From: Escherichia phage phi92
Sequence record: NC_023693.1
Length of the DNA: 64,000 bases
Reading direction: 5' to 3' (one strand)
Part shown: positions 1 to 64,000 of the stretch, one piece after another
Layout: each line of letters starts with the position of its first letter
Numbering within the stretch: the stretch's first letter is position 1
Notes under the pieces: generated by a model
The model's input: the letters and a program-made list of their open reading frames with translations, nothing else
The model's database searches: none
What the model was told of the DNA's origin: nothing
Position numbers and translations under genes: made by a program

Positions 1-342
1 GTTGCGTCTTCTGGTACGCGAGATGATATCATTGATATGTTCGCTCGTTTTACAGGAACAGAAAAAGAAACGATCAATACATACGTTGGATTAAATAAAA
101 CATTCGACGTATTCTTTTATAATTTGTGTCTACAATCCGATCAGGCAGTAGCACAGTTACTTAACGTTTTCCCGATCCTAAGTAGTTATCGCTTAGGTGC
201 GAAAGCGGGTGCAGCCTTTGGTTTCACTTCCTATTATGCCACAACTCCACCTCATGGTATAGGTGGTTTAGGTTCTCTTTACACAGAGGCTGAAGGAGAT
301 GATACAGGGCGAATGACTATGCTGATAGCTCAAATAGAATAA
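1..342 (+). CDS. C-terminal part of a protein whose start lies upstream of the window (probable virion/tail-module protein)
   Basis: Frame is open from position 1 to the stop at 340-342; lies directly upstream of tail-fibre genes; no motif recognised. Confidence 0.35.
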   Translation, partial: VASSGTRDDIIDMFARFTGTEKETINTYVGLNKTFDVFFYNLCLQSDQAVAQLLNVFPILSSYRLGAKAGAAFGFTSYYATTPPHGIGGLGSLYTEAEGDDTGRMTMLIAQIE

Positions 343-355
343 GGAGTTACTCTTA

Positions 356-1336
356 ATGGCAAAGCCACAATACTACCCTGACTGGGCGACACAAACAGTA
401 ACCCTCCCAGGAACGGGAAACACAAACAAGATTAGACCAAAAGAAACCATCCGTAATGTTGGTATGGACTTTGGTCAGATTATGACTTGTGAAGAAATGA
501 ACTGGATCTTAAACAATATTGGGTCTTGGATTCGCTATATGCAAGATGAATTCTTCCCAACATTGCCTACTACATATCTTCCTATAGTCGGTACTAAAAT
601 TACAATGGCAGGTGATGCTACAGGTGAAGTTACATGGAATGGTAATGCTGCTGTAACATTATCTATTCAAGTAGTAGATAACAGCCATAATCACTTATCA
701 GCTAACATTACAGACGCAACATCAAACCAAGTTGTAGGGAATGTCCTTGTTAAGCGTGATAATGGTGGTGCTATCTATGCAGGTGATATTTACACTTGTG
801 GTACAGGTGCTACAGATCCTGCAACATTATTCTTTAGAAACTACAACGGACAAACAGTAGGTAATATGTCCTCTGAACCAGGTGCAGGTGGTCAACTCTA
901 TATTTATAGAATAAACCCATCAACTGGAGGAACATCTTGTGCAGTCCGTTTATATGATGCAGGTTATGTTTTAATAGACAATCCTCGTTCTAATTCTGGT
1001 CAAGATACTGGTAATGGTAATGCTCTTGTAAGATTAGATTATCTTAACTCAAGACTAAACTCATTGCAAAGTACACTGCAAAATAATATTAACAACGTTA
1101 ATAGCAACTTGCAAGGCCAAATTAATAACATTAACAATAGAGTTTCTTCTGTTGTGTCTTCTATCCGTCTAGGTACACGTATTAAAGCTGGTGTGTCTGA
1201 GTCTCGTTTCTATGCTGGTCACGTGATCACAGGTTGGGGTTTTGGTGACAAGAAAGAACTTCGTGGTGCTTGGTATTGGTCTGCTCCGCTACAATATTAC
1301 ATTAATGGTAGGTGGATAACAGTAACCAACGTTTAG
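356..1336 (+). CDS. tail fibre protein
   Basis: RBS aaggag upstream; N/Q/S-rich heptad segment NSRLNSLQSTLQNNINNVNSNLQGQINNINNR typical of fibre coiled coils; followed by a Tfa-like chaperone gene. Confidence 0.55.
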   Translation: MAKPQYYPDWATQTVTLPGTGNTNKIRPKETIRNVGMDFGQIMTCEEMNWILNNIGSWIRYMQDEFFPTLPTTYLPIVGTKITMAGDATGEVTWNGNAAVTLSIQVVDNSHNHLSANITDATSNQVVGNVLVKRDNGGAIYAGDIYTCGTGATDPATLFFRNYNGQTVGNMSSEPGAGGQLYIYRINPSTGGTSCAVRLYDAGYVLIDNPRSNSGQDTGNGNALVRLDYLNSRLNSLQSTLQNNINNVNSNLQGQINNINNRVSSVVSSIRLGTRIKAGVSESRFYAGHVITGWGFGDKKELRGAWYWSAPLQYYINGRWITVTNV

Positions 1337-1348
1337 TAAGGAGAACAC

Positions 1349-1900
1349 ATGAAAAAAGATGTTATTTACACTGGCTTTGAACTATATCAACCAGAATTGA
1401 CAGAAGAAAATGTCATCTATCTTTCAATAGGTGCTGGTTTTCTTAAAGATAAAGATGGTAATGATTGGTACGAAATTCAGAAATATTTATCCAAAAATTA
1501 CCCTGATGCCTATTTCTTAACTCTAGATCACAACAATGTAGTTGTTGCAGCTACGAAAGATGTTTCTACATATTTTCCCGCTGGTCTTACTGTTCTTGTA
1601 ACATACAATGTTCCAGATAAAATAGAAGAAGAAAGCAACCTAGGGTCGTGGAGATATGACAATGGTAAGTTTATTTCTCATAATGGGTTTGCAATAGAAG
1701 ATGCCAACCTTAAGATGGAAAAAGAATTAACTTGGGCCACAAATCAAATATCTGCAATTCAAGATTTAGAGGAATTACAAGGTTTATCTGAAGAACAAAA
1801 AGATTGGTTAGGAAAAGTTAAACTATATCGTGCAACACTGATTCAAATTAACGTTGAAGATGCACCTAATATAACTTGGCCTACAAGACCTAAGAAATAG
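1349..1900 (+). CDS. tail fibre assembly chaperone (Tfa-like)
   Basis: C-terminus WLGKVKLYRATLIQINVEDAPNITWPTRP resembles the conserved tail-fibre-assembly C-terminal signature; RBS aaggag. Confidence 0.5.
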   Translation: MKKDVIYTGFELYQPELTEENVIYLSIGAGFLKDKDGNDWYEIQKYLSKNYPDAYFLTLDHNNVVVAATKDVSTYFPAGLTVLVTYNVPDKIEEESNLGSWRYDNGKFISHNGFAIEDANLKMEKELTWATNQISAIQDLEELQGLSEEQKDWLGKVKLYRATLIQINVEDAPNITWPTRPKK

Positions 1901-1909
1901 GGGTAATGT

Positions 1910-2251
1910 ATGGAGCTAACAGAAGTATGGGATATCGCTAAAGAGGCGATTATCCCTCTTATTGGTGTAATCTGGGTGGTCTTCAAACAGAAGATAGATG
2001 ATATAGCAAGTGATTTGGATAAAATGGAAGACAAATACCGCGAACTAGAAAAGAAGTTGGTGTTTGTTGAATCCACTTATGCTACCAAAGCAGAACTTGC
2101 TCAAATGCTTAACCAGATCAACTCTACATTAATGGCAAATAATACTGCCTTAGAACAGAAGATTGAAAAAATAATGGATTTAAAAAATGCTCCTGTTCAA
2201 TTAATGCTAGAGGAGATTACGAAGCGCACACAAAGTAAGGACAAAAATTAA
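1910..2251 (+). CDS. small membrane-anchored coiled-coil protein, function unknown
   Basis: 113 aa ORF; hydrophobic segment IIPLIGVIWVVF then charged helical region. Confidence 0.35.
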   Translation: MELTEVWDIAKEAIIPLIGVIWVVFKQKIDDIASDLDKMEDKYRELEKKLVFVESTYATKAELAQMLNQINSTLMANNTALEQKIEKIMDLKNAPVQLMLEEITKRTQSKDKN

Positions 2252-4665
2252 TGGCGAATTTTCCAACATATCCTGCTACGACACTAGAACAAGGTGTTGA
2301 TCTGGTTATATTCTCGTCTAACCAGATGCATGATGTTATTAATGGGGATGCTACAGCAACTGTAGAAACCGAAACAGGTTTAATACCTACACTGCGTAAA
2401 GCACTTGTTGATAACTTCTTCTTTAAGAGTCCTGTTGCTTGGTCAGCAGGATCAACTGAAACTGTATTTAACCAGTTACGTTATTTTGAAAACGGTATCT
2501 TGAGTGGGTACTATTATGCCCCATCTGCCACTACTGCGAACCCTGTACCTATGCAGGGCACACCTGTAGGGGACAGTAACTGGACTCTGTACGCTCTTAA
2601 AACTGAACAGTTAGCTTCAGATGTGTATCCTTGGTATTTTAAAGGTGCTACAGGATATGAAACAGAAATCAGTCCTCCTTATATCTTTGATAATGCTATT
2701 GTCACCATTAACGGTGTAATTCAGATTCAAGGTGAAGCATTTACTATCAAAGATAGTAAAATTATTCTGGCAGAACCATTAGGTTTAGATCCGTCTACTG
2801 GTCTACCTAACAAATTGTTTGCTTTTATTGGTAAAACAACAGCCTCTACTTCTTACGTAGAGAAAAACCTTTTGTCATCTACCACTGGTGCAGCAATGGT
2901 TGGTCTTCCATCTGGAGGCAACCTGTTACAAGCTCAATACTTTGTAACGCCTGAGCAGTTTGGTGCAATTGGTGATGGAGTTACCGATGATACTCAAGCA
3001 ATTTTAAAAACTATTACTTTCGCTAACACGAATAACATTCAAGTACGTGCAGATAAGAATTATAGATTCACAAGCTCAATTGCTATGTCTGGTGTTCGTT
3101 GGTATGGTGGTACATTCACTGGTAACGGTGGAACAATGATTTCTACTGTGTCCTGTTGGATGGAAAACGTTCGCTTTGAAAAATGTTATGTTAAGATGTT
3201 AGGTGGTGATTGCCGATTCTATCGTAATATCTTCTCCAACGCAACATCTACAGCAGCATTCTTAATGCAAGCAATGACAAGTGAAGGTACGTTGGACTTC
3301 AGTTACAACGAAATGTATGGTTGTAAATATGCGATCCTGCAACAAGGTACTGGAGAAGTAATGACCTATGGGCGTTACTCTAACAACTATATTCACGATA
3401 TCAAAGGTGATGCTATTGAACTTAACGTAGTTCAAAAACACTACACTGAAGGTTTGATTATCGAGAATAACCACATTGCTAACGTAGATGCTTCTGGACA
3501 AGGTGCAAACTGGGGTATTGGTATTGGTGTAGCAGGTAGTGGCCCATATGGTGTTGATGTTCCTGATTCACAATATGTACGTAACTTCAGTATCGTTGGG
3601 AATAGGGTTTACAATTGCCGTCAATGTCTACACGTTGAAATGGGTAAAAACTTCACGATACGTGATAATGAAGTTTATCCTAACACAGCAGTTTCAACAG
3701 GTACAGGTTTAACTACTTGTGGTGTTGCATTATACGGATGCCAAGATTTTGAAGTTGATGGTTTAACTGGTTATCTGCTTAATGATCCATCTGTTTCAAC
3801 ACGCATGGTCTTTATTGACTGGGGTGTTAACAATGGTAGATATGCGGGGCCACCAATTAACTTTACAATTAAGAATTTGGATATTCCAGAATCTTCAATT
3901 GAGATTGCAACATCTGGATCAGATGCCTGGGAAAACTCTACAATTGTTAGTAATATCAATTGTAATGTTTTTAAATGGCGTGGGCTACCATCTAGCTCTA
4001 CCTTTAATAATATTCGTTGCCGTAGTATTGACTTTATTGGTCAACACGGAAGCGGAGAAGGAAGTGGTGGCGGTTTCTATACTCGCAGCCAATTCACGTA
4101 TATGAAGTGGGTAGGATGTACAGCACTTAGCGGAGATGAAACAACAGTTTCTTTTGCTAAAATCTACACTGATCGTTGCGATCAGGTTGGAAATAACTTT
4201 GGTGTTCCAACTGCTGTTGATGGTACAGGTCATCGTGGGCCAGTTTTAACTACTATTTCTGAACAATATTTTACAGCTTATGATGAATTCCCAGGTGGGC
4301 GTGAATTCCCTACTGGAACAGTTATTCATTGTGCAAGCGGTAAAAAACATGTTGTTACAGTAGGTGGTGCTTTCTTTAGTGACAACGAGAAAATAAAAGC
4401 AACTGTTACAGGTCAAACCTATCTACAGTCTAATGCTTTAAACTGGGCTAGTAATGGCTACGCTAAAGCAGCAGGTACTAAGATTGTTATTCCAGGTGCA
4501 GGTGCAAATGGCGGCGATCTTGTGACAACTATAGCACGTGCTACATACGTGACAAATAGTTTGTACACAATAGATATTGCAGATCCAATTGTAACACCTA
4601 CAGCAGAGAATACACAAATTAAAGCTCTGAATCCTGTTACTTTTGTTACTGTCAATAATGCTTAA
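2251..4665 (+). CDS. tailspike / depolymerase with pectate-lyase-like beta-helix
   Basis: 804 aa; motif FGAIGDGVTDDTQAI typical of pectate-lyase-fold tailspikes; repetitive G/N/T/V-rich beta-strand segments. Confidence 0.65.
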   Translation: MANFPTYPATTLEQGVDLVIFSSNQMHDVINGDATATVETETGLIPTLRKALVDNFFFKSPVAWSAGSTETVFNQLRYFENGILSGYYYAPSATTANPVPMQGTPVGDSNWTLYALKTEQLASDVYPWYFKGATGYETEISPPYIFDNAIVTINGVIQIQGEAFTIKDSKIILAEPLGLDPSTGLPNKLFAFIGKTTASTSYVEKNLLSSTTGAAMVGLPSGGNLLQAQYFVTPEQFGAIGDGVTDDTQAILKTITFANTNNIQVRADKNYRFTSSIAMSGVRWYGGTFTGNGGTMISTVSCWMENVRFEKCYVKMLGGDCRFYRNIFSNATSTAAFLMQAMTSEGTLDFSYNEMYGCKYAILQQGTGEVMTYGRYSNNYIHDIKGDAIELNVVQKHYTEGLIIENNHIANVDASGQGANWGIGIGVAGSGPYGVDVPDSQYVRNFSIVGNRVYNCRQCLHVEMGKNFTIRDNEVYPNTAVSTGTGLTTCGVALYGCQDFEVDGLTGYLLNDPSVSTRMVFIDWGVNNGRYAGPPINFTIKNLDIPESSIEIATSGSDAWENSTIVSNINCNVFKWRGLPSSSTFNNIRCRSIDFIGQHGSGEGSGGGFYTRSQFTYMKWVGCTALSGDETTVSFAKIYTDRCDQVGNNFGVPTAVDGTGHRGPVLTTISEQYFTAYDEFPGGREFPTGTVIHCASGKKHVVTVGGAFFSDNEKIKATVTGQTYLQSNALNWASNGYAKAAGTKIVIPGAGANGGDLVTTIARATYVTNSLYTIDIADPIVTPTAENTQIKALNPVTFVTVNNA

Positions 4666-4672
4666 TTAAAAA

Positions 4673-4690
4673 GGGGCGAAAGCCCCTTTA
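4673..4690 (+). terminator. rho-independent terminator hairpin
   Basis: GGGGC-GAAA-GCCCC followed by TTTA, immediately after tailspike stop. Confidence 0.5.
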
Positions 4691-4706
4691 TAAAAGGAGT
4701 AGTAAA

Positions 4707-6668
4707 GTGATTTTAACACGTCCAAATAGTGCCATTGCAGACATGGTAGAGTCTCGCTATAGAAAGCGTAGAAGTTTTGCAAGTGGTTTTACCTTAAGAG
4801 ATGCTCGTGAAGCATTGCTCTTTGAAACTGACGGTAACTACTATCAGTGGAAAGGTTCTCTACCTAAAGTTGTACCTGCTAACTCTACTCCTACATCTAC
4901 TGGAGGGATTTCAGATACAGCTTGGAAAAATGTGGGTAATGCAGATGACATTGCTCAAATAGAATCAGAATTAGATGCTATTGAAGCTGAAATTGAAGAT
5001 CTTAGAGAATCCATCCCAGAAGCTGGTAAATCAGCTTACCAAATTGCCGTAGACAATGGTTTCCAAGGTACTGAGACACAGTGGTTGGCTTCTTTAAAAG
5101 GTGATCCAGGTGCTCCATTAAAGCTACTAGGGACGCTATCTAATACCAACCAATTACCTACAACTGGAAACAATGCAGGGGATGCATGGATTGTAGGCGA
5201 GAATATGTATGCTTGGGATGGTACTGCTTGGAGAAAAGTAAACTCACAGGGGCCAGAAGGTAAATCTGCTTATGAAGTATGGCTTGCAGCAGGAAACGAA
5301 GGTACAGAACTAGATTATCTTGCCGCAATTAAAGGTGATAAAGGGGAGCCTGGCCCAGAGGGGCCACAAGGTGTGCCAGGTAATAATGCTAATGGTTTTG
5401 ATTACCAAGGCGCAGCTAATTCCGTTTCAGATCTTCCTTCTGCATCTCCTGGAAACACATCTCAAGCATGGAGTATTGGTACATATCTATACGTGTCAAA
5501 CGGTGTAGAATGGATCAATATGGGCGCTATAGTGGGGCCAAAAGGAGATAAAGGCGACAAAGGAGATAAGGGTAACACTGGTGATTCAGCTTATCAAGTC
5601 TGGTTAAATGCTGGTAACGTTGGTACTATTGACGAATATATTGCCTCTCTGAAAGGAGAAAAAGGTGATAAGGGAGACAAGGGTGATCAAGGTGCACAGG
5701 GTATACAAGGCTTGACGGGGCCAACTGGTGCAGGGTTGACCATTATTGACATTCTGACTAGCACTTCTGAACTACCACAAACTGGAGAAGATGGTGATGG
5801 TTATCTGATCAATAATGAACTTTGGGTCTGGTTGCAAGGAGCCACAGAGTGGACAAATGTTGGTCGTTTAGCTGGTACTCCAATCACTGCAAAAGGATAC
5901 GTTGCGTCTGCAAGTGCACTTCCTCCTACAGCCAATTACGGTGATGCTTATCTGACGGAAGATACAGGTCATCTTTACATTTACACCTATGATGAACAAA
6001 CTCAAACTGCTGAATATGTAGATATGGGTAGTTTGAAAGGTGATAAGGGTGAAAAAGGTGACGCTGGTACTAACGGTACAGACGGTGCAACTTGGATTGT
6101 TAAAACAACAGATCCAATCTCTAGTGATGGTAAACAAGGTGATTATGCCTTTAATATCTCCACTGGCGAGGTGTTCTTAAAAACATCTGCAACTATCTGG
6201 ACTTCTCAAGGTACACTACCTAGTATCACAGATGCACCTAGTGATGGTAAGACTTATGCTCGTAAAGATGGAGCATGGGAAGAACTCACTAATTCTGTAG
6301 ATGGTCAAGATATAGTTCCAACAAAAGTAACAACTAATTTTATAGAGGTTACAGCATATACTAACAATTCTGTTACAGGGGACTGGACACCTCCAGGAAC
6401 ACATAACATGAATGTGTTGAATCTTACTGGTAACTCTACTATAAAAGCATGGCCTGGTGTCGAAGATAGCACAAAACCTAAACCATTCTCTGCAATAGTT
6501 TATCTTATCCAAGATGCCACTGGAGGTCGTACTGTTACTTTAGATCCATCTTACAAAGTAATTGGTTCCAGTGATATTAATACAGATCCTAACGGAGTAA
6601 CAATACTACAACTAACATATTGTGGTGTTGGCGATTACGTGGATGCTATTGTTGCTAAACGCACATAA
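4707..6668 (+). CDS. tail fibre with collagen-like G-X-Y repeats
   Basis: 653 aa; runs GDKGEPGPEGPQGVPG and GPKGDKGDKGDKGNTGD and GEKGDKGDKGDQGAQGIQGLTGPTG; RBS aaggag. Confidence 0.6.
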   Translation: MILTRPNSAIADMVESRYRKRRSFASGFTLRDAREALLFETDGNYYQWKGSLPKVVPANSTPTSTGGISDTAWKNVGNADDIAQIESELDAIEAEIEDLRESIPEAGKSAYQIAVDNGFQGTETQWLASLKGDPGAPLKLLGTLSNTNQLPTTGNNAGDAWIVGENMYAWDGTAWRKVNSQGPEGKSAYEVWLAAGNEGTELDYLAAIKGDKGEPGPEGPQGVPGNNANGFDYQGAANSVSDLPSASPGNTSQAWSIGTYLYVSNGVEWINMGAIVGPKGDKGDKGDKGNTGDSAYQVWLNAGNVGTIDEYIASLKGEKGDKGDKGDQGAQGIQGLTGPTGAGLTIIDILTSTSELPQTGEDGDGYLINNELWVWLQGATEWTNVGRLAGTPITAKGYVASASALPPTANYGDAYLTEDTGHLYIYTYDEQTQTAEYVDMGSLKGDKGEKGDAGTNGTDGATWIVKTTDPISSDGKQGDYAFNISTGEVFLKTSATIWTSQGTLPSITDAPSDGKTYARKDGAWEELTNSVDGQDIVPTKVTTNFIEVTAYTNNSVTGDWTPPGTHNMNVLNLTGNSTIKAWPGVEDSTKPKPFSAIVYLIQDATGGRTVTLDPSYKVIGSSDINTDPNGVTILQLTYCGVGDYVDAIVAKRT

Positions 6669-6672
6669 TCAA

Positions 6673-6697
6673 AGCCCCTTCGGGGGCTTATTATTTA
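6673..6697 (+). terminator. rho-independent terminator hairpin
   Basis: AAGCCCC-TTCG-GGGGCTT followed by a T-rich run after the fibre gene. Confidence 0.5.
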
Positions 6698-6707
6698 AGG
6701 AGATTAA

Positions 6708-7316
6708 ATGTATCCTATTCCTTTATTTATGTCAACAACATCAGCTTCAGTAGTAACAGCTACATCTATAACTACTTCCTCTATTGGTATTGCAATAGTT
6801 GGTGGTAAAAAACAACTGACATACACAGTTACACCGGAAGATGGTGCATTATTTGATATAGCTTTTTCATCTTCAGATAATACCAAAATGGTTATAGATA
6901 ATAGTGGTATGATGGAGTTTGTTGCCGAAGGTGGTTTTGATGCAATAATGACAGCTAAAAATAATTTAGGTGCTGTCTTAACTGATCAATCTGGTGGCTA
7001 TGCTTCAGAATTAAGTGTGTACACTGAAAGTCTATCGGCTATGGATGTAGGCACTACTCAACAGTTGGTTGCTACAATCAGTCCAGAAGGTGCTAAAGAC
7101 CTTCCAGATATGGTAATTACATACACCACAACAGATCCAGAAGTAGCTACTGTAAGCCCTACAGGGTTAATAACTGCTCTTAAAGATGGCGGTTGCCGTA
7201 TAGGTTGTACTGCAACGTATCAAGGAACAGTTGTGGCCTCTGATAGGTCTTATTTAGGTGTTAATGCTATTCCTGTTATTTCTAATGTAACAGCCGTATC
7301 TTTAATAACTCAATAG
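6708..7316 (+). CDS. Ig-like (Big_2-type) domain protein
   Basis: 202 aa; T/S/V-rich beta-sandwich-like sequence with ...VATVSPTGLITALKDGGCRIGCTATYQG resembling bacterial Ig-like group 2 domains. Confidence 0.45.
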   Translation: MYPIPLFMSTTSASVVTATSITTSSIGIAIVGGKKQLTYTVTPEDGALFDIAFSSSDNTKMVIDNSGMMEFVAEGGFDAIMTAKNNLGAVLTDQSGGYASELSVYTESLSAMDVGTTQQLVATISPEGAKDLPDMVITYTTTDPEVATVSPTGLITALKDGGCRIGCTATYQGTVVASDRSYLGVNAIPVISNVTAVSLITQ

Positions 7317-8370
7317 CTACAGATGATTCGTTCATTAAAGAAGTTATTGTCTTTGCTGGACAAGATAACGTAAATGCACACTTTACAGAACTATCTGGTG
7401 CAAATAAAGCAGCAATGAGTAGCACAACAGCCCGTAATGCATATGCTACGCAACGTGGTTTAGCAAATGCTGAAGTTCTTCCGTGTTAAATACAGCTTCT
7501 GGATCATCAGCAGCAGATAAATATGCTGACGATAAAGCTGGAACAGGTACACCAGATAACTACTGGTATGATCTGGATAACACAGCAGATGGGCCATGCT
7601 TAACTAACTTTATCACTAAAGTCACACCTTATGCAAGTAAGGTTAAAGCAATTATTTGGGGACAAGGTGAAAATGATGCTGTATCAGCATCTTCGACTGT
7701 TGCAGGTAGGTACAGTAACACTACACGTTACCATGATGCTACGATAGCTATCTTTGATAAGATGCGTACAATAGTTCCTGCTTCTCAAGCAAAAATTGTT
7801 TGGCAGATCCTAGGACGTTCTTATTTATATGGTGTAGAAGTTAATGGTGTGGATTGGCAGAAGTACAGAAATGTACAAAGAACCATCTCTACAGCACGTG
7901 ATGATGTTATCATTGGTTCTTGGGTAGATGGTGCTGAACGTTACAGTGGTTATGTTTATGAAGAAGGTATTGATGGTCGTATCCATTATATTTCTTCTGT
8001 ATACCAAACAGCAGCTACAAAACTTGCTAAATCAGCAGCAGACGGTACAGATTTAACATCAACGTCACCTGTTTGGGTTGATATGTCTGTTCCAACAGGA
8101 GGAGCCGCTGTAAGACAAGCTAACCAAGATGTAATTATCTCTTGGGAACCAGCAGGATATACTAAACATTACTTCCGAAATGTAAACGTCCTCACAGCAG
8201 CAATTCTTACAGAACAAACCCTGGATACTAACACTTACACATTTACTTATGCAGATCAGGTTGAACAATATGGATTTGCAGCAGGTACAACAGTGTTTGA
8301 TGTTGCACACTATGATGCTGATAATGACGTGTTATCACCTCTTGTCAGATTTACAGTCAATGTTACATAA
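7286..8370 (+). pseudogene. SGNH/SASA-type carbohydrate esterase, reading frame interrupted
   Basis: N-terminal block FIKEVIVFAGQDNVNAHF is in one frame (about 7286-7489, no ATG start); remainder with IIWGQGENDA continues in another frame from GTG 7483 to 8370. Confidence 0.45.
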
Positions 8371-8377
8371 ACAAAAA

Positions 8378-8402
8378 GGAGCCATTAGGCTCCTTTTCTT
8401 TT
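8378..8402. terminator. bidirectional terminator hairpin at convergent strand switch
   Basis: GGAGCC-ATTA-GGCTCC flanked by A-run and T-run; + strand genes end at 8370, - strand genes end at 8406. Confidence 0.5.
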
Positions 8403-8405
8403 ATC

Positions 8406-8837
8406 TTAATCAGTGAAAATTACGCTTACATCTTCTTTAGAGAAGAGTTTATGATCTTCACCTTTTGTCTCAAGAGTTTCATACAGATTAAGAAGTTCTG
8501 AAACGTCTTTCTCTACCAGTTTCTTCAATGTTGCAATTTTCTGTTTGCGACTCTTAATACGTTCAGCTACAACCTTACGCTGGTATCCGGCAGTACGATA
8601 ACCTGAGAAAGTTACACCAGTGAGACTTGCAGTTACAGGATCGTAGTGACGTTCAATCTGAAATTTATTAAAAGGTACAGCGTCATCACGAATAATCTTA
8701 CCGCCATTACTTACTTGACGAAGACCAGTAACTTGCTCCAGTCGTGCCATAGAAATCTTTGGAGACAGACCAGAGTCTAGGTTCATACCATTGTTAATCA
8801 GTGCTTTCAGGGTGATTTTGCTGTTCAGTGTACTCAT
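8406..8837 (-). CDS. hypothetical protein
   Basis: 143 aa ORF; strong RBS ggagga upstream of the start; start overlaps the methyltransferase 3' end by 44 nt. Confidence 0.4.
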   Translation of the reverse strand: MSTLNSKITLKALINNGMNLDSGLSPKISMARLEQVTGLRQVSNGGKIIRDDAVPFNKFQIERHYDPVTASLTGVTFSGYRTAGYQRKVVAERIKSRKQKIATLKKLVEKDVSELLNLYETLETKGEDHKLFSKEDVSVIFTD

Positions 8838-9525
8838 TTAGTCGTTCCTCCGCTTGCTTAAAAATATTTACATCGGCTTCACAGCCAAAGTATTCTCTAC
8901 CTGTTAAAAGTGCCGCAACTTGTGTTGTTGCACTTCCAGAGAAGAAGTCTAAGACTACATCTCCTTCGTTGGTGTGTATATTAATAAGGTCACAAAACAA
9001 AGTCAAGTGTTTTTGTGTTGGATGAAAACGATCTGCTCCTTGATAGATAGGATACTCAAACACACCCTTATGGTAGGAAGCATTGAAGGTTGGCTTCGAA
9101 CCTTTAACACAAACAATAGCCATCTCTTTAGCGTTACTAAGATAGTTAACACCACTGTTGATGGGTACAGGGTTTGTTTTAATCCATTCAATAGTACGGA
9201 ACATACGAAAACCAAGCGGTTCAAGGATTTCACGTAGCTCCTGGATCTTCCAGATATCATACCAAACTATGCAAGTACCACCTTTTCTAAGCACCCTGTA
9301 GGCTTCTTTGAATACTTCTTTAAAGTAAGGAATATCTACAACATCCCAATCACCAAAGTTGTAAGATACACGGAATCTATCCGTATCTTTTCCAGTCGGC
9401 TCTCCAGATTGAAAATTTGTGTCACGAGAAATAGCATATGGTGGGTCAGTAAGAATCAAATCTACACTATTGCTTTCGAGGGTTTGCAGGTAGTTTAATG
9501 CGGTGTTGTTTACAAATTCGCTCAT
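8794..9525 (-). CDS. DNA methyltransferase (N6-adenine or N4-cytosine, DPPY type)
   Basis: Motif IV LILTDPPYA precedes motif I VVLDFFSGSATT; RBS aaggag; no restriction endonuclease gene recognised nearby. Confidence 0.7.
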   Translation of the reverse strand: MSEFVNNTALNYLQTLESNSVDLILTDPPYAISRDTNFQSGEPTGKDTDRFRVSYNFGDWDVVDIPYFKEVFKEAYRVLRKGGTCIVWYDIWKIQELREILEPLGFRMFRTIEWIKTNPVPINSGVNYLSNAKEMAIVCVKGSKPTFNASYHKGVFEYPIYQGADRFHPTQKHLTLFCDLINIHTNEGDVVLDFFSGSATTQVAALLTGREYFGCEADVNIFKQAEERLNEYTEQQNHPESTD

Positions 9526-9545
9526 TATATCTCCTTCAAAGAAAA

Positions 9546-9565
9546 GGAGCCGTTAGGCTCCTTAT
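9546..9565 (-). terminator. terminator hairpin
   Basis: GGAGCC-GTTA-GGCTCC with T-rich tail on the - strand, just downstream of the SSB-like gene. Confidence 0.45.
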
Positions 9566-9585
9566 ATTCACACAATACTTAACTA

Positions 9586-10533
9586 TTAGAAACAGTGCAG
9601 GAAGTTTCGACCATACTGCAAACCAATAGGAGCAAATGGGATATCATCATCGAAATCTTGAACAACAGGTTCTGATTCTTTCGGTGCTGGCTCTTTCTTC
9701 TCTACTTTTTTAGTTTCTTTCTTAACTTCTTGTACTGAGGTAGACATTCCACGGATAGCAGCAGCTACTTTATCAGACAAAGCAAGAACTTCACGAGCAG
9801 CTTCAATAATCTCTTCTGCCGTTACAGTTTTACCTGTATGATCACGACAAGCGTTAAGAATTGCGTGTCCAACTGAAGCACCAAGATCATAGTCAGTCGC
9901 AGCAGCGCCACGATCTTTAGCAATTTCTGCTTTCAGAGTAACAGTTGCAGATTGTACCACACCAGCCAAGTCGAAAGCATCACCTTTCACACCAGCACGT
10001 AGAAGCTCCAGAGCGCCGTTTACAGCGTGTCCTGTTTCAATCCCTACGGTATCACGTTTTTTGTAGTTAGGCTTGCTACCTTCGTTATTAGATGGCTTAT
10101 TTCCACCTTTTGAAGAAGATTGTGCTTGCTGAACACCTTCTGTTGAAAGAACAGTGATTTTACCTTTAGAGGAGTTGTAGTATGTTTTGCCATTCCATTC
10201 GGAAGGTTTAACATCTATAGTTACTTCTACACCTTTTTCGATAGTAATCCACTTATCACCATCTTTAACTTGCAGGTTTTCATGTTCTGGGTGCAGTTTA
10301 ACTTCACCTAGGCTAACCCAAACACCTTTATCATCAGCACCAGCACCTTTCTCTTTAATAAGCAGAGATGCTTTGTGAGTTGATTCAATTTTCTTATCTG
10401 GCTGACCTGCAACCTTAATATAAGAGACTTTCATTTCATCAAACTTATCCAGTTTGACATATTCAACGATACCTTCAGCCCAGAATGCTTCTTTTTTAGT
10501 ACGACGGTCGATTTCAGAATTAATTACTGGCAT
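9586..10533 (-). CDS. ssDNA-binding-like protein with SSB C-terminal-tip motif
   Basis: 315 aa; RBS gaggag; contains DFDDDIPF, identical to the acidic tip of bacterial SSB, near the C-terminus; Gly/Ser-rich linker before it. Confidence 0.45.
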   Translation of the reverse strand: MPVINSEIDRRTKKEAFWAEGIVEYVKLDKFDEMKVSYIKVAGQPDKKIESTHKASLLIKEKGAGADDKGVWVSLGEVKLHPEHENLQVKDGDKWITIEKGVEVTIDVKPSEWNGKTYYNSSKGKITVLSTEGVQQAQSSSKGGNKPSNNEGSKPNYKKRDTVGIETGHAVNGALELLRAGVKGDAFDLAGVVQSATVTLKAEIAKDRGAAATDYDLGASVGHAILNACRDHTGKTVTAEEIIEAAREVLALSDKVAAAIRGMSTSVQEVKKETKKVEKKEPAPKESEPVVQDFDDDIPFAPIGLQYGRNFLHCF

Positions 10534-10549
10534 AAATTCTCCTCTATAA

Positions 10550-10948
10550 TTACATTACTTTAACACAAAACTCTCGTAAAAGAGTAGCGTCAGTTTCTTC
10601 CAACAGGTATTTACCAAGACCAATACCAAATCCTATTTCACCACTTTCGAAATGGAGGATTTGTATCTTTTCTCCACCAAGGTTAATTACTTTTGCTTTT
10701 CCAGGATTATCCAAAACATCTCGTATTGTATCCTGTAGTAGCATTAGTTCACGTTTTGTGATAGTGGTTTCAGATATCTCTTTGTTTTCTACTCTCACTG
10801 TTAAACGGTTGTATCCACCAAAGAGACATAGTATTTGAATAAAAAAGGTATTATCTTGAGGTTCAACATCTTTTTTAGTTAGCTCAAGACGATTAGTTTC
10901 TCTACTGTAGAACGTCTCGACTAAGATTTTAGAACGATTATCTGTCAT
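10550..10948 (-). CDS. hypothetical protein
   Basis: 132 aa ORF with RBS gagga. Confidence 0.4.
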   Translation of the reverse strand: MTDNRSKILVETFYSRETNRLELTKKDVEPQDNTFFIQILCLFGGYNRLTVRVENKEISETTITKRELMLLQDTIRDVLDNPGKAKVINLGGEKIQILHFESGEIGFGIGLGKYLLEETDATLLREFCVKVM

Positions 10949-10991
10949 TCAAGTCCTCATAATAACACATAATTACAATGTTTGTCAACAC

Positions 10992-11585
10992 TTAAATTTT
11001 AAATTCTTCATTGTTAAATGAATCCAGTGTACGTACTTCTGGTTCTTTGGGAATGAAAACGTCTTTTACAAAGCGGAACATAGGGAAACGTTCTGCCATT
11101 TTACGGACGTGTGCTTCTTTACCTGTGTATCGGTGATTAATAGTGCAAATATTAGTTTTCAATGCAAATTCAAAATCTGGATGATATACATAATTTTGAC
11201 CATCCCAGTAACACAAGCAAATAGCTACATCAAAGTTCCATACGATTTCACTGCGTACACCTTCTTCCATGATCATAAAGTTAAACTTAAGATCTTTATA
11301 GTATGCTTCAAATACCCATTTCAAATGTGGTAGTTCGGCATAAGTGTGTTCTGTTTGCTTAGTAAGTTGTTTAACATTACGTGCACCAACACCCAACATC
11401 AAAAATTTCTCTACTAATACGAGTGTATTGTGGTTAGGCATACGCAAGTAAATATCAATATCTTGCGCAGGTTTCTCTAATCGCCAATCACGTACAGCGC
11501 CGCCAGCTACAATTGCAAACGGATCTACCAGTTGGCACATACGTAATACTTCTAAAGCTCGTACTTTTTGATCTTCAATATTCAT
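10992..11585 (-). CDS. nucleotidyltransferase (Pol-beta superfamily, CCA-adding-enzyme-like head)
   Basis: Motif IVAGGAVRDWRL...DIDIY matches the GGxVRD...DxD nucleotidyltransferase signature; RBS aggag. Confidence 0.45.
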   Translation of the reverse strand: MNIEDQKVRALEVLRMCQLVDPFAIVAGGAVRDWRLEKPAQDIDIYLRMPNHNTLVLVEKFLMLGVGARNVKQLTKQTEHTYAELPHLKWVFEAYYKDLKFNFMIMEEGVRSEIVWNFDVAICLCYWDGQNYVYHPDFEFALKTNICTINHRYTGKEAHVRKMAERFPMFRFVKDVFIPKEPEVRTLDSFNNEEFKI

Positions 11586-11722
11586 ATTTTCTCCTATCTC
11601 TTATGGTCTTTGCGTTATTCTAGATGTTCAAACATCTAATTATGAAATGGTTTAAAAGTGCGGAACAACCTTGGCAATAACAGATTGTTCCACATAAAAA
11701 CTCCTTTAAAATCAAAGAGTTG

Positions 11723-14700
11723 TCAGTGACAAGTTGACCATGAACTACCAACATCGTAACCAGCAGTGAGAGGTACATTAAGATTGTAATACTCACCAGC
11801 TTTATTAACAGCGATAGATGCTAATTCTCCAGCACGACTGTAGGCTGTAAACCAACCACCTTTCGGAGATTCATGTACGTTAGCCCAAATCTTGCCAGTA
11901 CGTTTCTCTTCCTCTTCTTTCCAGGCATTAACTTTATCCAAACATTCTTTATCAATTTTCTTTTGTTCCTCTGGATCATCAACTTGAGTCCAACCTAAAG
12001 ATTCTTTAGAGAACCATTTAAAATGCACCAGATCACGAGTTACTTCAAGCTGTGCTTCATCGTGATATGCAATCATTTGTTGAACGAATGACTTATTTTT
12101 CCAGTCATCAACAAAAAAGTCAACAGCTAATCCTTCTTCTTCGATAAGATCGTCGTAGATAACCATTGCTCTTTTTGCACAAATAACACCACCACTCTGG
12201 AACAGAGAGTTAAGTATTGCGTGTGCAGATCGTGTAGGTACTTTCCTACCATCAATACCAAGAATGTATTTCTTACCTGTTTTAACCCAAAAATCATGCA
12301 GACGTTCTTTAAGAAGCGCAAGAGGTTTTGCAGCTTCCCAGAAAGCATCGTATACAAGCTGTCCTGTATACATATCACTACCTATAGTTTTTGCTACTTT
12401 TGCAGCTTGAGCACCATAAGTAATACCATACTTAACAGATTTAGCAGGGCTTCGTTCAAACTTACGACCAATAGTGTCAGAAATACGTCGAGCCATCATT
12501 GTATGAACATCATTAGGTTTTTCCAATAATAGAGCATTACAATATTCGTGTGGTTCCTGCTCGTACCGCCAACAATTCCCTGTAATCGTGATGCAGTCTT
12601 TCTGACGCATAACCCATGTACCGAGTTCTGTTTGTGGACACCAAACATCTTCTACACCCCATTCTTCAATAGTCAGACTTTGAACAGGGATGTGAGAGCG
12701 GTTAGCCAACGTTGCCACTTTTACTTTCTGGTCTTTCGTATTGAAGGCTACAGAAATATTACCCCCATGAACCAGGTATGAGGCAGTTAAGGCTGCTTCA
12801 AAAAGTTCTCCTGGGTTCTGCGCCCAGCGCCAAACAGGTTTTTGTTTATGTTTGTGCCAGTAACCATCCGCAATCAAAAAACCTTCCAAGAAAGCCACAC
12901 GCTCGGCATGAGACATATTAACTACACGTTCTACCCACGGAACATCCCATTTACCTTGTTGAACAGAAGTTAAACTATTTACTTGATCTTGTTCCATGTT
13001 AAATGGAGCATTACAAATAATGTTATCTCCTGTGCAAAGCTCGGCAGTTGTTCTGACTTTAGGCACATAAGTATTCCCTGTACTACGAGTATTAACATAC
13101 CAACGGTGATCTGCTGTTGCACGATAAGTATGGGATTTTCCTTTAATCTCAAACGTCTTACTATTTTTATAGAAGACCTTACCTTTTACTTTAGTCCATT
13201 CTTTAAGTCCTGTTTCTGGGTTATATCCTAAGATTTCATCCCCTTCTTGTAGATCGTGATAACCAACCCAACCTTTACGGGTTAGTGCTTGTGCATCCAT
13301 AGGTACACAGTAGTGTGATTCTATTTTTGCCTCAAGAGAATCAAAGTCATAACCAATTTGGAAGTATTTTGGAACTTCTACACCAAATAAGTTACGCATT
13401 TCATATCCGTACAGAGATGTTACACGTGGGATATTTGCTACTAACCTATGTTTCATACGAGACGTAGCTGCATCACACGTTGCAGCAGGAGTTGGTATAC
13501 GACCATCAGCCCTTACTGCTGCCAGATAACCTTTATCGTAATCCTCTTCATCTTCTTCCCAATCAGCACCACCTCCTAGAATAGAGTTCCTACGGTGTTT
13601 ATACGTAAGATACTGCACAATCTGCGTAGCATAAGGAAACTTTTCACCTAGTGCTTCCAAGTTAGGACAAATATCTTTCTCTTGCCCTTTTGTAAAGGAA
13701 GGGTTAGTAAGCACTTTAACACCACGACCTTTAGCTTTAGCAATACGATCTCTTAGTTTCCATTCCAAAGTTTCTGGTGTGCACTCCAGATGATCACATC
13801 TGTCCTGGCAGAAGTTAGATGCCAATGTTTGATCAACATAGTCACGAATAGCTTTCTCCATTTGTGCTTCATCTTTCTTAATCTTAGTGCCAGATTTAAG
13901 AGTGATATCTTTATCTTTATATTCAGATGGACTCCAACCTAAACCAACTAACCAGTTTTTAATATGTGTCGTGTCGTCTAAAGTAGCAGGTACTGTAGGA
14001 TCACAAATAGGTTCTTCTGCTGGAATAGGTAGTTTAAACTCTTTACCTAAAGCAAATAACCACCAACCATCTTCTTTTTGTACAAGTTCACCAGAATGTT
14101 TCTCTGCAAACTTTATCATGTTACTTGAAGGTTCACCATTCTTTTTAAACTGTAGTTTAGGTGGAATGAATGATTTCAAATAACCTTTAGTAGCAGGTTT
14201 AGGAGGTAGCACAGGTTCTGCCTCTAAACGACATGCTTCCATTCGAGCATCCAGATCACGAATATTATCTTCTGCTTGTTTCATATTGAAAGCAAAGCCA
14301 CGGTGCTCTTGACGTGTAATAATATCCGCTACACGTTGTTCTAAGTTAAATGGTTCAGACCACTTATTATAATCACCCCACTCTTCCATCAAATAACGGA
14401 ACACTGCGGTGTTAGCTTTGTTATCGTAAATACAGTAATACAGCATATCTGCTGCAAATGTTTTAAATCTTTCAGTTTCAGGGATATTTTTTCTAAAATC
14501 AATTTTAACATCCCCTCCAGCTTTCTTAGATAACTCTGCCAGACTATGACCACCGAAGCGATCAGGGTTTAGTGTCTTACTTAAGATCATAGTATCACAA
14601 ATTTCAATGTTACTATTACCCCAAGTATTGTACTTAATACTGTAGTTGAGTTTAAAAAATAATTTAATTGCCAGTAAGTCAAAGTTAATGATGTTATGTC

Positions 14701-15037
14701 CAACTACTTTGGTAATTTTATAGTTTGAATTACCTTTAAATTTACCTGTTCCATTTACAAAATCAGGAAAATCTTTAAGAGGGAAATGGGTATATTCTAA
14801 ATGCTCATATTCCTCCAGTCGGTATTCATACTTTCCGTCAGTCTCAACATACGGACGACCATCGAAAAGATATTTATCACCATCATGGAAAGCAATAATC
14901 TCTCCAGTATCATGACTTTCGCACACAATACAGTGCATTGCAAAACTATCTTTTAAACGATATGGACTTGCCAAGTAATCTACACTTTCGTCATTAAGCA
15001 AGTTGTTACTTTCAATGTCGAAAGTAAAAGCTCCCAT
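11723..15037 (-). CDS. family A DNA polymerase with 3'-5' exonuclease domain, interrupted by an intein
   Basis: Exo I FDIES; motif A DFDSLEAKI; motif B RSPAKSVKYGITYG; motif C YHDEAQLEV; in-frame insertion between motifs A and B. Confidence 0.8.
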   Translation of the reverse strand: MGAFTFDIESNNLLNDESVDYLASPYRLKDSFAMHCIVCESHDTGEIIAFHDGDKYLFDGRPYVETDGKYEYRLEEYEHLEYTHFPLKDFPDFVNGTGKFKGNSNYKITKVVGHNIINFDLLAIKLFFKLNYSIKYNTWGNSNIEICDTMILSKTLNPDRFGGHSLAELSKKAGGDVKIDFRKNIPETERFKTFAADMLYYCIYDNKANTAVFRYLMEEWGDYNKWSEPFNLEQRVADIITRQEHRGFAFNMKQAEDNIRDLDARMEACRLEAEPVLPPKPATKGYLKSFIPPKLQFKKNGEPSSNMIKFAEKHSGELVQKEDGWWLFALGKEFKLPIPAEEPICDPTVPATLDDTTHIKNWLVGLGWSPSEYKDKDITLKSGTKIKKDEAQMEKAIRDYVDQTLASNFCQDRCDHLECTPETLEWKLRDRIAKAKGRGVKVLTNPSFTKGQEKDICPNLEALGEKFPYATQIVQYLTYKHRRNSILGGGADWEEDEEDYDKGYLAAVRADGRIPTPAATCDAATSRMKHRLVANIPRVTSLYGYEMRNLFGVEVPKYFQIGYDFDSLEAKIESHYCVPMDAQALTRKGWVGYHDLQEGDEILGYNPETGLKEWTKVKGKVFYKNSKTFEIKGKSHTYRATADHRWYVNTRSTGNTYVPKVRTTAELCTGDNIICNAPFNMEQDQVNSLTSVQQGKWDVPWVERVVNMSHAERVAFLEGFLIADGYWHKHKQKPVWRWAQNPGELFEAALTASYLVHGGNISVAFNTKDQKVKVATLANRSHIPVQSLTIEEWGVEDVWCPQTELGTWVMRQKDCITITGNCWRYEQEPHEYCNALLLEKPNDVHTMMARRISDTIGRKFERSPAKSVKYGITYGAQAAKVAKTIGSDMYTGQLVYDAFWEAAKPLALLKERLHDFWVKTGKKYILGIDGRKVPTRSAHAILNSLFQSGGVICAKRAMVIYDDLIEEEGLAVDFFVDDWKNKSFVQQMIAYHDEAQLEVTRDLVHFKWFSKESLGWTQVDDPEEQKKIDKECLDKVNAWKEEEEKRTGKIWANVHESPKGGWFTAYSRAGELASIAVNKAGEYYNLNVPLTAGYDVGSSWSTCH
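12575..13309 (-). other. intein inside the DNA polymerase gene (boundaries approximate)
   Basis: Starts CVPMDAQALTRKGW after motif A, contains TADH block and LAGLIDADG-like FLEGFLIADGYW, ends ...ITITGN before CWRY; extein then resumes with NDVHT as in T7 polymerase GDIHT. Confidence 0.5.
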
Positions 15038-15107
15038 TCTCCCTCCTTAAAATATTTCTAAAGTCTTAATTTGTTAATACTGTACCACAAATTAATTGTT
15101 TTGTAAA

Positions 15108-15125
15108 GGGGCTTTCGCCCCTTCT
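15108..15125 (-). terminator. terminator-like hairpin
   Basis: GGGGC-TTTC-GCCCC between the polymerase start and the upstream gene end. Confidence 0.35.
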
Positions 15126-15127
15126 TG

Positions 15128-15522
15128 TTATTTATTGTCAGCACTTAGTTGTACTTTAATAAGGCAATTAGGGACACCATTGGTATTTCTCAAGCCTACA
15201 CGTTCAATTTTAACAGTGCCTGTCAAACCATTAAAAGTGGAAACAATGTTATTAATGTTTTCATCCTTACTAGTGATATCAAGAATAACTTTATCACTGA
15301 CATTTTTCAACATACGATCTACAAGCTCTCCCACAAAACCACTGGTAGTTTGAATGAGAAGGTATAGACAACCATCCTCAAACCACAAATGTTCACCATA
15401 AGCATAACCGTATGGTTCTAATTCTGATCCGTCTTGAAATTTAAACTTAGCAATAGTTTTCGTATAATCATACGCTAAAGCAGAAGGGCATACCCCATAG
15501 AGGATGTTTTCGTTGTCTTTCA
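15128..15522 (-). CDS. hypothetical protein
   Basis: Start moved to the internal ATG (MKDNENILYG) with RBS aaggag, avoiding overlap with the primase-helicase gene. Confidence 0.45.
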
Positions 15523-15533
15523 TATTTTTCTCC

Positions 15534-17306
15534 TTAATAAGAACCAGCAGAAATATTTTCTGGGTTACTTGTGTATTGATCGTAATCGTGAAGTGTAGCT
15601 GTTTTAATCTCATAGAAGAAACTACCTGCTGCACCAGTCTCTGAGAACTCACGGTTCTTTAGAATGTAGCAATATGTGCGGTTACGTTCCATAGGATCTT
15701 CAGCTTGTTTATCACGCTCCAGCGCAATTGTGATACCAGCACCTTTAGCAAGGAAGCTACTACCCATTGCATCATCTTCTACAATATGTTCATTACTATT
15801 GTTAGAAGACTTTTTAACGTGTGAAATTACAACAATGGTTATTGCATACTCTTTCATAATGCGTTTGAGCCACGTCGCAAGTTCCTCTTGTTGTGACACG
15901 TCCATACCAGAAAGCAAATCAGAATAAGGGTCGATAACAAGAATGGTTACTCCGAAATAAATAATCATTTCCAGAACCTTCTCTTTAATCACATCTACGT
16001 TAGCTCCACGATCATCACAAACATAGAAACGTGGTGTTCCATCTTCTCGTTCGTAAAAATCACGAATCTTTTCCTCATTATCTTTTAAAATCTTTTCCTT
16101 CTCTTCTTTCGTTTTACGGTGAAGAGGGATATGCAAGAATGAAGACAGTAAGTTACGAGAATACTTCTTATACGTTGCCTCCAAAGATAAAATACCAAGA
16201 GTATGTTCTGGATGTGCAAGAATAATGTGCTTCGTAATCTCGTTAACCAACAGTGTCTTACCGATACTTGTTTTTGCAAGTATAACAGTAATTTCTTCTT
16301 CTACCAAGCCTCCACCTAACATATTTGAAGCAACACGCATGAATGGAGGAAGGGTGATCATTTTAGCTTCCAGGCATTCCAAGGCTGCTTCATACAGTAC
16401 GTTAGAAGCGTAAACACCAGCAGGTGTGTACAGTTTAGCTTTGAAAAAGCGATCAATAAAATGATCAATTTTTCCTTCTACTAGCGCCTGGTTAGGATCT
16501 TTAACATCCGTTAGTTCCATCACGTAAACTTTATTACGTGGTAAGATTTTAACACATTTCTCAACTGCTGCACGTCCAGCTTCATCATTATCCATACATA
16601 GAACAATCTTTTTAAATTGATCTAAGAATTTATAACGATGTTGAAGCTGCTTATGCAGAGATGTTTCGCCACAAGTACCAGATACTACAGCAGGAACAGG
16701 ATATTTACCACCCTTGTTATAATCTTTTAGCATCTGTGTTGCAGCCAGCATATCGTGTTCACCACCAACGATTAGAATAGTACCGCTGTGGTTACGATAT
16801 TTAAACTCCCCAAAAAGATCACAATCCTTTCCTGTTTCACCGATAGGATGTGAGAAATCTTTTGGATCGATACGTTGTTTATACCCAGCAATATTGTAAT
16901 CTTTAGTTGTAGGGTACAGTGTTGAAATTACTTCGCCAGTAGCTTCATCGTACATATAACGTACACCGAAAGGCTTAGAGATATCTTCACGAATACCTCG
17001 ATAACCTTTTGGATTAGTTCCAGTGCTGGCTTTTAGTTTATCATGTACTTCTGGATTAAACTCACTACCCAAGATATCCTCCTCTTCAATTTCTTCGCCG
17101 TGTGCATTTAACCATTTTTGATCAGGGATAGTAAAGCCACAAGAAAAACAATGTGCGCCTCGATGGTCTTCATCGGCATCTAAGCCATATACCATCAAAT
17201 TGTTTTGTGATCGATCACGCCCTCCTTTCATACAACGAGGACACCCAGTATGTCCTTCTTGACTTAGATCAATGTTATACCCATATTTATTTACAACATA
17301 AGACAC
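15534..17306 (-). CDS. DNA primase-helicase (T7 gp4-like)
   Basis: N-terminal zinc ribbon CPRC...CFSCGF; C-terminal DnaB-type helicase with Walker A AKTSIGKT and Walker B VIDPYSDL. Confidence 0.8.
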   Translation of the reverse strand: MSYVVNKYGYNIDLSQEGHTGCPRCMKGGRDRSQNNLMVYGLDADEDHRGAHCFSCGFTIPDQKWLNAHGEEIEEEDILGSEFNPEVHDKLKASTGTNPKGYRGIREDISKPFGVRYMYDEATGEVISTLYPTTKDYNIAGYKQRIDPKDFSHPIGETGKDCDLFGEFKYRNHSGTILIVGGEHDMLAATQMLKDYNKGGKYPVPAVVSGTCGETSLHKQLQHRYKFLDQFKKIVLCMDNDEAGRAAVEKCVKILPRNKVYVMELTDVKDPNQALVEGKIDHFIDRFFKAKLYTPAGVYASNVLYEAALECLEAKMITLPPFMRVASNMLGGGLVEEEITVILAKTSIGKTLLVNEITKHIILAHPEHTLGILSLEATYKKYSRNLLSSFLHIPLHRKTKEEKEKILKDNEEKIRDFYEREDGTPRFYVCDDRGANVDVIKEKVLEMIIYFGVTILVIDPYSDLLSGMDVSQQEELATWLKRIMKEYAITIVVISHVKKSSNNSNEHIVEDDAMGSSFLAKGAGITIALERDKQAEDPMERNRTYCYILKNREFSETGAAGSFFYEIKTATLHDYDQYTSNPENISAGSY

Positions 17307-17318
17307 ATGATTCTCCTA

Positions 17319-17588
17319 CTAAAATGATTCGTTTGTCTCCATAATATATTGCATTTCCAAATCTTCCATATGTTTCTTAAATTGGTAAACAATTTCCGAT
17401 GGGGAAATATCTATATCAAAAAGTTCTTTTGTACCAGAATAAAATCTAATACCATCAACAATAAGACCACCATAATAATCCCAATCACTTTCTCGTGAGA
17501 AAGGATTAGGTTCTTCATAATAGTAATCTACTTCAACAATAATAGGTTCTTTATTATCTTGTTTATACTCAAAATCAAAAGTGTTCAT
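17319..17588 (-). CDS. hypothetical protein
   Basis: 89 aa ORF in operon context. Confidence 0.35.
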   Translation of the reverse strand: MNTFDFEYKQDNKEPIIVEVDYYYEEPNPFSRESDWDYYGGLIVDGIRFYSGTKELFDIDISPSEIVYQFKKHMEDLEMQYIMETNESF

Positions 17589-18532
17589 TATAAATCCTCG
17601 ATAAGCAGTCTGCGGGTTTCATTTAAATCATCAATATTGTAGTTATCTCTTACATACTTAGCAAGAGCCAATCCTTTCTCAATACAAACATCAGGAGATT
17701 CGATTAAGTATTCTACAATATCTTTCCACTCTTTAACTGAATCAGCAAAGAAGATTAGATCTTTAAATTCTTCAGTATAGTAGTTCTCTCGTGGTGAACA
17801 AACGAGTGGCAAACCTTTAGCACCAGCTTCAAGAATTTTTAAATTACTTTTGGCATTATTAAAATGATTATTTACTAATGGAGCTATGGAGATTTGATGA
17901 CCATCGTATGCTTCCATATAACACTCATAAGGACGAATACCTTCATAAACACAACCTGGTTGAATATCTTCTTTAATTTGCAACCATTGAGCACTACTTA
18001 ACTCTTCGTGATCTCTACGAAATCCACATAAAGTTAAATCTTTACCAAAATCAGGAAGAATTGCTAAATCATGTTTATGTGTTTCACTTCCCGCCCAAAC
18101 TAGTGGACTTTTAGAATAACGGTCTTTAGTAAGAACAAACTGTCCTTCATCAAAAGGTAATCCGTTAGGCACAATATGTACATTATCATTGTATTGGCTT
18201 AATTCAACCTTTAATGCCGGAGTTGTTGTGGTTACAAGATCGCTTCTTTCAAGGAACCATTTTAGGTCATCTCGGATTTGATTTTCAAATAGTCCTTCAA
18301 GCATATGCCCTTCAGGAATAATTAAAGAATCATCCAGATCCATTACCAATTTAAACCCAATTTGTTTAAGAGCCAGGAAACCTGGCTTTCCACGTGTTGG
18401 TACTCCATTGAACACAAAAATATTATGCTTAGGATTAATGGTCAGTTTGCGTTTATATGGCAAAATGATTCTATGAAAATCACATACACTATACTTTTCA
18501 TTTCCGCGTGTGTCAAGAATAATATTAGGCAT
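17588..18532 (-). CDS. glycosyltransferase-like protein (paralog 1)
   Basis: 314 aa; clear paralog of the next gene (shared HRIILPY/HRIVMPF, VWAGSETH/IWAGGASH, ILEAGAKGLP); E-x7-E-like C-terminal motif of GT-B enzymes. Confidence 0.5.
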   Translation of the reverse strand: MPNIILDTRGNEKYSVCDFHRIILPYKRKLTINPKHNIFVFNGVPTRGKPGFLALKQIGFKLVMDLDDSLIIPEGHMLEGLFENQIRDDLKWFLERSDLVTTTTPALKVELSQYNDNVHIVPNGLPFDEGQFVLTKDRYSKSPLVWAGSETHKHDLAILPDFGKDLTLCGFRRDHEELSSAQWLQIKEDIQPGCVYEGIRPYECYMEAYDGHQISIAPLVNNHFNNAKSNLKILEAGAKGLPLVCSPRENYYTEEFKDLIFFADSVKEWKDIVEYLIESPDVCIEKGLALAKYVRDNYNIDDLNETRRLLIEDL

Positions 18533-18543
18533 ATAACTCCTTG

Positions 18544-19557
18544 TTAAAGACTTTCAATAACTTGACGACGCAGTTCATTGGCATCTGCAAGATTATAATT
18601 AAGACGAACGTGTTCTGCAAGCATCATACCACGATCTTCTGTGTATCTAGGATTCCTAATTAGCTTGACAACTTCATAGTGCCAAGATGCTTTAGAGTCT
18701 GCATAGATAACAGCCTTTGCATCTACCGGATTGAAGTACGGCAGCACAGGAGAACAGATAATAGGAAGACCCTTTGCACCTGCTTCCAAAATCTTCAAAT
18801 TGCTTTTACAGTTGTTGAAGTCATTATCTACCAGAGGAGCAATTGCAATACTATGACCGTCATACACAGACATATACTCACCTAAATTTTTAATAGCTGG
18901 TTTATACTGTGCATTTGGAATTTTACGTTTTATTTTAACCCACTCCGCAGTAGTTAGATACTGACTATTATTTCCAACAGGTGCAGAAGGATACACTTCA
19001 TACCCTGCAATTGTCAATAGTGTATCATCAAATGTATTAGCTACAAGAGATAAATCAGGCTCATGGCTTGCTCCTCCAGCCCAGATAATAGGTGTGTCAG
19101 AACTACGGTCTTTTGTCAAAGTAAATTGACCTTCGTCGTAAGGTAGTGCGTTTCTAATTACGACAACATTACGATTTAAATGACGAATTTTGTAAGCTAG
19201 GTATTCTGTTGTTACAGTAACAACATCTGCTAACTTAACCATCTCTACAATAGTCTTTGAATGATTAGTAAATACGCCAGCCATATAATGTTCAGGATTA
19301 AGTGAATAAAAGTCATCTAAATCAACAATAATCTTAACACCTTGTGCCTTCAGGCGTTTAACCTCGTCTGCTCCACGAGAATACACTCTATTAAAAACTA
19401 AAACGTCTTTCTTAGGTTTAAATGTATTTCCAGCAAATGGCATTACAATACGATGGTAATCACAACCACTGCCTAACTTATTATCACACTTAAGTACAGG
19501 AGTATTAGGATTTACCATATTTTTGAGCCTCCTCATAAGAGATAAAAGTTTTACCAT
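18544..19557 (-). CDS. glycosyltransferase-like protein (paralog 2)
   Basis: 337 aa; paralog of 17588-18532. Confidence 0.5.
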   Translation of the reverse strand: MVKLLSLMRRLKNMVNPNTPVLKCDNKLGSGCDYHRIVMPFAGNTFKPKKDVLVFNRVYSRGADEVKRLKAQGVKIIVDLDDFYSLNPEHYMAGVFTNHSKTIVEMVKLADVVTVTTEYLAYKIRHLNRNVVVIRNALPYDEGQFTLTKDRSSDTPIIWAGGASHEPDLSLVANTFDDTLLTIAGYEVYPSAPVGNNSQYLTTAEWVKIKRKIPNAQYKPAIKNLGEYMSVYDGHSIAIAPLVDNDFNNCKSNLKILEAGAKGLPIICSPVLPYFNPVDAKAVIYADSKASWHYEVVKLIRNPRYTEDRGMMLAEHVRLNYNLADANELRRQVIESL

Positions 19558-20191
19558 TGCGAAGATCCTCCAGAGATTGTTTATATTGTTCCCAGTTTAC
19601 ACCAATCCCCTGTTCTTTCTCTTCTTTTGACAGATTCGCAAAAGGTAAAGGATTGTCTCCAAACACATCATCAGGATGGATAAACGCCATAATTCGAATA
19701 GGACATGGCACGCCTTGAATACCTCGGTTCAAACCTGCCAGTGGAACGCGATGAATCCACTCTGCATCTTCATATCCATAACCGTGGGTGTATGAGCGGA
19801 AATAGCCAGCTTTCTCAATAACTGCACGGGAATACATACCAAACTGGCACATACCTAGTTCCCAAATAACCACTTCCCCTTCAATACCTTTTACTTTATC
19901 TTTAAAGTATTCAGGCATACCAAAGAAATCCCAACCATTTTCCTTCGCCTGTTTTACAAAATATGTTTCCCAACCTGGAACAACAGGATAACAATCATCA
20001 TCAAAAATAAACCAGTAGTCATACCCTTCATCATAAAACTTTTTCATCAGTTCATTACGGGCATATGCAACACCTTTTCGTTCACGATCATACTGTACAA
20101 CAAAAGTAGCATTAGGATCAGTTACAAGATAATCTTTAAGAGGACGCTTACCTACAGTAATAACACCAACACCAATTTTTGTATTTTCCAA
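19505..20191 (-). CDS. GT-A-like glycosyltransferase
   Basis: 228 aa; DxD-type acidic motif YWFIFDDDCYP after a Rossmann-like N-terminus. Confidence 0.45.
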   Translation of the reverse strand: MENTKIGVGVITVGKRPLKDYLVTDPNATFVVQYDRERKGVAYARNELMKKFYDEGYDYWFIFDDDCYPVVPGWETYFVKQAKENGWDFFGMPEYFKDKVKGIEGEVVIWELGMCQFGMYSRAVIEKAGYFRSYTHGYGYEDAEWIHRVPLAGLNRGIQGVPCPIRIMAFIHPDDVFGDNPLPFANLSKEEKEQGIGVNWEQYKQSLEDLRNGKTFISYEEAQKYGKS

Positions 20192-20200
20192 AATAACTCC

Positions 20201-20764
20201 TTAAATAATTTTATTCATGTCTTGACAATGTAAAAGGTGTGAAACAGCTTTTCTAGGATCATCATTACCTAAACGGTATGTGTGAAATAAATATAACCCA
20301 CGTAGTAAACCTAGCCTTTTATTGTTAGCGTGCAATGCTTTAGAGAAAATTATATCAAACTGTATTGATCTTTCCTCAAAAGGAATTTCATTCCACAGAC
20401 TCTTACGAAAGAGAAGAAAGAATCCTGCTAAGATAGCATCTGTAGGTACTTCCTCTATTGAGTTTCCCCATTCTAGATGTGCTCTTTTTGCAATCTCAAT
20501 GTGGTGTAATATATTCGGATCTTCACTTCTTTCATTATTAAATAATTGATATGTTGATCCCAATCTGTTACAAGATGCACCAAGAACATCAAAATCAGGA
20601 TTTGAACGGACAATTGATTCCAGCCAAGCAGGTTGTTCTGGAAGAAGAAACATTGTATCAATGTCTCTTAGGCAAATCCAACTATCTTCTGGTAAGACAC
20701 TTATTGTGTCATTGATACCTTTTCCAATATCTCCAGAAAGATAGGGAGTTATGTGAAATATCAT
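20201..20764 (-). CDS. hypothetical protein (possible fourth glycosyltransferase-like gene)
   Basis: 187 aa ORF contiguous with the glycosyltransferase operon; acidic motif ICLRDIDTMF. Confidence 0.35.
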   Translation of the reverse strand: MIFHITPYLSGDIGKGINDTISVLPEDSWICLRDIDTMFLLPEQPAWLESIVRSNPDFDVLGASCNRLGSTYQLFNNERSEDPNILHHIEIAKRAHLEWGNSIEEVPTDAILAGFFLLFRKSLWNEIPFEERSIQFDIIFSKALHANNKRLGLLRGLYLFHTYRLGNDDPRKAVSHLLHCQDMNKII

Positions 20765-20821
20765 ACTCCCTCCGTATTATTACTTTAGCATTTTTAGACT
20801 AAAAAGTCCAAATGGTTTTAC

Positions 20822-21016
20822 CTATTGATTACGTTTTGCGAGTTCCATTTGGATAGCTAAACTGTGATCTCGTGCTTCCATATATTCTTTATATGTTTCA
20901 TTAAGATGATCACGACAAACATCACGCAGTTTAATCAGTTTATCTGTAGGGATACCACTAAGATCATCCCAAGATTTTACAACTTCACCAGTATCATTGA
21001 TCCCAATGGTTTTCAT
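20822..21016 (-). CDS. hypothetical protein
   Basis: 64 aa ORF. Confidence 0.3.
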   Translation of the reverse strand: MKTIGINDTGEVVKSWDDLSGIPTDKLIKLRDVCRDHLNETYKEYMEARDHSLAIQMELAKRNQ

Positions 21017-21272
21017 CTACAACCTCCTTAATTGCTACAGCACAGTTTTTGCAGATACACTGCCCTTTACCTTTAGAAATCTGGATGTAAGGTTCATTTT
21101 CATTTTCGCCCTTACGTGAGTCATATATTACAGAATTGAAGCACACAACGCAAATATTTTTTAAGATTGTATACTTATCAACTTTCTTTTTTGTTTTAAA
21201 GTTAACTTCAATAACATCAGCCATCAGTGTAACACTCCCAGTATGTTGCTTTGTGACATAACCATAGAACAT
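20994..21272 (-). CDS. zinc-ribbon protein
   Basis: 92 aa; paired CVVC...CICKNC cysteine motifs. Confidence 0.4.
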   Translation of the reverse strand: MFYGYVTKQHTGSVTLMADVIEVNFKTKKKVDKYTILKNICVVCFNSVIYDSRKGENENEPYIQISKGKGQCICKNCAVAIKEVVDENHWDQ

Positions 21273-21502
21273 TCAACATTATCGTGACTACGTGAAAAAC
21301 GTTCCCAAACATCTTCATCGACTCGTAAAGCTATACAAGGATAGACGTTATCATTGATCATTTCAATTGAATAAACATCCACATTGTCTTCGTCTTCGAT
21401 GAACATCATTGCAAACTGTTCTAAATGTTTCCTAATGTAATGTACATCCTCTTCTGTAAGACCAATAACAAGATAACTTGCAACGATAACGCCATCTTTC
21501 AT
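21224..21502 (-). CDS. hypothetical protein
   Basis: 92 aa ORF. Confidence 0.35.
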   Translation of the reverse strand: MKDGVIVASYLVIGLTEEDVHYIRKHLEQFAMMFIEDEDNVDVYSIEMINDNVYPCIALRVDEDVWERFSRSHDNVECSMVMSQSNILGVLH

Positions 21503-21512
21503 CTATATCTCC

Positions 21513-22022
21513 TTAGCGATAGAATTGATGTTCTTTGTAGCGGTACACTAGAACCATATCTTTTTCCCAGTGTGCTCTTATTGTAGATTTTTTAAAGTAT
21601 AATGCTCCTTTTGTAATATCTAATGCAATTCGTAATTCTGGAAAATGCGTATCGAGATAAAGTAGACGTTCTGCTATAGCCTTAGCTTCCTTCCACTTAT
21701 CACGTTCCATAACGTTGAATGTCTTTGTGTAAGAGAATTGTCCTTTTTGAAACAAAACTTCTTTTATAGTATCAGGGAAATATGAATCTCTAGCCCTATT
21801 CAATACTACATTACCAACAGCAGACATACCGCGCTTTCCTTGATTACGACTTTCTGCATAGATTGCACAAGCTAATAGATTTTCTTTACTATCACGCTTT
21901 GTACACTTGTGAACTACTTTAGCAGTTTTTACGTTTGCAGCTTCGGCTTGCGCCACAACAGGTGTAAATGTAAAAGCAGTTAAGGATAGTAACGCAATTG
22001 CGACAAAGGTTTTTATTGACAA
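21513..22022 (-). CDS. secreted cell-wall hydrolase (SleB/CwlJ-like)
   Basis: N-terminal signal peptide MSIKTFVAIALLSLTAFTFTPVVAQA; core AIYAESRNQG...VGNVVLNRA resembles the SleB-type hydrolase domain. Confidence 0.5.
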   Translation of the reverse strand: MSIKTFVAIALLSLTAFTFTPVVAQAEAANVKTAKVVHKCTKRDSKENLLACAIYAESRNQGKRGMSAVGNVVLNRARDSYFPDTIKEVLFQKGQFSYTKTFNVMERDKWKEAKAIAERLLYLDTHFPELRIALDITKGALYFKKSTIRAHWEKDMVLVYRYKEHQFYR

Positions 22023-22114
22023 ACTTGCCTCCTATTTTGTTAAACGAACTTTTATTGTAACACAGAAGAGGCTGTTTTGCAAGTGGAGGGGGATTATCCC
22101 CCTCTTACACTCTG

Positions 22115-22717
22115 TTAGATATTGTAAACCTTTGTATGAGTTACTACACCATCTTCTACAAAATCAATACGTTCTTGATCCGTAACTAGTGCAGACAACA
22201 CTTTAAATTTAATTTTTACACGTTCAAAAGCTGGTTGACCATCTTTAAGATAATTATGTTCAGTTGTCACTGTCTTGTTTACAAAATCAATTTTTGCTTT
22301 ACCGTTTTCGCGTAGGTGGAATGTTTTTCCTGCTTTGTACACAATTTCAACATTACCTTCGAGAATAATTCCTTCAAAAAGTTCACCATCTTCTTCATTT
22401 TCTTCACTTTTGAACAGACGACGAAACTCTTCCATATCAAGATAAACAACATCTTCAGGATGACTATCAGTAAGGTATGTCCTACCATCCATTAACCCGA
22501 AATATTGCCAGACTGCAGAATAAACATCACAATTTGATCCTGCGGTTTCCTTTAGTTTAGTTCCACGGATTACTTCATAAACTTCAAAATTAAAACCAGA
22601 CTGCAAAGCATTAAACAGTACATCACTAACTTCTAAAGCATAATCTTCATTGTTGTCAATATCCACAAGAAAATTACCGCTACGAATAAGTTTTTGACCT
22701 ACTAAAGTAATACCCAT
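22115..22717 (-). CDS. hypothetical protein
   Basis: 200 aa ORF. Confidence 0.4.
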   Translation of the reverse strand: MGITLVGQKLIRSGNFLVDIDNNEDYALEVSDVLFNALQSGFNFEVYEVIRGTKLKETAGSNCDVYSAVWQYFGLMDGRTYLTDSHPEDVVYLDMEEFRRLFKSEENEEDGELFEGIILEGNVEIVYKAGKTFHLRENGKAKIDFVNKTVTTEHNYLKDGQPAFERVKIKFKVLSALVTDQERIDFVEDGVVTHTKVYNI

Positions 22718-22742
22718 TGTTTTCTCCTCTTCTATTTAAAAT

Positions 22743-22758
22743 ATGCGCCCCGAAGGGC
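22743..22758 (-). terminator. terminator-like hairpin
   Basis: GCGCCC-CGAA-GGGCGC immediately downstream of the TerD-like gene. Confidence 0.35.
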
Positions 22759-22769
22759 GCTATGATTTA

Positions 22770-23366
22770 TTACTCGAACCAATCGTCGCCAGCGCCAAAC
22801 GCTTTAACTACATCGTAAATATCAAGCCCAGCTTTACCCACACCATACGCTTTCAGTTTCCATTCGCTATCTTCTCGCACCAGGGAGGCAACGTGGCAAA
22901 TGGTGTTACCTGCAAGTTCTGGAGCCAAGAAGTCAAAGTCCAGCAGTTCAACATTACGTTCATCATCGAAGATTTTAAGGAAACCTTCGGTAGCGTGACC
23001 AAGGCGTTTCTTACCCGTTTCGTCATCAATAGTAATTACGAATGCAATTTCCTGTGCTTCAGCAGAGATATTATCCAGTGTAACATCAATCTGCTCCATT
23101 TGTCCTACACCGTCACGAACATCTTCACCTGCAAAAGTAGAACGTTCAGGATCAAATTTCTGTGCGTAGCATACCAGGTGGCGAGGAGACAACAGTTCCG
23201 GCAGACCAGATGCATTGTGTCGGCAAATCAGAGCACTAACATCCAGATCCAGTTTTTCGTTAGATTTCCAAGAGAATTCCAGACGAATGCGTTTCAGTGC
23301 TGGTGCGATCTTTTTCAGGGAAACTTTTTCGCTAGAACCTTTTTTCAGGGAAATTTTCTGAGTCAT
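22770..23366 (-). CDS. TerD-domain stress-response protein
   Basis: 198 aa; N-terminus ISLKKGSSEKVSLKK and overall pattern typical of the TerD family. Confidence 0.65.
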   Translation of the reverse strand: MTQKISLKKGSSEKVSLKKIAPALKRIRLEFSWKSNEKLDLDVSALICRHNASGLPELLSPRHLVCYAQKFDPERSTFAGEDVRDGVGQMEQIDVTLDNISAEAQEIAFVITIDDETGKKRLGHATEGFLKIFDDERNVELLDFDFLAPELAGNTICHVASLVREDSEWKLKAYGVGKAGLDIYDVVKAFGAGDDWFE

Positions 23367-23438
23367 AATTTATTATCTCCTTTGTTGTTAATTTACGTTG
23401 TCTATTTTACTAATCTTTTCTACAAAGTCAAGCGTTTT

Positions 23439-24233
23439 TTACGCTTTTGCTCCGAATTTTTTAACCCACTCACCAAACTCTTCGGATAACAGTTTATCGT
23501 AAAGTTCTTCGTCAGACAAGGACAAATCTGCAATACCGATAAAATCAACATTATCGTATTCTTTTGCCAAGTCTTTCAGGAATTTAAAGTTTGCATTACC
23601 TACACCAACCATAAACCAGTAAACAGGAGTGTTGCGGTGTTTGTTCAGCAAACTACGTACTGCTGAAGTATCCATGTTCTCCCCGTCAGTTTGGAAGAAA
23701 ATCATTGCAGGAGTACGATCAACTTGTGCATCAGTATCTACAACCTGTTCTACAACAGTACGTGTAACTTCTACACGTTCTTTTTTACCAGTTAGTTTAG
23801 CAAGGAAACCCTTAGCCGGAACTTCTTCATACTCAACGACTTCGCGTGTAATATTTTTCATAGGTACACTACCGAAGTATGTATCATAGATCTCTTGCAT
23901 TACTGGGGCATAAGCTGTACCACCATTGATGCAAACATTAGACATACAAGAGCCGACATAATCATCATATACATCAGCCGTTGCGGGAGGCAGTTCAAAA
24001 GAAGAACTATTGAAAGCCCACATGTCAATCTGTGCATTATCATCAAATTTCATACCAAACGGCAGCAGCTTACCTACAAAATCACTAACAGTGCCATCAC
24101 GATACAGCTCACACATACTACCCGAAATATCTAAGGCGCTACCGACACGAAGAACAACATCGTTAATCTTTTTCTTACGCAGAGATACGGTAAGAGTTTC
24201 TTGACGTTTTTTAAGACTGATTTTATTGGACAT
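23439..24233 (-). CDS. vWA-domain protein with TerD-like N-terminus
   Basis: ISLKKRQETLTVSLRKK N-terminus; MIDAS-like DISGSM, GGTAY and FFQTDGENMD blocks of a von Willebrand A domain. Confidence 0.55.
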   Translation of the reverse strand: MSNKISLKKRQETLTVSLRKKKINDVVLRVGSALDISGSMCELYRDGTVSDFVGKLLPFGMKFDDNAQIDMWAFNSSSFELPPATADVYDDYVGSCMSNVCINGGTAYAPVMQEIYDTYFGSVPMKNITREVVEYEEVPAKGFLAKLTGKKERVEVTRTVVEQVVDTDAQVDRTPAMIFFQTDGENMDTSAVRSLLNKHRNTPVYWFMVGVGNANFKFLKDLAKEYDNVDFIGIADLSLSDEELYDKLLSEEFGEWVKKFGAKA

Positions 24234-24234
24234 A

Positions 24235-24504
24235 TTATTTCTCCTTTCTGAGTGTAATGTTAGTAACTTCTAAATCCACTTCTACCATTTCTGTATCATA
24301 TGAAATACAGCTAAGTTGACCTCTTTGTGAACCGTTCAGACACATTGCTTGGTTTGTATTAACCTTAATAAACACTAAGTTTCTGAACGTATCTAAACCA
24401 GCATCTTGATAGGCAACATAATATACAAATGTATCACCTGCGTCAAGTTCTCCAAAACATTTAGGTTCATCTGATTCGTCGTCTTTGATATTAAATTTAA
24501 GCAC
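24235..24504 (-). CDS. hypothetical protein
   Basis: 89 aa ORF. Confidence 0.35.
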   Translation of the reverse strand: MLKFNIKDDESDEPKCFGELDAGDTFVYYVAYQDAGLDTFRNLVFIKVNTNQAMCLNGSQRGQLSCISYDTEMVEVDLEVTNITLRKEK

Positions 24505-25060
24505 TATCTTCTCCTTTACCTACTTTCAAGCCTAAATAGAAAGCCTCTCTAGTGATTTTTTGCAACTCGTTTAAAGAGATAGTTACAACTAAATCATCTT
24601 CAATTTCTAGTTTTGAGTCTTCTTCTGTCTCAATGCAAGTATTATGCACTTTGTGGTAAGGATTGTCAACACGTTTAAATTTATTATTTTCAGTGCTGAA
24701 GAAGCAATCTGGATCTTCTTCCCCATCACCCCAACCCTGGTTAGGATCTTCTTCAGATCTTTCTGTTGGGATCTCACCTGTAAAGTGTTCTTCTAATACC
24801 AGAGCAATCCCATCTCCAAGATCGGAAGAGAACATCAAATTACAAACTTCTTCCCAAGGCATAGACCACTTAAATCTTTTACGATTGCCATGTTTATCTT
24901 CTTCGTTAGAGAAAACACTACCATAGCTATCATAATTCCCATACATCTCTTCGACAACCTTACCACCTTTCAAAAGAAATAGGTAGCAAGGAGAGCCATC
25001 GAAAGAGGTAGAGAGAGCAGCATTACCAGACTCTTTGCACAAGAAACTAAAACACCCCAT
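24497..25060 (-). CDS. hypothetical protein
   Basis: 187 aa ORF. Confidence 0.4.
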   Translation of the reverse strand: MGCFSFLCKESGNAALSTSFDGSPCYLFLLKGGKVVEEMYGNYDSYGSVFSNEEDKHGNRKRFKWSMPWEEVCNLMFSSDLGDGIALVLEEHFTGEIPTERSEEDPNQGWGDGEEDPDCFFSTENNKFKRVDNPYHKVHNTCIETEEDSKLEIEDDLVVTISLNELQKITREAFYLGLKVGKGEDSA

Positions 25061-25260
25061 TATACACCAGCCTTAAGATCAATTAAAGCCAAAGTTGTTT
25101 CAGAGTGTGTTTGCTCGTCTACAGGCGCAGTCATATGATAATACAAAAAATCTTCGGCATCATACCAATCTGATTCTTGACCTTGTTTCCAACCATCAAT
25201 GAAAGCATCTTCCATAATGGTTTGCAATTCTTCACGAGTTAAGTGAATATCTTTACTCAT
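25060..25260 (-). CDS. hypothetical protein
   Basis: 66 aa acidic ORF. Confidence 0.35.
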   Translation of the reverse strand: MSKDIHLTREELQTIMEDAFIDGWKQGQESDWYDAEDFLYYHMTAPVDEQTHSETTLALIDLKAGV

Positions 25261-25493
25261 TACACATTCTCCTCTTTTACCAATTCCATCGTTGAATTGT
25301 CAAAACCATCTTTAGAAGAATAGGTATAGACAGAACGTAGTTCTCGCAGGACAGTGAATACATTAGGATCATCTAACCAAGCATCCTGGAGGAGAACATA
25401 ACGATCTTCATTGTCATACTGAACAGCAATCATAGAACCAGACAGTTTGTAAATTTTAATATTCATAATATATTTCTCCTTAAAGTAGACCAC
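25260..25493 (-). CDS. hypothetical protein
   Basis: 77 aa ORF. Confidence 0.35.
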   Translation of the reverse strand: MVYFKEKYIMNIKIYKLSGSMIAVQYDNEDRYVLLQDAWLDDPNVFTVLRELRSVYTYSSKDGFDNSTMELVKEENV

Positions 25494-26583
25494 GTTTAAC
25501 AGTTTGAATCATACCATCTTCAAGAGATTGCACTTCTTGAATGTAATCAATACGGGCAGCACGGGCTTCAGTGTTGATTCGGTTAGTTTCTTCCAACATT
25601 TTAACTAAGTTTTCTTGATCACGACGTAATGTTTCAATATCCAATACTTGACGATTAGCAAGTTGTGTAGCTTCAATTTGGTTTTGTGCAGCCAGATCAC
25701 TACCCATTGCAATAGCAGCATTAAATTCATTCAGTACATTGTTCTGTGTATCGGCTGCTTTCTTCTGGCGTAGACTTTCAATATACATAGAAAAGTTTGC
25801 AGAGTAAGCAGGGATAACATTATTCACAATATTACGGGCTGATCGCATCAAACTTGCAGATACTTTCTGCATACTTTGTACACGTGGCCCCATCTGAACA
25901 CACAGTAAGCGTAAGGCTTTCAGGTCTGCAATACGAATTTCAAGCAGATCCATAGTATCACGAGTACGCTGACGCTCTTCTACGTCATTTTCAGGCAGTG
26001 TATTAAGGCGAATTTCTTCTTTTTCATAAGTAGCTGTTAGAAGCTCTATATCTCTGTTTAAGCTAAGAGCATATTTTGCAATAGCCTCTTCTAAACGTTG
26101 CAGATATCGTAAAGAATCTTCTTCTTTTTTCAAGTCTGTTTGGAGTGTCTTTACCAAACCTTCAATACGGTTATTAATGGTGTCAAATTCTCCAAACAAA
26201 TCTTCTTTCATACCTAAAACTTTTTTAACTAGTTTACCTAAACCTTTAGATTGTTTAATAGAGTTAGGATCAAGTTGCTTTGCTTGCTTAATAAGTGCAG
26301 TTAAACGTTCACTCATTTCATCTCCCTGAGATGAACGCTGGTGTTTAAGCACTTCAGCATTAAGGTTACGAAGAGTAAGTCCTGCATCAGCACCAACCTG
26401 TTCAATCTCTTCACGCGACATTGGAGGCAGCATTTGTACAGGTCGTGCAACAGCAGGGGCATATACAGGGCTTGCATCCATAGCACTTGGAGCAAACAAA
26501 GACTTACTTTTTTCTGTTGTTGCCGTGAATACACTCATTTCAGACGGTTTGCTTTTTACGGCACTGATAAAAGGACTGGACAT
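25480..26583 (-). CDS. TelA-like (toxic anion resistance family) protein
   Basis: 367 aa, long helical coiled-coil-like sequence resembling the TelA/KlaA family. Confidence 0.55.
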   Translation of the reverse strand: MSSPFISAVKSKPSEMSVFTATTEKSKSLFAPSAMDASPVYAPAVARPVQMLPPMSREEIEQVGADAGLTLRNLNAEVLKHQRSSQGDEMSERLTALIKQAKQLDPNSIKQSKGLGKLVKKVLGMKEDLFGEFDTINNRIEGLVKTLQTDLKKEEDSLRYLQRLEEAIAKYALSLNRDIELLTATYEKEEIRLNTLPENDVEERQRTRDTMDLLEIRIADLKALRLLCVQMGPRVQSMQKVSASLMRSARNIVNNVIPAYSANFSMYIESLRQKKAADTQNNVLNEFNAAIAMGSDLAAQNQIEATQLANRQVLDIETLRRDQENLVKMLEETNRINTEARAARIDYIQEVQSLEDGMIQTVKRGLL

Positions 26584-26651
26584 TCAATTTCCTCCATATT
26601 CTTTAGTAAATGGTGATACCTCTGTACCACCATCATAACACAAATTAAGTA

Positions 26652-27521
26652 TTAAACAAACATATCTAAATAATTTGTAGTAATAAATGCTCCATCTGCT
26701 TCCAGATTAACATAACCAGTAGCATTAGTGGTTAAGAAATCCAGATCGAAGGACTCTTTAACACCCCGTACCTCAACACGAGAGATATCGAATACAGGTA
26801 GTGTAACAGCCTCTTCGTGCAATACCGTACCTTTGTAGGTTGCCTTAATGATAAACTTGATATTACCTGTTCCAGCATCATATAAAACACTTTCAAACCC
26901 TTTGAGAGTATATTTATCACCAGAGGTGAAGTGCAAAGTTGCTTTGTTTACAGTACGGTTCTTACGAGGAGTTCCTTTCACACGTTTATGATCACTACGT
27001 CTTTTGCATTTAGGAATGAATACAAACGATACACTCTCAAGAAAGGTATCAACATCAAGGATTTTAATATCCTCTGTTGCAGCAAATTTTGAAGTAGTTG
27101 CATCAAAATGCTTTTCCCTGCGATCATACATAAAGATATCAAACCGATCTTCTAAATCAAACCGATCTTCTAAATCAAACAAATTATGCAGTTTAATTTC
27201 AGAATGCTTGCACATTGCAGCAACCTTAAACTCTTCAAAACGTGGGTGTTCTACAAGTTCTTCAAGTTTTACACCAAAGACAGTATATTGTTTCGAAGTT
27301 TTTTCTGGTGTTGGCATTACAGAAGCATAATCACCGATTGCGCTCTTAAAGCAAAATTGTTCTTGACCTGTATTTTTACCAACGAATTTACAGTATTCGT
27401 CATCGTGCATACTTTCCTGGGTAGTACCAACAAACTCAAAACCATCTTTATTCTTCTCAAGGATTTCTTGATTAAAGATCCAACCTTCCAGGCGATATAC
27501 TTTACCAACTTCTAGTTTCAT
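26652..27521 (-). CDS. hypothetical protein
   Basis: 289 aa ORF; contains an exact 18-bp in-frame tandem duplication (EDRFDL twice). Confidence 0.4.
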   Translation of the reverse strand: MKLEVGKVYRLEGWIFNQEILEKNKDGFEFVGTTQESMHDDEYCKFVGKNTGQEQFCFKSAIGDYASVMPTPEKTSKQYTVFGVKLEELVEHPRFEEFKVAAMCKHSEIKLHNLFDLEDRFDLEDRFDIFMYDRREKHFDATTSKFAATEDIKILDVDTFLESVSFVFIPKCKRRSDHKRVKGTPRKNRTVNKATLHFTSGDKYTLKGFESVLYDAGTGNIKFIIKATYKGTVLHEEAVTLPVFDISRVEVRGVKESFDLDFLTTNATGYVNLEADGAFITTNYLDMFV

Positions 27522-27556
27522 CTGTTTCTCCTTCTTATTTAATCTGTATTAAATTA

Positions 27557-28162
27557 TTAACGACGACGTGAGCTACTAAAACTACGTTTCGACGAAGAAT
27601 AACTTTTCGAAGACTTACTATAAGAGCTAATAGGGCTTGAGTAAGACTTACGAGCAGAGTAATCACTATTCACTTTCGTTGTTGATGGGCGTGAATACGT
27701 TTGTACACTTTGCTGCTTAATTGTGTTTTGTTTAGTGGTTGTATATGTATTTCCTTGTTTATCATAAAAACTATGCTTTTGTGTTGTATATGCTTTACTG
27801 TTAGTTGTAGGAGCAGCGTTGTTATTAATAATTGTTGTGTTGCTACCACCATCTCTATAACCGCCACCGCCACTATTACCACTCAACATATGACCAAGAA
27901 GCATACCTGTAGCAAACTCACCTACACCAGAAGAACCACTGCCGCCTCCTTGCACAACAACTGTTGAAGGTTGTGCAGGTGCTGCTTGAACAACTTGAGG
28001 TGCAGGCTGATTTACATATTGTTCATCTACCATCTGATTTGGTGTTTGTTGGTAACGTTGATTTTGTACATTTTCAGAATCATCACAACCTACCAGCAAT
28101 GCACTACCTAAAACAACTGCAACAATAAAAGATTTAATGTTTTTCATTTGTAACCCTCTCAT
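27557..28162 (-). CDS. lipoprotein with low-complexity Q/S/T/Y-rich region
   Basis: Signal peptide with lipobox LLVGC; G-rich and S/Y/K-rich low-complexity C-terminus. Confidence 0.45.
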   Translation of the reverse strand: MRGLQMKNIKSFIVAVVLGSALLVGCDDSENVQNQRYQQTPNQMVDEQYVNQPAPQVVQAAPAQPSTVVVQGGGSGSSGVGEFATGMLLGHMLSGNSGGGGYRDGGSNTTIINNNAAPTTNSKAYTTQKHSFYDKQGNTYTTTKQNTIKQQSVQTYSRPSTTKVNSDYSARKSYSSPISSYSKSSKSYSSSKRSFSSSRRR

Positions 28163-28340
28163 TTAAAGTCTCAACACAATTTTTAAAATCCCTAGAGAAA
28201 CAATACATCTGTTCTCCGTTCCTGTTGATAGTAATTGTATGGTTATCAATATATGTTGTCAAGATAAAAATCAAACAAAACAACCCTAGAGCAAAACAAA
28301 TATTTTCAAACAGAATCCAAAGAACACGTAAAACCACCAT
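28134..28340 (-). CDS. small membrane protein
   Basis: 68 aa, hydrophobic segment; overlaps start of downstream gene. Confidence 0.3.
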   Translation of the reverse strand: MVVLRVLWILFENICFALGLFCLIFILTTYIDNHTITINRNGEQMYCFSRDFKNCVETLNERVTNEKH

Positions 28341-28379
28341 CAGATCACCTCAACAAAGCCCCCGAAGGGGCTTAATGAA

Positions 28380-29357
28380 TTAAGCAACAGTCTGGTCTTC
28401 TTTTTCAGGGAAGATTAAACTTGCAACAACACCCAACCCAAGAGTACCTAACACAATATACATACTGATCGTCGGATCAATGTGTGCTGGCAGGAAACTG
28501 GCTTTTGCGTGCAGAGTTTCTGCAAACGGGTGATACATCAGTTTTACACCCACAAACACCAGGACTACGATAACTGCTTTCTCCAGATGAACCAAATATT
28601 TCAGTGCAACACTAAGGACAAAGAACAGAGCACGTAGACCTAAGATTGCACAGAGCATCGAAGAGAACACTAGCAGAGGTTCTTGTGTCACTGCAATCAC
28701 TGCTGGAACAGAGTCTACTGCAAAGATTACGTCAACCATTTCCATTACAAACACACAAACCAGAGCCGGAGTTGCTACACGAACACCATTTTTGATTGTG
28801 AAGAACTTCTCACCATCCATCTGATCAGATACAGGGAACAGCTTACGAACAATGCGAGTAGCCCAGTGTTTAGAGTAATCAACTTCTGCATCATTATCTC
28901 CAGCGAATACCATTTTAGCCGCACAGAAAAGGATGACAGCACCGAAGAAGATATTAACATACCAGCCCAAACTCAACAAGTAAGTACCTACTGCTACAAA
29001 CACACCTCGGAAGACAATCGCACCTGCAATACCCCAAAGTAGAATCTTGTGCTGCAAGTGTGTGCTTTTAATACCAAAACTTGCGAATACTGCTACAAAT
29101 ACTACTAAGTTATCTACAGAAAGAGATTTCTCCAACACATACCCACTCAAGAACAAGCTCGCAAAATCAGCACCGTGTTGGAAGTATACAAAACCATAGT
29201 AGGCTAATGATACCCCAATCCAGAAAATTGACCAGCCAATTGCAGATTTAAATGAAATTTCTTTGTTTTCTCTGTGTCCAAAGAAATCAATACAAATCGA
29301 CAAGACTAAAATACCCACTAAAACAACCACATCAATAATTGGGAAACCCAGTTGCAT
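28380..29357 (-). CDS. TerC-family integral membrane protein
   Basis: 325 aa with multiple hydrophobic helices and conserved acidic residues in helices, as in TerC. Confidence 0.6.
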   Translation of the reverse strand: MQLGFPIIDVVVLVGILVLSICIDFFGHRENKEISFKSAIGWSIFWIGVSLAYYGFVYFQHGADFASLFLSGYVLEKSLSVDNLVVFVAVFASFGIKSTHLQHKILLWGIAGAIVFRGVFVAVGTYLLSLGWYVNIFFGAVILFCAAKMVFAGDNDAEVDYSKHWATRIVRKLFPVSDQMDGEKFFTIKNGVRVATPALVCVFVMEMVDVIFAVDSVPAVIAVTQEPLLVFSSMLCAILGLRALFFVLSVALKYLVHLEKAVIVVLVFVGVKLMYHPFAETLHAKASFLPAHIDPTISMYIVLGTLGLGVVASLIFPEKEDQTVA

Positions 29358-29375
29358 TCTTTTCTCCTCTTTAAT

Positions 29376-29396
29376 GCGGAGGACAATCCTCCGCTC
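29376..29396 (-). promoter_or_regulatory. hairpin in leader of TerC-like gene
   Basis: GCGGAGG-ACAAT-CCTCCGC located between the - strand RBS and the upstream gene. Confidence 0.3.
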
Positions 29397-29434
29397 TATG
29401 TCGTATACTATAAACTGTTTTTAAAGAAAGTCAA

Positions 29435-29683
29435 CTAGTTCAGTTCTGTAATTTTAAGTTTATCTTCTTTGTTAATGATAGGGAAAGCTACAGCATCACC
29501 TACATCATCAATAAAGCAAATAGCAAGACCACCTTCCACTTTGCTAACCTGACCATTAAAGGCGTGATACGGGGCAGGAACAATATCTCCATCTTCAAGG
29601 AGAATAGCCTCATAAACCTTACCAATAGTACAATCACGAGTGTTTTTAAATTTTTCAAGCACTTCAACATTTACTTTACGCAT
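29435..29683 (-). CDS. hypothetical protein
   Basis: 82 aa ORF. Confidence 0.35.
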   Translation of the reverse strand: MRKVNVEVLEKFKNTRDCTIGKVYEAILLEDGDIVPAPYHAFNGQVSKVEGGLAICFIDDVGDAVAFPIINKEDKLKITELN

Positions 29684-29697
29684 ATAAAGATCCTCTC

Positions 29698-29904
29698 TTA
29701 TTTGTTAGATTGAAAGATACCACGAAGTACCGCAAGAATGAACGTCACACAGACTACACTCCAAAACGTTACAGGAACATGATGCCAGTCTAAACCGATA
29801 ATGTCAATCATATAGTTGTATGCTAAAAGCAGTAGCCAACTAGGGATTAACACAATCAAGAACACAACAATAAAACAACCTAATACTGCTAAAACACCTG
29901 CCAT
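29698..29904 (-). CDS. small membrane protein
   Basis: 68 aa with two hydrophobic helices. Confidence 0.35.
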   Translation of the reverse strand: MAGVLAVLGCFIVVFLIVLIPSWLLLLAYNYMIDIIGLDWHHVPVTFWSVVCVTFILAVLRGIFQSNK

Positions 29905-29913
29905 ACTTTCTCC

Positions 29914-30630
29914 TTATTTCAGTTTGTAAACAATTACATTTAAACCTTTGTTCACTAGAGTTTCTTCGATCATAAGTTTTACAATATTCCAAGAACCTCC
30001 AGCCAAACCACAACCAAGCATTGGTAAACCTACAATTTTACCGCCTGAAGATACAACATCGTCTCCCATACTATCTAACGCATTGTAGATAGCTTCATAA
30101 TTCAGGTCACGCTTACCTTCCTCACGACGACTATAACCATATTGTCCATATAAATTATAAATTGTCAAATTGTTTTCTGTATACTTAGTAAACGTACCTA
30201 ATTTTTTATAATCACCACGTTTAGTGGCACAATCTGCTTTAAACGCACCAGGCCACTTGCTTTTAATTTTTGGTGCAATACCACTACCCATAGTGCAAAA
30301 ACAGTTACAGCAGTGTGCTATAGCGTCTATATCGCCTCTCTCGGCTGCTGCTAAAAGATCACCGTATACCTCAATGATACCTGCTGGATAACTTGTTACA
30401 ATTTCATCTTCCCAGTACATTTGCTCTACACCACCGATCAGTGCAAAGTTTTGTGTAATGCGATCATCAATATAATTAAGACCTGAAACATACACAGCAT
30501 ATTCATCCTGTGCTGTAATACCTTGTACACGAATTCTTAAGACACCATCTTTATCTGTTGCTACACGCCCAAAATCTTTTTCTGTAATATTGGTGATAGG
30601 ATCTCCGAAAGTCGTCACTTTATTAGACAT
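29914..30630 (-). CDS. macro-domain (ADP-ribose binding/hydrolase) protein
   Basis: GDIDAIAHCCNCFCTMGSGIAPKI and GLPMLGCGLAGGSW match macro-domain signature blocks; start set to ATG (MSNKV) with RBS aaagggga, 2 nt after the upstream stop. Confidence 0.5.
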   Translation of the reverse strand: MSNKVTTFGDPITNITEKDFGRVATDKDGVLRIRVQGITAQDEYAVYVSGLNYIDDRITQNFALIGGVEQMYWEDEIVTSYPAGIIEVYGDLLAAAERGDIDAIAHCCNCFCTMGSGIAPKIKSKWPGAFKADCATKRGDYKKLGTFTKYTENNLTIYNLYGQYGYSRREEGKRDLNYEAIYNALDSMGDDVVSSGGKIVGLPMLGCGLAGGSWNIVKLMIEETLVNKGLNVIVYKLK

Positions 30631-31480
30631 AATAATCCCCTTTAACATTAGATTTGTTGATAATGTTGCTTTCAAAAAATTGACGCAGGAAATCAAAGTT
30701 CTCTTTGTATTTTTCAATATTATTGTAACCTTCTGCAAGGCAACCAAAGAACAGTTGTTCTACATAATACAAAGGAAGTTGTGAAAGTGCAATTTTAAAA
30801 TCAACTTCGCTTTGACTCATTAGATACTTAATAGGACGAACCAAACATTTAGCATCAGTTTCTTGCTTAATCATTTTAATAAAAGCTGCCAGGTTATTGA
30901 TATAGTTGAAGTTAAGTGCAGCTTCGGTGTTGGCTTCTGTACCTTCATACTTTGCAAAGTACAGGAAAAACGTATCGTTTTCAACACCTTCTTTGTCTAA
31001 AATTTCAATAAGTTTTTCTTCGTGTGTACCTGTAATATTAACATCATCAATGAAAATCAGATTTTTATCGCCCCAAAAATCACGATTGATAGAGAAAGTA
31101 TCACCATCGATCAAAGCCTTACGATCTTCTTTGCTAAGAAATCCATAATCATTGATATAGCTCACTTTACGATGAACGATATCCCACTCTACTGCTTTAC
31201 CTCCTTTGATAGAGATTAGGTAGTTGAGGTGATCTACAAAATGTTCAGATAACACTGTAGCTGCATTTTTAACATAGTTATATGGAGATGGAATAACAAC
31301 AAAACTTTCATTTACCAGTCGTTCTTCATATTTAGAAAAGAAACTTTCAGCCAGAATGCGTCCCATTCTTTTTGCTGCCTGGTTGCTGCCAAACTTTAGT
31401 TTGGAATAATCTGCAATGTTAAATTTTGCTTCCTTCAGGTTAGTAAAAGTATTAGCAAAATGTTGAATTTGATTACGCAT
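30623..31480 (-). CDS. phosphoribosyltransferase-fold protein
   Basis: PRPP-binding-type motif NLIFIDDVNITGTHEE. Confidence 0.5.
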   Translation of the reverse strand: MRNQIQHFANTFTNLKEAKFNIADYSKLKFGSNQAAKRMGRILAESFFSKYEERLVNESFVVIPSPYNYVKNAATVLSEHFVDHLNYLISIKGGKAVEWDIVHRKVSYINDYGFLSKEDRKALIDGDTFSINRDFWGDKNLIFIDDVNITGTHEEKLIEILDKEGVENDTFFLYFAKYEGTEANTEAALNFNYINNLAAFIKMIKQETDAKCLVRPIKYLMSQSEVDFKIALSQLPLYYVEQLFFGCLAEGYNNIEKYKENFDFLRQFFESNIINKSNVKGDYYV

Positions 31481-32129
31481 TAATAAGTTCCTCTTTTTTA
31501 AGTTTAGCCAACAAGTCTTCTGGATTAATAATATGACAGAACTTCATCCCTATGTCAACAGCTTTTCCATCATAAATCAAACTATCTCCAACGTGTAAAA
31601 TCTCCTCTGGTGCGAGATCAAACGTTACCATTTCATCAAAAGAGAGTTTAAAAAACCTAGGATCTGGTTTACACAAGCAAAACTCATCAGAAAAATGCAT
31701 AAAGTCAAATGGTAATTTTGTCAAGCCAGAATATACAGCTAAGAAACTACCAGGTACAAAATTAGTATTGCTCTTAATACTCAAAGAGTAGGTTGAACTT
31801 AGCTCTTCCAACTTCTTGCAAAGTTCAGGATTCAAGGTTGGAGGATGTTTTATAAACATTGCTAAACAGTCTCTTTTTAACCCATCCACTTTATCAAGAT
31901 CAATGTTCAAACGAGTAGAAAGTGTTACCCAAGCATCCTTAGACGTTCCACAAATGCCTTTTTCTGCTTTTAAATCCAAGAGAGTTTTTACCTCTTTATA
32001 TACGGTAGCTGCTTCTACCTCAGAACAAGAGGCATACTCGGCAATAACCTTGTTGCGCTCTTCTGCATACAAAGGGTTAGCAGTAATAAGAGTATTCCAT
32101 ACATCAAAAGAAATATGCTTAACAGTCAT
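31473..32129 (-). CDS. HAD-superfamily hydrolase-like protein
   Basis: Motif I-like FDVWNTL (second Asp replaced), motif II SIKSNT, motif IV GDSLIYDGK; start set to ATG (MTVKHISF) after RBS ggagga. Confidence 0.5.
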   Translation of the reverse strand: MTVKHISFDVWNTLITANPLYAEERNKVIAEYASCSEVEAATVYKEVKTLLDLKAEKGICGTSKDAWVTLSTRLNIDLDKVDGLKRDCLAMFIKHPPTLNPELCKKLEELSSTYSLSIKSNTNFVPGSFLAVYSGLTKLPFDFMHFSDEFCLCKPDPRFFKLSFDEMVTFDLAPEEILHVGDSLIYDGKAVDIGMKFCHIINPEDLLAKLKKEELINA

Positions 32130-32131
32130 TT

Positions 32132-32287
32132 TTAATCCTCCGTCCAAAAGAATATCATCTGCTTAATTTTATTGATTTCTTGATGTAGTAACTTTCCAGC
32201 ATGTGATTGATCTTTAATATTGACAGCAAGAATTTCAAGTTCCGTTAGTTTTTCTTGGATAGCTTTATATTCATCATCTGTAAGCAT
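32132..32287 (-). CDS. small hypothetical protein (51 aa)
   Basis: ATG with RBS aagggga; in-frame stop overlaps RBS of the HAD gene; below track size cut-off. Confidence 0.35.
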   Translation of the reverse strand: MLTDDEYKAIQEKLTELEILAVNIKDQSHAGKLLHQEINKIKQMIFFWTED

Positions 32288-32298
32288 TTTCTTCCCCT

Positions 32299-32502
32299 TT
32301 AGAATGGTAATCTTTGTATGTCACTTATCCCCACACCAAGAAGTCTAGCAATATCCTTATCTAAAAGCAACTCTTTTTGTTCTAAAATGTTAATCAGATC
32401 TCCTAATACTTCTTTAATGTCACGATCATTTTTAGCAACGTGACCACCTGCCGTATCAACTTTATCTTTAAAAACAAAGTAATGATCCATAATACCCTCC
32501 AT
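32299..32502 (-). CDS. hypothetical protein
   Basis: 67 aa ORF. Confidence 0.35.
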   Translation of the reverse strand: MEGIMDHYFVFKDKVDTAGGHVAKNDRDIKEVLGDLINILEQKELLLDKDIARLLGVGISDIQRLPF

Positions 32503-32509
32503 ATAAATA

Positions 32510-32528
32510 AAGGAGGCTTTCGCCTCCT
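32510..32528 (-). terminator. terminator hairpin
   Basis: GGAGGC-TTTC-GCCTCC with flanking A/T runs, downstream of the ATPase gene. Confidence 0.45.
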
Positions 32529-32536
32529 TTTATCAC

Positions 32537-33697
32537 TTAGTAAGAACGAGCACCAAACACATACTCTGTGTAGTTTTTACGTTCTTTGTTTTTAATAACA
32601 ACTTCAATGTTGTTGCCTTTATCATCGGTGAACACAAAGTGATAACCGTCACCACCCATTGTACGGATGTGTTTTTCATCATACGTCAGCAAGATACGGT
32701 CTACACCCCAGTAGTAGTCACCTTCTTCATCTTTGTCTTCTACTGTAACGACCCCTTCCATTTCAGGAAGATGTTCTTCTCCTAGCTTATGGTCTACAGC
32801 TACAACATAACGATTACCGCTAAACAAACCCTGTGCTGTCATACCGTCAATATCGGTATCTGCCGAAACATCTCCTGTACGATCTACACCGTTGACTTTC
32901 AGAAGTTTAACTTCTTTTGCAGCATAGCGGTGTTCAGTAATACTGATACCCATTAATGCAAGTGCATCAGAGAATTTGTCATTAGGGTAACGGTTAAGTT
33001 CTTCTACTAATGACTGAACAATATCAAAGTTCAAGTCCACGGAAAGATTATAAAGCGTTTCAAAATCTGGTAAAAAGGCTTTGTTCTCCAGATTTTTAGC
33101 CAGATAGTCATCCATAGTAGCTTTAGGTAGTTTCTTATAGCTAAAGCTGTAGAAAATACGGCTAGGACGATTACGCAAAAATTCTGATACATAACCATCG
33201 TTTTTAGTCAATACAAACAGCTTGTCGTAGCCACCTACACCATCCAGCAGGGTAAGCAAGCCATCCTGTGCATCTTTTTCAGCATACAGTTTATCAAATT
33301 CATCGATCATAATCATCACAGGTTGTGTGATTTTAGACATAAAATTGATAAAGCCTTCGCCATTAAAAGCACTACCGATAGGAATAGTAGGAATACCCAT
33401 TTCACGAAGAGCAGAAGACAGCATTTTAGCTTGCAAAGTTTTACCGCTACCCTTCGTACCCTCAAGGAGAACACCTGTGTTTTTACCTTTGCGGCTAAGG
33501 AACGTCTTGATAATACGTTCTGATTTATCATCAGTATCACCGTATGTTACTGAAGGGACTTCCATATCGTTTTTAGGATACAGGAAGAACTCACCACTTT
33601 GAGTAACACCTACACCAAAAGTTCCTGCTGGAATTTCTTCAATATCTGTACCAGACTTCTGACGCAGGAAGATTTGATTGCCGAATACTGTAAACAT
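32537..33697 (-). CDS. P-loop ATPase (paralog of 48994-50121)
   Basis: Walker A GTKGSGKT, Walker B IMIDEFDKL; long collinear similarity to the + strand ATPase. Confidence 0.5.
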   Translation of the reverse strand: MFTVFGNQIFLRQKSGTDIEEIPAGTFGVGVTQSGEFFLYPKNDMEVPSVTYGDTDDKSERIIKTFLSRKGKNTGVLLEGTKGSGKTLQAKMLSSALREMGIPTIPIGSAFNGEGFINFMSKITQPVMIMIDEFDKLYAEKDAQDGLLTLLDGVGGYDKLFVLTKNDGYVSEFLRNRPSRIFYSFSYKKLPKATMDDYLAKNLENKAFLPDFETLYNLSVDLNFDIVQSLVEELNRYPNDKFSDALALMGISITEHRYAAKEVKLLKVNGVDRTGDVSADTDIDGMTAQGLFSGNRYVVAVDHKLGEEHLPEMEGVVTVEDKDEEGDYYWGVDRILLTYDEKHIRTMGGDGYHFVFTDDKGNNIEVVIKNKERKNYTEYVFGARSY

Positions 33698-33717
33698 AGT
33701 TTTCTCCTCTATTTAAT

Positions 33718-34188
33718 TTAGTCAGATTCCCAAATGTTGTCTTTCTTAATCCACATTCGTTGATTATCTGAACCTCTATAACGTTTCGTTGTTGGTTGAT
33801 TCATATCATACTTACCATCTATCACTATGTCAACCAGTTTTTTAATTTTTTCTGGAATTTCCTCAAAAAGATATCCTGTATATAAGACAATATCTTTTTT
33901 GTTTCCAAAACAATCTCTTACCTTCTCAAGAACATACTCTACAGTGTCAATGTTCTCTTTGTCAAGAGGTTCACCACCTAAAACTGTTAATCCTTTAATG
34001 AAAGGTCGAGATAAATCTTTCAAGATAAGATCTAATGTTTCAGTAGTGAACTCTTGTCCGTAGTTATACGACCAGGCTTTCTGGTTAAAGCAGCCACGGC
34101 AACCGTGGCTACAACCGCTCACCCACAAAGAGCATCTTACACCGTCACCGTTGAGCATGTCAACAGGTTCATATCCGGCGTAATTCAA
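33718..34188 (-). CDS. nrdG: anaerobic ribonucleotide reductase activating protein (radical SAM)
   Basis: CSHGCRGC radical-SAM cysteine cluster near N-terminus; 156 aa; adjacent to nrdD. Confidence 0.75.
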   Translation of the reverse strand: MNYAGYEPVDMLNGDGVRCSLWVSGCSHGCRGCFNQKAWSYNYGQEFTTETLDLILKDLSRPFIKGLTVLGGEPLDKENIDTVEYVLEKVRDCFGNKKDIVLYTGYLFEEIPEKIKKLVDIVIDGKYDMNQPTTKRYRGSDNQRMWIKKDNIWESD

Positions 34189-35164
34189 AAATGTTTCTCC
34201 CTTTCTAGTACCTCTTGCATTTTACCTTTATTATAAGGGCGAGAGTTAGGGGCAGAAAGGTATCCTGACACTCTTCTGATCACAGATATGGATTCTTCTT
34301 CATGATTACCGCAACTTGGACACTCGAAGCCTTTAGCCGTTGCTTTAAATTCACCATGAAAACCACATTTGAAACACTGATCTACAGGTTGGTTCACGCC
34401 AAAATAAGGAATTTTATTGTAGGCATAATCTACAAGAGTTTCCAGTGCTTGCAAGTTATTTTTAAGGTTTGGTGTTTCTACATAACCTATGTTCCCACCA
34501 TTACTAATTTGTGCAAAACCTTCCTCATAATCCCACTTTTGGAACGGGGTAGTGTGCATCCATACAGGTTGATGGAAAGAGTTTGTCAAGTAGTCACGAT
34601 CAATAGAACCAGGATAGCGATCATTTAACGCTTTGGCAAATTTATAGCACAAGGATTCTGCTGGTGTTCCATACAAACTAAAAGCTAAACCAGAACGTTC
34701 TTTAAATGTGCCACAGATATCCTTCATATATTGAAGGATGTTTTTACCCATTGCTTTTGGATTGGTGTTACCTGGGTATAAAATCTCCATAGCTTCTGCT
34801 AAACCTACATAACCGATACTAATAGAGGCATAACCACCTTCGAATAGTTTACCAATCTCTTCATTAGCTTCTAATCGAGCTAAAGCCCCTTCCATAAACA
34901 ATGTAGGGTTTTGAGATGCTTTGGTATGTCTAATACGGTTAACACGTAGCATATGTGCCTTATACGCCATCTCCATATGTTGTTCCAACAGTTCAGTAAA
35001 TAAGATGCCCTTTTCACGGGACTCTGCTGCAATGATAGGTAAGTTTAAAGAAACTACGCCTAAGTTGAAACGACCATCATATTTTTCACCTTGCTCTGTT
35101 GCATAGTATGACAAGAAACTTCTACACATTATGTTCAAAGTGGCTCGCAAGGCCACTCCCGCAC
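34185..35164 (-). CDS. nrdD: anaerobic ribonucleoside-triphosphate reductase, exon 2
   Basis: Glycyl-radical region RRVSGYL and C-terminal CFKCG...CPSCG zinc site; frame open upstream of the track start into the intron. Confidence 0.7.
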
Positions 35165-35398
35165 CATTACGTGCTGCTGCATGTCACCATGCAGATCAGA
35201 CTATATCTTCATGCTTAAAGCATGTCTACCATTTGGGGTGTCATAGGCTTACACCCTACGCTGCTACATTCATCACAGCTAGTCGTTAGGCATTTCGTAA
35301 CAGTACCCCCTTCTTCTGTGTTGGGAGTTCTGTTACGTTTAGCACGGGATTGTCTCGTTGAGAGTTCCCCCGTTTAGGCAGATTTTACATGAGCAGTT
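35165..35398 (-). ncRNA. group I intron (T4 td/nrdD-like), ORF-less; splice sites approximate
   Basis: About 235 nt interrupt nrdD; - strand reads ...TCTGCCTAAACGGGGGAACTCTCAACGAGACAATCCCGTGCTAAAC... closely resembling the conserved core of the T4 td intron as recalled from memory. Confidence 0.6.
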
Positions 35399-36263
35399 AT
35401 AGTTTACCCATGCTTGTGACGCGACCATCTGAAGATCCTGTAACTTCTTTGTTTAAAGGTACAGAGATAAAATCAGGATAAATGCGTTCAGCACAACACT
35501 CCATTGCCAGTTGCTTCAAATCATAGTTTGGATCGCCAGCTTTCATGTTAACACCATCTTCCAAGAAGAAGATAACTTTAGGAAACACAGGAGTTACCCT
35601 ATCTTTTCCTAATCCTTGTTTGTGCACCATTAGGTAGTTTTTAGTGATCATTCTACCAAAAGCAGAGGTATCCAAACCTAAACTAATTGTTATAAAAGGT
35701 GACTGACCATTTACACTCATTAGAGTGTTCACCTGGTAGATTAAAGTTTGCATTGCATCATAGACCTGTTTATCTACCATACGCATAGCAATATCATAAT
35801 CGCCAACATCGGCATATATTTTATTAAAACTTGCTTTAACGTATTGACTAAGCCCAGTATCAACATGTGCACAAGTTTGTCCACCATATTGGCTAGAAGC
35901 TACTGCTTGAATAATTTGAGTTAGGACAGTAGTCGCTACACCGATAGATTTTGGTTTTTCAATATGTGCATTACCAATACGGAAACCGTTCTCAAGCATA
36001 TCTTGGTAATTTACCAGGCAACAATTAGTTAAAGGTGAGAGTAAATAATCTAAATCGTGAATGTGACCATACCCACTTTTATGCCATTCTGCCAGATCTT
36101 CCGGTAAAATATGGGTCATTGCCATGTGCTTGCTTAGGATACCTGCTAGTAAATCTCGGTGAGTATTAACAATCATTGCAGGTTTGTTTGCATTTTCACG
36201 AGTAAATTCTTCGGATGTTTGTTCGAGGAATCCGATTACATCCTCATATAGTTTTTGGGTCAT
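35399..36263 (-). CDS. nrdD: anaerobic ribonucleoside-triphosphate reductase, exon 1
   Basis: 288 aa N-terminal portion ending a few codons into the intron; contiguous in function with exon 2. Confidence 0.7.
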
Positions 36264-36284
36264 TAATCCTCCGTGGAAAATAAA

Positions 36285-36301
36285 AGCCAGCTTAATGCTG
36301 G
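36285..36301 (-). terminator. terminator hairpin
   Basis: GCCAGC-TTAAT-GCTGGC with T-run on the - strand. Confidence 0.4.
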
Positions 36302-36352
36302 CTTTAGGGTGGATCTTTATTTTAAATCTTTTTCGTAAGATTGTCCTTGATC

Positions 36353-37303
36353 TTAGTCAAGGTTTTTGGTAATACGTGTACAACCGTCAGAAGTCAAACC
36401 GTCAAATTGAGTTTCCCAAGTGCCATGAATATTTCGGAACAATGTTGTTACACCTTTTGGTTCATTAATAATGATTGCCATAACAAGTTTAGGATCGATA
36501 ACAGACATAATCTTTTCCTCAATACCCTCTGTAATAACATTATTGCGCACAATATTAATTGCATCTTCTTGTACAGTAAGAACACTTACGTTCTTAAGAG
36601 TATATACCTGCTGTGTAGTGTAAATGATACGAACATAACTTACAGAACGAGTAGGCACAGGTTTACGCGGTCGGCGAAAACGTGGTTTTGGTGAAGATTC
36701 AGTCTTACTTTCATTTTTTGAATAATACTCCTCAAACAGTTTAGTAAATGTTTTTACATCAACTACAAACCGATCTTTCCGATATGGAGAATTCTTATGT
36801 GCACCATTAATACCACTGTTTTCATCGAAGAAAGTAATGTTTTCTTCAGTTGAATACATTAGATAATGATCTGCATTTTTCCAATGTGGTTGTGGACAAC
36901 GAGGATTACAAACGGAAAGCAGATAACTAATATCTTCTTCCGTGGCATCAGTATCCAGGAAACACGTATTATGCACAGTCAGTTGTACTTTTTCAGCCAT
37001 ATCTTTTTCTTTATCCTCTTTAGCAAGATATTCAGTACGAATAATCTCCAGAAAATTTTCAGGTGTTACTTCCATAAATGTATATTCAGGATGAAGTTCC
37101 ATATATTCAAATCCACAACCATCTAATTGCTGTAGAAAGTTAGGGTAGAAGAACAAATCATTAACACTGTGAATCAGATCATTGATTTCTGCTTCAGTTG
37201 TGTAACCAAAACTCTTGTGAATTGCTTCGTTAAGAATATGCAGGATACCCATCTCTTCTGCTGCTTTTTTAACTTCCAGTTTATTAGCGTAAAATGCAAT
37301 CAT
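36353..37303 (-). CDS. hypothetical protein
   Basis: 316 aa ORF. Confidence 0.4.
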   Translation of the reverse strand: MIAFYANKLEVKKAAEEMGILHILNEAIHKSFGYTTEAEINDLIHSVNDLFFYPNFLQQLDGCGFEYMELHPEYTFMEVTPENFLEIIRTEYLAKEDKEKDMAEKVQLTVHNTCFLDTDATEEDISYLLSVCNPRCPQPHWKNADHYLMYSTEENITFFDENSGINGAHKNSPYRKDRFVVDVKTFTKLFEEYYSKNESKTESSPKPRFRRPRKPVPTRSVSYVRIIYTTQQVYTLKNVSVLTVQEDAINIVRNNVITEGIEEKIMSVIDPKLVMAIIINEPKGVTTLFRNIHGTWETQFDGLTSDGCTRITKNLD

Positions 37304-37320
37304 TATGTTCTCCTTCTAAA

Positions 37321-37755
37321 TTAGTTTAAAATTTCTTTTGCAATGGTAGAAGCAAGTTTTCCATCATATTGGTTCGGATACTCTGCTTTAAGGTGTTTCA
37401 TCATATCTGGCATTTTCTTGCCTGTCAAGGCAAATTCTTCGGCAATAGCTCGAAGATCATCTTCAGATAGCATTTCTGGTAAATATTTTTCCAGGGTGGT
37501 GATATCACGCATAGCTCGCTCACATTTGCTAATGGAGGCATTAACTTTCTTAAGCGAGTCTAGTTCCTCTTTAGCGTGTGCAATACCAATCTTAACAATG
37601 TTAATCATAATATCATCTTCTGATTTATTCAGATTTGCCTTTTGAGTACGAGCAAGGTCAAACTCACCAATAATATTAGTTAACAAAGCAAAAGCACCCT
37701 TATCGGTTGTACGTGCTAAGATACGATCTGCTTTCATTTGTGTCACAATAGACAT
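37321..37755 (-). CDS. GatB/YqeY-domain protein
   Basis: C-terminal ...LKAEYPNQYDGKLASTIAKEIL typical of the GatB/YqeY helical domain. Confidence 0.45.
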   Translation of the reverse strand: MSIVTQMKADRILARTTDKGAFALLTNIIGEFDLARTQKANLNKSEDDIMINIVKIGIAHAKEELDSLKKVNASISKCERAMRDITTLEKYLPEMLSEDDLRAIAEEFALTGKKMPDMMKHLKAEYPNQYDGKLASTIAKEILN

Positions 37756-37767
37756 TCTATTCTCCTC

Positions 37768-38340
37768 TTATTTGCTAATGATTTGAATCTTATTTACAAC
37801 ACGGTTTATTGCCAGTGAAGCCCTAGGCTCCGCAATACCTGTTGCATAGATATAAGGATGACCTTTTGGAGACTCCCTCATACCGAATGAACCTAATTCT
37901 AAACCATATTCATCCTCTACGTCAACCCCAATATTAGTGGGTACTAAATATGTTTTAACTCCATAATAAGTAGAGAAGAAACAGCGCATAGAGTTAGCAT
38001 ACTCTTCAATTGTAGCATCAGGGTAGAACTCAATCAACTCCAATTTCAAGAAAATATTAAAATGGGTATCATCTAAATTTTCTTCTGTGCGGTAACATGG
38101 TGTTAGTGCCATATACGGATTACCTGCTGCAAATTCAAAACCATCCTTCTCCATTTGCAGGAAAGATTGTTCTGCACTAGCTACATAGTATTTACCGTTA
38201 GGATGCCCTAATGGGCGATCCTCTTTATTTTCTGGTAGTGTATACGCCAGTATATCAGCATCCACGAGATATGGAACTTCTAACATTTGTGCAAATCGAC
38301 CATAGTAATCAATAGCTTGAGCTATTACTGCAACATTCAT
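37768..38340 (-). CDS. hypothetical protein
   Basis: 190 aa ORF. Confidence 0.4.
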   Translation of the reverse strand: MNVAVIAQAIDYYGRFAQMLEVPYLVDADILAYTLPENKEDRPLGHPNGKYYVASAEQSFLQMEKDGFEFAAGNPYMALTPCYRTEENLDDTHFNIFLKLELIEFYPDATIEEYANSMRCFFSTYYGVKTYLVPTNIGVDVEDEYGLELGSFGMRESPKGHPYIYATGIAEPRASLAINRVVNKIQIISK

Positions 38341-38588
38341 GATCGACCTCCATTGCGGAATGCACGTTTAGTAATGTTTGACATAGTGATCAAATCTTGA
38401 AGCGTCATACCAGGAAAATGCTGTTCAAGAACACCTTCAACAGCGCCTACAATATCTGATAACTCAATAAGTTGCATCAGCTTGCAATCTTGATCAATAG
38501 CATCTTGAAGTTCATAAAGCTCTTCTTGAATCTTAGCAATAGAACCGTATTTCTCTTTGCTAATCTCCTTCAAATGATACCCTGCCAC
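38337..38588 (-). CDS. MazG-like nucleotide pyrophosphohydrolase (all-alpha NTP-PPase) candidate
   Basis: 83 aa; acidic helical motifs IQEELYELQDA and ELSDIVGAVEGVLE. Confidence 0.35.
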   Translation of the reverse strand: MAGYHLKEISKEKYGSIAKIQEELYELQDAIDQDCKLMQLIELSDIVGAVEGVLEQHFPGMTLQDLITMSNITKRAFRNGGRS

Positions 38589-38598
38589 TTTAACCCCC

Positions 38599-41373
38599 TT
38601 AGTTTACCAGTTTATTTATATCGGGTAAAAGATTTATTTCACCTAAAAAATCACCTTCACCTTCCTCTAACCAACTCTCATATGCTTGTGCATGATTATA
38701 GTTACCATCAAAAGAATCTGCAACAAATTTTTCTACAGTTTTTCGAGATGTGCCAGCGCCAAATACACCAAGTTTAATACCATTGATCGGTAAAGTGGTG
38801 CTTGTTGGTACTTTCTCTGTTGCAACACGGTTGATATCTATAATCTCCTGTACGGTTGTGTTCCATTGTAAGCATTTAACACAACGGGTATGCGCTACAT
38901 ACAGTAGGTTTCGCTCTGCCTCTTCCAGTCCTACCCATTCACCAGTCTTTTTATCATAGTTGGAAGGAAAATCATTAGCAACAATAACCTGATCCCACTC
39001 CAAACCTTTAGACTTGTGTGCTGTAGTCAGTGTGACTTTTGCTGTAGGAGAATTTCTATGCGTTCTAAGTGTATGTGCTATAGTGTTCGCCTTACCAGAA
39101 ACTACGATGTTTAACAAGCGTTTAGCATCTGGATCAGCCTCTGCACACTCAACAAATTCATTCCAATCTGCGTAAGGTAATACAGTTTCATGTTTTACTT
39201 TCTCAATATCTCCTCTCCGAAGAGCATTAACACTATCTACCATAGAGATAAAATCCCTGGTATCTACGTTAATAATAATTTCTTCCCCATTTGCAATACG
39301 ATCCATTGCCTCCATAAGCAAGGTTAAATTCTTGCGAAAGATGATAGTGTAAGGTTTTGTATAGTCTACAACATCTGATTTGTAGCTACCTACTACAGTA
39401 TCAAAGCCTTTACCAACCAAAGGATGACGCAAAGGTTCTTTATCGCTTAAAATCATATTGGCAATGTTTGCCACTTTGGGGCCAAAACGGAAGCAAGCAG
39501 TTAATGGAAGCTCTGCCCCATACTTAGCTGTTTCAATCATCATATTAGAGCTACCTCTAAATTGATAAATGCAGTTGTGGCTAAGAATTTCATTGCCAAA
39601 GAAGTTAGCAGTATCCTCTACTTCAATATCATAATAGATACCCTCACTATCTACAATGTCCACAATCTCTTCTGCCGTTACAGTATCACCATCTTTTACC
39701 AACACAGACATGCCTTTAAACAAACCCGCTGCCGGAATTAAGTTATATTTGGCAGTGTCTACAGAGGACATGCATTCTTTTAAAGATGCAAACGGAACTA
39801 TTTCAAGGATCTTTTGTGCAAAACTCAATGCTTCACGATAAGAATTGAAATACTTACGTACACGGTAACGACCTTCCAATTTAGCAACACTTACGCTTAC
39901 ACCTGCTTTAATGAGTGAAGCATAGATCGGCATTTCACTTTCTGTCCACTCAAAACTGACTTGTGTTCCTTTACAACCTTGTGCTCGCAAAGTCACTGTT
40001 AACATTTTTCTTTCATCTACTGCACAATTGATGCTGTGCCAATGTGGATAAGCAAAATGATAGTCTTTATCCTCTAAAAGTTTAAAACCATTCTGTCCGA
40101 ATTGTTCAAAGATGTTATTGATCCTTTCTTGATTAATGCCGCGTGAACTTGCTTCAAATACACAAGTAGGAATGCCATATTGTAAACTGTATGCCATTTC
40201 TTTTTCCATAGCAGCTTCGCGATTTTCAACAATGTCCAACACCCATAATTTCTGTGCTTTTTCAGAACGTGTACGTTGCCCCAGTTTAGAAAAACCTTCT
40301 TTATCATCGAATTTGTTAGTGATCCCTACTCGGAAACCTAAATCTTTCCTCCACATTAGGTATACCACCATCTGGTCATCTTTCAGAACATAGGATGAAG
40401 CCCAAATACGATGGTTATGTGTCATATCTAAAGTTTTACCTGTAGCAGTAATAATATTCCTACCTTTTGTACGTGTAGATAAAGTTTTATTTGTTACTTT
40501 TCTAAATGTAACTTTACCATTAGAATAAGACTCTACCTTATCACCGATTTGCAGGTCTTTCATTGTAACCTGACCATTCTCGGTGTTAAGTACCGTGTTT
40601 TCCGACACACATTGGAATTCATCGCCCACTACCACAATTTGTTTTGCAGATTTAGCATTTCGCAGAATAGACAAGAATGCAGGGTTAACATCCTGGAATT
40701 CATCACCAAAAATAATATCATAACCAAGATCAGCACCAGACAATTCAAACAATTTTACATAGGTGTCATGCGTCATCAAAGTATCTGTATTAGGATCAAT
40801 GCGCTCTCGCCACAATTGTTTTGCATACTTAACTACTTCTGTAATTAGTTTGTGTTCGTTAATACCTTTTCTTTTAATATCTGCAAGATGTACACTAGGA
40901 AAATGTTTACGGCTGATAAAAGGATCATCCGAAAATTCAAACTTACCTACGGTTTGCTTGATCATTAAACCGATCATAGCACGAGTTAAAAGTGTTTTCC
41001 CTCGTTTATCAATAAGATTATTAATCTTAAATTTCTTTGCTATCTCGCTACCTGTACCTGCAACGTTAACATACTGTCCTTCTGGTCGTGACAGTTTTGC
41101 ACGTAAACGATGATCCAGGAATTGATAGCAAATAGAATGCAATGTACGGCATTCTACATTTAGTGGCATCTTACGTCGTGCTTCTTCTGCCATGCTTTTA
41201 TTGAAAGCTAAGTAAAGAATGCGATCTTCTGTACTGTTAGCCAGCAAATAAAGTGTTGACGTTTTGCCTGATCCAGATTTAGCTTGGATAGTTAAAAAGC
41301 GATGGTCTGGAAAAGCCTCCTTAATAGCTGTTTGCTCTTCTGTTGGAGTGAAGCTCAAATCTTTCTTAGCCAT
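38599..41373 (-). CDS. UvrD/Rep-like SF1 DNA helicase interrupted by an intein
   Basis: Walker A AKSGSGKT, motif II GDEFQDVN, motif III split as VVGDEFQ / CIYQFRGSS; start set to ATG (MAKKDL) with RBS agagagg. Confidence 0.75.
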   Translation of the reverse strand: MAKKDLSFTPTEEQTAIKEAFPDHRFLTIQAKSGSGKTSTLYLLANSTEDRILYLAFNKSMAEEARRKMPLNVECRTLHSICYQFLDHRLRAKLSRPEGQYVNVAGTGSEIAKKFKINNLIDKRGKTLLTRAMIGLMIKQTVGKFEFSDDPFISRKHFPSVHLADIKRKGINEHKLITEVVKYAKQLWRERIDPNTDTLMTHDTYVKLFELSGADLGYDIIFGDEFQDVNPAFLSILRNAKSAKQIVVVGDEFQCVSENTVLNTENGQVTMKDLQIGDKVESYSNGKVTFRKVTNKTLSTRTKGRNIITATGKTLDMTHNHRIWASSYVLKDDQMVVYLMWRKDLGFRVGITNKFDDKEGFSKLGQRTRSEKAQKLWVLDIVENREAAMEKEMAYSLQYGIPTCVFEASSRGINQERINNIFEQFGQNGFKLLEDKDYHFAYPHWHSINCAVDERKMLTVTLRAQGCKGTQVSFEWTESEMPIYASLIKAGVSVSVAKLEGRYRVRKYFNSYREALSFAQKILEIVPFASLKECMSSVDTAKYNLIPAAGLFKGMSVLVKDGDTVTAEEIVDIVDSEGIYYDIEVEDTANFFGNEILSHNCIYQFRGSSNMMIETAKYGAELPLTACFRFGPKVANIANMILSDKEPLRHPLVGKGFDTVVGSYKSDVVDYTKPYTIIFRKNLTLLMEAMDRIANGEEIIINVDTRDFISMVDSVNALRRGDIEKVKHETVLPYADWNEFVECAEADPDAKRLLNIVVSGKANTIAHTLRTHRNSPTAKVTLTTAHKSKGLEWDQVIVANDFPSNYDKKTGEWVGLEEAERNLLYVAHTRCVKCLQWNTTVQEIIDINRVATEKVPTSTTLPINGIKLGVFGAGTSRKTVEKFVADSFDGNYNHAQAYESWLEEGEGDFLGEINLLPDINKLVN
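39574..40611 (-). other. intein (about 346 aa) inside helicase motif III
   Basis: Begins CVSENTVLNTENGQVT right after GDEFQ, ends ...NEILSHN directly before CIYQFRG. Confidence 0.6.
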
Positions 41374-41374
41374 T

Positions 41375-41851
41375 TCAACCTCTCTTAATTTGTTTAACAA
41401 GCATAGGAACAAAATCTCGTTTTAAAATTTGTTCAATAATATGATCAGGTAGCTGTTGGAAATTATAATTAAAAGCTACTGTCTCACCTTTAGGTGTTTC
41501 TACCCGCACATATAACATGTTACGAAGTTTATCCACTTGTGCTGTATATTCTAAACCATGTAATTGATGTATTGCAAACATCAAATCGTCAGTTTCAGTT
41601 TGGAATCTATCACTTCCTTGCATCAAGGACAAGGTAAAAGGTAGATTTTCCCTAAGAGCCACCTTCTTAGGCACTAGTGAAGGGAAATACTCCCCAATAA
41701 CTTCCTGTGTAAGCTGAATACACTCTTTTTCAAGCTGGTTTTGTTCCTTGAGTTCACAAACACTTTTTTGTAAAGTGTTAACCTCTTTTTGCAAAGCTGC
41801 TAGTTGAGCACTTAACTTTCTTTTTTGATTACGACCAAAACGTTTAGACAT
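41375..41851 (-). CDS. hypothetical protein
   Basis: 158 aa ORF, N-terminal coiled coil. Confidence 0.4.
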   Translation of the reverse strand: MSKRFGRNQKRKLSAQLAALQKEVNTLQKSVCELKEQNQLEKECIQLTQEVIGEYFPSLVPKKVALRENLPFTLSLMQGSDRFQTETDDLMFAIHQLHGLEYTAQVDKLRNMLYVRVETPKGETVAFNYNFQQLPDHIIEQILKRDFVPMLVKQIKRG

Positions 41852-41859
41852 ATTTCCCC

Positions 41860-42375
41860 CTAGTAAAACCCCTTAACAATTTGTATTAACTCGGCACAAC
41901 GGTTGACCAACTTTTCCTCATACAATACACGTTGTGGCATATGTTGTATAATATACTCCATTTGCTCATGCCATGTCCACTTTTCTTTTTTGTCTGGGAT
42001 AACATCACTAGCACGAGAATTATCTTTTAATGTTTGTATAATCCAATTGCTTGGAAAGTGCTCTCCACCTTTCTTAAATGGTTTATAGTGGCCTAGAGTA
42101 AATTGAGAATCCCCTGTTAGAGCACCCAATTTATTTAGATGGATAATCAAACTACGAAACACGTAGTATTCATAGATGTTATCCACCGTATAGCAAGCAT
42201 AATATTTCAAGATGCCCTTATCTCGCGGATACTTACCAACATCCAGATTGCACCAGTTGACATTTTCTGGATCATAGTGGTGTTCCTTAAGCCATATTTC
42301 TCTTTCATCAAAGTCTGGATATATTACCGCCCTGCTTACAGAGTCAACAAGTGGAGATTGAGCATCAAAAAACAT
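41860..42375 (-). CDS. hypothetical protein
   Basis: 171 aa ORF. Confidence 0.4.
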   Translation of the reverse strand: MFFDAQSPLVDSVSRAVIYPDFDEREIWLKEHHYDPENVNWCNLDVGKYPRDKGILKYYACYTVDNIYEYYVFRSLIIHLNKLGALTGDSQFTLGHYKPFKKGGEHFPSNWIIQTLKDNSRASDVIPDKKEKWTWHEQMEYIIQHMPQRVLYEEKLVNRCAELIQIVKGFY

Positions 42376-42397
42376 TATATTTTTCCTTATTGGTTTA

Positions 42398-42763
42398 TTA
42401 AACGTTTTCTAAATCTTTTAAGGCATTACCCAACGTTAGAACAATAACATCGTTTGCTGCCTCTTCCCCATTGATATTGGTGAAATTTGGTGTGACAAAA
42501 GTAACCATATAAAACTCGTCCACCTGGAAGACAGCAATAACACCATCCATCTTAACATCTTGACGAAAGGAAAAACCAATCATCTTCTCTTGCAAAGGCA
42601 TATCCCCTTCCTTCATTACTGCCAGGGAGTCTTCAGGAATGTTATATTTATCTGCTCCGATGTAGATGTATGTAATGTTATCTTTATCGTGATGATACAG
42701 GGTTGCTTTTTCCATATCTAAACCTGACAGATCAAATACGTTAATTTCTTGTATAGTCTTCAT
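42398..42763 (-). CDS. hypothetical protein
   Basis: Start set to internal ATG (MKTIQEINVF) preceded by RBS gggagga. Confidence 0.4.
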   Translation of the reverse strand: MKTIQEINVFDLSGLDMEKATLYHHDKDNITYIYIGADKYNIPEDSLAVMKEGDMPLQEKMIGFSFRQDVKMDGVIAVFQVDEFYMVTFVTPNFTNINGEEAANDVIVLTLGNALKDLENV

Positions 42764-43127
42764 AAATATCCTCCCAAATCCAATAATCATCTGTGTAAGT
42801 AGGATGCCTTTTATCCCACTCTGTTCTAGCCCAAGCAACCGCTGCTACCAACACATCACCATGACAAGGTTGAGGTGCGCAGAAGCAAACTAAGTCTTTC
42901 CCTTCTAATTCTAACAAATCCTCAAGAGTGATTTTACCACAACGAATTTGCTCCCACAACCACTCTTTATATCTTTGTATAGTTGATCCTCGTGGTTCAT
43001 CATCCTTTAACTTAAAAGGATTTGCAAACTTTGAGGCTTTTAACCCCATATGAGGCATAGCTCTGCCAATGTACACTGCACCTTCAGGTATTACTTTACC
43101 TAAGTGGTAAAAATTTAATACTTTCAT
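42741..43127 (-). CDS. DUF4326-like protein
   Basis: Start set to MKVLNFYHL; conserved KDLVCFCAPQPCHGDVL block. Confidence 0.4.
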   Translation of the reverse strand: MKVLNFYHLGKVIPEGAVYIGRAMPHMGLKASKFANPFKLKDDEPRGSTIQRYKEWLWEQIRCGKITLEDLLELEGKDLVCFCAPQPCHGDVLVAAVAWARTEWDKRHPTYTDDYWIWEDIYEDYTRN

Positions 43128-43128
43128 A

Positions 43129-43479
43129 TTAACCCAAACACATCTGTGCAATCAAGCCTTGTATAAATTTATTAGCTTCTTTACTGTCGTAGTCAGTCTC
43201 TTCTGGATATCCATCTTCATCGTACACAACTGTACCTTCAATATACCCTGCCTCAATTAAGGCGCGGATCATATCAAATTGCCAGCATGAATTACCAAAT
43301 GGACGTTTACCATTAAAACACTCTTCTTCTCTCCATAACGTAGAGAGTAGTTGTCGGAAATATTCCCGTACAGTGACAGTACCAAGATCTGAATCCTCAA
43401 ACATAACATCCAAGGCATCAGGATTGCTTTTCTCTACATAAGGAATATATTTAACACCATTAATAGTTACATCAAGCAT
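43129..43479 (-). CDS. hypothetical protein
   Basis: 116 aa ORF. Confidence 0.4.
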   Translation of the reverse strand: MLDVTINGVKYIPYVEKSNPDALDVMFEDSDLGTVTVREYFRQLLSTLWREEECFNGKRPFGNSCWQFDMIRALIEAGYIEGTVVYDEDGYPEETDYDSKEANKFIQGLIAQMCLG

Positions 43480-43842
43480 TTATTTCTCCTTATCATCATA
43501 TTCTAGGAACATATCTGCACGATATGCTTTACGCTCTTCAAACTTAGCAGGATCTACAACAATAAGCAATACAAGGTTAACATCTAAATACTTCTTAACA
43601 AATAGAAATAAATCTTTTCCACAGTTAAAACCTACACCAGTATAGGCATCCCCATATTGATCTACTGATTTAATCTTCTTACTAACCGTACATTCTATGC
43701 TATTCTTTTCTTCTTGGTATAAGGCTTTTCCACCCCAATATGTAAAGAATTTAGTACCGTCAGCACCAAGTTTAAAACCTTCTGTTGCATGTCCAGCAAA
43801 TGAAAGTAAACATAACCAAGTGATCATCAGGTACTTTAGCAT
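43480..43842 (-). CDS. secreted protein
   Basis: Start set to MLKYLMITWLCLLSFAGHA (signal peptide) with RBS gggtgg. Confidence 0.4.
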   Translation of the reverse strand: MLKYLMITWLCLLSFAGHATEGFKLGADGTKFFTYWGGKALYQEEKNSIECTVSKKIKSVDQYGDAYTGVGFNCGKDLFLFVKKYLDVNLVLLIVVDPAKFEERKAYRADMFLEYDDKEK

Positions 43843-43843
43843 T

Positions 43844-44326
43844 TTAACCACCCAATTGCAAATGTTTAGAAAGAACAATATCCCACTGATCACCACAACC
43901 GTTATCTATGCGGAACATAATGTACGTATCATCTTCTTCTACGACATACCGTACCTCATAGGAATTACAACAGCCTTCCCAATTTTTAACGGCTTCTGGT
44001 GTATGATGTGTAAGAATTTCATTACCATCATATGACCAAAACAAAGGGGTAAGGTTTTCGAACGTCAGTGAAGTAGGGTTTACTTCATCTTTAACTGCTT
44101 CCTCATATTCTTTGTGTGTTTGTACTGCTTTAGTTAGTGTACTCATGTTTATCTCCTTTTCTCCTTCTTGACTACGGAGGATAGCGAACTCTCTAAACTC
44201 CACCTCACGCCATGTTTTTAGGTAGTGCTTTATAATTTGATCAACATCTGCCTGTTCAACATTACTTTTCAAGCAATAGTAATCATGGTCTTCGCCCATT
44301 CTACCCCATATGCTATACATTGTCAT
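43844..44326 (-). CDS. hypothetical protein
   Basis: 160 aa ORF. Confidence 0.4.
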   Translation of the reverse strand: MTMYSIWGRMGEDHDYYCLKSNVEQADVDQIIKHYLKTWREVEFREFAILRSQEGEKEINMSTLTKAVQTHKEYEEAVKDEVNPTSLTFENLTPLFWSYDGNEILTHHTPEAVKNWEGCCNSYEVRYVVEEDDTYIMFRIDNGCGDQWDIVLSKHLQLGG

Positions 44327-44594
44327 CTGATTGATCCTTTACATTGTTCTTGGCATACACAGGAATAACATCATTGTGATCTTTATTACTTTCATCTGTT
44401 AAAGCCCAAAACAATTTACCTGCTGGATGTTTAAAGATGTAAGCAATAGGTTCCTCTTCCTGTGCTTCTTTACTACGGATGCCATCCCGCCAGGCAAGCC
44501 AAGTGTAGATCATCATCTCTTGACGTTCTTCTTCATTAGGCCACAGATGTGGTAGAAAGTTTTTATCAAACCATTGCTTAAACTCTTCAGTCAT
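44313..44594 (-). CDS. hypothetical protein
   Basis: 93 aa ORF. Confidence 0.35.
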   Translation of the reverse strand: MTEEFKQWFDKNFLPHLWPNEEERQEMMIYTWLAWRDGIRSKEAQEEEPIAYIFKHPAGKLFWALTDESNKDHNDVIPVYAKNNVKDQSDDNV

Positions 44595-44604
44595 AATCTA
44601 CTCC

Positions 44605-44769
44605 TTAGCGTACAAAATTAACTTCTGCTTCTTTCAGCTTTGACACTTCTACATAACCACCATGATCATCTTTAATCCATTCTTTTCCTTTACGGATGAT
44701 AACAGGGTAGGTAGAGTGAGTAAGTTTAGGTACAGATCTTTTTGTTTTAGTGATAGAAATATTTTGCAT
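44605..44769 (-). CDS. small hypothetical protein (54 aa)
   Basis: ATG preceded by RBS aaggag; basic peptide MQNISITKTKRSVPK...; below track size cut-off. Confidence 0.4.
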   Translation of the reverse strand: MQNISITKTKRSVPKLTHSTYPVIIRKGKEWIKDDHGGYVEVSKLKEAEVNFVR

Positions 44770-44888
44770 AGTAATCTCCTTAGTAAATTTTACATAGAGT
44801 CTAGATTATTTAGTAGATAGAGTCAATAACTAATTACTGTTAGATCTGTATTTTGTCTTCCATACACGATGGTAAACTTCAACAGGTT

Positions 44889-45095
44889 CTAACTTCCAAT
44901 GTTCAGGACTAGTTCAGGACAATATCTACAAAAGAGAAATAGATAGATAACTAAGACAGGTATTAAATAGTAAAATGGTATACGCTCATAACCATACTTA
45001 CGAGATAACATGTAGACATATAGATAGGGTATAACAATTAATCCTATAACTATAAGTAAGAAGAGAAGTATAAACTTTAGTGTAGTAATATCCAT
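44889..45095 (-). CDS. small membrane protein
   Basis: 68 aa with two hydrophobic helices. Confidence 0.35.
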   Translation of the reverse strand: MDITTLKFILLFLLIVIGLIVIPYLYVYMLSRKYGYERIPFYYLIPVLVIYLFLFCRYCPELVLNIGS

Positions 45096-45259
45096 AGCAT
45101 TCTCCTATACAGTAATATACTCTGTTCCTGCCCCTCCATGAGTGACAGGAACAATATCTATAGAGAATACTAACTCGCTTCGCTCGTCACCTTTCAGGTT
45201 TAGGGTAGCATGTTTTTCTGAAAAAGTCAATACTCTCCACAAAACTTTACAAAATACTT

Positions 45260-45532
45260 TTACATAGGTACAACAGAGTCTGTTTTGAAGTCGTACATAT
45301 GATTTACACCTGTGATTTTTGACATAGAGATTGCACGTTTAGCACCTGCAATTACCTGGTCTGTCTTCTTAATCTCTTCACGGAACTTACGTACAGTTAA
45401 AGAGAAGAAACGATGATCCATCCATTGACGATTCACACGATCACGCTTGAAGTGACGGAAATCTTCAATCTGTTTATTGCGCAATCGGCGCAGTACATGT
45501 AATAGTTGATAGTAAGGGTGTTTATTTTTCAT
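45260..45532 (-). CDS. hypothetical protein
   Basis: 90 aa basic ORF. Confidence 0.35.
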   Translation of the reverse strand: MKNKHPYYQLLHVLRRLRNKQIEDFRHFKRDRVNRQWMDHRFFSLTVRKFREEIKKTDQVIAGAKRAISMSKITGVNHMYDFKTDSVVPM

Positions 45533-45535
45533 AAT

Positions 45536-45964
45536 TTATTCTCCAAATCGAAAATCGTCAATATCATCAAACCATACACAATGGCGAGTCCTTTCTTTTT
45601 CTGTTGCAGACATTGTTTCAACAGCTTTAGGACTAAGCACAACAGGAATGTAACGAACAGGTCGTTCATAATAGTAGCCATACTTTTCTGTATTAGCTGC
45701 CTCAAAGACTTTACGGCGTTCTTCAAGATCTTCTATGGTGAATCCTACCATATAACCATCATATTTGCTACCCCATCCTTCCTCACTTTCAACAATTGGA
45801 GTATAAAAGCCGTTACGCGTCTCTGGCGCTGGTTTTTCTTGAGTCTGAAGGCAAGCCTCCCATCCTGCTTTAAAGACGTTATAGAGCGATTTACGCACGT
45901 TATGAGTGCCGCTTTCACTTGCTGGATAGAGTTCATTAAATTTGTCTTGAATTTGTTGTGTCAT
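45536..45964 (-). CDS. hypothetical protein
   Basis: 142 aa ORF. Confidence 0.4.
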   Translation of the reverse strand: MTQQIQDKFNELYPASESGTHNVRKSLYNVFKAGWEACLQTQEKPAPETRNGFYTPIVESEEGWGSKYDGYMVGFTIEDLEERRKVFEAANTEKYGYYYERPVRYIPVVLSPKAVETMSATEKERTRHCVWFDDIDDFRFGE

Positions 45965-46107
45965 ACTCGCCCCTTAGTGATTATTTGACCAGCTAAACAA
46001 ATAGCTTGTAGTACAGTAAAGAAGTAGCCTAATTTTACACTACCTAGTACCCAGAATGCAATGTTTGCAAACAAACAAAAAGTAATATTAAGTTTAAAGA
46101 ATAACAT

Positions 46108-46308
46108 TTAATCCCCTTCATATTTAGGTAAAGGCATATATGCCACAATAGGAGGGTAATCAAAGTGAAAATGATGGTTCACCACAATAATCTTACCAGA
46201 CATACTTTTATGCACTTCACAATACCCTTTTTCACCATCTTCCATTACCACCACATACTCACCTAGTGGAATATCGTATGGATCTTCTACTTTTACCCAT
46301 CCTGTCAT
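46108..46308 (-). CDS. hypothetical protein
   Basis: 66 aa ORF. Confidence 0.35.
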   Translation of the reverse strand: MTGWVKVEDPYDIPLGEYVVVMEDGEKGYCEVHKSMSGKIIVVNHHFHFDYPPIVAYMPLPKYEGD

Positions 46309-46472
46309 TTTGTAAACTCCTCATAGTAAGGTAAAGCCTTGATCAGTTGTTCTGAAGTGCCATTTTGCACCCACGTAACACCATTGTCAACAGAAACATA
46401 CCCTTTTTTGTCAATAAATTTACGCAGACAGCCAGTGAACTTATTTTTGTAGATAACCATGTTTACTCCTTG

Positions 46473-46829
46473 TTACATCCACAGATTATGGAAATACTTA
46501 GCAAACAAAATGCGACCTTCTAAACGATCTTGCCGCTGTTTTTCATTAACTTCTTCTGGTGGAGTTGAATCCTTAAAAGAGGACTCCATTTTTTCAAGAA
46601 TTTCTAGCCAGTGTTCTGCTGCTCGTTCTTCCATATAAGGTAGATAGTCACCTTTAGCGTGTGGGTACATCCGACGAAGTAACCCACTAGGAATTTTAAC
46701 ATTGTTTGTGGCTATCACTTTTGCACGATATGCAGAAAGTGCATTGTAAATCAGTTTACTTAGTGTCACATCTAGATCAAGAAGATCACTCTCTTCAAAT
46801 TGAATTTCATCGTGTACAATTTTCATCAT
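46473..46829 (-). CDS. hypothetical protein
   Basis: 118 aa ORF. Confidence 0.4.
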   Translation of the reverse strand: MMKIVHDEIQFEESDLLDLDVTLSKLIYNALSAYRAKVIATNNVKIPSGLLRRMYPHAKGDYLPYMEERAAEHWLEILEKMESSFKDSTPPEEVNEKQRQDRLEGRILFAKYFHNLWM

Positions 46830-47110
46830 GCCTTCTCCCGATCTGCGTCTAATTTCAACAAGAAAGCTGTATACTCTTCCGAGCCTTGGTGTAAAAACAT
46901 GCGATAAGAGCTTACCAGTTTCTTCGTTGTTGTATAACGTTCCATTTCCCCAACAACACCCCCACCCAGTGTGTAGAGCACAACACCCTCAAACCCAACA
47001 TGAGTTACTACTTCAACCAAATCTGTGTTATCTCAATGGTAGTTAGGTGACACAATAAGATCGCCAACTGCCAGTTTAATGTTTGCTGCTTCGTCTTGTG
47101 AATAGTACAT
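46826..47110 (-). CDS. hypothetical protein interrupted by an in-frame TGA (readthrough, recoding or pseudogene)
   Basis: ATG at 47110 with strong RBS gaggag; 25 codons, TGA at 47033-47035, then 94 further in-frame codons with no RBS of their own. Confidence 0.4.
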
Positions 47111-47122
47111 TTTGTTCTCCTC

Positions 47123-47413
47123 TCACATTAAGACACGTTTTGTATCAATGGGGGCATTGTCGAACATGTTTATCACTTTGTCAAGTTTGTGTATTAACTC
47201 GTTCGTAATGTTCCACTCTTTGTATGATCTCCATTGTTTCTTATTCTCACCTACCTGGTGTAAAACTTTGATTGGTGCATTCAAACGTACATTGCGTTCT
47301 TTGTCCTCTTCAAAAGAGGCTAACCATTTTTCGTTATGCCCATGAACAGCAATAATAATGCCAAAACCATCAAAAGTTTCTGTAATATTCTTAGTTGCTA
47401 GTGTGATGTTCAT
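47123..47413 (-). CDS. hypothetical protein
   Basis: 96 aa ORF with RBS agagg; first gene of the - strand block. Confidence 0.4.
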   Translation of the reverse strand: MNITLATKNITETFDGFGIIIAVHGHNEKWLASFEEDKERNVRLNAPIKVLHQVGENKKQWRSYKEWNITNELIHKLDKVINMFDNAPIDTKRVLM

Positions 47414-47473
47414 ATCTAACCTCTTTTGTTACGATGCACACAGAGTACCAGAAATTAATTTCAGATCAAGTAT

Positions 47474-47502
47474 TGACATACTGTTTTATTGTGCTAATCT
47501 TA
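47474..47502 (+). promoter_or_regulatory. sigma70-like promoter in divergent intergenic region
   Basis: TTGACA at 47474-47479 followed by AT-rich -10 candidates; region 47414-47522 separates divergent gene blocks. Confidence 0.35.
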
Positions 47503-47522
47503 ATGCATACACAAATGAGAGG

Positions 47523-48084
47523 AGATAAACGAATGCAAAACATCGATCTTACTTGGATAGAAGCCAAAGAAGCAATGTTAAAAGGCAAACGCGTTAAACA
47601 TAAATACTTTTGCGAAGGAGAATGGTTTGAAATGCGTAACCGATCCCTTGTAGATGAAAAAGGGAATGACATGGGACAATGGTTCAAAAATGAAATTTGG
47701 CAGGGGACAGGTTGGTCTATAGTTGAAGAGCAGCCTAGCCCAAGCGCACTGTTTAGCCCTATTATGTATCGCGTTATCGGTGCTTTAGTTGTTGATCACG
47801 GGATTGCAGTGGAAAAAGAATGCTGGGAAGAGGTATCTTTTTTCAACCTGGCTTCTTATGCAAAAAGCCATATGCACTTGTTTGAAGAAGGGGATGAATT
47901 TGTTCTTCGTATGCGATATGGCAAAGAATTCAGATTACCACTTGATAACGATGTAGACACTGTTGTAAAATGGTTAGCAGAGCATTACGCTTACGATGCA
48001 ATTTGTGGTCGCAGCTTCGGCAACGAACGCTGGGACATGATTTGTGAAAAATATGATTTTGAGCCGGAGTACGGAGTTTTATAA
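47523..48084 (+). CDS. hypothetical protein (DUF2829-like N-terminus)
   Basis: Start set to ATG (MQNIDLTWIEAKEAMLKGKRV) with RBS gaggag. Confidence 0.4.
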
Positions 48085-48335
48085 TGTTAAGTATCAAACC
48101 TAAAATGATAACAGAAGACGAAGCAGACTTTATTTTCAAATGTGGACGTGTATGGAGAGAATTCACAAAAGGAAATGAAGTGGTTGTTGTTGTCGAACAC
48201 AAGATATCTATCCAGGATCTGTTTGGACAATATGTTGATGTTATTAAATTAGGTATTGACAAGGGTTTAGTTGAGGTGTTAACATTAGATCAAGTTGAAG
48301 CAGAGCACCTCGATAAAGTAGTGGTTGAATTTTAA
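48084..48335 (+). CDS. hypothetical protein
   Basis: 83 aa ORF; start overlaps previous stop (taATG). Confidence 0.4.
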   Translation: MLSIKPKMITEDEADFIFKCGRVWREFTKGNEVVVVVEHKISIQDLFGQYVDVIKLGIDKGLVEVLTLDQVEAEHLDKVVVEF

Positions 48336-48355
48336 AATACAGACGGGAGAAAGGT

Positions 48356-48529
48356 ATGAGTTTCTTTGTTACAGTATTTATGGCTATCTGGATTGTAGTC
48401 TCACTCGTTCTTTTCCTGGTGGGTTGTCTGGAAGAGATTAAGAAAGCGGTTATTTGCGGTTTCTTTGGCTTTATTATCTCTCCTGCCTGGATGTGGTTCT
48501 TCATTATGATTGGTTTCCTTAAAAGGTAA
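48356..48529 (+). CDS. small membrane protein (57 aa)
   Basis: RBS gggaga; two hydrophobic helices MSFFVTVFMAIWIVVSLVLFLVG...; below track size cut-off. Confidence 0.4.
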   Translation: MSFFVTVFMAIWIVVSLVLFLVGCLEEIKKAVICGFFGFIISPAWMWFFIMIGFLKR

Positions 48530-48543
48530 GTGAGGAATAAAGA

Positions 48544-48981
48544 ATGAGTAAAACAAACGCAATCGCAGATAAAGCAACTGATGTACTTCTGAACATGGTT
48601 AACGTCACTATTCAAACAATGAGTGATGTTGTAGAGTTTGGAAAACAACAAATTCCAGAAGTAATCCATCAATTATTAGTGTGGAAAGCAGTATCCGCAG
48701 GTTTATGGCAACTTTTTAGTATTTGCTTTATGTTTATTACTTTTATTGCTGTGCGGAACATCGTAAAAGCAATTAAAGATAAAGAATGCCTGTGGTCACG
48801 AGATCGCTATGGTGAAGTATCTGCTTTACCTATTGTTGGTCTTGTTGTCTGTGCTTTCTTTTTCTTTTTAGGATTTGTTATTTTCTTTTCGAATTTTGAT
48901 TGGCTAAAAATCATTATTGCACCAAAAGTGTATCTGATTGAATTTGCTGCTGATTTAATTCGTTCATCTCAACAAAGATAA
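48544..48981 (+). CDS. membrane protein
   Basis: 145 aa with three hydrophobic segments; RBS gaggaa. Confidence 0.4.
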   Translation: MSKTNAIADKATDVLLNMVNVTIQTMSDVVEFGKQQIPEVIHQLLVWKAVSAGLWQLFSICFMFITFIAVRNIVKAIKDKECLWSRDRYGEVSALPIVGLVVCAFFFFLGFVIFFSNFDWLKIIIAPKVYLIEFAADLIRSSQQR

Positions 48982-48993
48982 AAAGGGGTTAAA

Positions 48994-50121
48994 ATGAAAT
49001 ACACGATTTATGGTGATATTGTAAGTGTAAATAAAGATATGGGCGTGGAATCTAACTATCTTCCACCTGGATTCTATACTGTTAGTCGTGATCCCCTTGG
49101 CAATTATTTTTTAAGCCGTGGTAATCTAACAGGTGTACCGGATGTTCTGTATGGTGAAACAGAAAAACGAGCAAATCACGTTATTCGTACATTCCATCGC
49201 CGGAGTGCACAAGGTAAAAATACAGGCTTGCTTCTGACAGGAACTAAGGGCAGTGGTAAAACTATGTTAGCCAAGCTCATTAGTCGTGACCTTGTAGAAG
49301 AAGGTATTCCAACTATTATGGTTACTCAAGCCTACAGTGATGCTAATTTCATTGAACTTATTAGCAAGATCACCGACAAAGCAGTAATTATTTTTGACGA
49401 ATTTGATAAAGTATACGAGAAGAAACAAGATCAAGAAGCACTTCTCACTTTGTTAGACGGTACTGGTAGTGGTAATAAACTGTTTATTTTGACTAAAAAC
49501 AGTGGTTTTATCTCGGAATTCTTTTTAAATCGTCCTAGTCGTGTGTTTTATAATTTTAATTATGATAAAATCTCACTAGAAACCATGATTGACTATTTAG
49601 ATAAAAACCTGGATAACAAAGCACACTTTGATAATTTCCAAAGACTTTGGGATGTAAGTTTAGAGTTGTCCTTTGATGTGATCCAAGGTATAGTAGAAGA
49701 ACTTAATTTCTACCCTGATTTATCCTTTAAAGAATGCATCTCTATGATGGGTGTTTCTTTAGGTGGTGGTAATAAATGGGATATCAGCAGCGTTGTTATT
49801 AATGGAAAACTTCAGAAAGTTAGCTGGGTATCTAGTTGGCATAACTTTACACCTGCAATCTTTTTAGGTGGCTCGTGCACACTAGACGTGTACTTGTCAT
49901 CTCCAAGTGATGCAGATTCTAAAGAAGCCCTTGCTAATAGCTCTTACGTGGTTTTTGATGATGAAGGCGATGCTCGAATTCCATTGAACGCAACAAAAAT
50001 GAAAGCAGATCTTATTACAGGCGGTAAAATCGTTGTGTTTAGTGATGATCCAGAAGATTCTTTCCGTATTGTTCTGGAACCAACTATCACCAATGGTGCA
50101 ACTTTGGCAAGCGTGTTTTAA
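48994..50121 (+). CDS. P-loop ATPase (paralog of 32537-33697)
   Basis: Walker A GTKGSGKT, Walker B IIFDEFDKV; collinear similarity to the - strand ATPase over most of its length. Confidence 0.5.
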   Translation: MKYTIYGDIVSVNKDMGVESNYLPPGFYTVSRDPLGNYFLSRGNLTGVPDVLYGETEKRANHVIRTFHRRSAQGKNTGLLLTGTKGSGKTMLAKLISRDLVEEGIPTIMVTQAYSDANFIELISKITDKAVIIFDEFDKVYEKKQDQEALLTLLDGTGSGNKLFILTKNSGFISEFFLNRPSRVFYNFNYDKISLETMIDYLDKNLDNKAHFDNFQRLWDVSLELSFDVIQGIVEELNFYPDLSFKECISMMGVSLGGGNKWDISSVVINGKLQKVSWVSSWHNFTPAIFLGGSCTLDVYLSSPSDADSKEALANSSYVVFDDEGDARIPLNATKMKADLITGGKIVVFSDDPEDSFRIVLEPTITNGATLASVF

Positions 50122-50135
50122 GTAAGCCAGCAAAT

Positions 50136-50160
50136 AAAAACCCGCTTCGGCGGGTTTTCT
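50136..50160 (+). terminator. rho-independent terminator
   Basis: AAAAACCCGC-TTCG-GCGGGTTTTCT. Confidence 0.55.
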
Positions 50161-50195
50161 TGCATTAATGCCAGATTTAATAAGAGGAGTAGTAG

Positions 50196-51386
50196 ATGGC
50201 AGCACCAAAATCATGGGAACAATATAAAGAAGAGTGTCAACCAATAGCAGAGAGTAAGCAAATCCAAATCTTAGGATGGACGGGAGAATGGAAAGGGAAC
50301 AAGACTAAACTTAAGCTATCTTGCTCTGATCATGGAGAGTGGAACACCACGAACATTAATGATTTTAAGAATGGACGTGGTTGTCCGGCATGTACAAGTA
50401 ATAAGTCGTTAACATGGGAAACAGAATTGCCGATCTTAGAAGAGATAGCACAGAAGAAGGGGTATCAAGTGTTAGGGTACGTTGGAGAATGGAAAGGGGT
50501 TAATACAAAACTTGATTTGTTGTGTCATTGTGGGAATAGATGGCAAAGTACAATTATTAAGACATTTAAACGTGTAAATGGTTGTCCACAGTGTAGAATA
50601 GAGAAGGTAAAGCAAGCCAGTACGAAGTCAGATGATGAAAGGATCGCCTCTTTCCTTGCTAAGCGGGATTATCCAGAAGGAACTATCTTTAAACGATCTG
50701 ATCGGACTACCTTGCAAGGTCGTGCAGTTTATTGGTTTGTGTATTGCCCTATCTGTGCACAAGATGAAATAACGAAAGCTGGGTTATGTAGTGGATGGTT
50801 TGAAAGTACAGCAGGGGATTTGCAAAAAGGGACTGCCGCTTGTCGTTGTAGTAAGTCCCCTAAATACACAGACGATCAGAATACATTCCGTGCAATGAAG
50901 GTATGCGAGGATAACGGTTATCAGTTTGTTGGTTGGGTTGATAAGGTAGGAACACAGTCTAAGTTTAAATATCTGTGTCCAGAACACGGGGTACAAATTA
51001 TAACATTGGGTAGTATGGTTAGGGGTCATGGATGCCCTGAATGTGCTGGTAATAGTCAACAGCAATTATATATTAACATTGTTAAAGATAATGATATTAC
51101 CGTTGCTCTTAAGTTTGGCATAGCTAAAGATAGCGACAGGCGATTAAACAGTCAAAATAGCCGTAATCTGTTTTTTATGGAGCGTATTTGTTTATATGAT
51201 TTTAGTACAGTGAAACAATGTAAGGCTACTGAAAGAGCTATAAAGAAAAAATTAAAAACTGGTATTTTAACGGCAAGAGAGTTGAAAGACGGTTATACAG
51301 AAACAGTAAGTGTTTCTGATTTGGAAAATCTTCAAAAAATTATTACACAATATGGTGGCAAATTGGTATATAGTAAGGAGGTGTAA
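50196..51386 (+). CDS. zinc-ribbon repeat protein with C-terminal T5orf172 (GIY-YIG-like) domain
   Basis: Repeated units GW.GEWKG..TKL.L.C..HG.W...GCP.C; C-terminal LYINIVK...ALKFGIAKDSDRRLNSQN. Confidence 0.5.
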   Translation: MAAPKSWEQYKEECQPIAESKQIQILGWTGEWKGNKTKLKLSCSDHGEWNTTNINDFKNGRGCPACTSNKSLTWETELPILEEIAQKKGYQVLGYVGEWKGVNTKLDLLCHCGNRWQSTIIKTFKRVNGCPQCRIEKVKQASTKSDDERIASFLAKRDYPEGTIFKRSDRTTLQGRAVYWFVYCPICAQDEITKAGLCSGWFESTAGDLQKGTAACRCSKSPKYTDDQNTFRAMKVCEDNGYQFVGWVDKVGTQSKFKYLCPEHGVQIITLGSMVRGHGCPECAGNSQQQLYINIVKDNDITVALKFGIAKDSDRRLNSQNSRNLFFMERICLYDFSTVKQCKATERAIKKKLKTGILTARELKDGYTETVSVSDLENLQKIITQYGGKLVYSKEV

Positions 51387-51938
51387 ATGCGGATTACTGA
51401 TAAGTATGTGTTCTTCTTCTCGGCAAAAGATGAATTTAGCAACTGGTATCTATCATCTTTTATTGAACCTTTAGCACCCAAGTATAATAACTCTATTACA
51501 AGTTCTGTTGAATTTACTTGTGTGGAACAATATATGATGTGGAGAAAAGCATGTTTGTTTTATGATTACAATATTGCATCTTCTATTTTAATCGGAGATC
51601 TCAGATATACAGGAGAAAAAGAACAAGCATATTATAAGCGACTAGGTAGATTAGTTAAAGATTATGATGAAGACACCTGGACTTCTTTACGGGAGAAGAT
51701 TGTCAAACGTGGTTTGTATCTTAAATACACACAAAATGAAGATCTCAAAAATAAACTTATCGCTTACGCAGATAAGGAGTTCGTAGAGGCAAGCCCCTAT
51801 GATTCTATTTATGGTATCAAAATGGGGATGTGGGATCGGGACGTGGAAAATAAGGATTGTTGGAAAGGACAAAATCTTTTAGGAAAATGGCATACAGACC
51901 TTGCTGTTTATCTAAAAACACAATCTGATATTTCCTGA
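51387..51938 (+). CDS. NADAR (YbiA-like) domain protein
   Basis: FFFSAKDEFSNWYLSSF, EQYMMWRKA and EASPYDSIYGIKMG blocks match NADAR signature positions; RBS aaggagg. Confidence 0.5.
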   Translation: MRITDKYVFFFSAKDEFSNWYLSSFIEPLAPKYNNSITSSVEFTCVEQYMMWRKACLFYDYNIASSILIGDLRYTGEKEQAYYKRLGRLVKDYDEDTWTSLREKIVKRGLYLKYTQNEDLKNKLIAYADKEFVEASPYDSIYGIKMGMWDRDVENKDCWKGQNLLGKWHTDLAVYLKTQSDIS

Positions 51939-52154
51939 TATTTTGAAAATTTTTATTTTTATAAAAAGGGGTGTGGGTTTCATGTACGGAAATTCACCCT
52001 CTGCACAGTATACCCAGAGTAAGTATTATTCTATACTCTGTTAATAAAGTATTTAATTTGTTTGTTGGACTATGGTATCTGGTTTTTAAAAGACACATTA
52101 TCTCTTAACTACTATTTATAACAGAACAGTAAAATCATTTTTATAAAAAGGACA

Positions 52155-52355
52155 AAATTATTTAAAGTTTTTACTAGATTTTTGGCTACAAATTTTGAAA
52201 ATGAAAAGTTCAAGTTTGGTCAAAATTATTTAAAGTTTTTGTACGTATTTCTATCCAGATTTTGAAAATGAAAACTTCAATTTTTTAAAAATTCCCCAGT
52301 TTATTTAAAGTTTTTTTGCCTTTTTCCGTAGAAAAATCAAAAATGAAAAGTTCAA
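52155..52355. repeat. three tandem imperfect direct repeats (iterons, about 70-75 bp)
   Basis: Each unit contains TTATTTAAAGTTTTT ... TTTGAAAATGAAAA(G/C)TTCAA. Confidence 0.6.
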
Positions 52356-52378
52356 TTTCGTGTTTTTATGGGTGTGCG

Positions 52379-52500
52379 GATGATAATCATTCTCATTTGT
52401 AAATGAGAATCATTATCATTTAATTATGTAAGTGATAATCATTCTCACTAAGAGAATGAGAATCATTAGCAAATGAGAATTTTTCTCATTTAGAGAATAA
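52379..52500. promoter_or_regulatory. cluster of palindromic operator-like sites (Fur-box-like)
   Basis: GATAATCATTCTCATTTGTAAATGAGAATCATTATC near-perfect 36-bp palindrome, plus GATAATCATTCTCA...GAATGAGAATCATTAGC and AAATGAGAATTTTTCTCATTT. Confidence 0.45.
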
Positions 52501-52753
52501 CGCGCAGGGGTGGTGTTTGTCTCGCGCTCCCGTGTCCCCTCGCCATACAATAAGAATAGCATAACCAACAACAAAAGCAAGCGATTATTTTTATCTTTAC
52601 ATTTCTTTACAAATTTATTTTAGACGAGCTACCGGCGATCAACCTTCCAACCAGTAGTGCCCTGGTATGTTAGCCCCGCCTTTACGCCGTGGGGGTGGCG
52701 CTTCCTCTTCTGTATGTAAAACAGTATAAGCCCGATCCCTGGGCTTGTCAAGA

Positions 52754-53020
52754 TTATTTTTTGTTTTCTTGCCAGGATAGGACACCTAACCAAAAATACA
52801 TGTCGCCCCGCGCCCCTGGTGGGATCTTGCTTTCCCCGCCGCCACTGCAAGCCCATAGATAACCATTTGCGAACGTATCAAAATGATCTATCTCTTCCAC
52901 CTTATGATCGCCCAGGTTGAGAACGGTTTCAACCTTTAAGCCCGTTGCGCTTGCTACCTGGTGCACCGTGCCGCCTTGCCAGCCCAATGAGTGCATGAGG
53001 TGTGAAGTAGTATTTGTCAT
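52754..53020 (-). CDS. hypothetical ORF in GC-rich island (uncertain)
   Basis: 88 aa ORF with weak RBS; local GC content visibly higher than the surrounding phage DNA. Confidence 0.25.
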   Translation of the reverse strand: MTNTTSHLMHSLGWQGGTVHQVASATGLKVETVLNLGDHKVEEIDHFDTFANGYLWACSGGGESKIPPGARGDMYFWLGVLSWQENKK

Positions 53021-53131
53021 GGTATCGCCCTTTCTTTGATGTGCGCCCTGGTTGGCGCGGTAGAAAGATAATAGCCCTTTCCTTTATAGATAGCAAGCAA
53101 AAAAGAAATGAAAAAAGATTAAAAAAAGGGG

Positions 53132-53160
53132 TTGACGTTCCTCACCTGGTAGCGTATTAT
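53132..53160 (+). promoter_or_regulatory. sigma70-like promoter
   Basis: TTGACG, 17-bp spacer, TATTAT. Confidence 0.4.
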
Positions 53161-53287
53161 TCATCTTGTCGAGGGGGGCGAGGCACAACGACAATAAACA
53201 AAAGGAGGGCGCAATGCAGGACGGGCAAAGGTGAGGATCTCCACAATCCACCGTCACAATAACATTACTTATAAAAGGTTGATAACG

Positions 53288-53392
53288 ATGATCAAGAAAG
53301 AAAACAGCTTGACGGTTGGAACGATTAACGCTATTTTGTTAGCCGTTCCAGTGTGGATCACTGTAGCAATTGTTGTTTCAATCATTCTATAA
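53288..53392 (+). CDS. small membrane peptide (34 aa)
   Basis: MIKKENSLTVGTINAILLAVPVWITVAIVVSIIL; below track size cut-off. Confidence 0.35.
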   Translation: MIKKENSLTVGTINAILLAVPVWITVAIVVSIIL

Positions 53393-53402
53393 GGCGTACA
53401 CT

Positions 53403-53684
53403 ATGAGCAAGGTAATTAATCATAAAGAGTTAAGCCCTACCCTTTCAATGAGTGAATGTACCGATGGTTTTTGGCTGTATGATGATACGCGCGGCATGAA
53501 TTTAGCCATGCGTGAAAAAACAGAAGAGGCGGCGTATATTAAAGCCCTGGAATACTACCAACGACGACTACAGGAAGTAGAAAGTAATTATAAAAGCCTG
53601 AAATCAAAGGTTGATCATTTTGTCGGTCAAGTAGTGGAAGAGGAAGAAGATCACTATTGCGAACGGTGCGGATCATATAGCTGA
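53403..53684 (+). CDS. hypothetical early protein
   Basis: Start set to ATG (MSKVINHK); track ORF starts upstream in the same frame. Confidence 0.4.
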   Translation: MSKVINHKELSPTLSMSECTDGFWLYDDTRGMNLAMREKTEEAAYIKALEYYQRRLQEVESNYKSLKSKVDHFVGQVVEEEEDHYCERCGSYS

Positions 53685-53693
53685 AAAAGATTG

Positions 53694-53750
53694 TTGACAA
53701 CGTTTGAAAAAGTAGTAATATGTATCACATAGGGCGGCAATAGTGCCGCT
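53694..53750 (+). promoter_or_regulatory. early promoter + conserved leader hairpin (cassette 1)
   Basis: TTGACA, 16 bp, TAATAT, then GGCGGCA-ATAG-TGCCGCT hairpin. Confidence 0.55.
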
Positions 53751-53773
53751 CATAACAGAAGAGAGAAATAATC

Positions 53774-54046
53774 ATGGCATCATATAGCGCATCAATGATC
53801 GTAATGGGTATCACTGGTAAACCTATGTGCGGTGGCGGATCTTTCGCTAATATTAATATTGATGGGCGTTTATCCCTGGATGCAGCGATCACCGTGGCAC
53901 GGGAAACATTTAAAAAAGAATGTAATTTCAATAAGCAAGATTATTTAGGTTTCGCTATTGAAAAAACCGCGCGCTTTGTGGATTATAAAAGCCCGAAAAT
54001 GATCGACACTACACTAAAAGCGCAAGATGTAGCGTTTTTGCTTTAA
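53774..54046 (+). CDS. hypothetical early protein
   Basis: 90 aa ORF downstream of cassette 1. Confidence 0.45.
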   Translation: MASYSASMIVMGITGKPMCGGGSFANINIDGRLSLDAAITVARETFKKECNFNKQDYLGFAIEKTARFVDYKSPKMIDTTLKAQDVAFLL

Positions 54047-54049
54047 GGT

Positions 54050-54109
54050 TTGACACTGAAAAATAATTGGGTAATATATACCACATAAGGCGGGAAATGG
54101 TTTCCCGCC
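54050..54109 (+). promoter_or_regulatory. early promoter + leader hairpin (cassette 2)
   Basis: TTGACA, 16 bp, TAATAT, then GGCGGGAAA-TGG-TTTCCCGCC. Confidence 0.55.
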
Positions 54110-54134
54110 AGGCCATCAAAGAAAGGGTAACACA

Positions 54135-54497
54135 ATGAGCAAGCAAATCAATACTATCATGTTAAACCTGGTATCTTTCCGCGACGACGTGAAAAATCTT
54201 TCGCGTGAAGCAGTGGATGCACGGATCGAAAGCTATCGCACGCAGATCGCAACATTGCCGCTAAAATGTGATCAACATGCCGCTAATATGATGCTTAATG
54301 CTATGCTTAAAAAGATGATTCAGTGTGATCTTACCCTGGCTTATGAATATGCTGGCGATCTCTTTGTAACGTATAATAAGCCCGTTCCAGGTATGAGCAC
54401 CACGGAAGAATTGCATGCCTTAAATCTGCGACAAGATGCATGGGATAACATGCGCCGTGTTATGGTATGGGTAGAAAGCGGTAAAATTTACGAATAA
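54135..54497 (+). CDS. hypothetical early protein
   Basis: 120 aa ORF, RBS aagaaaggg. Confidence 0.45.
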   Translation: MSKQINTIMLNLVSFRDDVKNLSREAVDARIESYRTQIATLPLKCDQHAANMMLNAMLKKMIQCDLTLAYEYAGDLFVTYNKPVPGMSTTEELHALNLRQDAWDNMRRVMVWVESGKIYE

Positions 54498-54503
54498 AAA
54501 CGG

Positions 54504-54557
54504 TTGACATTGCACTAAAACCTGATAAGCTATCTTAAAGCGGGAATTGTTCCCGCT
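54504..54557 (+). promoter_or_regulatory. early promoter + leader hairpin (cassette 3)
   Basis: TTGACA, 16 bp, TAAGCT, then AGCGGGAA-TTG-TTCCCGCT. Confidence 0.5.
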
Positions 54558-54575
54558 TACATAGGATAAAACTTT

Positions 54576-54722
54576 ATGAAACAATATGTAATGAGTATTC
54601 ACACCAAAAACGGCGCTACTGTTACGACTCCGGCACGGTTTGCACTTGTAAACCGTTGCAAGAGACTAAAACGAGAGTTAAAAAATAACCGTGCAACGGG
54701 CTTTAAACGCTGGGGAGGATAA
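54576..54722 (+). CDS. small basic protein (48 aa)
   Basis: MKQYVMSIHTKNGATVTTPARFALVNRCKRLKRELKNNRATGFKRWGG; its end provides RBS ggagga for the next gene. Confidence 0.4.
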   Translation: MKQYVMSIHTKNGATVTTPARFALVNRCKRLKRELKNNRATGFKRWGG

Positions 54723-54724
54723 TC

Positions 54725-54985
54725 TTGTTTTTTCTAAAAGTTTTTGATAATGTGATCGCTTTTGAACATGCTACAACGTTCAACCTGGCGAGATACGCTA
54801 TCAGGTTTAAAGATAATGTTTATCCCCGTGCTGGCGGCGGTTACACTATTTTTAATCATCGTAATGCGCAACTAACAGATATAACGAATCCAGATCCTGG
54901 AGTGTATCGCATAGGCTGGCTACCGTCAAAAGACGCTGCAAGCATGTTTAAGGTGTGTAAACTACTAACAGAAGAGGCGAACTAG
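54725..54985 (+). CDS. hypothetical early protein (TTG start)
   Basis: 86 aa; TTG start 5 nt after RBS GGAGGA; translationally coupled to the preceding small ORF. Confidence 0.4.
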   Translation: MFFLKVFDNVIAFEHATTFNLARYAIRFKDNVYPRAGGGYTIFNHRNAQLTDITNPDPGVYRIGWLPSKDAASMFKVCKLLTEEAN

Positions 54986-54986
54986 C

Positions 54987-55541
54987 ATGGGGCGTGAATA
55001 TGTGATCCAGTCCTGGGTAAAGCATGATGCTAATGATCCGCGCATAATACCAGACGACATGATCGATCACATGGTAGGGTATAGCGGGGAGCAGATAGGA
55101 AATCGAGCGGCAAAGAGCAACGGCAACACCAGGACGCGATCCGTTCGCCCTGGATGGCTGGCGAATGGTAACGCTGACATTGCAAGCGCCGCAGATCCAA
55201 GCGATGATGCTAAAAATAATCCCTTATACAGCATTGATCCGGCTTTTAAGGTGTTAGAAGAGTATCCCGCTAAATTAGCCGCACTAGATAAGGCATACGA
55301 AGAAAAGCGCATGGCATGGACTGTATACAACACCGCTAAAATGGTGCTAGATGCAAAATTGATTAAAGCCCAGGAGAAGATCAATAAACTTGTTACCATA
55401 GCGCAAGAGGAAGACCAGGACGACCAGGAGGAAGAGGAAGAAATCATGCCTAACCTGGAAGAGGAAGAGATCCAGCCATACATGCCGACGGAAGAGGAAA
55501 AAAGACAAGCCTTAAAAAATTACGAAAATTGTATTGTGTAA
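54987..55541 (+). CDS. hypothetical protein with strongly acidic C-terminus
   Basis: 184 aa ending QEEDQDDQEEEEEIMPNLEEEEIQPYMPTEEE. Confidence 0.45.
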   Translation: MGREYVIQSWVKHDANDPRIIPDDMIDHMVGYSGEQIGNRAAKSNGNTRTRSVRPGWLANGNADIASAADPSDDAKNNPLYSIDPAFKVLEEYPAKLAALDKAYEEKRMAWTVYNTAKMVLDAKLIKAQEKINKLVTIAQEEDQDDQEEEEEIMPNLEEEEIQPYMPTEEEKRQALKNYENCIV

Positions 55542-55544
55542 GGC

Positions 55545-55600
55545 TTGACATATGCAAACAAGCCCCGTAATATATACCACATAGAGCGGGGCAACGCCTC
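55545..55600 (+). promoter_or_regulatory. early promoter + weaker leader hairpin (cassette 4)
   Basis: TTGACA, 17 bp, TAATAT, then GGGGC-AAC-GCCTC. Confidence 0.45.
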
Positions 55601-55621
55601 AAAGGTGAAATAAAAAATCAC

Positions 55622-55649
55622 TTGACACCTGAAATCAGTAAGCTATAAT
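55622..55649 (+). promoter_or_regulatory. consensus sigma70 promoter (no hairpin)
   Basis: TTGACA, 16-bp spacer, TATAAT (perfect consensus), tandem to cassette 4. Confidence 0.55.
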
Positions 55650-55686
55650 GCTTATATAAATTAAAGCGTTACTAAGGAATAAAATC

Positions 55687-56052
55687 ATGGCTAAAAATAT
55701 CAATGTTTCTGCTTATGCTACCCTGGCTAACACTGCTAAAATTGAACTATCCAGCATTGAAGCGGTACATATTAGCGCCCGTCGCTGGTTTCAAAAGTCT
55801 TATGGTAATACTTATTTCTCTTTGATGGTTGACGTTGAGATCGGCGGTAAACTGATTGAAGTCGTTAACGTTCCGTTTCAATATGGTTATGGTGATCATT
55901 TTGATACCGTCGCCCTGGAAGAGTTTAGCAAGGTTATCAACCTGGAAGGTAAAGACTTTTCAAATTATGCTTACCTTTCCCGTTTTTGCCGTGACAATGG
56001 GATCGCTGTATACAGTCATGCAAGCGATGTTAAACGTAAAAAAGATTTATAA
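55687..56052 (+). CDS. hypothetical early protein
   Basis: 121 aa ORF, RBS aaggaa. Confidence 0.45.
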   Translation: MAKNINVSAYATLANTAKIELSSIEAVHISARRWFQKSYGNTYFSLMVDVEIGGKLIEVVNVPFQYGYGDHFDTVALEEFSKVINLEGKDFSNYAYLSRFCRDNGIAVYSHASDVKRKKDL

Positions 56053-56058
56053 AAAGCA

Positions 56059-56116
56059 TTGACAGCACGAATAAAAAGCATATAATACTTATATCGAGAG
56101 CGGGAATAGTTCCCGC
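56059..56116 (+). promoter_or_regulatory. early promoter + leader hairpin (cassette 5)
   Basis: TTGACA, 16 bp, TATAAT, then GCGGGAA-TAG-TTCCCGC. Confidence 0.55.
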
Positions 56117-56140
56117 CTCACTGAAAAAGAGATTAACATC

Positions 56141-56380
56141 ATGGCTAAATCTAAAATGTACAACGGTCACAAAAATAAAACTCATTGGAATGTAAGCCTT
56201 TGGATCAACAACGATGAAGGTTTTTATAATCTTGCGCGTGAATTTATCGCAGCTAACACCAATAAGAATGACGCAGCGCGGGATATGATGTTATTTCTTG
56301 AAAGTATGGATCAAGATAAAACGCCAGACGGTTACAAGTTCAGTAAAACTGCAATCCGTGCCGCTATGGTAGGAATGTAA
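56141..56380 (+). CDS. hypothetical early protein
   Basis: 79 aa ORF. Confidence 0.45.
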   Translation: MAKSKMYNGHKNKTHWNVSLWINNDEGFYNLAREFIAANTNKNDAARDMMLFLESMDQDKTPDGYKFSKTAIRAAMVGM

Positions 56381-56389
56381 TAAAATAGC

Positions 56390-56449
56390 TTGACACTGTT
56401 TTTTATTCTGGTATAGTTTATCACATAGGGCGGGAAATGGTTTCCCGCC
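56390..56449 (+). promoter_or_regulatory. early promoter + leader hairpin (cassette 6)
   Basis: TTGACA, 16 bp, TATAGT, then GGCGGGAAA-TGG-TTTCCCGCC. Confidence 0.55.
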
Positions 56450-56471
56450 AAATCAAAGAAAGGTTATAATT

Positions 56472-56699
56472 ATGGCTATCGTTATTGTTCGCGTATCCGG
56501 TACGGTTGGAAGCTCCCAGGTAGTAGCAGTTATCACAGAGAAGAAAGGGGATGATCTTCACTCTTCCTTGAATAGCTGGGCGGTCGCTAATTTTGGTCAG
56601 TGGTCGAGCGTCGAGTATATCGAATCCTACCAGGTGCCGACGATTAGCCTAACCGATCTAAATGTTGATCGCTTGTTGTGCCTGGATGCATTAAACTAA
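56472..56699 (+). CDS. hypothetical early protein
   Basis: 75 aa ORF. Confidence 0.45.
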   Translation: MAIVIVRVSGTVGSSQVVAVITEKKGDDLHSSLNSWAVANFGQWSSVEYIESYQVPTISLTDLNVDRLLCLDALN

Positions 56700-56707
56700 A
56701 AATAATC

Positions 56708-56764
56708 TTGACAAGATAACTAAAATTAGTAAAATGTAATTCATAGGGCGGCAATAGTGCCGCT
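56708..56764 (+). promoter_or_regulatory. early promoter + leader hairpin (cassette 7)
   Basis: TTGACA, 16 bp, TAAAAT, then GGCGGCA-ATAG-TGCCGCT. Confidence 0.55.
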
Positions 56765-56785
56765 CATAGTGAGAGAGATTATCAA

Positions 56786-57001
56786 ATGGCTAATATCCGC
56801 ACACTGTTAAAAAATGCAAAGCAGGTTTTATTTTCTGATCACGATCATTTCAATAAAGACATTACAGGCGTGAAAAATCTTAAAGATGTAAAGGATGTAA
56901 TAGGTATTCGCGGATCTTTACGTAAAGGTGACATATACGGTAACAAGGTGCAATATAAACTGTCAAAAGATTATGATTTTACTTTGACATTTATTTCATA
57001 A
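56786..57001 (+). CDS. hypothetical early protein
   Basis: 71 aa ORF. Confidence 0.45.
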   Translation: MANIRTLLKNAKQVLFSDHDHFNKDITGVKNLKDVKDVIGIRGSLRKGDIYGNKVQYKLSKDYDFTLTFIS

Positions 57002-57007
57002 AACCGC

Positions 57008-57068
57008 TTGCAATACTGCAAAAATAAAGTAAACTGTATTCATCAAGGCGGTGGAATAGCCCACCGCC
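57008..57068 (+). promoter_or_regulatory. early promoter + leader hairpin (cassette 8)
   Basis: TTGCAA, 16 bp, TAAACT, then GGCGGTGG-AATAGC-CCACCGCC. Confidence 0.5.
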
Positions 57069-57092
57069 TAACAAAGAGAAGAGGAAAACATC

Positions 57093-57263
57093 ATGATCAC
57101 TTTCGCTACCCGTGAAGCCGCTCGCAACGTTGCACGTAAAGTTAATGCCGCCAACCTGGGCGCTACGCTTAAAGCCCCGGTAAAAGATGAATCAGGTAAA
57201 TGGATCTTTCCTGGTCTGCGTCACGCTGATAAGCTGGGAACATTAACGTTAAAAAACAAATAA
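57093..57263 (+). CDS. small hypothetical protein (56 aa)
   Basis: MITFATREAARNVARKVNAANLGATLKAPVKDESGKWIFPGLRHADKLGTLTLKNK; RBS gaggaa; below track size cut-off. Confidence 0.4.
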   Translation: MITFATREAARNVARKVNAANLGATLKAPVKDESGKWIFPGLRHADKLGTLTLKNK

Positions 57264-57270
57264 TATCCGT

Positions 57271-57329
57271 TTGACAGTAGCATCATTTAGAAGTAAAGTA
57301 ACAACAACGGCGGGGAATGGTTTCCCGCC
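57271..57329 (+). promoter_or_regulatory. early promoter + leader hairpin (cassette 9)
   Basis: TTGACA, 17 bp, TAAAGT, then GGCGGGGAA-TGG-TTTCCCGCC (one G-T position). Confidence 0.55.
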
Positions 57330-57349
57330 AACAATAAAGAGATAAGATT

Positions 57350-57709
57350 ATGAAATCAGTAAAAGCAATTAAAACTTACATTGTGTCGGCTATTTCTTTT
57401 GAAGGTACTACAACAGAAAAAGAAAAGATCACCGAACTGATGCGCCGTTTTAAGTCTGAATACTGGTATCAATCTAATCGTGATCGTTATAATAACAACA
57501 TGGTACAAGCTGTTAAAAGCTGGTTACAAGGTTTACCGTCAGAAATAAATATTGCTTTTAATTATAACGAGATCGATCACTTATTAATCGAATGGAAGTG
57601 TATAAAAGAAACAAGCAAAGAAACAACCGTTACCCGTGAGCGGGAAAATTATTGGTTATATATTGCAAGCATGATCGTAACTTTGGCAAAATATCATAAA
57701 GTAGCGTAA
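57350..57709 (+). CDS. hypothetical early protein
   Basis: 119 aa ORF. Confidence 0.45.
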   Translation: MKSVKAIKTYIVSAISFEGTTTEKEKITELMRRFKSEYWYQSNRDRYNNNMVQAVKSWLQGLPSEINIAFNYNEIDHLLIEWKCIKETSKETTVTRERENYWLYIASMIVTLAKYHKVA

Positions 57710-57723
57710 TCGAGAGGAAAAAC

Positions 57724-57861
57724 ATGAACGCATCACAGCAGATCGAAAAATTCAACCGCAGCAAGGCGCGTAAAGATTGGAACGAAGAGATCACCAAAAA
57801 AGGCGACAAGCGGAACAAAACAAAAAGAGATCGCAGCACAAAAAGATACTGGAACGAATAA
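57724..57861 (+). CDS. small basic protein (45 aa)
   Basis: RBS gagagga; MNASQQIEKFNRSKARKDWNEEITKKGDKRNKTKRDRSTKRYWNE. Confidence 0.35.
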   Translation: MNASQQIEKFNRSKARKDWNEEITKKGDKRNKTKRDRSTKRYWNE

Positions 57862-57867
57862 CAAAAA

Positions 57868-57890
57868 GGGCGCAATAAGCGCCCTTTTAG
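57868..57890 (+). terminator. rho-independent terminator
   Basis: GGGCGC-AATAA-GCGCCC followed by TTTT. Confidence 0.55.
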
Positions 57891-57978
57891 CTTATATAGG
57901 GGCTTGTTACCCATAGGCAATGGTAACGCCAGGGCAAGCCTATAAATCAACGTTAGACGGCTTTACAGGAGCTTTAAA

Positions 57979-58161
57979 ATGAGATTAGAAGAAATAAGCA
58001 AGGCACTAGCCCAGGGGCAAAGGTTATGCGCCAGATATCGTGATCAATATGGCTTCATAACTAGCGGCGTGATCCTGGGGATTGAAGGCAATAAGATTTT
58101 TATTGACACGTTGAAAAACGTTGTATATAGTGACAATATAATCTCAATAAAACATATATGA
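57979..58161 (+). CDS. hypothetical protein
   Basis: 60 aa ORF, RBS aggag. Confidence 0.4.
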   Translation: MRLEEISKALAQGQRLCARYRDQYGFITSGVILGIEGNKIFIDTLKNVVYSDNIISIKHI

Positions 58162-58169
58162 GGCAAGAA

Positions 58170-58571
58170 ATGAAAAAATTATTGATCGCTGGTTTAATCT
58201 CTTTTGGTATGGTTGGAACATCTAGCGCGGCGATATCCTCCACAGTAGCAGAATTAAGCGCCGTTGATGCAATGGAAAACGTCATGCTTATTAATAATGC
58301 GATCCCCGATGAAATCATGGAGGATTCACACATGATCGCTTATGGTGCTGTTACACAACTAACGGCAAAAATAGATAAATCTATTGTTAATGGCTTAAAT
58401 GAAGATGTACCATGTGAAATTATTACCAGTGTGCTGACTACTCAAAATTTTACACCGTGGTTAAAAAGTATTCAAAAAGTACACAGTACAGCCGCAGATC
58501 GTAGCAATGAAAAACTAGTGTCAGCACTTGCAACGTATACCCTAGCAAAATGCACTGAAATAAAAGATTGA
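58170..58571 (+). CDS. secreted/periplasmic protein
   Basis: Start set to MKKLLIAGLISFGMVGTSSAA (signal peptide) with RBS gagg. Confidence 0.45.
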   Translation: MKKLLIAGLISFGMVGTSSAAISSTVAELSAVDAMENVMLINNAIPDEIMEDSHMIAYGAVTQLTAKIDKSIVNGLNEDVPCEIITSVLTTQNFTPWLKSIQKVHSTAADRSNEKLVSALATYTLAKCTEIKD

Positions 58572-58596
58572 CAGCATAGAAAGCACGTTATAAGAT
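58568..58596 (+). promoter_or_regulatory. sigma70-like promoter (no hairpin)
   Basis: TTGACA, 17 bp, TAAGAT. Confidence 0.4.
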
Positions 58597-58618
58597 ACAC
58601 ACAACAAAGGAGAACTAC

Positions 58619-58921
58619 ATGAACGGCATAGCTAAAACGTTTTTTCTTTTTTCTGGTGTAAATGATCCATCAATAAAAGTCGATAGTGTAAAAGAAAACA
58701 ATACTATCACCGCTAAATTGTTTCAAGATGAAACAAATAACGTGCTAATCATTAATCTTAAAGAAATAACGAAAGGTTATTATACTATTGCTTACCATGC
58801 AATCTATCATGCTGGTACTAGTGAGGAAGTGCAAACAAGCAACAACGAAAGCGCGGCGCTACCTGGTGATCTGGTGCTGGGCGTTATCAGTTTAATTGTC
58901 AATGATTTTTTTAAGGAGTAA
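58619..58921 (+). CDS. hypothetical protein
   Basis: 100 aa ORF, RBS aaggag. Confidence 0.45.
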   Translation: MNGIAKTFFLFSGVNDPSIKVDSVKENNTITAKLFQDETNNVLIINLKEITKGYYTIAYHAIYHAGTSEEVQTSNNESAALPGDLVLGVISLIVNDFFKE

Positions 58922-58925
58922 AACC

Positions 58926-59021
58926 ATGCCCTATTTACATTTATTTTTCGGGATCTTATTGTCAGGATCTTTTTTCTTCTGTATACTTGTTTCTATTGTA
59001 AACCACGTTTTAAGACATTAA
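58926..59021 (+). CDS. small membrane peptide (31 aa)
   Basis: MPYLHLFFGILLSGSFFFCILVSIVNHVLRH; RBS aaggag. Confidence 0.35.
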   Translation: MPYLHLFFGILLSGSFFFCILVSIVNHVLRH

Positions 59022-59030
59022 GGAAACAGC

Positions 59031-59150
59031 ATGAAAATTATTCCCGTACAATATAGCGTAATAAATCCAGCATACGAGGAAGGAAGGAAAACAAGCATGG
59101 TTTTATGTTATATTGCTACTATAACCATGTTGTTATATATTGTGTTTTAA
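59031..59150 (+). CDS. small membrane peptide (39 aa)
   Basis: MKIIPVQYSVINPAYEEGRKTSMVLCYIATITMLLYIVF; RBS taaggaa. Confidence 0.35.
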   Translation: MKIIPVQYSVINPAYEEGRKTSMVLCYIATITMLLYIVF

Positions 59151-59179
59151 TAGGTTTTATAGTTGTACGCTTTAAAGGC

Positions 59180-59207
59180 TTGACAATTTTTTGTTATGCT
59201 TTAAAAT
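59180..59207 (+). promoter_or_regulatory. sigma70-like promoter (no hairpin)
   Basis: TTGACA, 16 bp, TAAAAT. Confidence 0.45.
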
Positions 59208-59250
59208 ATATCTTGAAAACGGCAAAGGCCGCAAACAAAAGGGTAAAATT

Positions 59251-59574
59251 ATGAAATCTGTGATCGGTGTTTATTTGGATAACTCTGATTTTTTCTATCA
59301 TCGCGCGCGTTTACTTGATGCTATTGAAATGATAGAATCAGGCTTTAAAGAGTATCGCCTTGCACATGATGACCTGGAAGCATTACAGGGCAATAGTGTT
59401 TTTACATTGCAAGCGAAAGCACTATGCAAAAGCCGGATCGACATTGCGAGCAAAAAGATAGAACGCGGCATGTCCTGGTTGCGCACCGCAGAAATCAACA
59501 TGGGGCAATGGTACGGCGAAAACTTAGAAAATAAACATGCTTTTGTCAATGTAGAAAATATTGAAGATTATTGA
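59251..59574 (+). CDS. hypothetical early protein
   Basis: Start set to ATG (MKSVIGVY) with RBS aaaaggg. Confidence 0.45.
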   Translation: MKSVIGVYLDNSDFFYHRARLLDAIEMIESGFKEYRLAHDDLEALQGNSVFTLQAKALCKSRIDIASKKIERGMSWLRTAEINMGQWYGENLENKHAFVNVENIEDY

Positions 59575-59636
59575 TTGACAGCACACTGAACTGGTAGTAT
59601 ATTGTATCTCATAGAGCGGGGAAATGGTTTCCCCGC
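59575..59636 (+). promoter_or_regulatory. early promoter + leader hairpin (cassette 10)
   Basis: TTGACA, 17 bp, TATATT, then GCGGGGAAA-TGG-TTTCCCCGC. Confidence 0.55.
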
Positions 59637-59656
59637 CTTAAAAGAAGAGATAAGCT

Positions 59657-59941
59657 ATGAAGATCACAAAAGCACTTTCCAACTATGCAGCACGTCGCGG
59701 CTTATGTTTAACCGTTGAAAACCTGGGGAAAGAAGATTTTTTGTGCTTTTGGGAGCTTGAGAATGATAATGAGTGGATCTTCTCTTATTCTATCTGCGAA
59801 GATCAAAACGGTTGTTTATTAACCTGGCGCGGTAATATCTATCTACCGGAAGAAATCAAAGAAGAATTGCCAGGCACGATCATGACTGAGAAACAGCTTA
59901 AGGAAGTGATTAATTTTGTAGGGCAAAACATTAAAAAATAA
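59657..59941 (+). CDS. hypothetical early protein
   Basis: 94 aa ORF. Confidence 0.45.
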   Translation: MKITKALSNYAARRGLCLTVENLGKEDFLCFWELENDNEWIFSYSICEDQNGCLLTWRGNIYLPEEIKEELPGTIMTEKQLKEVINFVGQNIKK

Positions 59942-59942
59942 T

Positions 59943-60000
59943 TTGACACTAGGCAAACAACGTAGTAAAGTTTATCACATAGGGCGGCAATAGTGCCGCT
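59943..60000 (+). promoter_or_regulatory. early promoter + leader hairpin (cassette 11)
   Basis: TTGACA, 17 bp, TAAAGT, then GGCGGCA-ATAG-TGCCGCT. Confidence 0.55.
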
Positions 60001-60022
60001 CACAACTAAAAGAGAAATCAGC

Positions 60023-60217
60023 ATGGCGCTTAAAAAACTAACAAGCAATACTCGTTGGGATGAAATCGACGGGGAAGTATACATTTTCGCCCGTAAACCA
60101 GGTGATCAAAAATGGTCAAAGGCTTTTACTTGCCACCCTGCAACAATAGACCTGATAAAAAGGGAAGGTCTACGTGAAGCAGTAGCGAGAAGTTTACTGA
60201 TCCCTTATAAAAAATAG
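60023..60217 (+). CDS. hypothetical early protein
   Basis: Start set to ATG (MALKKLTSN). Confidence 0.45.
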   Translation: MALKKLTSNTRWDEIDGEVYIFARKPGDQKWSKAFTCHPATIDLIKREGLREAVARSLLIPYKK

Positions 60218-60218
60218 T

Positions 60219-60279
60219 TTGACAATATGCTGTTATCTGGTAAAGTGTACGACATAGGGCGGGGCAATAAGGCAACGCC
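60219..60279 (+). promoter_or_regulatory. early promoter + degenerate leader hairpin (cassette 12)
   Basis: TTGACA, 16 bp, TAAAGT, then GGCGGGGCAATAAGGCAACGCC with only a short GGCG/CGCC stem. Confidence 0.4.
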
Positions 60280-60301
60280 ACACATCAGAAAGGGAAAGAT
60301 T

Positions 60302-60538
60302 ATGACTATAGCAACAGTATTAACCGCCGTTAAAACCGCAGAATCATCCGGCTTGCATGTTGAGATTATAGATCAACCAGGTGGCGATCTCCTTGTCCAG
60401 GTTTACCCGCCGAAAGTAGGGGATGATTATTATTGGTGCTATTCTGATACGTTCGAACAAGTAGACACGAAAGCGATCACGGCTTTTATTTTAAAAGCTA
60501 TTGAAGAAAATAACTTTCATTATAACATCAATCAATAA
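60302..60538 (+). CDS. hypothetical early protein
   Basis: Start set to ATG (MTIATVLTAV) with RBS aagggaaag. Confidence 0.45.
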   Translation: MTIATVLTAVKTAESSGLHVEIIDQPGGDLLVQVYPPKVGDDYYWCYSDTFEQVDTKAITAFILKAIEENNFHYNINQ

Positions 60539-60558
60539 ACCATAAGCGGGGTAGCATC

Positions 60559-60663
60559 ATGTTAGAGAAAATTTTCACGGTTGTAATAGTGGGCCTGGCG
60601 TTATCGGTTGGATTGGTTGCAACTATGGCTAACATGATCCTATCTTCCCACGGTATCGGCTAA
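60559..60663 (+). CDS. small membrane peptide (34 aa)
   Basis: MLEKIFTVVIVGLALSVGLVATMANMILSSHGIG. Confidence 0.3.
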   Translation: MLEKIFTVVIVGLALSVGLVATMANMILSSHGIG

Positions 60664-60677
60664 AAGAGAAACACAAC

Positions 60678-61064
60678 ATGAAAACAGAAATCATTATTGA
60701 AATCATCAACGGTTATAAAGAAGCCTTTATTTTTGCCGAACCAGCGACGGATCACAATGGGGAATATATTGAGAATCTAGACGATTATGATTTTTCTCCT
60801 AGCGCCCTGAAACGTATTACCAGCGATGTGACCGCCTTTTGTAGTGCCAATGTTGCCGCTATCTCTGAGGCAATGAGCGACGGCGCTACAGCAAACCAGA
60901 TCGGGAATGATTTACATTTCACCCGTAACGGTCACGGCGTAGGCTTTTGGGATCGCCCTGAAATATACACTACTAACACCGCCAACCGCCTAACAAATGC
61001 AGCTAAATTAATGCCATCGGTGCATGCTTACATTGGTGAAGATAATTTGATTTATATTGAATAA
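60678..61064 (+). CDS. hypothetical early protein
   Basis: 128 aa ORF. Confidence 0.45.
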   Translation: MKTEIIIEIINGYKEAFIFAEPATDHNGEYIENLDDYDFSPSALKRITSDVTAFCSANVAAISEAMSDGATANQIGNDLHFTRNGHGVGFWDRPEIYTTNTANRLTNAAKLMPSVHAYIGEDNLIYIE

Positions 61065-61070
61065 AAAGTA

Positions 61071-61129
61071 TTGACACCGATCCCCAATATGGTACTATTT
61101 ACCACGTAGGCGGGAAGTGGTTTCCCGCT
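61071..61129 (+). promoter_or_regulatory. early promoter + leader hairpin (cassette 13)
   Basis: TTGACA, 16 bp, TACTAT, then GGCGGGAAG-TGG-TTTCCCGCT (two G-T positions). Confidence 0.55.
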
Positions 61130-61186
61130 AAATGAGAGATTATCATTATGTTCGATATCAGCCTGGACAAATAAGAGATTCCCATA

Positions 61187-61732
61187 ATGAACGCCTTGAT
61201 CGACAAAAAAACCTTTCTTAATAACGCCTACGTTAATGAACTACTTTCATCCGGTCGCTGGGTTAGCCACGGATCTGACCTTCAAACATGGCTAGATGAG
61301 TGCGACGAGGTTCCCGCCGCCTTTTCAGGTAAAAATTTGCAGCAGGTTATAAATGATACTGAATTTTTAAACTTCTTCCGTGAGTGGTTAAGCTGCCGCT
61401 TTGATTTTGCTATGAAATATCTGATCCAAGACATTAACCAACACACGGTTATTCGGCGGGCGGTATACCTAACCCCGGCACAAAAGGCCGAAATATTGCC
61501 CGGTTCTTTTGTTAATGTTGGTAAATATTGGACAGTATCCAGGACTGTGGAGCCATACGGGGCCACCTACACAAAGGATCGGGAGATAGTAACAATCACC
61601 ACAGAGTTAGACCTTAATTCAATCGACCTTATTCAGACGATGATCTCTCGCATGGACTATATTAATGGAGATTATGAAATGGAGATACAAACAAAGGAAA
61701 ACTTACCTGTAAAAATTCTCGCTATAGAATAG
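61187..61732 (+). CDS. hypothetical early protein
   Basis: 181 aa ORF. Confidence 0.45.
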   Translation: MNALIDKKTFLNNAYVNELLSSGRWVSHGSDLQTWLDECDEVPAAFSGKNLQQVINDTEFLNFFREWLSCRFDFAMKYLIQDINQHTVIRRAVYLTPAQKAEILPGSFVNVGKYWTVSRTVEPYGATYTKDREIVTITTELDLNSIDLIQTMISRMDYINGDYEMEIQTKENLPVKILAIE

Positions 61733-61755
61733 CCCGCTGCCCGGCGGGTTTTCTT
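61732..61755 (+). terminator. rho-independent terminator
   Basis: GCCCGC...GCGGG stem followed by TTTTCTT. Confidence 0.5.
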
Positions 61756-61788
61756 ACAGTTTTTTACAATTCTACCTATTGACACCGG

Positions 61789-61839
61789 ATCGCCCTTATA
61801 CTAAGATGTATCACGTAAGGCGGGAAGTGGTTTCCCGCC
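61789..61839 (+). promoter_or_regulatory. early promoter + leader hairpin (cassette 14)
   Basis: TTGACA, 17 bp, TAAGAT, then GGCGGGAAG-TGG-TTTCCCGCC. Confidence 0.55.
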
Positions 61840-61857
61840 AGATATAGGAGTCATATC

Positions 61858-62088
61858 ATGATCGAACAAATTAAACGCGCTGAGGCTATTAACGGTAATG
61901 TGATCTATTTTGTCAACAATAACGAAAAAGGCGTACCATATGCGGCGGTAATAGTACAGCCTGACGGCGATTATTGGTTTACTGTATACGGATCTTATTC
62001 TTTTGGGCGTCCAGTACATGATAAAATTTTGGAAGTAGCTAATCCCACTGGGAAGAATATCACAGTAGAAAAATTCTATGAAAAATAA
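61858..62088 (+). CDS. hypothetical early protein
   Basis: 76 aa ORF, RBS aggag. Confidence 0.45.
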   Translation: MIEQIKRAEAINGNVIYFVNNNEKGVPYAAVIVQPDGDYWFTVYGSYSFGRPVHDKILEVANPTGKNITVEKFYEK

Positions 62089-62163
62089 CTTGCTTTATAG
62101 CCTCTGTTAATTTATAGTTATCGTGTAGGGCAAACAATTTTAAACGGTAAACGAGGAATCTCC

Positions 62164-62547
62164 ATGAGCAATATCATCAACCTGGCGGCGACTGTAAACG
62201 GTAAAGATTTTAACGGCGCTGTAGATCGTGATCCTATGTGGTGCTTATCAGTGTTTAAAGGCGATCTGGTTGAAGTTAGAACAACCGAAGGGTATAGCGA
62301 TGATTATAAATGTGAGATTCATTTGCACAACTGGTACACGGGTAAAACTTATGCGCTGAATCATGCGTTTATCGGGAAAATTGAATATCGCGAGATGATC
62401 GACGAGGAAACCGGGCAAGATTTTAGCGACTATGTTTATATTCGTTCAGAAACATTAGCCGAACGTTTGATCGAGAAAATGAAAGCAAAAAATAAAATTA
62501 ATTTAACTCATTGGATTGATATAACAAACGATCCAGCTTATCAGTAA
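62164..62547 (+). CDS. hypothetical early protein
   Basis: 127 aa ORF, RBS gagga. Confidence 0.45.
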   Translation: MSNIINLAATVNGKDFNGAVDRDPMWCLSVFKGDLVEVRTTEGYSDDYKCEIHLHNWYTGKTYALNHAFIGKIEYREMIDEETGQDFSDYVYIRSETLAERLIEKMKAKNKINLTHWIDITNDPAYQ

Positions 62548-62563
62548 ATAACATTTCATACCA

Positions 62564-62589
62564 GGGCGCTTATTGCGCCCTTTCTTTTT
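62564..62589 (+). terminator. rho-independent terminator closing the early array
   Basis: GGGCGC-TTATT-GCGCCC followed by TTTCTTTTT. Confidence 0.6.
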
Positions 62590-62803
62590 ACCTAAATAAA
62601 GATGATAGCTTTTACCTATCAAAAACGTTCACCGAAAAAAGTGAATAGATCGCGGTATCGAGCTAATCAAGGAGCAGATGAACAACCATACCATGAAGAT
62701 CATAAGGCGCTTACAACGTGTTTTAGACCGCTTATTTTTAATTTCTCAATGTAACTATCGGGCAAAAACAGCCTTTTTCTTGTCTTTCCTCTTAAATGAT
62801 AAT

Positions 62804-63948
62804 CATTCTTATTTATAGCTGATTATTTATGCAATAAACTGCATAATGCAATAATGATAATCATTCTTAACTTAAGACCATCTAACCTATAAAATAATAA
62901 GCTATCTAACTAAATTAAACCTAATTATCTCACTTTTATTTATAACTTACTGTTATTATCTCATTGATAACATTGTATTAAACAACAATAACTAATATAA
63001 ATCATTACTAAGCTAACTATAATCTATCTAACCCTTAAAACTACAATTATAATCTATCAAATTGTTGCACAAAGTAACTATTAAATTGTTAGTAACATTA
63101 CTAAATAATTTACATCCTACTTATTTATGATCTAATCTTTACCTCCCTATCTATTACCTAAATAACCATTTCATGTAGTAATCATTTCATACAATAACTA
63201 TAACAAGAAATATAATTCGCAAGCGTATCATTAGCAGCCTATGCCGGACACATAGGCGGCTAATAATAACGCAACTACACACCCCACATAATAACCATCA
63301 CCGATAGTTATTATTTGTGCTTATGTAGCTTGCAACAATTGCAAGCGCAACAATATACGAGAGTATATTGTATTCCCTTACATTGTTGCGGTGCGTTATT
63401 ATTAGCTAATGTTTAGAACATTGGCTATAATATAAGCTAAATAATAAGCTATGCAATAATAAACATGGTGAATAATGACATTGATGATCATAATGCGCCA
63501 CCCTCCAGGGGGCGCTATGTGTACACAAAGAAATCTTTCTTGTCAAGAAAAATATCATCACTATTGCGCAAAATTATTTACATCTGAATAGATGATTTTT
63601 CATACTATTGCCCCCATAATTATCTTTATTTGTTACCCCTAAATATCCTATTTGTTGAGCCTACTTTCTTAAAAGCGCAATAAATCAGAATTATCTTGAT
63701 TTTTAGTCGGTTTTATAGTATAGAAAATATGTAAATGATAATCATTATCAGCTATCTTCCACGGGTGGCACTATTTCACGCCAGATCATTTCATTTGACA
63801 AGGTGTATATAGATGTTTAGACTTGCCAAGCCATTGATTTACTTAGAATTTATCTGTTTTGTTGTGAGTAGTACCTTTCTTGCTCAGAAAATAATCAAAA
63901 GTCTTATAAGTCATTGAATGATAATGCAAATGATAATTATTCTCATTG
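62804..63948. promoter_or_regulatory. non-coding AT-rich region with four Fur-box-like sites and short repeats
   Basis: AAATGATAATCATTCTTA at 62804 and 62852, AAATGATAATCATTATC at 63733, AATGATAATGCAAATGATAATTATTCTCATTG at 63916; recurring (A)TCTATCTAAC motifs; no ORF of 60 aa or more. Confidence 0.4.
63259..63406. repeat. nested inverted-repeat structure
   Basis: Exact 14-bp inverted repeat GCTAATAATAACGC / GCGTTATTATTAGC enclosing palindrome GCTTGCAA-CAA-TTGCAAGC and inverted repeat CGCAACAAT...ATTGTTGCG. Confidence 0.5.
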
Positions 63949-64000
63949 ATATTTGAGGGGGACGGTCGGCAGAAATCGGGGGGCGCTGAAAATCGCGTTA

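What the first reader, a model, noticed from the sequence alone, without database searches (positions are those of the whole stretch)
53694..61839. About 14 copies of one promoter + leader-hairpin cassette drive the small early genes
Upstream of nearly every small + strand gene between 53.7 and 61.9 kb sits the same module: TTGACA, a 16-17 bp spacer, a TAnnnT -10, a conserved CA(C/T)(A/G)TAGG stretch, then a GC-rich hairpin (typically GGCGGGAAA-TGG-TTTCCCGCC) about 10 nt past the -10, at the predicted transcript 5' end. Stem sequences differ between copies yet stay complementary (GGCGGCA/TGCCGC, GGCGGTGG/CCACCGCC, GCGGGGAAA/TTTCCCCGC). Copies at 57309-57329, 61109-61129 and 61819-61839 contain G-T positions that pair only as G.U in RNA. 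That favours an RNA-level element (5' stabiliser, processing or translational-control site) over a DNA operator. One shared leader on so many unrelated ORFs implies a single shared control point for the whole early gene set.
Basis: partly seen in the sequence, partly recalled or inferred. Interest (0 to 1): 0.8.

Follow-up and report, generated by a model that had tools for sequence, protein, structure and literature searches.

The report
Repeated early-gene promoter and leader-hairpin cassette
A phi92/rV5-type coliphage drives about half of its small early genes of unknown function from copies of one roughly 80-base cassette (strong host-type promoter, GC hairpin at the start of the transcript, ribosome site). 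The cassette resembles the promoter stem-loop cassettes (PeSLs) of T4-like phages, but the hairpin sits inside the transcript.

Summary
Between 53694 and 61839 the + strand carries 13 intact promoter-plus-hairpin cassettes, 2 with a decayed hairpin and 1 with a remnant. About 0.005 would be expected by chance. One more copy lies on the minus strand at 29434.

The window is a phi92-like myovirus (Justusliebigvirus, about 96% identical to known phages). The same cassette occurs in Phapecoctavirus, rV5-like phages and the jumbo phage PBECO4.

The hairpin starts a fixed 10-12 nt after the -10 box, about 3-6 nt after the predicted start site. It lacks a T-run and varies from 16 to 24 nt. It is therefore neither a canonical terminator nor a likely rigid dimer operator. 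Stems differ (45 alleles) yet stay 98% complementary.

At one orthologous promoter, close relatives carry four different hairpin tops inside an otherwise 97% identical cassette. Gene insertions, deletions and replacements are flanked by cassette copies. This matches the PeSL modular shuffling described in T4-like phages.

Most likely reading: a plug-in early expression cassette whose 5' hairpin stabilises or insulates the mRNA, and whose repeats serve as recombination sites. The RNA-level role is inferred, not shown. The G.U argument is weak, and "one shared control point" is unsupported.

The parts
53694..53773 (+). Cassette 1. -35 at 53694-53699, -10 at 53716-53721, CACATAGG box, hairpin 53732-53751 (GGGCGGCA-ATAG-TGCCGCTC). 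The gene starts at 53774.
   Evidence: RNA fold -14.4 kcal/mol, z -2.8.
54050..54134 (+). Cassette 2. Hairpin 54089-54109 (GGCGGGAAA-TGG-TTTCCCGCC). The gene starts at 54135.
54504..54575 (+). Cassette 3, a variant. Hairpin 54538-54558 starts only 6 nt after the -10 box, and the ACATAGG box follows the hairpin instead of preceding it. The gene starts at 54576.
55545..55686 (+). Cassette with a decayed hairpin (about 55584-55600), followed by a second consensus promoter without a hairpin (55622-55649). It looks like a deletion scar: relatives carry an extra 60-aa gene here.
   Evidence: (z -0.6)
56059..56140 (+). Cassette 5. Perfect TTGACA-N16-TATAAT promoter, hairpin 56100-56116 (GCGGGAA-TAG-TTCCCGC). 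This single cassette aligns to both of the two cassettes that flank an extra gene in ESCO32 and ZYD.
56390..56471 (+). Cassette 6. Extended -10 box (TGn), hairpin 56429-56449.
56708..56785 (+). Cassette 7. Hairpin 56746-56765 (GCGGCA-ATAG-TGCCGC type).
57008..57092 (+). Cassette 8. -35 box is TTGCAA, hairpin 57046-57069 (AGGCGGTGG-AATAGC-CCACCGCCT).
   Evidence: Fold z -3.7.
57271..57349 (+). Cassette 9. Hairpin 57309-57329 with one internal G.U pair. It has no CAYRTAGG box (AACAACAAC instead).
59180..59250 (+). Promoter TTGACA-N16-TAAAAT with only a 4-bp CGGC/GCCG remnant of a hairpin. The gene starts at 59251.
59575..59656 (+). Cassette 11. Hairpin 59616-59636 (GCGGGGAAA-TGG-TTTCCCCGC).
59943..60022 (+). 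Cassette 12. Hairpin 59982-60001. Relatives have about 490 extra bases inserted at this cassette.
60219..60301 (+). Cassette with an interrupted hairpin (about 60258-60279, GGCG..GGCAATAAGGCAA..CGCC). The gene starts at 60302.
61071..61147 (+). Cassette 14. Hairpin 61109-61129. It is followed by an 8-codon remnant ORF (61148-61174) and a gene (61187-61732) that is replaced by other genes in relatives.
61779..61857 (+). Cassette 15. Hairpin 61819-61839. Homology with relatives resumes 6-16 nt upstream of its -35 box.
62089..62163 (+). Promoter-like TTGCTT-N17-TATAGT with a CGTGTAGG box but no hairpin. The gene starts at 62164.
   Evidence: read directly
29355..29434 (-). Extra cassette outside the reported interval, on the minus strand. 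Hairpin 29394-29376 (GCGGAGGA-TTG-TCCTCCGC). It drives a TerC-family membrane protein gene (28380-29357).
57864..57888 (.). Canonical two-way terminator (A-tract, GC stem, T-tract). Listed for contrast with the leader hairpins.
62563..62581 (+). Canonical terminator that closes the early gene array (AGGGCGC-TTATT-GCGCCCT, then TTCTTTTT).

Best explanation
The repeats are copies of a modular early-gene expression cassette of about 80-100 bp. Each copy has an AT-rich upstream stretch, a near-consensus host sigma-70 promoter, a start site at the purine of CAYRTAGG, a 6-10 bp GC hairpin from about +4 to +25 of the transcript, an A-rich unpaired spacer, a purine-rich ribosome site and the ATG.

Host RNA polymerase fires each cassette right after infection. 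The first roughly 25 nt of each short mRNA fold into a stable hairpin (-14 to -19 kcal/mol) that leaves only 3-6 unpaired nucleotides at the 5' end. This most likely hinders 5'-end-dependent decay (RppH and RNase E). It also gives every unrelated gene the same unstructured ribosome-site context.

At the DNA level the repeated cassettes are substrates for homologous recombination. They insert, delete and replace early genes of unknown function together with their expression signals, and they homogenise one another by gene conversion, as proposed for PeSLs of T4-like phages.

Shown here: the cassette, its fixed geometry, preserved pairing, absence of terminator tails, spread across phage lineages, swapping of hairpin tops, and cassette copies flanking indels.

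Inferred: the start site, folding in vivo, and the stabilising or insulating effect.
For: Counts and chance expectation.

Promoter quality: 19 sites on the + strand match at least 10 of 12 consensus positions.

Fixed geometry across 135 cassettes from 12 loci:
- -10 box to GCGG core peaks at 12 nt (79 of 135).
- Hairpin to ATG is 16-26 nt.

Start-site signature: C at position 7 (63 of 105) and a purine at position 8 (88 of 105) after the -10 box, the usual pyrimidine/purine start pattern.

Folding: all 12 intact leaders fold as a 5'-proximal hairpin with the ribosome site and AUG left open, z -1.3 to -3.7.

Pairing: 45 alleles with 14 different loop-proximal 6-mers are 97.8% Watson-Crick paired, against 62.8% with shuffled arms and a maximum of 73.7% in 2000 shuffles.

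Strand: the sense strand folds better than the antisense strand in 57 of 72 variants. Covariance-model scores are about twice as high on the sense strand.

Coupling to promoters: almost every sense-strand model hit has a promoter at the right distance, and hairpins essentially never occur without one.

Not terminators: no T-run follows the hairpins (T 15%, A 53% in the next 12 nt, longest T-run 3 or less), and none is flagged as terminator-like. Real terminators in the same region have a different shape.

Recombination:
- Homology blocks with five close relatives end and begin inside cassettes.
- The same window cassette aligns to both sides of insertions.
- One orthologous cassette carries four alternative hairpin tops in six phages while the rest is about 97% identical.

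Gene content: the downstream genes have no known function.

Spread: the cassette is shared by Justusliebigvirus, Phapecoctavirus, rV5-like phages and PBECO4.
Against: - No transcript 5' ends are mapped. If the start site lies at the predicted A, 3-6 nt stay unpaired. From my own knowledge of the ompA work, that is near the limit reported for protection by a 5' hairpin.
- Four good promoters in the same array work without a hairpin, and two copies tolerate a decayed hairpin, so the hairpin is not essential.
- Non-canonical pairs include C.A and G.A as well as G.U, so there is no clean RNA-only signature.
- Breakpoints are enriched in cassettes against a uniform null (19 of 30 clusters against 14.5% coverage, p about 1e-9) but not against an intergenic-only null (14 of 20 against 72%, p 0.69).
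- Matching changes in both arms of a short inverted repeat can arise by gene conversion or template switching, without selection on RNA.
Confidence: 0.55

Rival explanations
1. The hairpin is a terminator or attenuator for transcription arriving from the upstream gene. This is what Arbiol et al. proposed for the stem-loops of PeSLs. It would insulate each gene from read-through.
For: PeSL stem-loops, also G-run/loop/C-run, reduced downstream lacZ expression as strongly as rrnB T1 (PMC2839356). One leader hairpin in phage Schickermooser is annotated as an ARNold terminator in the public record (L008 4522-4540; cassette).
Against: The hairpins have no T-run on either strand. The hairpin lies downstream of its own start site, so a terminator there would abort the cassette's own transcript. 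In PeSLs the stem-loop lies upstream of the start (checked in RB49). The phage uses canonical A-tract/T-tract terminators where the array ends (57864, 62563).
Confidence: 0.12
2. The conserved leader (CAYRTAGG, base of stem, TCAYAAC) is an RNA tag bound by a phage or host factor. That factor switches off, processes or protects all early mRNAs together.
For: The flanks and the GCGG/CCGC base are much better conserved than the upper stem and loop. Loops in the phi92-like group are mostly (A)T(A/G)G. The position relative to the start site is fixed.
Against: Loops and upper stems are freely exchanged, and they differ in rV5, LTH01 and PBECO4. About half of the early genes lack the element. No candidate binding protein was identified. 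Flank conservation is also expected from recent duplication and gene conversion.
Confidence: 0.13
3. The palindrome matters only at the DNA level. It acts as a hairpin or cruciform that promotes or targets recombination between cassettes, and it is kept perfect by template switching. It has no role in the RNA.
For: [quoted passage not shown] Changes between orthologous cassettes are concentrated exactly in the upper stem and loop. C.A and G.A mismatches are tolerated.
Against: The fixed position relative to the -10 box and start site is not needed for a recombination signal; PeSL stem-loops sit in five different positions. The element is kept across distant phage lineages with the G-rich arm always first. 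The sense strand folds better.
Confidence: 0.13
4. The inverted repeat is a double-stranded DNA operator, centred near +15, for a dimeric repressor that shuts off the early promoters.
For: The element is a palindrome overlapping the early transcribed region, a classical operator position. The outer half-sites GGCGG/CCGCC are conserved.
Against: The distance between the conserved half-sites varies by 8 bp (total length 16-24 nt). The inner stem sequence is not conserved although pairing is. Some alleles lack the GCGG base altogether (GGGGAGAA, GGGGGAA, GGGGCG).
Confidence: 0.05

Closest known systems
PeSL (promoter-early stem-loop) cassettes of T4-like phages RB49/phi1, PST/T4 and nt-1/KVP40 (Arbiol et al. 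2010, PMC2839356; Comeau et al. 2014, PMC4122927)
   Same: - A repeated intergenic motif with an AT-rich upstream part, a near-consensus sigma-70 early promoter, a G-run/loop/C-run stem-loop, a Shine-Dalgarno site and an ATG.
- Concentrated among small genes of unknown function.
- Copies flank indels and replacements between close relatives.
   Different: - Here the stem-loop has one fixed position, downstream of the predicted start site, so it is part of the cassette's own mRNA.
- PeSL stem-loops sit upstream of -35, between -35 and -10, over a box, or just before the start (RB49 checked).
- The host phages belong to other lineages (Stephanstirmvirinae, Vequintavirinae, Asteriusvirus).
- Terminator activity and mini-circles are untested here.
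5'-terminal stabiliser hairpins of E. coli and phage mRNAs (ompA 5' UTR; the stem-loop at the 5' end of T7 phi10 transcripts). Cited from my own knowledge, not from a paper read here.
   Same: A stable hairpin within a few nucleotides of the 5' end, followed by an open ribosome site. The proposed effect is a block to RppH and to 5'-end-dependent RNase E attack.
   Different: No half-life data exist for this element. The predicted 5' tail of 3-6 nt is at the upper limit for protection. The element is multiplied on many genes as part of a mobile cassette.
Lambda nut (boxA plus boxB hairpin) and HK022 put RNAs: cis-acting RNA elements just downstream of early promoters. From my own knowledge.
   Same: A short conserved linear box plus a hairpin in the first tens of nucleotides of early transcripts.
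   Different: boxB is recognised through a conserved loop, whereas loops here vary. put is a roughly 65-nt double stem-loop. Those elements occur once per operon, not once per gene. With a promoter per gene, antitermination is not needed here.
Intrinsic (Rho-independent) terminators
   Same: A GC-rich stem of 6-10 bp with a 3-6 nt loop.
   Different: There is no U-tract. The sequence after the stem is A-rich (53% A, 15% T). The element lies inside the leader of the gene it precedes.

Membership tests
PeSL cassettes (T4-like phages) | Repeated intergenic motif containing a sigma-70-like early promoter with an AT-rich upstream region | tested here: met
   (81 of 105 variants have TTGACA; 79% A+T in the 15 nt upstream of -35)
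PeSL cassettes (T4-like phages) | Adjacent stable stem-loop, typically a G-run, a loop and a C-run | tested here: met
   (5' arm has 202 G against 55 C)
PeSL cassettes (T4-like phages) | Stem-loop placed in or upstream of the promoter, before the start site, so that it acts on transcripts coming from upstream | tested here: not met
   The hairpin starts 9-12 nt after the -10 box in 117 of 135 copies, downstream of the predicted start. RB49 PeSLs checked directly have it between -35 and -10 or over the -10 box.
PeSL cassettes (T4-like phages) | Shine-Dalgarno site and start codon at the 3' end of the motif | tested here: met
   (ATG lies 16-26 nt after the hairpin; purine-rich AAAGAGA-type site)
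PeSL cassettes (T4-like phages) | Enrichment in variable regions rich in genes of unknown function | tested here: met
   All 10 genes tested fall in PHROG families of unknown function. Gene content varies between relatives that are 94-97% identical.
PeSL cassettes (T4-like phages) | Copies flank indels and replacements between close relatives; recombination occurs between copies | tested here: met
   Caveat: there is no enrichment over an intergenic-only null.
PeSL cassettes (T4-like phages) | Stem-loop terminates transcription in a reporter; mini-circles form by recombination between cassettes | not testable with these tools
   Needs reporter assays and inverse PCR. By sequence the hairpins lack a U-tract.
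5'-terminal mRNA stabiliser hairpin | Hairpin within about 0-4 unpaired nt of the real 5' end | tested here: inconclusive
   The predicted start (purine at position 7-8 after the -10 box) leaves 3-6 nt unpaired, or 0 in copy 54504. No mapped 5' ends are available.
5'-terminal mRNA stabiliser hairpin | Lengthens mRNA half-life in a stem-dependent way | not testable with these tools
   Needs rifampicin chase experiments with stem mutants.
Intrinsic terminator | GC hairpin immediately followed by a U-tract | tested here: not met
Palindromic operator for a dimeric DNA-binding protein | Conserved half-site sequence at fixed spacing | tested here: not met
   Total length is 16-24 nt, and inner stem sequences differ while pairing is kept.
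nut/boxB-type antitermination site | Conserved loop recognised by an N-like protein; one site per operon | tested here: not met
   21 different loops occur among 45 alleles, with one site per gene. An N-like protein was not searched for.
Any curated RNA family (Rfam 15) | Match to a covariance model | tested here: not met
   No match with E up to 1 in 52000-64000.

The most novel reading that the evidence does not exclude
The 5' hairpin with its conserved flanks is a 'self' tag on early phage mRNAs. A phage-encoded or host RNA-binding factor or nuclease reads it. Hairpin-tagged early messages are then protected together while host mRNA is degraded, or silenced together at the early-to-middle switch. 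The tag travels with genes between unrelated phage lineages (phi92-like, rV5-like, PBECO4-like jumbo phages).
Probability: 0.13. Interest if true: 0.75.

Novelty: new variant of a known kind. Interest (0 to 1): 0.45.

Why it matters
- It extends the idea of mobile promoter-plus-stem-loop cassettes from T4-like phages to three other lineages of virulent coliphages. It does so with an architecture that puts the hairpin into the mRNA, which raises a testable question about 5'-end protection of early phage messages.
- It explains the gene-by-gene mosaic of the early regions in these therapeutically used phages.
- It warns annotators that these hairpins are not terminators. One is annotated as a terminator in a public record.
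- It offers a compact, naturally tested expression cassette (strong promoter, 5' hairpin, open ribosome site) for engineering.

Tried and rejected
- Rfam search of 52-64 kb: no match.
- Pattern scan of viral contigs for ATAGGGCGG-N(3-16)-CCGCTCA: 86 stretches with one match each, scattered over contigs of many unrelated sizes. Only one contig has the length of a known relative (149,506 nt, the PD06 genome size). I took the rest for chance matches without inspecting them, and the scan gave no wider sample of hairpin tops.
- Covariance model R1: it found the copies, but the alignment (A4) mixes sense and antisense readings of the palindromes and shifts register by one. I therefore did not run the count of structure pairs on it and counted pairs with my own script instead.
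- Alignment A2 contained one sequence that I had shortened by hand. It was discarded and replaced by A3, which has real sequences only.
- Breakpoint enrichment disappears against an intergenic-only null.
- G.U against A.C as a strand test: too few independent events.
- Link to an Srd-like protein (rV5 gp11, named in PMC3606486) as a reason for mRNA protection: no homologue in this window, so the idea was dropped.
- Literature: no description of this leader hairpin was found for rV5, phi92 or PBECO4-type phages. The PVP-SE1 and phi92 genome papers are not held, so prior description cannot be excluded. One search was too broad to be useful.

Full report
WHAT THE WINDOW IS

The interval 53.6-61.9 kb is 94-97% identical to phi92-like coliphages (vB_EcoM_ZYD, ESCO32, PD06, KKP_3264 and others; genus Justusliebigvirus, subfamily Stephanstirmvirinae), with 6-9 aligned pieces per genome. 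It is a block of small + strand genes. All ten that I tested fall in PHROG families of unknown function. AT-rich non-coding DNA bounds the block on both sides.

THE OBSERVATION

The cassette is real.
- Thirteen copies are intact. Their -35 boxes start at 53694, 54050, 54504, 56059, 56390, 56708, 57008, 57271, 59575, 59943, 61071 and 61779.
- Two copies have a decayed hairpin (55545, 60219).
- One has a 4-bp remnant (59180).
- One has the CGTGTAGG box only (62089).
- A further intact copy lies on the minus strand at 29434 and drives a TerC-family gene.

A strict scan finds 12 promoter-plus-hairpin units on the + strand of the interval, none on its minus strand, one in the other 53 kb, and 0.005 on average in Markov simulations. 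The independent consensus scan lists 19 sites on the + strand that match at least 10 of 12 promoter positions.

'Nearly every gene' is too strong. About half of the roughly 26 genes have an intact cassette. Promoters at 55622, 58103 and 58568 have no hairpin.

ANATOMY

I pooled the window with 11 loci from relatives, which gave 135 cassettes and 105 distinct promoter-leader variants.
- TTGACA is present in 81 of 105 variants and TTGCAA in 13. The spacer is 16 nt in 61, 17 nt in 34 and 18 nt in 10.
- The 15 nt upstream of -35 are 79% A+T.
- Position 7 after the -10 box is C in 63 of 105 and position 8 is a purine in 88 of 105. This is the usual start-site pattern.
- The GCGG core begins 12 nt after the -10 box in 79 of 135 copies (range 8-15).
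- Stems are 6-10 bp and loops 3-6 nt. Total hairpin length is 16-24 nt.
- The ATG follows 16-26 nt after the hairpin.
- The 12 nt after the hairpin are 53% A and 15% T, with no T-run longer than 3.

When folded as RNA from the predicted start, all 12 intact leaders form a 5'-proximal hairpin. The minimum free energy of each folded stretch is -14 to -19 kcal/mol and z is -1.3 to -3.7. Between 3 and 6 nt stay unpaired at the 5' end, and the ribosome site and AUG stay open.

WHAT IT IS NOT

Not a canonical terminator. None of the leader hairpins passes the terminator-like scan. Every other GC hairpin in the window has the A-tract/stem/T-tract shape of a two-way terminator, including 57864-57888 and 62563-62581 inside the array. 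A terminator placed after its own start site would also abort its own message.

Probably not a rigid dimer operator. The spacing of the conserved outer half-sites varies by 8 bp, the inner stem sequence is free, and some alleles lack the GCGG base altogether.

Not a curated RNA family.

IS THE PAIRING SELECTED, AND IS IT RNA?

Forty-five hairpin alleles, with 14 different loop-proximal 6-mers, are 97.8% Watson-Crick paired. With shuffled arms the figure is 62.8% (maximum 73.7% in 2000 shuffles).

The 5' arm is always the G-rich one (202 G against 55 C). The sense strand folds better than the antisense strand in 57 of 72 variants (mean 1.0 kcal/mol). Covariance-model scores are about twice as high on the sense strand. 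Hairpins practically never occur without a promoter at the right distance. These points favour a function tied to the cassette's own transcript.

The RNA-specific signature is nevertheless weak.
- Non-canonical pairs are G.T in 4 alleles, G.A in 3 and C.A in 2.
- The strand asymmetry rests largely on one shared flank (GG...TC).
- The variants are related by descent and conversion.
- Matching changes in both arms can arise at the DNA level by conversion or template switching.

RECOMBINATION

I compared the window with five close relatives.
- Homology blocks stop at the end of a cassette (56114, 60017, 61128, 53738).
- They restart about 10 nt upstream of a -35 box (53684, 56045, 59933, 61763-61773).
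- The same window cassette aligns to both sides of an inserted gene, for example window 56045-56114 against ESCO32 17636-17705 and 17965-18034.
- The gene 61187-61732 is replaced by other genes between cassettes 61071 and 61779.
- In PD06 the homology block that ends at 53738 rejoins at 54072, so the gene 53774-54046 has no aligned counterpart there.

Nineteen of 30 breakpoint clusters fall in cassette intervals that cover 14.5% of the sequence (p about 1e-9). Cassettes also fill 72% of the intergenic space, so there is no excess over an intergenic-only null. The flanking-copy pattern is therefore the stronger evidence.

The clearest single result comes from the orthologous cassette upstream of the gene that begins ATGATCCCGACTATG. 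It is about 97% identical in six phages. The exception is the upper stem and loop, where four alternative, internally complementary tops sit between invariant GGGCGG and CCGCTCA. All four tops exist in other cassettes of the same genomes. Short-tract gene conversion between paralogous cassettes is the simplest explanation.

SPREAD

The same architecture occurs in:
- Phapecoctavirus (Schickermooser, 21 copies in 17 kb);
- WPEC1, LTH01 and A7_1;
- rV5, with fewer copies;
- the jumbo phage PBECO4, genus Asteriusvirus, with at least 10 copies in 10.8 kb, for example TTGCAA-N16-TATAAT-GTTTTACATCAGG-TGGGGAA-TAG-TTCCCCA.

Small early genes move between lineages. rV5 ORF205 is 90% identical in protein sequence to RB49p260.

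COMPARISON WITH WHAT IS KNOWN

The closest described system is the PeSL of T4-like phages (PMC2839356, PMC4122927). A PeSL is a repeated cassette made of an AT-rich region, a sigma-70-type early promoter, a G-run/loop/C-run stem-loop and a Shine-Dalgarno site. PeSLs are enriched among genes of unknown function in variable regions, flank indels, and are able to form mini-circles. All of these sequence-level features are met here.

The difference is the position of the stem-loop. PeSL stem-loops occupy five positions, all at or before the start site, and are read as terminators for upstream transcription. I confirmed this layout in RB49. Here the hairpin has one fixed position inside the leader and no terminator tail.

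I found no description of the element for rV5, phi92 or PBECO4-type phages. The rV5 paper lists 33 promoters and 20 terminators but mentions no leader hairpin. Two relevant genome papers were not available. One copy is annotated as an ARNold terminator in the Schickermooser record.

VERDICT

The best reading is a PeSL-like plug-in early expression cassette. Its hairpin is part of the mRNA 5' end and most likely stabilises or insulates it. Its repeats drive modular gene shuffling and concerted evolution.

My confidence is about 0.9 for the cassette and promoter, 0.75 for the recombination role, and 0.4-0.5 for the RNA-level stabiliser role. The rivals are a terminator, a shared RNA control tag, a DNA-only recombination signal and an operator; each rates 0.05-0.13.

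The element is a new variant of a known kind and of moderate interest.

Noticed in passing
window 52399-52470, 62850-62868, 63731-63749 (also 52380, 62796, 63930): Close matches to the E. coli Fur-box consensus GATAATGATAATCATTATC. There are 5 matches at 4 sites with 3 or fewer mismatches, against 0.03 expected. All lie in the two AT-rich non-coding regions that flank the early gene array. This could be iron-responsive control or Fur titration by the phage. Unexplained.
   Followed up: partly
window 52155-52359: Three tandem copies of a 63-75 nt AT-rich repeat (AAATTATTTAAAGTTTTT...GAAAATGAAAAGTTCAA), just upstream of the divergent early promoter region.
   Followed up: no
window 62600-64000: About 1.4 kb of AT-rich DNA with no convincing genes and many short repeated words. 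It corresponds to the 'non-coding' box drawn in the rV5 genome map (PMC3606486). It could be an origin or a regulatory region.
   Followed up: no
window 28380-29357 (minus strand): A TerC-family integral membrane protein gene (Pfam PF03741, E 1e-38) in a lytic phage, driven by its own copy of the leader-hairpin cassette.
   Followed up: partly
window 5331-6094: Collagen-like 9-nt periodic repeats (AAAGGTGAT..., Gly-X-Y type) inside a large gene, probably a fibre protein.
   Followed up: no
window 61148-61174: An 8-codon ORF directly behind cassette 61071. It looks like the stump of the gene that follows this cassette in relatives, left when the 61187-61732 gene replaced it.
   Followed up: partly
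window 55545-55686: Two consensus promoters in tandem, 77 nt apart. The first has a decayed hairpin. Relatives carry a 60-aa gene between the two, so this is a deletion scar.
   Followed up: partly
L007 30844-31035 (rV5 ORF205) and L013 6401-6592 (RB49p260): A 63-aa early protein is 90% identical between rV5-like phages and the T4-like phage RB49. This points to recent exchange of small early genes between unrelated myovirus lineages.
   Followed up: partly
public records MG065645, MG065689, MG065639, MG065656 ('Campylobacter phage' A145, A110a, A150, C3): These records are about 95% identical to this coliphage over 8 kb and have coliphage genome sizes. The host labels look doubtful. Enterococcus phage heks (MT119359) carries 673 bp at 91% identity at its very start, which suggests a chimeric assembly or contamination.
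   Followed up: no
L008 4522-4540 (Schickermooser record MK373788): A feature annotated as a 'putative transcriptional terminator (ARNold)' is the leader hairpin of a promoter cassette (TTGACA-N16-TAATAT-GTTACATAA-AGCGGGAA-TAG-TTCCCGCT).
   Followed up: yes

What the first reader, a model, noticed from the sequence alone, without database searches (positions are those of the whole stretch)
54987..55541. Early protein with poly-acidic tail (possible DNA-mimic or chaperone-like inhibitor)
The C-terminal 45 residues are dominated by Glu and Asp (QEEDQDDQEEEEEIMPNLEEEEIQPYMPTEEE). Highly acidic early proteins in phages often mimic DNA to block restriction enzymes or other DNA-binding host proteins.
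Basis: inference. Interest (0 to 1): 0.4.

Follow-up and report, generated by a model that had tools for sequence, protein, structure and literature searches.

The report
Acidic-linker early phage protein, function unknown
This is a real, conserved but uncharacterised phage gene (the phi92 gp230 family); its acidic stretch is genuine, but it is a variable linker found only in one branch of the family, so nothing here shows the protein is a DNA mimic.

Summary
The ORF at 54987..55541 (+) exists and encodes 184 aa (pI 4.6, net charge -15). The quoted acidic string is residues 140-171. It holds 17 D/E in 31 residues with no K/R/H, reached by 23 of 200,000 same-composition shuffles, and is the strongest acid cluster in the window.

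The window is a phi92-like Stephanstirmvirinae phage. The protein is the Phi92_gp230 orthologue (PHROG 16605, always annotated "hypothetical") and lies in an array of small genes with consensus sigma-70 promoters.

It is not a terminal tail. The acidic stretch joins a confident helical hairpin to a conserved C-terminal helix.

Within the clade the acid run has the lowest sequence identity (26%), though its charge is always negative. A large metagenomic sister branch lacks it and instead ends in a transmembrane or basic amphipathic helix.

The conserved core is a new ~45-65 aa N-terminal module (R..Y..QSW...YSGEQIGNR...NG.A[ND]) plus a SHOCT-like hairpin. No sequence or fold match to Ocr, ArdA or any other characterised protein was found.

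Best reading: a modular early host-takeover protein whose specificity lies in the N-terminal module. The acidic linker may act as a polyanionic decoy, as in SPO1 Gp44, but this is untested. Classic DNA mimicry is not supported.

The parts
54987..55541 (+). CDS, 184 aa plus stop. Orthologue of Phi92_gp230 / PAULA_0090; PHROG 16605.
   Evidence: ORF list and sequence. PHROG 16605 E 3e-117 over the full length. Annotated 'hypothetical' in phage Paula with a BLAST note to Phi92_gp230. Full-length tblastn matches in 132 phage records.
54987..55181 (+). N-terminal conserved module (residues 1-65): R3, W10, G31-Y-S-G-E-Q-x-G-x-R40, G61-x-A-D64. It is the most conserved part and is predicted non-globular or low-confidence.
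   Evidence: 69% mean pairwise identity in the clade. Invariant columns listed. pLDDT 44-66 even with a 50-sequence alignment. No PDB sequence match for the module alone.
55182..55238 (+). Mildly acidic connector (residues 66-84) with short predicted helices. The equivalent segment is Lys-rich in the distant branch.
   Evidence: Net charge -3 here and +2 to +6 in most distant relatives. Secondary structure.
55239..55406 (+). Helical hairpin (residues 85-140; helices 85-105 and 111-151). Carries a SHOCT-like turn motif A..xG.I....Y..A...LD.K.
   Evidence: pLDDT 95-98. The family profile hits SHOCT/DUF1707/GvpG-repeat proteins through this region. Weak, sub-threshold CdvA coiled-coil matches by sequence and by fold.
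55407..55499 (+). Acidic linker (residues 141-171). It has a variable poly-D/E run (141-156, partly an extension of helix 2) and then a semi-conserved motif LEE[DE]xIxPYxPTxEE (157-171).
   Evidence: 17 of 31 residues are D/E, none K/R/H, shuffle p about 1e-4. Identity is 26% for the run and 40% for the motif, with net charge always negative in the clade. pLDDT 76-83. The acid excess is absent from the distant branch.
55500..55538 (+). C-terminal short helix (residues 172-184, KRQALKNYENCIV), net +2. It takes the place of the TM or amphipathic anchor found in distant relatives.
   Evidence: Helix 169-181 with pLDDT 93-95. Consensus ALKNFxN. C-terminal hydropathy comparison.
54725..54985 (+). 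Upstream 86-aa gene (TTG start, PHROG 17947). Its stop codon lies 1 nt before the ATG of the target, so the two are probably translationally coupled and may work together.
   Evidence: Sequence reads TAG-C-ATG. PHROG 17947 E 1.4e-48. Annotated as a CDS in phage Paula. The adjacent homologue is kept in a divergent clade member, L011, at 37% identity, E 1e-18. No homologue was found in the distant branch.
55545..55649 (+). Two sigma-70 promoter-like sites directly downstream (55545-55573 scoring 10/12; 55622-55649 scoring 12/12). They mark the start of the next early transcription unit.
   Evidence: Promoter scan. A consensus match only, not shown to function.

Best explanation
The gene encodes a cytoplasmic, modular accessory protein made early in infection by phi92-like (Stephanstirmvirinae) phages. 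It belongs to a wider, uncharacterised, phage-restricted family with three parts.

Part 1 is a strongly conserved N-terminal module of about 45-65 aa that has no known relatives and is predicted not to fold on its own. I infer that it docks onto a conserved host (or phage) partner and sets specificity.

Part 2 is a SHOCT-like helical hairpin that forms the structured core.

Part 3 is an exchangeable C-terminal module. In the metagenomic sister branch it is a transmembrane or basic amphipathic helix, which would tether the protein to the inner face of the membrane. In this clade the anchor has been replaced by a Pro- and Glu/Asp-rich linker plus a short helix, giving a soluble protein.

The linker is selected for negative charge, not for sequence. 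Its most likely role is a flexible polyanionic arm that, once the N-terminal module is docked, occupies or repels a nucleic-acid- or cation-binding surface of the target. This is a tethered electrostatic decoy of the SPO1 Gp44 or sigma-70 region 1.1 type.

Shown here: the gene, its composition, the family, the architecture and the conservation pattern. Inferred: early expression, partner binding, and any decoy activity.
For: - The gene is real and conserved: full-length matches in 132 phage records and PHROG 16605 at E 3e-117.
- The context is an early-type array with consensus sigma-70 promoters.
- The conservation gradient runs N-module 69% > hairpin 50% > acid run 26% identity, while the linker's net charge stays between -2 and -11.
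- The sister branch is genuinely homologous. The profile search gives E 1e-5 to 1e-8 over profile positions 1-150. The reciprocal tblastn of P0047 recovers Stephanstirmvirinae genes at E about 1e-6. Blastp between the window protein and the sister-branch homologues encoded in the IMG/VR loci gives E 5e-8.
- The sister branch has 188 or more clusters in 82-94 kb uncultured phage contigs, again inside arrays of small unannotated genes.
- In that branch the post-hairpin net charge is about 0. 13 of 30 members end in a TM segment and the rest in basic amphipathic helices.
- Klebsiella-phage members of the clade keep a 42-aa hydrophobic C-terminal extension, which links the two architectures.
- AF2 with a 50-sequence alignment gives a hairpin and C-terminal helix at pLDDT above 90, while the N-module stays at 44-66.
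- The acid segment matches the composition of the Gp44 ssDNA-mimic region: 55% D/E with no basic residues here, against 57% and none in Gp44.
Against: - No experiment or expression data exist for any family member; literature searches found nothing.
- No binding partner is identified, and gene neighbourhoods show no partner conserved across both branches.
- The acid segment is only 31 residues, half the length of Gp44's. About a third of it is predicted as a helix extension rather than disordered.
- An acidic, Pro-rich stretch could equally be a passive spacer or solubility element.
- Low pLDDT in the N-module may reflect insertions, shallow alignment or obligate oligomerisation rather than folding on binding.
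- The function of SHOCT domains is itself unknown, and the only experiments read here did not support oligomerisation.
Confidence: 0.4

Rival explanations
1. Classic DNA-mimic anti-restriction protein. The protein would imitate duplex DNA with arrayed carboxylates, like Ocr or ArdA, and block type I R-M, BREX or other DNA-binding defence enzymes.
For: Low pI of 4.57 and net charge of -15. Small size and an early-type location. Counter-defence genes lie nearby: NADAR at 51387..51938 and a Gad1-domain gene near a distant homologue. DNA mimics are a recurrent phage anti-defence strategy (10.1101/2025.06.06.658234).
Against: No match to any Pfam or NCBIfam family, Ocr and ArdA included, at E <= 1. 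No PDB sequence or fold similarity. Outside residues 141-171 the protein is nearly neutral: N-module 0, hairpin +3. The acid run is the least conserved segment. The acid excess is missing from the homologous sister branch, whose members are membrane-anchored. Known duplex mimics display charge on a rigid fold (background knowledge), which the model does not show.
Confidence: 0.1
2. The acidic stretch is a passive flexible spacer or solubility element with no target of its own. On this view it arose by expansion of GAA/GAG codons after the membrane anchor was lost, and all function lies in the N-module, the hairpin and the C-terminal helix.
For: Lowest sequence identity (26%) with indels in the run. 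It is rich in Pro as well as D/E, as linkers often are. The acid run is absent from the distant branch. Its codons are mixed GAA/GAG/GAC.
Against: Net negative charge is kept in all 28 aligned clade members, from -2 to -11 in the run and -1 to -7 in the following motif. A semi-conserved motif, LEE[DE]xIxPYxPTxEE, lies inside it. No basic residue is tolerated across the 31 positions in this phage. The codons are not a simple repeat, so recent slippage is unlikely.
Confidence: 0.3
3. A membrane- or division-site-associated organiser. The family would work like phi29 p1/p16.7 or ZipA/FtsA-type tethers, recruiting a cytoplasmic partner to the membrane. The soluble acidic form in this clade would act as a dominant, untethered variant that sequesters the same partner.
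For: C-terminal TM or basic amphipathic helices in the sister branch, and a hydrophobic extension in Klebsiella-phage members. Weak, sub-threshold matches to cell-division proteins: CdvA coiled coil and FtsQ_DivIB_C.
Against: All of the similarity scores are below significance: E 0.02-0.05, Foldseek E above 1. The window protein has no hydrophobic segment. No partner is known. The phi29 and ZipA analogies come from memory of their architecture only and were not tested.
Confidence: 0.15

Closest known systems
Phi92_gp230 / PHROG 16605 (hypothetical proteins of Justusliebigvirus, Phapecoctavirus and related Klebsiella phages)
   Same: Direct orthologues: 93-99% identity in Justusliebigvirus, about 64% in Phapecoctavirus and 48-57% in Klebsiella phages. 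Same length, same position and the same upstream partner gene.
   Different: Nothing differs. This is the family the protein belongs to, and it has no assigned function.
SPO1 Gp44 (early host-takeover protein with a disordered acidic ssDNA-mimic region; PMC8208478)
   Same: Both are modular, early-region proteins. Each has a conserved N-terminal part, a central or late segment of about 55-57% D/E with no basic residues, and a further C-terminal element.
   Different: No detectable homology: tblastn against 50,697 phage records hits only Stephanstirmvirinae-type phages. The acid segment is 31 residues here against 67 in Gp44. The N-terminal part is not a recognisable DNA-binding fold. RNAP binding is untested.
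T7 Ocr / plasmid ArdA (folded duplex-DNA mimics)
   Same: Small, acidic, early-expressed proteins of mobile elements. Ocr also ends in an acidic run (from memory).
   Different: No sequence or fold match. The charge is confined to one linker rather than spread over a rigid dimeric body. The acidity is not conserved across the family.
SHOCT / DUF1707 / GvpG-type short helical hairpin repeats (PF09851, PF08044, PF05120)
   Same: The hairpin turn motif (A..xG.I....Y......L) resembles these repeats. The family profile retrieves proteins made of them, including tape-measure-like proteins.
   Different: The window protein itself does not reach any Pfam threshold. Only 1 of 50 family members hits SHOCT, at E 0.001. 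The function of SHOCT is itself unknown.
Metagenomic sister branch (P0044-P0196; 160-240 aa proteins of 82-94 kb uncultured phages)
   Same: Same N-module and hairpin, and the same kind of small-gene array context.
   Different: A Lys-rich instead of acidic pre-hairpin connector, no poly-acidic linker, and a C-terminal TM or basic amphipathic helix. No homologue of the 86-aa upstream partner.

Membership tests
PHROG 16605 (phi92 gp230-like) | Full-length profile match | tested here: met
   E 3e-117, residues 1-184 on profile positions 1-184 of 184. Orthologue annotated with a BLAST note to Phi92_gp230.
Ocr / ArdA-type folded DNA mimics | Sequence or profile similarity to a known DNA-mimic family | tested here: not met
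   At E <= 1, Pfam-A returns only a sub-threshold FtsQ_DivIB_C hit (E 0.049) and NCBIfam only a sub-threshold zinc-binding family hit (E 0.049); none is a DNA-mimic family. PDB phmmer/hmmsearch gives nothing significant.
Ocr / ArdA-type folded DNA mimics | Rigid fold displaying carboxylates along its surface in a DNA-like array | tested here: not met
Ocr / ArdA-type folded DNA mimics | Acidic pattern conserved among homologues | tested here: not met
   The acid run shows 26% identity. Charge is kept only within the clade. In the sister branch the post-hairpin net charge is about 0.
Ocr / ArdA-type folded DNA mimics | Inhibition of type I R-M, BREX or other DNA-binding enzymes | not testable with these tools
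   Needs in vivo restriction-alleviation or in vitro binding assays.
Gp44-like disordered acidic nucleic-acid decoy (functional class, not a homology family) | Segment with more than 50% D/E and no basic residues | tested here: met
   17 of 31 residues (55%) are D/E, with no K/R/H, at residues 141-171. Gp44 56-122 has 57% and none.
Gp44-like disordered acidic nucleic-acid decoy (functional class, not a homology family) | Segment intrinsically disordered | tested here: inconclusive
   With the shallow alignment, residues 146-158 have pLDDT below 50. With the deeper alignment, 141-151 are modelled as a helix extension at pLDDT 83 and 151-160 at pLDDT 76.
Gp44-like disordered acidic nucleic-acid decoy (functional class, not a homology family) | Binds RNA polymerase or another nucleic-acid-binding host protein and inhibits growth | not testable with these tools
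   No experimental data found.
SHOCT domain (PF09851) and SHOCT-like (PF08044, PF20612) | Pfam match at the gathering threshold | tested here: not met
   No hit for the window protein. Among 50 family members, 1 hits SHOCT (E 0.001) and 2 hit DUF1707 (E 0.03).
SHOCT domain (PF09851) and SHOCT-like (PF08044, PF20612) | Profile-level relatedness of the hairpin to SHOCT-type repeats | tested here: inconclusive
   The family profile hits repeat proteins at E 1e-5 to 1e-12 through profile positions 58-125. Pfam assigns those proteins SHOCT, SHOCT_2, DUF1707 and GvpG, overlapping in P0051 and P0060.
Tail-anchored / membrane-tethered form of the family | C-terminal hydrophobic TM or basic amphipathic helix | tested here: not met
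   For the window protein, the maximum 15-residue Kyte-Doolittle mean in the last 40 aa is -0.7. TM-bearing relatives score 2.2-3.1.

The most novel reading that the evidence does not exclude
The conserved N-terminal module (R..Y..QSW...YSGEQIGNR...NG.A[ND]) is a new short docking element. Two very different groups of lytic phages would use it to capture one highly conserved host protein. The C-terminal module would then decide the target's fate: dragged to the membrane in the 82-94 kb uncultured phages, or smothered by a tethered polyanion in phi92-like phages. If so, this would be a new, portable 'grab-and-relocate or grab-and-mask' host-takeover system, and the acidic linker would be a true intramolecular nucleic-acid mimic.
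Probability: 0.15. Interest if true: 0.65.

Novelty: new variant of a known kind. Interest (0 to 1): 0.3.

Why it matters
Genes in phage early regions turn over quickly. A module kept from phi92-like coliphages through to distant uncultured 82-94 kb phages therefore probably targets something important and conserved in the host.

Finding that target would assign a function to a protein present in at least 132 sequenced phages, many of them therapeutic candidates. It could also reveal a new host-takeover or counter-defence handle.

For the scan, the practical lesson is that an acidic run alone is a poor predictor of DNA mimicry. Here the informative signal is the conserved N-terminal module, not the charge.

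Tried and rejected
- Pfam, NCBIfam and PHROG scans of the protein, its neighbours and 50 family members gave no functional family, only PHROG 16605 'unknown function'.
- PDB sequence searches with the single protein, the full-family profile and an N-module-only profile gave nothing significant. The best hit was the CdvA coiled coil at E 0.019.
- A search for domain fusions of the N-module, using a word-index search with the N-module profile, found only short fragments.
- A conserved-neighbour analysis across six IMG/VR loci and the window found no partner shared by both branches. The 86-aa upstream gene is conserved only within the clade.
- No paralogues were found in the window.
A degenerate YSGEQIGNR DNA pattern found one true member, on a 4-kb phage-like contig binned in a MAG. 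The other seven matches were chance hits: two in Bacillus ORFs that look, from memory, like M20-family peptidases, and five others that the family profile did not support.
- Literature searches for phi92 gp230, Stephanstirmvirinae transcriptomes, and CRISPRi-ART or Tn-seq phage screens turned up no data on this family. The only 'gp230' hit was the unrelated rV5 helicase.
- I first assumed that SHOCT domains mediate oligomerisation. I dropped this after reading that the original experiments did not support it.
- The antisense ORF 55067..55483 (138 aa, Ser/Leu/Phe-rich) was rejected as a mirror-image artefact of the GAA/GAG-rich sense strand.

Full report
**1. Observation**

The ORF at 54987..55541 on the + strand is real. 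It has an ATG start and a TAA stop and encodes 184 codons. A GAGG motif lies about 9 nt upstream. The stop codon of the preceding 86-aa gene (54725..54985) ends 1 nt before the ATG, which suggests translational coupling.

The protein has pI 4.57 and a net charge of -15. Residues 141-171 contain 17 D/E and no K/R/H. Only 23 of 200,000 shuffles of the protein's own residues reach that density, and no other ORF of 60 aa or more in the window exceeds 12. The compositional observation is therefore confirmed and is not a chance effect.

One correction is needed. The stretch is not a terminal tail. The last 13 residues are net +2 and form a confidently predicted helix.

**2. Where it comes from**

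A 3-kb stretch around the gene is about 96% identical to phi92-like phages (Serratia phage KKP_3264, Escherichia phages inny and Paula; Stephanstirmvirinae, Justusliebigvirus). The orthologue in phage Paula is annotated 'hypothetical' with a BLAST note to Phi92_gp230.

The protein is PHROG 16605, 'unknown function', at E 3e-117. It is encoded full-length in 132 of 50,697 phage records, all of them 140-160 kb phages. Identity is 93-99% in Justusliebigvirus, about 64% in Phapecoctavirus and 48-57% in Klebsiella phages. It is never annotated with a function.

The gene lies in a long array of small same-strand genes separated by sigma-70 consensus sites. The scan found 32 such sites against 20.1 +/- 4.3 expected, several with perfect 12/12 matches. 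This is the basis for calling the gene 'early'. It is an inference; I found no transcript or proteome data.

**3. Anatomy**

I aligned 28 clade members and measured conservation by region.

| Region | Residues | Mean pairwise identity | Net charge in the clade |
|---|---|---|---|
| N-terminal module | 1-65 | 69% | mean -1.5 (-3 to 0) |
| Connector | 66-84 | 53% | mean -3.1 (-5 to 0) |
| Helical hairpin | 85-140 | 50% | mean +3.0 (0 to +5) |
| Poly-acidic run | 141-156 | 26% | -2 to -11 |
| Motif LEE[DE]xIxPYxPTxEE | 157-171 | 40% | -1 to -7 |
| C-terminal helix | 172-184 | 29% | mean +0.6 (-1 to +3) |

The N-terminal module carries the invariant positions R3, W10, G-Y-S-G-E-Q-x-G-x-R (31-40) and G-x-A-D (61-64).

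AF2 with a 50-sequence alignment gives a mean pLDDT of 79:
- Helices 85-105, 111-151 and 169-181 score above 90.
- The acid run is partly an extension of helix 2 (pLDDT 83) followed by a loop (pLDDT 76).
- The N-module stays at 44-66 despite being the most conserved part.

So the acidic segment is under selection for charge, not sequence. The sequence-specific information lies at the N-terminus.

**4. A wider family**

A profile search of 1.84 billion representative proteins found 55 hits. Among them are 160-240 aa proteins that share the N-module and the hairpin at E 1e-5 to 1e-8. Homology is confirmed by a reciprocal tblastn, in which P0047 recovers the Stephanstirmvirinae genes at E about 1e-6, and by direct blastp between the window protein and the sister-branch homologues encoded in the IMG/VR loci.

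This sister branch has at least 188 clusters. It occurs in 82-94 kb uncultured phage contigs, again inside arrays of small unannotated genes. One such locus carries a Gad1-domain gene nearby.

The minimal N-module is about 45 aa: R-x-Y-[ILV]-x-Q-S-W ... Y-S-G-E-[QM]-I-G-N-R ... S ... N-G-x-A-N.

The sister branch has no poly-acidic linker; its post-hairpin net charge is about 0. Instead, 13 of 30 members end in a transmembrane segment and the others in long basic amphipathic helices. Klebsiella-phage members of the phi92-type clade keep a 42-aa hydrophobic C-terminal extension. The acidic linker plus short helix is therefore a clade-specific replacement of a membrane-targeting module.

**5. 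Comparison with known families**

No characterised relative was found by any method:
- Pfam and NCBIfam give only sub-threshold noise for the protein or for 50 family members.
- PDB sequence searches with the protein, the family profile and the N-module profile give nothing significant.

The hairpin is SHOCT-like in a loose sense. The family profile picks up tape-measure-like and repeat proteins through profile positions 58-125, and Pfam assigns those proteins SHOCT, SHOCT_2, DUF1707 and GvpG repeats. The window protein itself reaches no threshold. The function of SHOCT is unknown, and oligomerisation was not supported experimentally (PMC3581485).

Other checks also came back empty:
- The N-module is not found fused to other domains.
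- It has no paralogue in the window.
- A motif scan of 185,579 species-representative genomes found it only on one phage-like contig.

**6. Interpretation**

The classic DNA-mimic reading fails every membership test that could be run:
- There is no homology to a known mimic family.
- The charge is confined to one linker rather than arrayed on a rigid body.
- The acidic feature is the least conserved part and is absent from homologues.

A softer version survives. SPO1 Gp44 is a modular early protein whose disordered segment (57% D/E, no basic residues) is proposed to mimic ssDNA and bind RNA polymerase (PMC8208478). The segment here has the same composition (55% D/E, none basic) but half the length, and there is no homology between the two proteins.

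My best explanation (confidence 0.4) is a modular early host-takeover adaptor. The N-module docks onto a conserved partner, the hairpin is the structural core, and the C-terminal module is exchangeable: a membrane tether in the sister branch, and a soluble polyanionic arm in this clade that may act as a tethered electrostatic decoy.

The rivals are:
- a passive acidic spacer (0.3);
- a membrane- or division-associated organiser family, of which this is an untethered variant (0.15);
- a true Ocr-like DNA mimic (0.1).

**7. Verdict**

The finding is a real but ordinary-looking hypothetical early protein. Its modest interest comes from the unusually wide conservation of a new N-terminal module and from the swap between a membrane anchor and an acidic linker, not from the acidity itself. 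No function can be assigned without experiments or multimer modelling.

Noticed in passing
window 51387..51938 (+): A 183-aa protein with a NADAR domain (PF08719, E 3.3e-36). From memory, phage NADAR proteins are candidates for reversing DarT-type DNA ADP-ribosylation, so this may be a counter-defence gene 3 kb upstream of the target.
   Followed up: partly
window 50196..51386 (+); also L005 4957..5988 and L008 5330..6328: A 396-aa protein with four CapR homology domains plus a T5orf172 domain, which looks like a homing endonuclease. Homologues sit next to or near the distant relatives of the target in uncultured phages, so this mobile gene moves around the same early regions.
   Followed up: partly
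window 48994..50121 (+): A 375-aa AAA-family ATPase (PF00004, E 1.5e-9; weak STAND-NTPase hits). It is annotated 'putative ATPase or Zn metalloprotease' in phage Paula (Phi92_gp221).
   Followed up: no
window 53100..59000 (+): Almost every small gene is preceded by a near-perfect sigma-70 promoter (TTGACA-N16/17-TATAAT; 12/12 matches at 55622 and 56059). Short GC-rich hairpins often sit just after the promoter, for example 54540-54558 and 55563-55595. Phage Paula's annotators call some of these minus-strand terminators.
   Followed up: partly
window 56141..56380 (+); L007 5930..6166: A DUF7249 protein (PF23907, E 3e-14). It is 51% identical to a gene in one of the uncultured phages that also carries the distant relative of the target, showing exchange of early-region genes between very different phages.
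   Followed up: partly
window 55542..55686, compared with L001 5689..5868: Phage Paula and other relatives carry an extra 60-aa ORF (PAULA_0089, V18_00162-like) between the gp230 and gp231 orthologues. It is missing from this window, which is a small indel polymorphism of the early array.
   Followed up: no
L008 1441..2487 (-): A gene with a Gad1 domain (anti-Gabija, PF25705) lies about 8 kb from the distant relative of the target in an 88-kb uncultured phage. A YonV_C-domain protein in the same locus is 41-44% identical to proteins of 88-102 kb Acinetobacter phages, hinting at the host range of that phage group.
   Followed up: partly
L014 4293..4318 and L018 6141..6166 (Bacillus genomes): The nonapeptide YSGEQIGNR also occurs in two Bacillus chromosomal ORFs (context W..PYSGEQIGNRIYGRG..DMKG). 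From memory the context looks like an M20-family peptidase; this was not checked against any family library. The family profile does not support homology (E 0.01 in a tiny database).
   Followed up: yes

Follow-up and report, generated by a model that had tools for sequence, protein, structure and literature searches.

The window analysed here is the whole 64,000-nt stretch of NC_023693.1, from Escherichia phage phi92, a phi92-like Justusliebigvirus. An earlier note on this DNA had singled out five micro-ORFs, scattered through the early gene array, as genes for small membrane peptides. All five were found in the ORF list at exactly the coordinates claimed:

48356..48529, + strand: micro-ORF A, 57 aa, two membrane helices
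53288..53392, + strand: micro-ORF B, 34 aa, one membrane helix
58926..59021, + strand: micro-ORF C, 31 aa, one membrane helix
59031..59150, + strand: micro-ORF D, 39 aa, C-terminal membrane helix
60559..60663, + strand: micro-ORF E, 34 aa, one membrane helix

The maximum 17-residue Kyte-Doolittle hydropathy of each peptide lies between 2.36 and 2.86, as befits a membrane helix. In A two such hydrophobic segments flank LEEIKK, and B–E have one each. Each peptide could span the membrane, in keeping with the single- and double-helix membrane peptides originally described. The good start contexts ascribed to the whole set were seen for A (GGGAGAAAGG), C (AAGGAG at 58913–58918, 7 nt, ATG) and D (AAGGAA, 6 nt, ATG), but those of B (AAAGG, 10 nt upstream) and E (GGGGTAG) are only moderate. 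T-rich sequence fairly often gives hydrophobic ORFs, and 17% of the off-frame ORFs here are membrane-like. Among ATG-initiated ORFs of 28–59 aa in the plus-strand gaps of the array 5/8 are membrane-like, compared with 8/46 off-frame or antisense ORFs (Fisher p = 0.015). The set of hydrophobic micro-ORFs exceeds chance expectation.

At the sequence level, conservation across genera is stronger evidence than this chance test for A, B, D and E. Conservation of the reading frames in relatives was one of the criteria set in the earlier note. Conserved frames were found for A, B, D and E, and for C only within one genus. Purifying selection or a kept frame is apparent in B from a third-position excess, in E from the C-terminal half, in D from its homologues and a shared motif, and in A from a homologue in phage Tr1. 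Judged by these patterns, A, B, D and E are real protein-coding genes conserved across genera. A, D and E gave full-length matches to PHROG families, and the labels attached to the matched peptides are just 'unknown function' or 'membrane protein'. Profile searches of Pfam and NCBIfam gave no match for any of the five peptides at E up to 1, and thus none to whichever characterised exclusion, toxin or holin families these libraries contain. An RNA-gene explanation was rejected, as 47000–64000 yielded neither an Rfam family nor a tRNA. The literature search turned up no transcriptome or ribosome-profiling study of the early genes of these genera, nor any functional work on them.

A is Phi92_gp219, and the orthologue is so labelled in W22 and PATM. 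It matches phrog_22950 over 57/57 positions (E = 7e-40). Fifty-four Justusliebigvirus records carry the protein at 95% identity or more, and comparison with seven relatives revealed 0 substitutions in the 174 nt of A versus 4 in 60 nt of its flanks. Citrobacter phage Tr1 encodes a 57-aa homologue that is 38.6% identical and stands in the same three-gene order. A is the first gene of this conserved trio, which continues with two larger genes:

48544..48981, + strand: 145-aa multi-helix membrane protein, conserved beside A in phage Tr1
48994..50121, + strand: AAA+ ATPase, 375 aa (Pfam AAA PF00004, E = 1.5e-9)

The ATPase is annotated in relatives as 'FtsH-like protease' or 'putative ATPase'. Because A travels with this larger membrane protein and the AAA+ ATPase, it probably acts as a subunit of that module. 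A would form a two-helix hairpin.

At its N-terminus B carries a conserved IKKENSLTVG motif, and a single membrane helix comes after it. Homologues were identified by tblastn in 112 phage records, Phapecoctavirus and Klebsiella phage 05F01 among them; within the genus B is absent from muut and W22. Its length among relatives is 31, 34, 35 or 39 aa with the frame retained. The 41 distinct substitutions are distributed 11, 5 and 25 over the three codon positions, and 23 of them are synonymous. E matches phrog_14631 over 34/34 positions (E = 1e-22) and was found by tblastn in 227 phage records in Justusliebigvirus, Phapecoctavirus and Vequintavirus, with rV5 at 59% identity. Its C-terminal motif, G-x-x-ATMAN-x-ILSS-x-GIG, is common to the homologues in rV5_ev147, isim and L006. 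E has 17 substitutions (5, 2 and 10 by codon position). Five synonymous and no non-synonymous changes lie in the C-terminal half, and 60 nt of flanks contain 48 substitutions. The flanks of E are variable and cassette-like.

Residues 6–39 of D align with positions 6–39 of the 39 in phrog_10979, 'membrane protein' (E = 9.4e-8). The 109 records matched by tblastn include Rosemountvirus, Phapecoctavirus and PsgM04F at 44–50% identity, and in these three groups the homologues are annotated CDS of 39–41 aa. The Phapecoctavirus D sits downstream of a gp240 homologue, as it does in the window. When D was aligned by eye with two Phapecoctavirus-type proteins (WYA84299, BDU13352) and one from Rosemountvirus (WNT47305), all four showed a Y-x-V-x-NPA-x-x-EGR N-terminal motif and a C-terminal helix. 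The N-terminal half of D has two synonymous changes and V6I as its sole replacement. Within the genus the helix has the non-synonymous changes V24A, Y27C, T32A, Y36C and I37T, and since such changes pile up there, constraint on the helix is loose. A word-indexed search with D returned two near-identical clusters only; the query was padded with two in-frame upstream residues and gives little information on distant relatives. When a conserved stretch of D was used as a DNA anchor in IMG/VR and metagenomes, only three loci were recovered, too few to add much power. An internal start at Met23 of D, behind the purine-rich GAGGAAGGAAGG, was considered and then dropped because this Met is not conserved in the Phapecoctavirus and Rosemountvirus homologues.

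C and D lie between two promoters found by consensus scan:

58568..58596, + strand: sigma-70-type promoter TTGACA-17-TAAGAT, upstream of gp240
58619..58921, + strand: Phi92_gp240 homologue, 100 aa, soluble (ORF list and annotation in relatives)
59180..59207, + strand: sigma-70-type promoter TTGACA-16-TAAAAT, 11/12 matches, for the gp241 homologue
59251..59574, + strand: gp241 homologue, downstream of the promoter at 59180–59207

Near-consensus TTGACA-N16-18-TAnnnT promoters were found in 14/19 spacers of the array, which supports early expression by host polymerase. We infer that the early array would be driven by sigma-70-type promoters and host RNA polymerase, early in infection. No canonical TTGACA promoter and no terminator-like site was found between the promoter at 58568 and D, and this promoter probably drives a gp240-C-D transcription unit. 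From that single transcript C would be translated along with gp240 and D. The gp240 gene has 10 synonymous and 6 non-synonymous substitutions. The spacer at 59151–59250 is the best-conserved segment of the region (3 substitutions/100 nt versus 5–11 in the coding parts). Folding energies at the C-D junction are no different from those of shuffled sequence (z = −0.47 and +0.37), and a structured RNA leader or attenuator at this junction was therefore rejected. In a metagenomic relative a natural deletion corresponding to 58999–61020 removes D, E and the 3′ end of C; coverage of this contig is low (5.6x) and the deletion could be an assembly artefact. If this single contig is correctly assembled, the C-to-E block is accessory and dispensable.

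Whether C (MPYLHLFFGILLSGSFFFCILVSIVNHVLRH) is a gene has to be judged within Justusliebigvirus, the only genus in which tblastn found matches to it. Its frame is intact in 16/16 covering sequences. Since all carriers are at least 95% identical over the region, reading-frame conservation cannot decide the matter. No significant match was found in PHROG (best E = 0.38). A word-indexed search of 5.8 billion proteins, using the natural 41-aa TTG-extended version of C, gave zero matches, and exhaustive phmmer against 1.84 billion protein representatives gave no true homologue. Two phmmer matches were set aside: P0003 (259 aa) is a repetitive hydrophobic protein whose similarity is compositional, and P0004 is a deletion-fusion product. 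In Phapecoctavirus the gp240 homologue has a different end (...NDGLFTA), and a spacer with a promoter separates it from D. As a test of de novo origin, C was compared with this spacer; no DNA homology was detectable, as 35% of shuffled controls scored at least as high as the real comparison.

C is probably a gene, one confined to Justusliebigvirus. Its Shine-Dalgarno sequence is formed by the final two codons of gp240, AAG GAG, and 4 nt separate the gp240 stop from C. Elsewhere in the window the same AAGGAG-7 nt-ATG motif occurs 22 times, and 20 of these stand at the start of an ORF of 51 aa or more. C covers 88% of a 109-nt spacer that contains no exact TTGACA hexamer and is missing the GC stem-loop of typical spacers. 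Substitutions in C number 7.3/100 nt, a density like that of coding regions and unlike the promoter spacer (3.0). Counted by frame across C, 3 synonymous changes fall in its own frame and 0 and 2 in the others. Of the four replacements S13T, I20M and R30K are conservative, P2H is not, and none lowers hydrophobicity.

Most of these points tell against the view that C is a non-functional chance ORF in a T-rich spacer, its hydrophobic peptide a by-product of base composition and the spacer perhaps holding a weak promoter for D. This view is unlikely. In its favor, the C spacer contains a 10/12 promoter match, TTGTCA-17-TATACT, at 58959–58987, and the 109-nt gap is within the 78–145 nt range of promoter-bearing array spacers. 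The same position in Phapecoctavirus is a non-coding promoter-plus-stem-loop spacer, and C is without a homologue outside the genus. Its 3 synonymous and 4 non-synonymous substitutions, among sequences at least 95% identical and with an expected synonymous fraction of 0.21, are no significant departure from neutral and too few to prove selection. An ORF filling at least 85% of the spacer arose in 6.2% of shuffles.

Alternatively, C might be translated only to hand ribosomes from gp240 to D, with no selection on the peptide sequence. The C stop codon (TAA, 59019–59021) overlaps the AAGGA of D (59020–59024), and the D ATG lies 9 nt beyond the stop. The tight packing behind the gp240 stop, the lack of a canonical promoter in the gp240-D interval and the near-neutral substitution pattern are compatible with such coupling, as is the Phapecoctavirus D, which has its own promoter and no C. 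We consider coupling alone improbable. The folding energies reveal no significant RNA structure over the ribosome-binding site of D, so there is no obvious need for unmasking, and the Shine-Dalgarno sequence of D is adequate by itself. The conservative character of three of the four replacements and the undiminished hydrophobicity of C also speak against an unselected peptide.

If C is a gene, it may be a young, lineage-specific one. We suggest tentatively that in the Justusliebigvirus ancestor C replaced a promoter-plus-stem-loop cassette like the one found between gp240 and D in the sister genus, that D, formerly with its own promoter, became the last gene of a gp240-C-D operon, and that C and D, as adjacent single-helix peptides, jointly act on a host inner-membrane target. 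Should this history be true, C would let one trace how a lytic phage acquired a hydrophobic micro-protein.

The reading that we favor for the set as a whole, with some reserve, is that these are small membrane-peptide genes of the early array, A, B, D and E being conserved accessory genes common to several genera, whose 31–57-aa products would insert in the host inner membrane and modulate host envelope or membrane proteins in a non-essential way. B and D are predicted to be tail-anchored, with the charged N-terminal motif adjoining the helix on the cytoplasmic side. In both peptides this motif is conserved, and the helix varies freely among hydrophobic residues, suggesting a partner-binding role for the motif and a purely anchoring one for the helix. 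In E, also predicted to have its N-terminus inside, the conserved portion is the outer helix half together with a short tail, suggesting contact within the membrane or periplasm. For C the predicted orientation is N-terminus outside. The most likely role would be early, non-essential tuning of host envelope or membrane proteins, either for takeover or for excluding competing phages. Exclusion of superinfecting phages or interference with host membrane machines, as put forward in the earlier note, is a reasonable prior by analogy and a candidate function for these peptides. The accessory status of the C-to-E block fits this idea without proving it.

A different mode of action would be toxicity, with the peptides forming pores or depolarising the membrane like type I toxins or holins rather than acting as specific regulators. 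Hok, TisB, Ibs and Ldr type I toxins are short hydrophobic peptides with an overlapping antisense RNA antitoxin. The 31–39-aa peptides of the window, with a single, strongly hydrophobic helix, resemble this class in length and hydrophobicity. Several features make toxicity a poor explanation all the same. No Pfam or NCBIfam family of any kind was matched, and neither a terminator-like site nor an Rfam RNA, as a hint of an antisense partner, was found at or near the five ORFs. B and D conserve polar motifs beside the membrane rather than the helix, and E conserves ATMAN..ILSS..GIG, which argues for specific recognition and not bulk damage. The genes lie in the early array and not in a lysis cassette, and depolarisation early in infection would hurt the phage.

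Regulatory membrane peptides offer other parallels. The bacterial AcrZ, MgrB, MgtS, KdpF and CydX class consists of single-helix peptides of 30–50 aa, each of which binds and modulates one particular larger membrane protein. Specific partner binding of this kind fits B and D, where a conserved short polar motif adjoins a variable helix, but the window peptides are phage-encoded and have no homology to any Pfam or NCBIfam family. T4 Imm and Sp belong to the superinfection-exclusion proteins of lytic phages, which are small, reside in the inner membrane, act on the envelope and are not needed for growth; Imm-type proteins block DNA entry of a superinfecting phage. At 83 aa (Imm) and 97 aa (Sp) they are larger than the five peptides, none of which matched Pfam at E up to 1; the library presumably contains a curated Imm model. 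Members of phrog_22950 (A), phrog_10979 (D) and phrog_14631 (E) have the same lengths and helix architecture as the window peptides, and small, mostly unnamed neighbor genes, with no difference in kind. Membership gives A, D and E a family name and no mechanism.

The micro-ORFs had also been described as untracked, which holds only under the length cut-off of that first reading and not for public annotation. B, C and E are annotated in several GenBank records, and A in 5/5 annotated records that cover its locus. A, B, D and E are already in public databases as unnamed hypothetical proteins. D was called in 0/12 annotated Justusliebigvirus records. In six of them an overlapping frame was called in its place:

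59105..59254, + strand: frame F, 49 aa, GenBank CDS in place of D, rejected as a mis-call

It is most improbable that F is the true gene at 59031–59254 and D spurious. F is called in Bas60, Bas61, Bas62, Antha, 92CQ and cardinal, is open in 10/11 sequences compared, and has a stop that overlaps the gp241 start (ATGA); in the 46-nt overlap of F and D, 2/6 changes are synonymous in either frame. But F has no PHROG match and no homologues, whereas D belongs to a PHROG family and recurs at full length in three other groups of phages; the gene behind D in Phapecoctavirus is a different one. The ATG of F has no Shine-Dalgarno sequence within 13 nt, and the frame crosses the promoter at 59180–59207, inside the best-conserved promoter spacer. 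In L005 a 1-nt insertion after 59186 breaks the frame, while for the promoter it only lengthens the spacing, from 16 nt to 17. F has 2 synonymous and 6 non-synonymous substitutions, and its changes are less conservative (Y12H, K34N, T27I). By these comparative signs, F is an annotation mis-call and D is the gene. A recurring error in Justusliebigvirus annotation, in which D is missed and the promoter-crossing F is called, is thereby corrected.

The practical gain from sorting the real genes among the micro-ORFs of the phi92-like early array is modest. The motifs IKKENSLTVG (B), Y-x-V-x-NPA-x-x-EGR (D) and ATMAN-x-ILSS-x-GIG (E) provide specific residues for mutagenesis. Because the BASEL isolates Bas60–62 infect E. 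coli K-12, the peptides are handy candidates in membrane-effector screens; short of such a screen they are ordinary 'hypothetical membrane proteins'.

The array itself has a counterpart in rV5, which was described as having dozens of ORFs, most of them small, together with numerous near-consensus sigma-70 promoters and 15 membrane-domain proteins (Kropinski et al. 2013, PMC3606486). The rV5-like and phi92-like arrays have the same architecture as the array in the window. That analysis gives these peptides no functions, and C is missing from rV5-like phages. The rV5-derived phage rV5_ev147 carries a direct homologue of E.

The five small ORFs A-E lie in the early gene array of a phi92-like myovirus of the genus Justusliebigvirus, subfamily Stephanstirmvirinae. 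Identity is at most 97.5% to Escherichia phages alia, muut, VEcB, Paula and EmilieFrey (Bas61) over 58000-61000, and at most 99.3% to phage arall and others over 48000-49100. All five (5/5) were located in the ORF list:

48356-48529, + strand: ORF A, full-length match to phrog_22950 (E = 7e-40)
53288-53392, + strand: ORF B, tblastn matches in 112 phage records
58926-59021: ORF C, directly 3' of the Phi92_gp240 homologue (gp240, 58619-58921)
59031-59150, + strand: ORF D, match to phrog_10979 'membrane protein' (E = 9.4e-8)
60559-60663, + strand: ORF E, full-length match to phrog_14631 (E = 1e-22)

The earlier note described them as single- or double-helix membrane peptides with good start contexts. 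Their maximum 17-residue hydropathy of 2.36-2.86 is sufficient for a membrane helix, and there are two hydrophobic segments in A and one each in B, C, D and E. The starts of A, C and D are strong; those of B and E are only moderate. Membrane-like ATG-ORFs of 28-59 aa make up 5/8 in + strand gaps versus 8/46 off-frame or antisense (Fisher p = 0.015). Because approximately 17% of random ORFs here look hydrophobic through composition alone, hydrophobicity by itself is weak evidence and conservation decides. The observation is confirmed and its structural interpretation supported. A, D and E belong to known but uncharacterised PHROG phage protein families. A-E are largely in the databases already, as hypothetical small membrane proteins, and their early array is of a known kind. 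What is new is modest: a systematic omission of D in the genus, with the overlapping frame F called by mistake; definitions of short conserved motifs; and C as a candidate gene restricted to the genus.

The array is a dense run of small genes on the + strand from approximately 47.4 to 62.6 kb. A TTGACA-N16-18-TAnnnT promoter occurs in 14/19 array spacers (60-220 nt between genes). Five spacers carry a palindromic GC stem-loop, GGCGGGRAAnnGTTTCCCGCC, mostly just 3' of a near-consensus TTGACA promoter; with both strands counted there are 10 matches versus 0 expected by chance. The copies found by pattern match are:

54089-54109: GC stem-loop
56429-56449: GC stem-loop
57309-57329: GC stem-loop
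61109-61129: GC stem-loop
61819-61839: GC stem-loop

Promoter-plus-stem-loop cassettes have been described for T4-type phages, and the phi92-like arrangement resembles them. According to the published analysis of the related phage rV5 (PMC3606486), its array is of the same kind: 88 ORFs, most of them small, 33 sigma-70-like promoters and 15 proteins that have membrane domains.

D is found in 109 records by tblastn, and its frame is intact in all of the approximately 55 that are Justusliebigvirus. Outside the genus, homologues at 44-50% identity (tblastn) were found in Rosemountvirus, Phapecoctavirus and phage PsgM04F among others. The sequences from the window (MKIIPVQYSVINPAYEEGRKTSMVLCYIATITMLLYIVF), Phapecoctavirus (MNKYTVEYTVENPAVSEGRKTTIAVGVIAFVITILSIIL) and Rosemountvirus (MVRCKYVVEYSVVNPAYAEGRAMSKLVGIFLIILMVLAYVF) share Y-x-V-x-NPA-x-x-EGR followed by a C-terminal helix. 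The Phapecoctavirus homologue lies downstream of a gp240 homologue as in the window, and the spacer 5' of it contains a stem-loop element, gggcggcgggaatagttccc, similar to that of the array. Within the genus the N-terminal half of D shows two synonymous changes and V6I, and the helix tolerates V24A, Y27C, T32A, Y36C and I37T. The codons for EEGRK (59085-59099) form a purine-rich run, GAGGAAGGAAGGAAAAC, 5 nt 5' of the in-frame Met23, which could be an internal ribosome-binding site. An internal start at Met23, giving a 17-aa, helix-only peptide, was set aside since other genera do not conserve this Met.

D is called in 0/12 annotated Justusliebigvirus records inspected, and 6/12 (EmilieFrey, Antha, PaulScherrer, 92CQ, JohannJBalmer and cardinal) call the overlapping 49-aa frame F (59105-59254). 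GenBank records with the F CDS and D omitted are:

MZ501063, MZ501100, MZ501084, PP925826, PV682554 and PQ567651

F was rejected as a gene because it has no PHROG match or homologue, no Shine-Dalgarno sequence lies within 13 nt of its ATG, and it crosses a TTGACA-16-TAAAAT promoter (59180-59207). No other part of the region is as conserved as the spacer of this promoter, which has 3 substitutions/100 nt versus 5-11 in coding parts. A 1-nt insertion after 59186 in IMG/VR contig L005 shifts the F frame but does no more to the promoter than widen its 16-nt spacing to 17 nt, and Phapecoctavirus has a different gene after D. In the 46-nt D/F overlap 2/6 changes are synonymous in each frame, so substitutions do not separate the frames. 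The annotation of F in six records looks like a systematic gene-caller error.

A is a well-tracked gene, the orthologue of Phi92_gp219. In 54 Justusliebigvirus records its protein shows at least 95% identity, and there are 0 substitutions in 174 nt over seven relatives and four in 60 nt of flanks. Citrobacter phage Tr1 (unclassified, same subfamily) encodes a 57-aa homologue at 38.6% identity. As in the window, it is followed by a homologue of the 145-aa membrane protein (48544-48981) and a 374-aa gene about equal in length to the window AAA+ ATPase (48994-50121), which BASEL annotations name 'FtsH-like protease'. The trio of two-helix peptide, ~140-aa membrane protein and AAA+ ATPase recurs in Tr1; the loci compared are:

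48356-50121: window
2501-4229: relative L020
20477-22218, - strand: relative L016

Phapecoctavirus retains the ATPase, and the two genes 5' of it are replaced by a non-homologous 53-aa two-helix peptide, in the same position as A, and a different 119-aa protein. Judged by gene order, A is probably a subunit of a membrane protein/AAA+ ATPase module.

The B matches include Phapecoctavirus and Klebsiella phages, and the frame is conserved among them. The N-terminal IKKENSLTVG persists even in Klebsiella phage 05F01 (MKFLIKKENSLTVGVLNGLICCIPFYFVLFIIFLVIKCA); C-terminal to it is a helix that varies among hydrophobic residues. Third codon positions take 25 of the 41 distinct substitutions, and 23 of the 41 are synonymous. 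The ATG is kept while the 5' sequence differs between genera. B is absent from muut and W22, and is therefore an accessory gene.

E occurs in 227 phage records, which belong to Justusliebigvirus, Phapecoctavirus and Vequintavirus. Homologues in rV5_ev147 (MKQKLIDAVILVIALGIGLIATMANVILSSNGIG), isim and IMG/VR contig L006 share G-x-x-ATMAN-x-ILSS-x-GIG. Third positions account for 10/17 substitutions. All 5 changes in the C-terminal half are synonymous, and 60 nt of flanks have 48 substitutions, so that E behaves like a strongly constrained cassette in variable surroundings. Most relatives, including EmilieFrey, Paula, PsgM04F and rV5-like phages, have a conserved 216-nt gene after E, which the notes of some records assign to pVOG family VOG5365. 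The window and contig L005 lack it, and a 128-aa gene directly follows E (60663-60678).

C is probably a translated, functional peptide gene, judging from its start, spacer and frame. Its AAGGAG (58913-58918) is made of the last two codons of gp240, and the ATG follows 7 nt on, 4 nt past the gp240 stop. That C is no more than a coupling ORF is improbable. That C is a fortuitous ORF is somewhat less improbable, though still unlikely. This reading is favoured by a 10-of-12 promoter match, TTGTCA-17-TATACT, inside C, and by the non-coding promoter-plus-stem-loop spacer at the position of C in the sister genus, to which C has no DNA similarity. C was found only in Justusliebigvirus, and no true homologue emerged from a word-indexed protein search or an exhaustive phmmer search of 1.84 billion representatives. 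RNA folding, which shows no sign of a structured leader, also counts against C as a gene. However, elsewhere in the window 20/22 AAGGAG-ATG motifs head an ORF of at least 51 aa, and C fills 88% of its spacer (109 nt), which differs from most in lacking both an exact TTGACA promoter and a GC stem-loop. Just one other spacer has equal ORF coverage, and it carries both elements; shuffled sequence yields such a spacer-spanning ORF 6.2% of the time.

The C frame is intact in 16/16 sequences covering it. Among the four amino-acid changes, S13T, I20M and R30K are conservative and P2H is not; synonymous changes number 3 in the frame of C and 0 and 2 in the others, the seven substitutions in total being too few to show selection. 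In JohannJBalmer (Bas62) a 1-nt insertion after 58905, near the gp240 3' end, shifts the last codons, so that the gp240 CDS is 297 nt long instead of 303; C, immediately 3' of it, keeps its AAGGAG-ATG start and full frame.

The sole sequence-similar match for C, phmmer match P0004, is a fusion in which the first 21 codons of C run into the final 12 of the gene at 60678-61064. The fusion lies on a 24-kb metagenomic Justusliebigvirus contig that aligns to window 56074-58998, then 61021-61128:

L030 3055-3156 (ENA ERZ1305919 NODE_1182): deletion contig, corresponding to window 58999-61020

The deletion of approximately 2.0 kb, at a short microhomology (gtatRCTTG), takes out D, E, four early genes between and the 3' end of C. 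Contig coverage is low (5.6x), and this may be an assembly artefact. If the contig is correctly assembled, these sequences would be dispensable for propagation, which fits accessory early genes.

The coding status of A, B, D and E, the hydrophobic segments, the motifs and the promoter layout are established, and from them a role can be proposed. The near-consensus sigma-70 promoters suggest that unmodified host polymerase transcribes the array straight after infection. The positive-inside rule, applied to the KK of B and the GRK of D that precede the helix, predicts cytoplasmic N-terminal motifs and a C-terminus at the periplasmic face for both. It would place the N-terminus of E inside and the conserved tail outside, put the C-terminus of C (NHVLRH) inside, and make A a hairpin whose two ends are both inside. 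B and D keep a short polar motif beside a helix that varies freely; in E a specific half-helix and the tail are conserved. These patterns would fit binding of a specific partner protein better than general membrane damage, which favours anchored peptides that modulate envelope functions of the host or of competing phages. One plausible instance is superinfection exclusion, raised in the earlier note together with inhibition of host membrane machines. A-E match no Pfam or NCBIfam family, and hence none of the characterised exclusion or toxin families in those libraries; their likeness to T4 Imm and Sp, to bacterial small-protein regulators (AcrZ, MgrB) and to type I toxins is analogy only.

The array is broken at 51939-53287 by approximately 1.35 kb, locally GC-rich, with no + strand gene. 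This stretch contains a - strand ORF at 52754-53020 (a 267-nt CDS in the annotation of relatives) and several terminator-like hairpins, and is annotated as repeat regions in some relatives; no tRNA or Rfam family was found in it. GenBank records MG065639, MG065645, MG065656, MG065689 and others, titled 'Campylobacter phage' and marked UNVERIFIED, are approximately 97% identical to the window over 58600-59600 and at most 99.1% over 48000-49100. Their host label is probably wrong, or reflects contamination.
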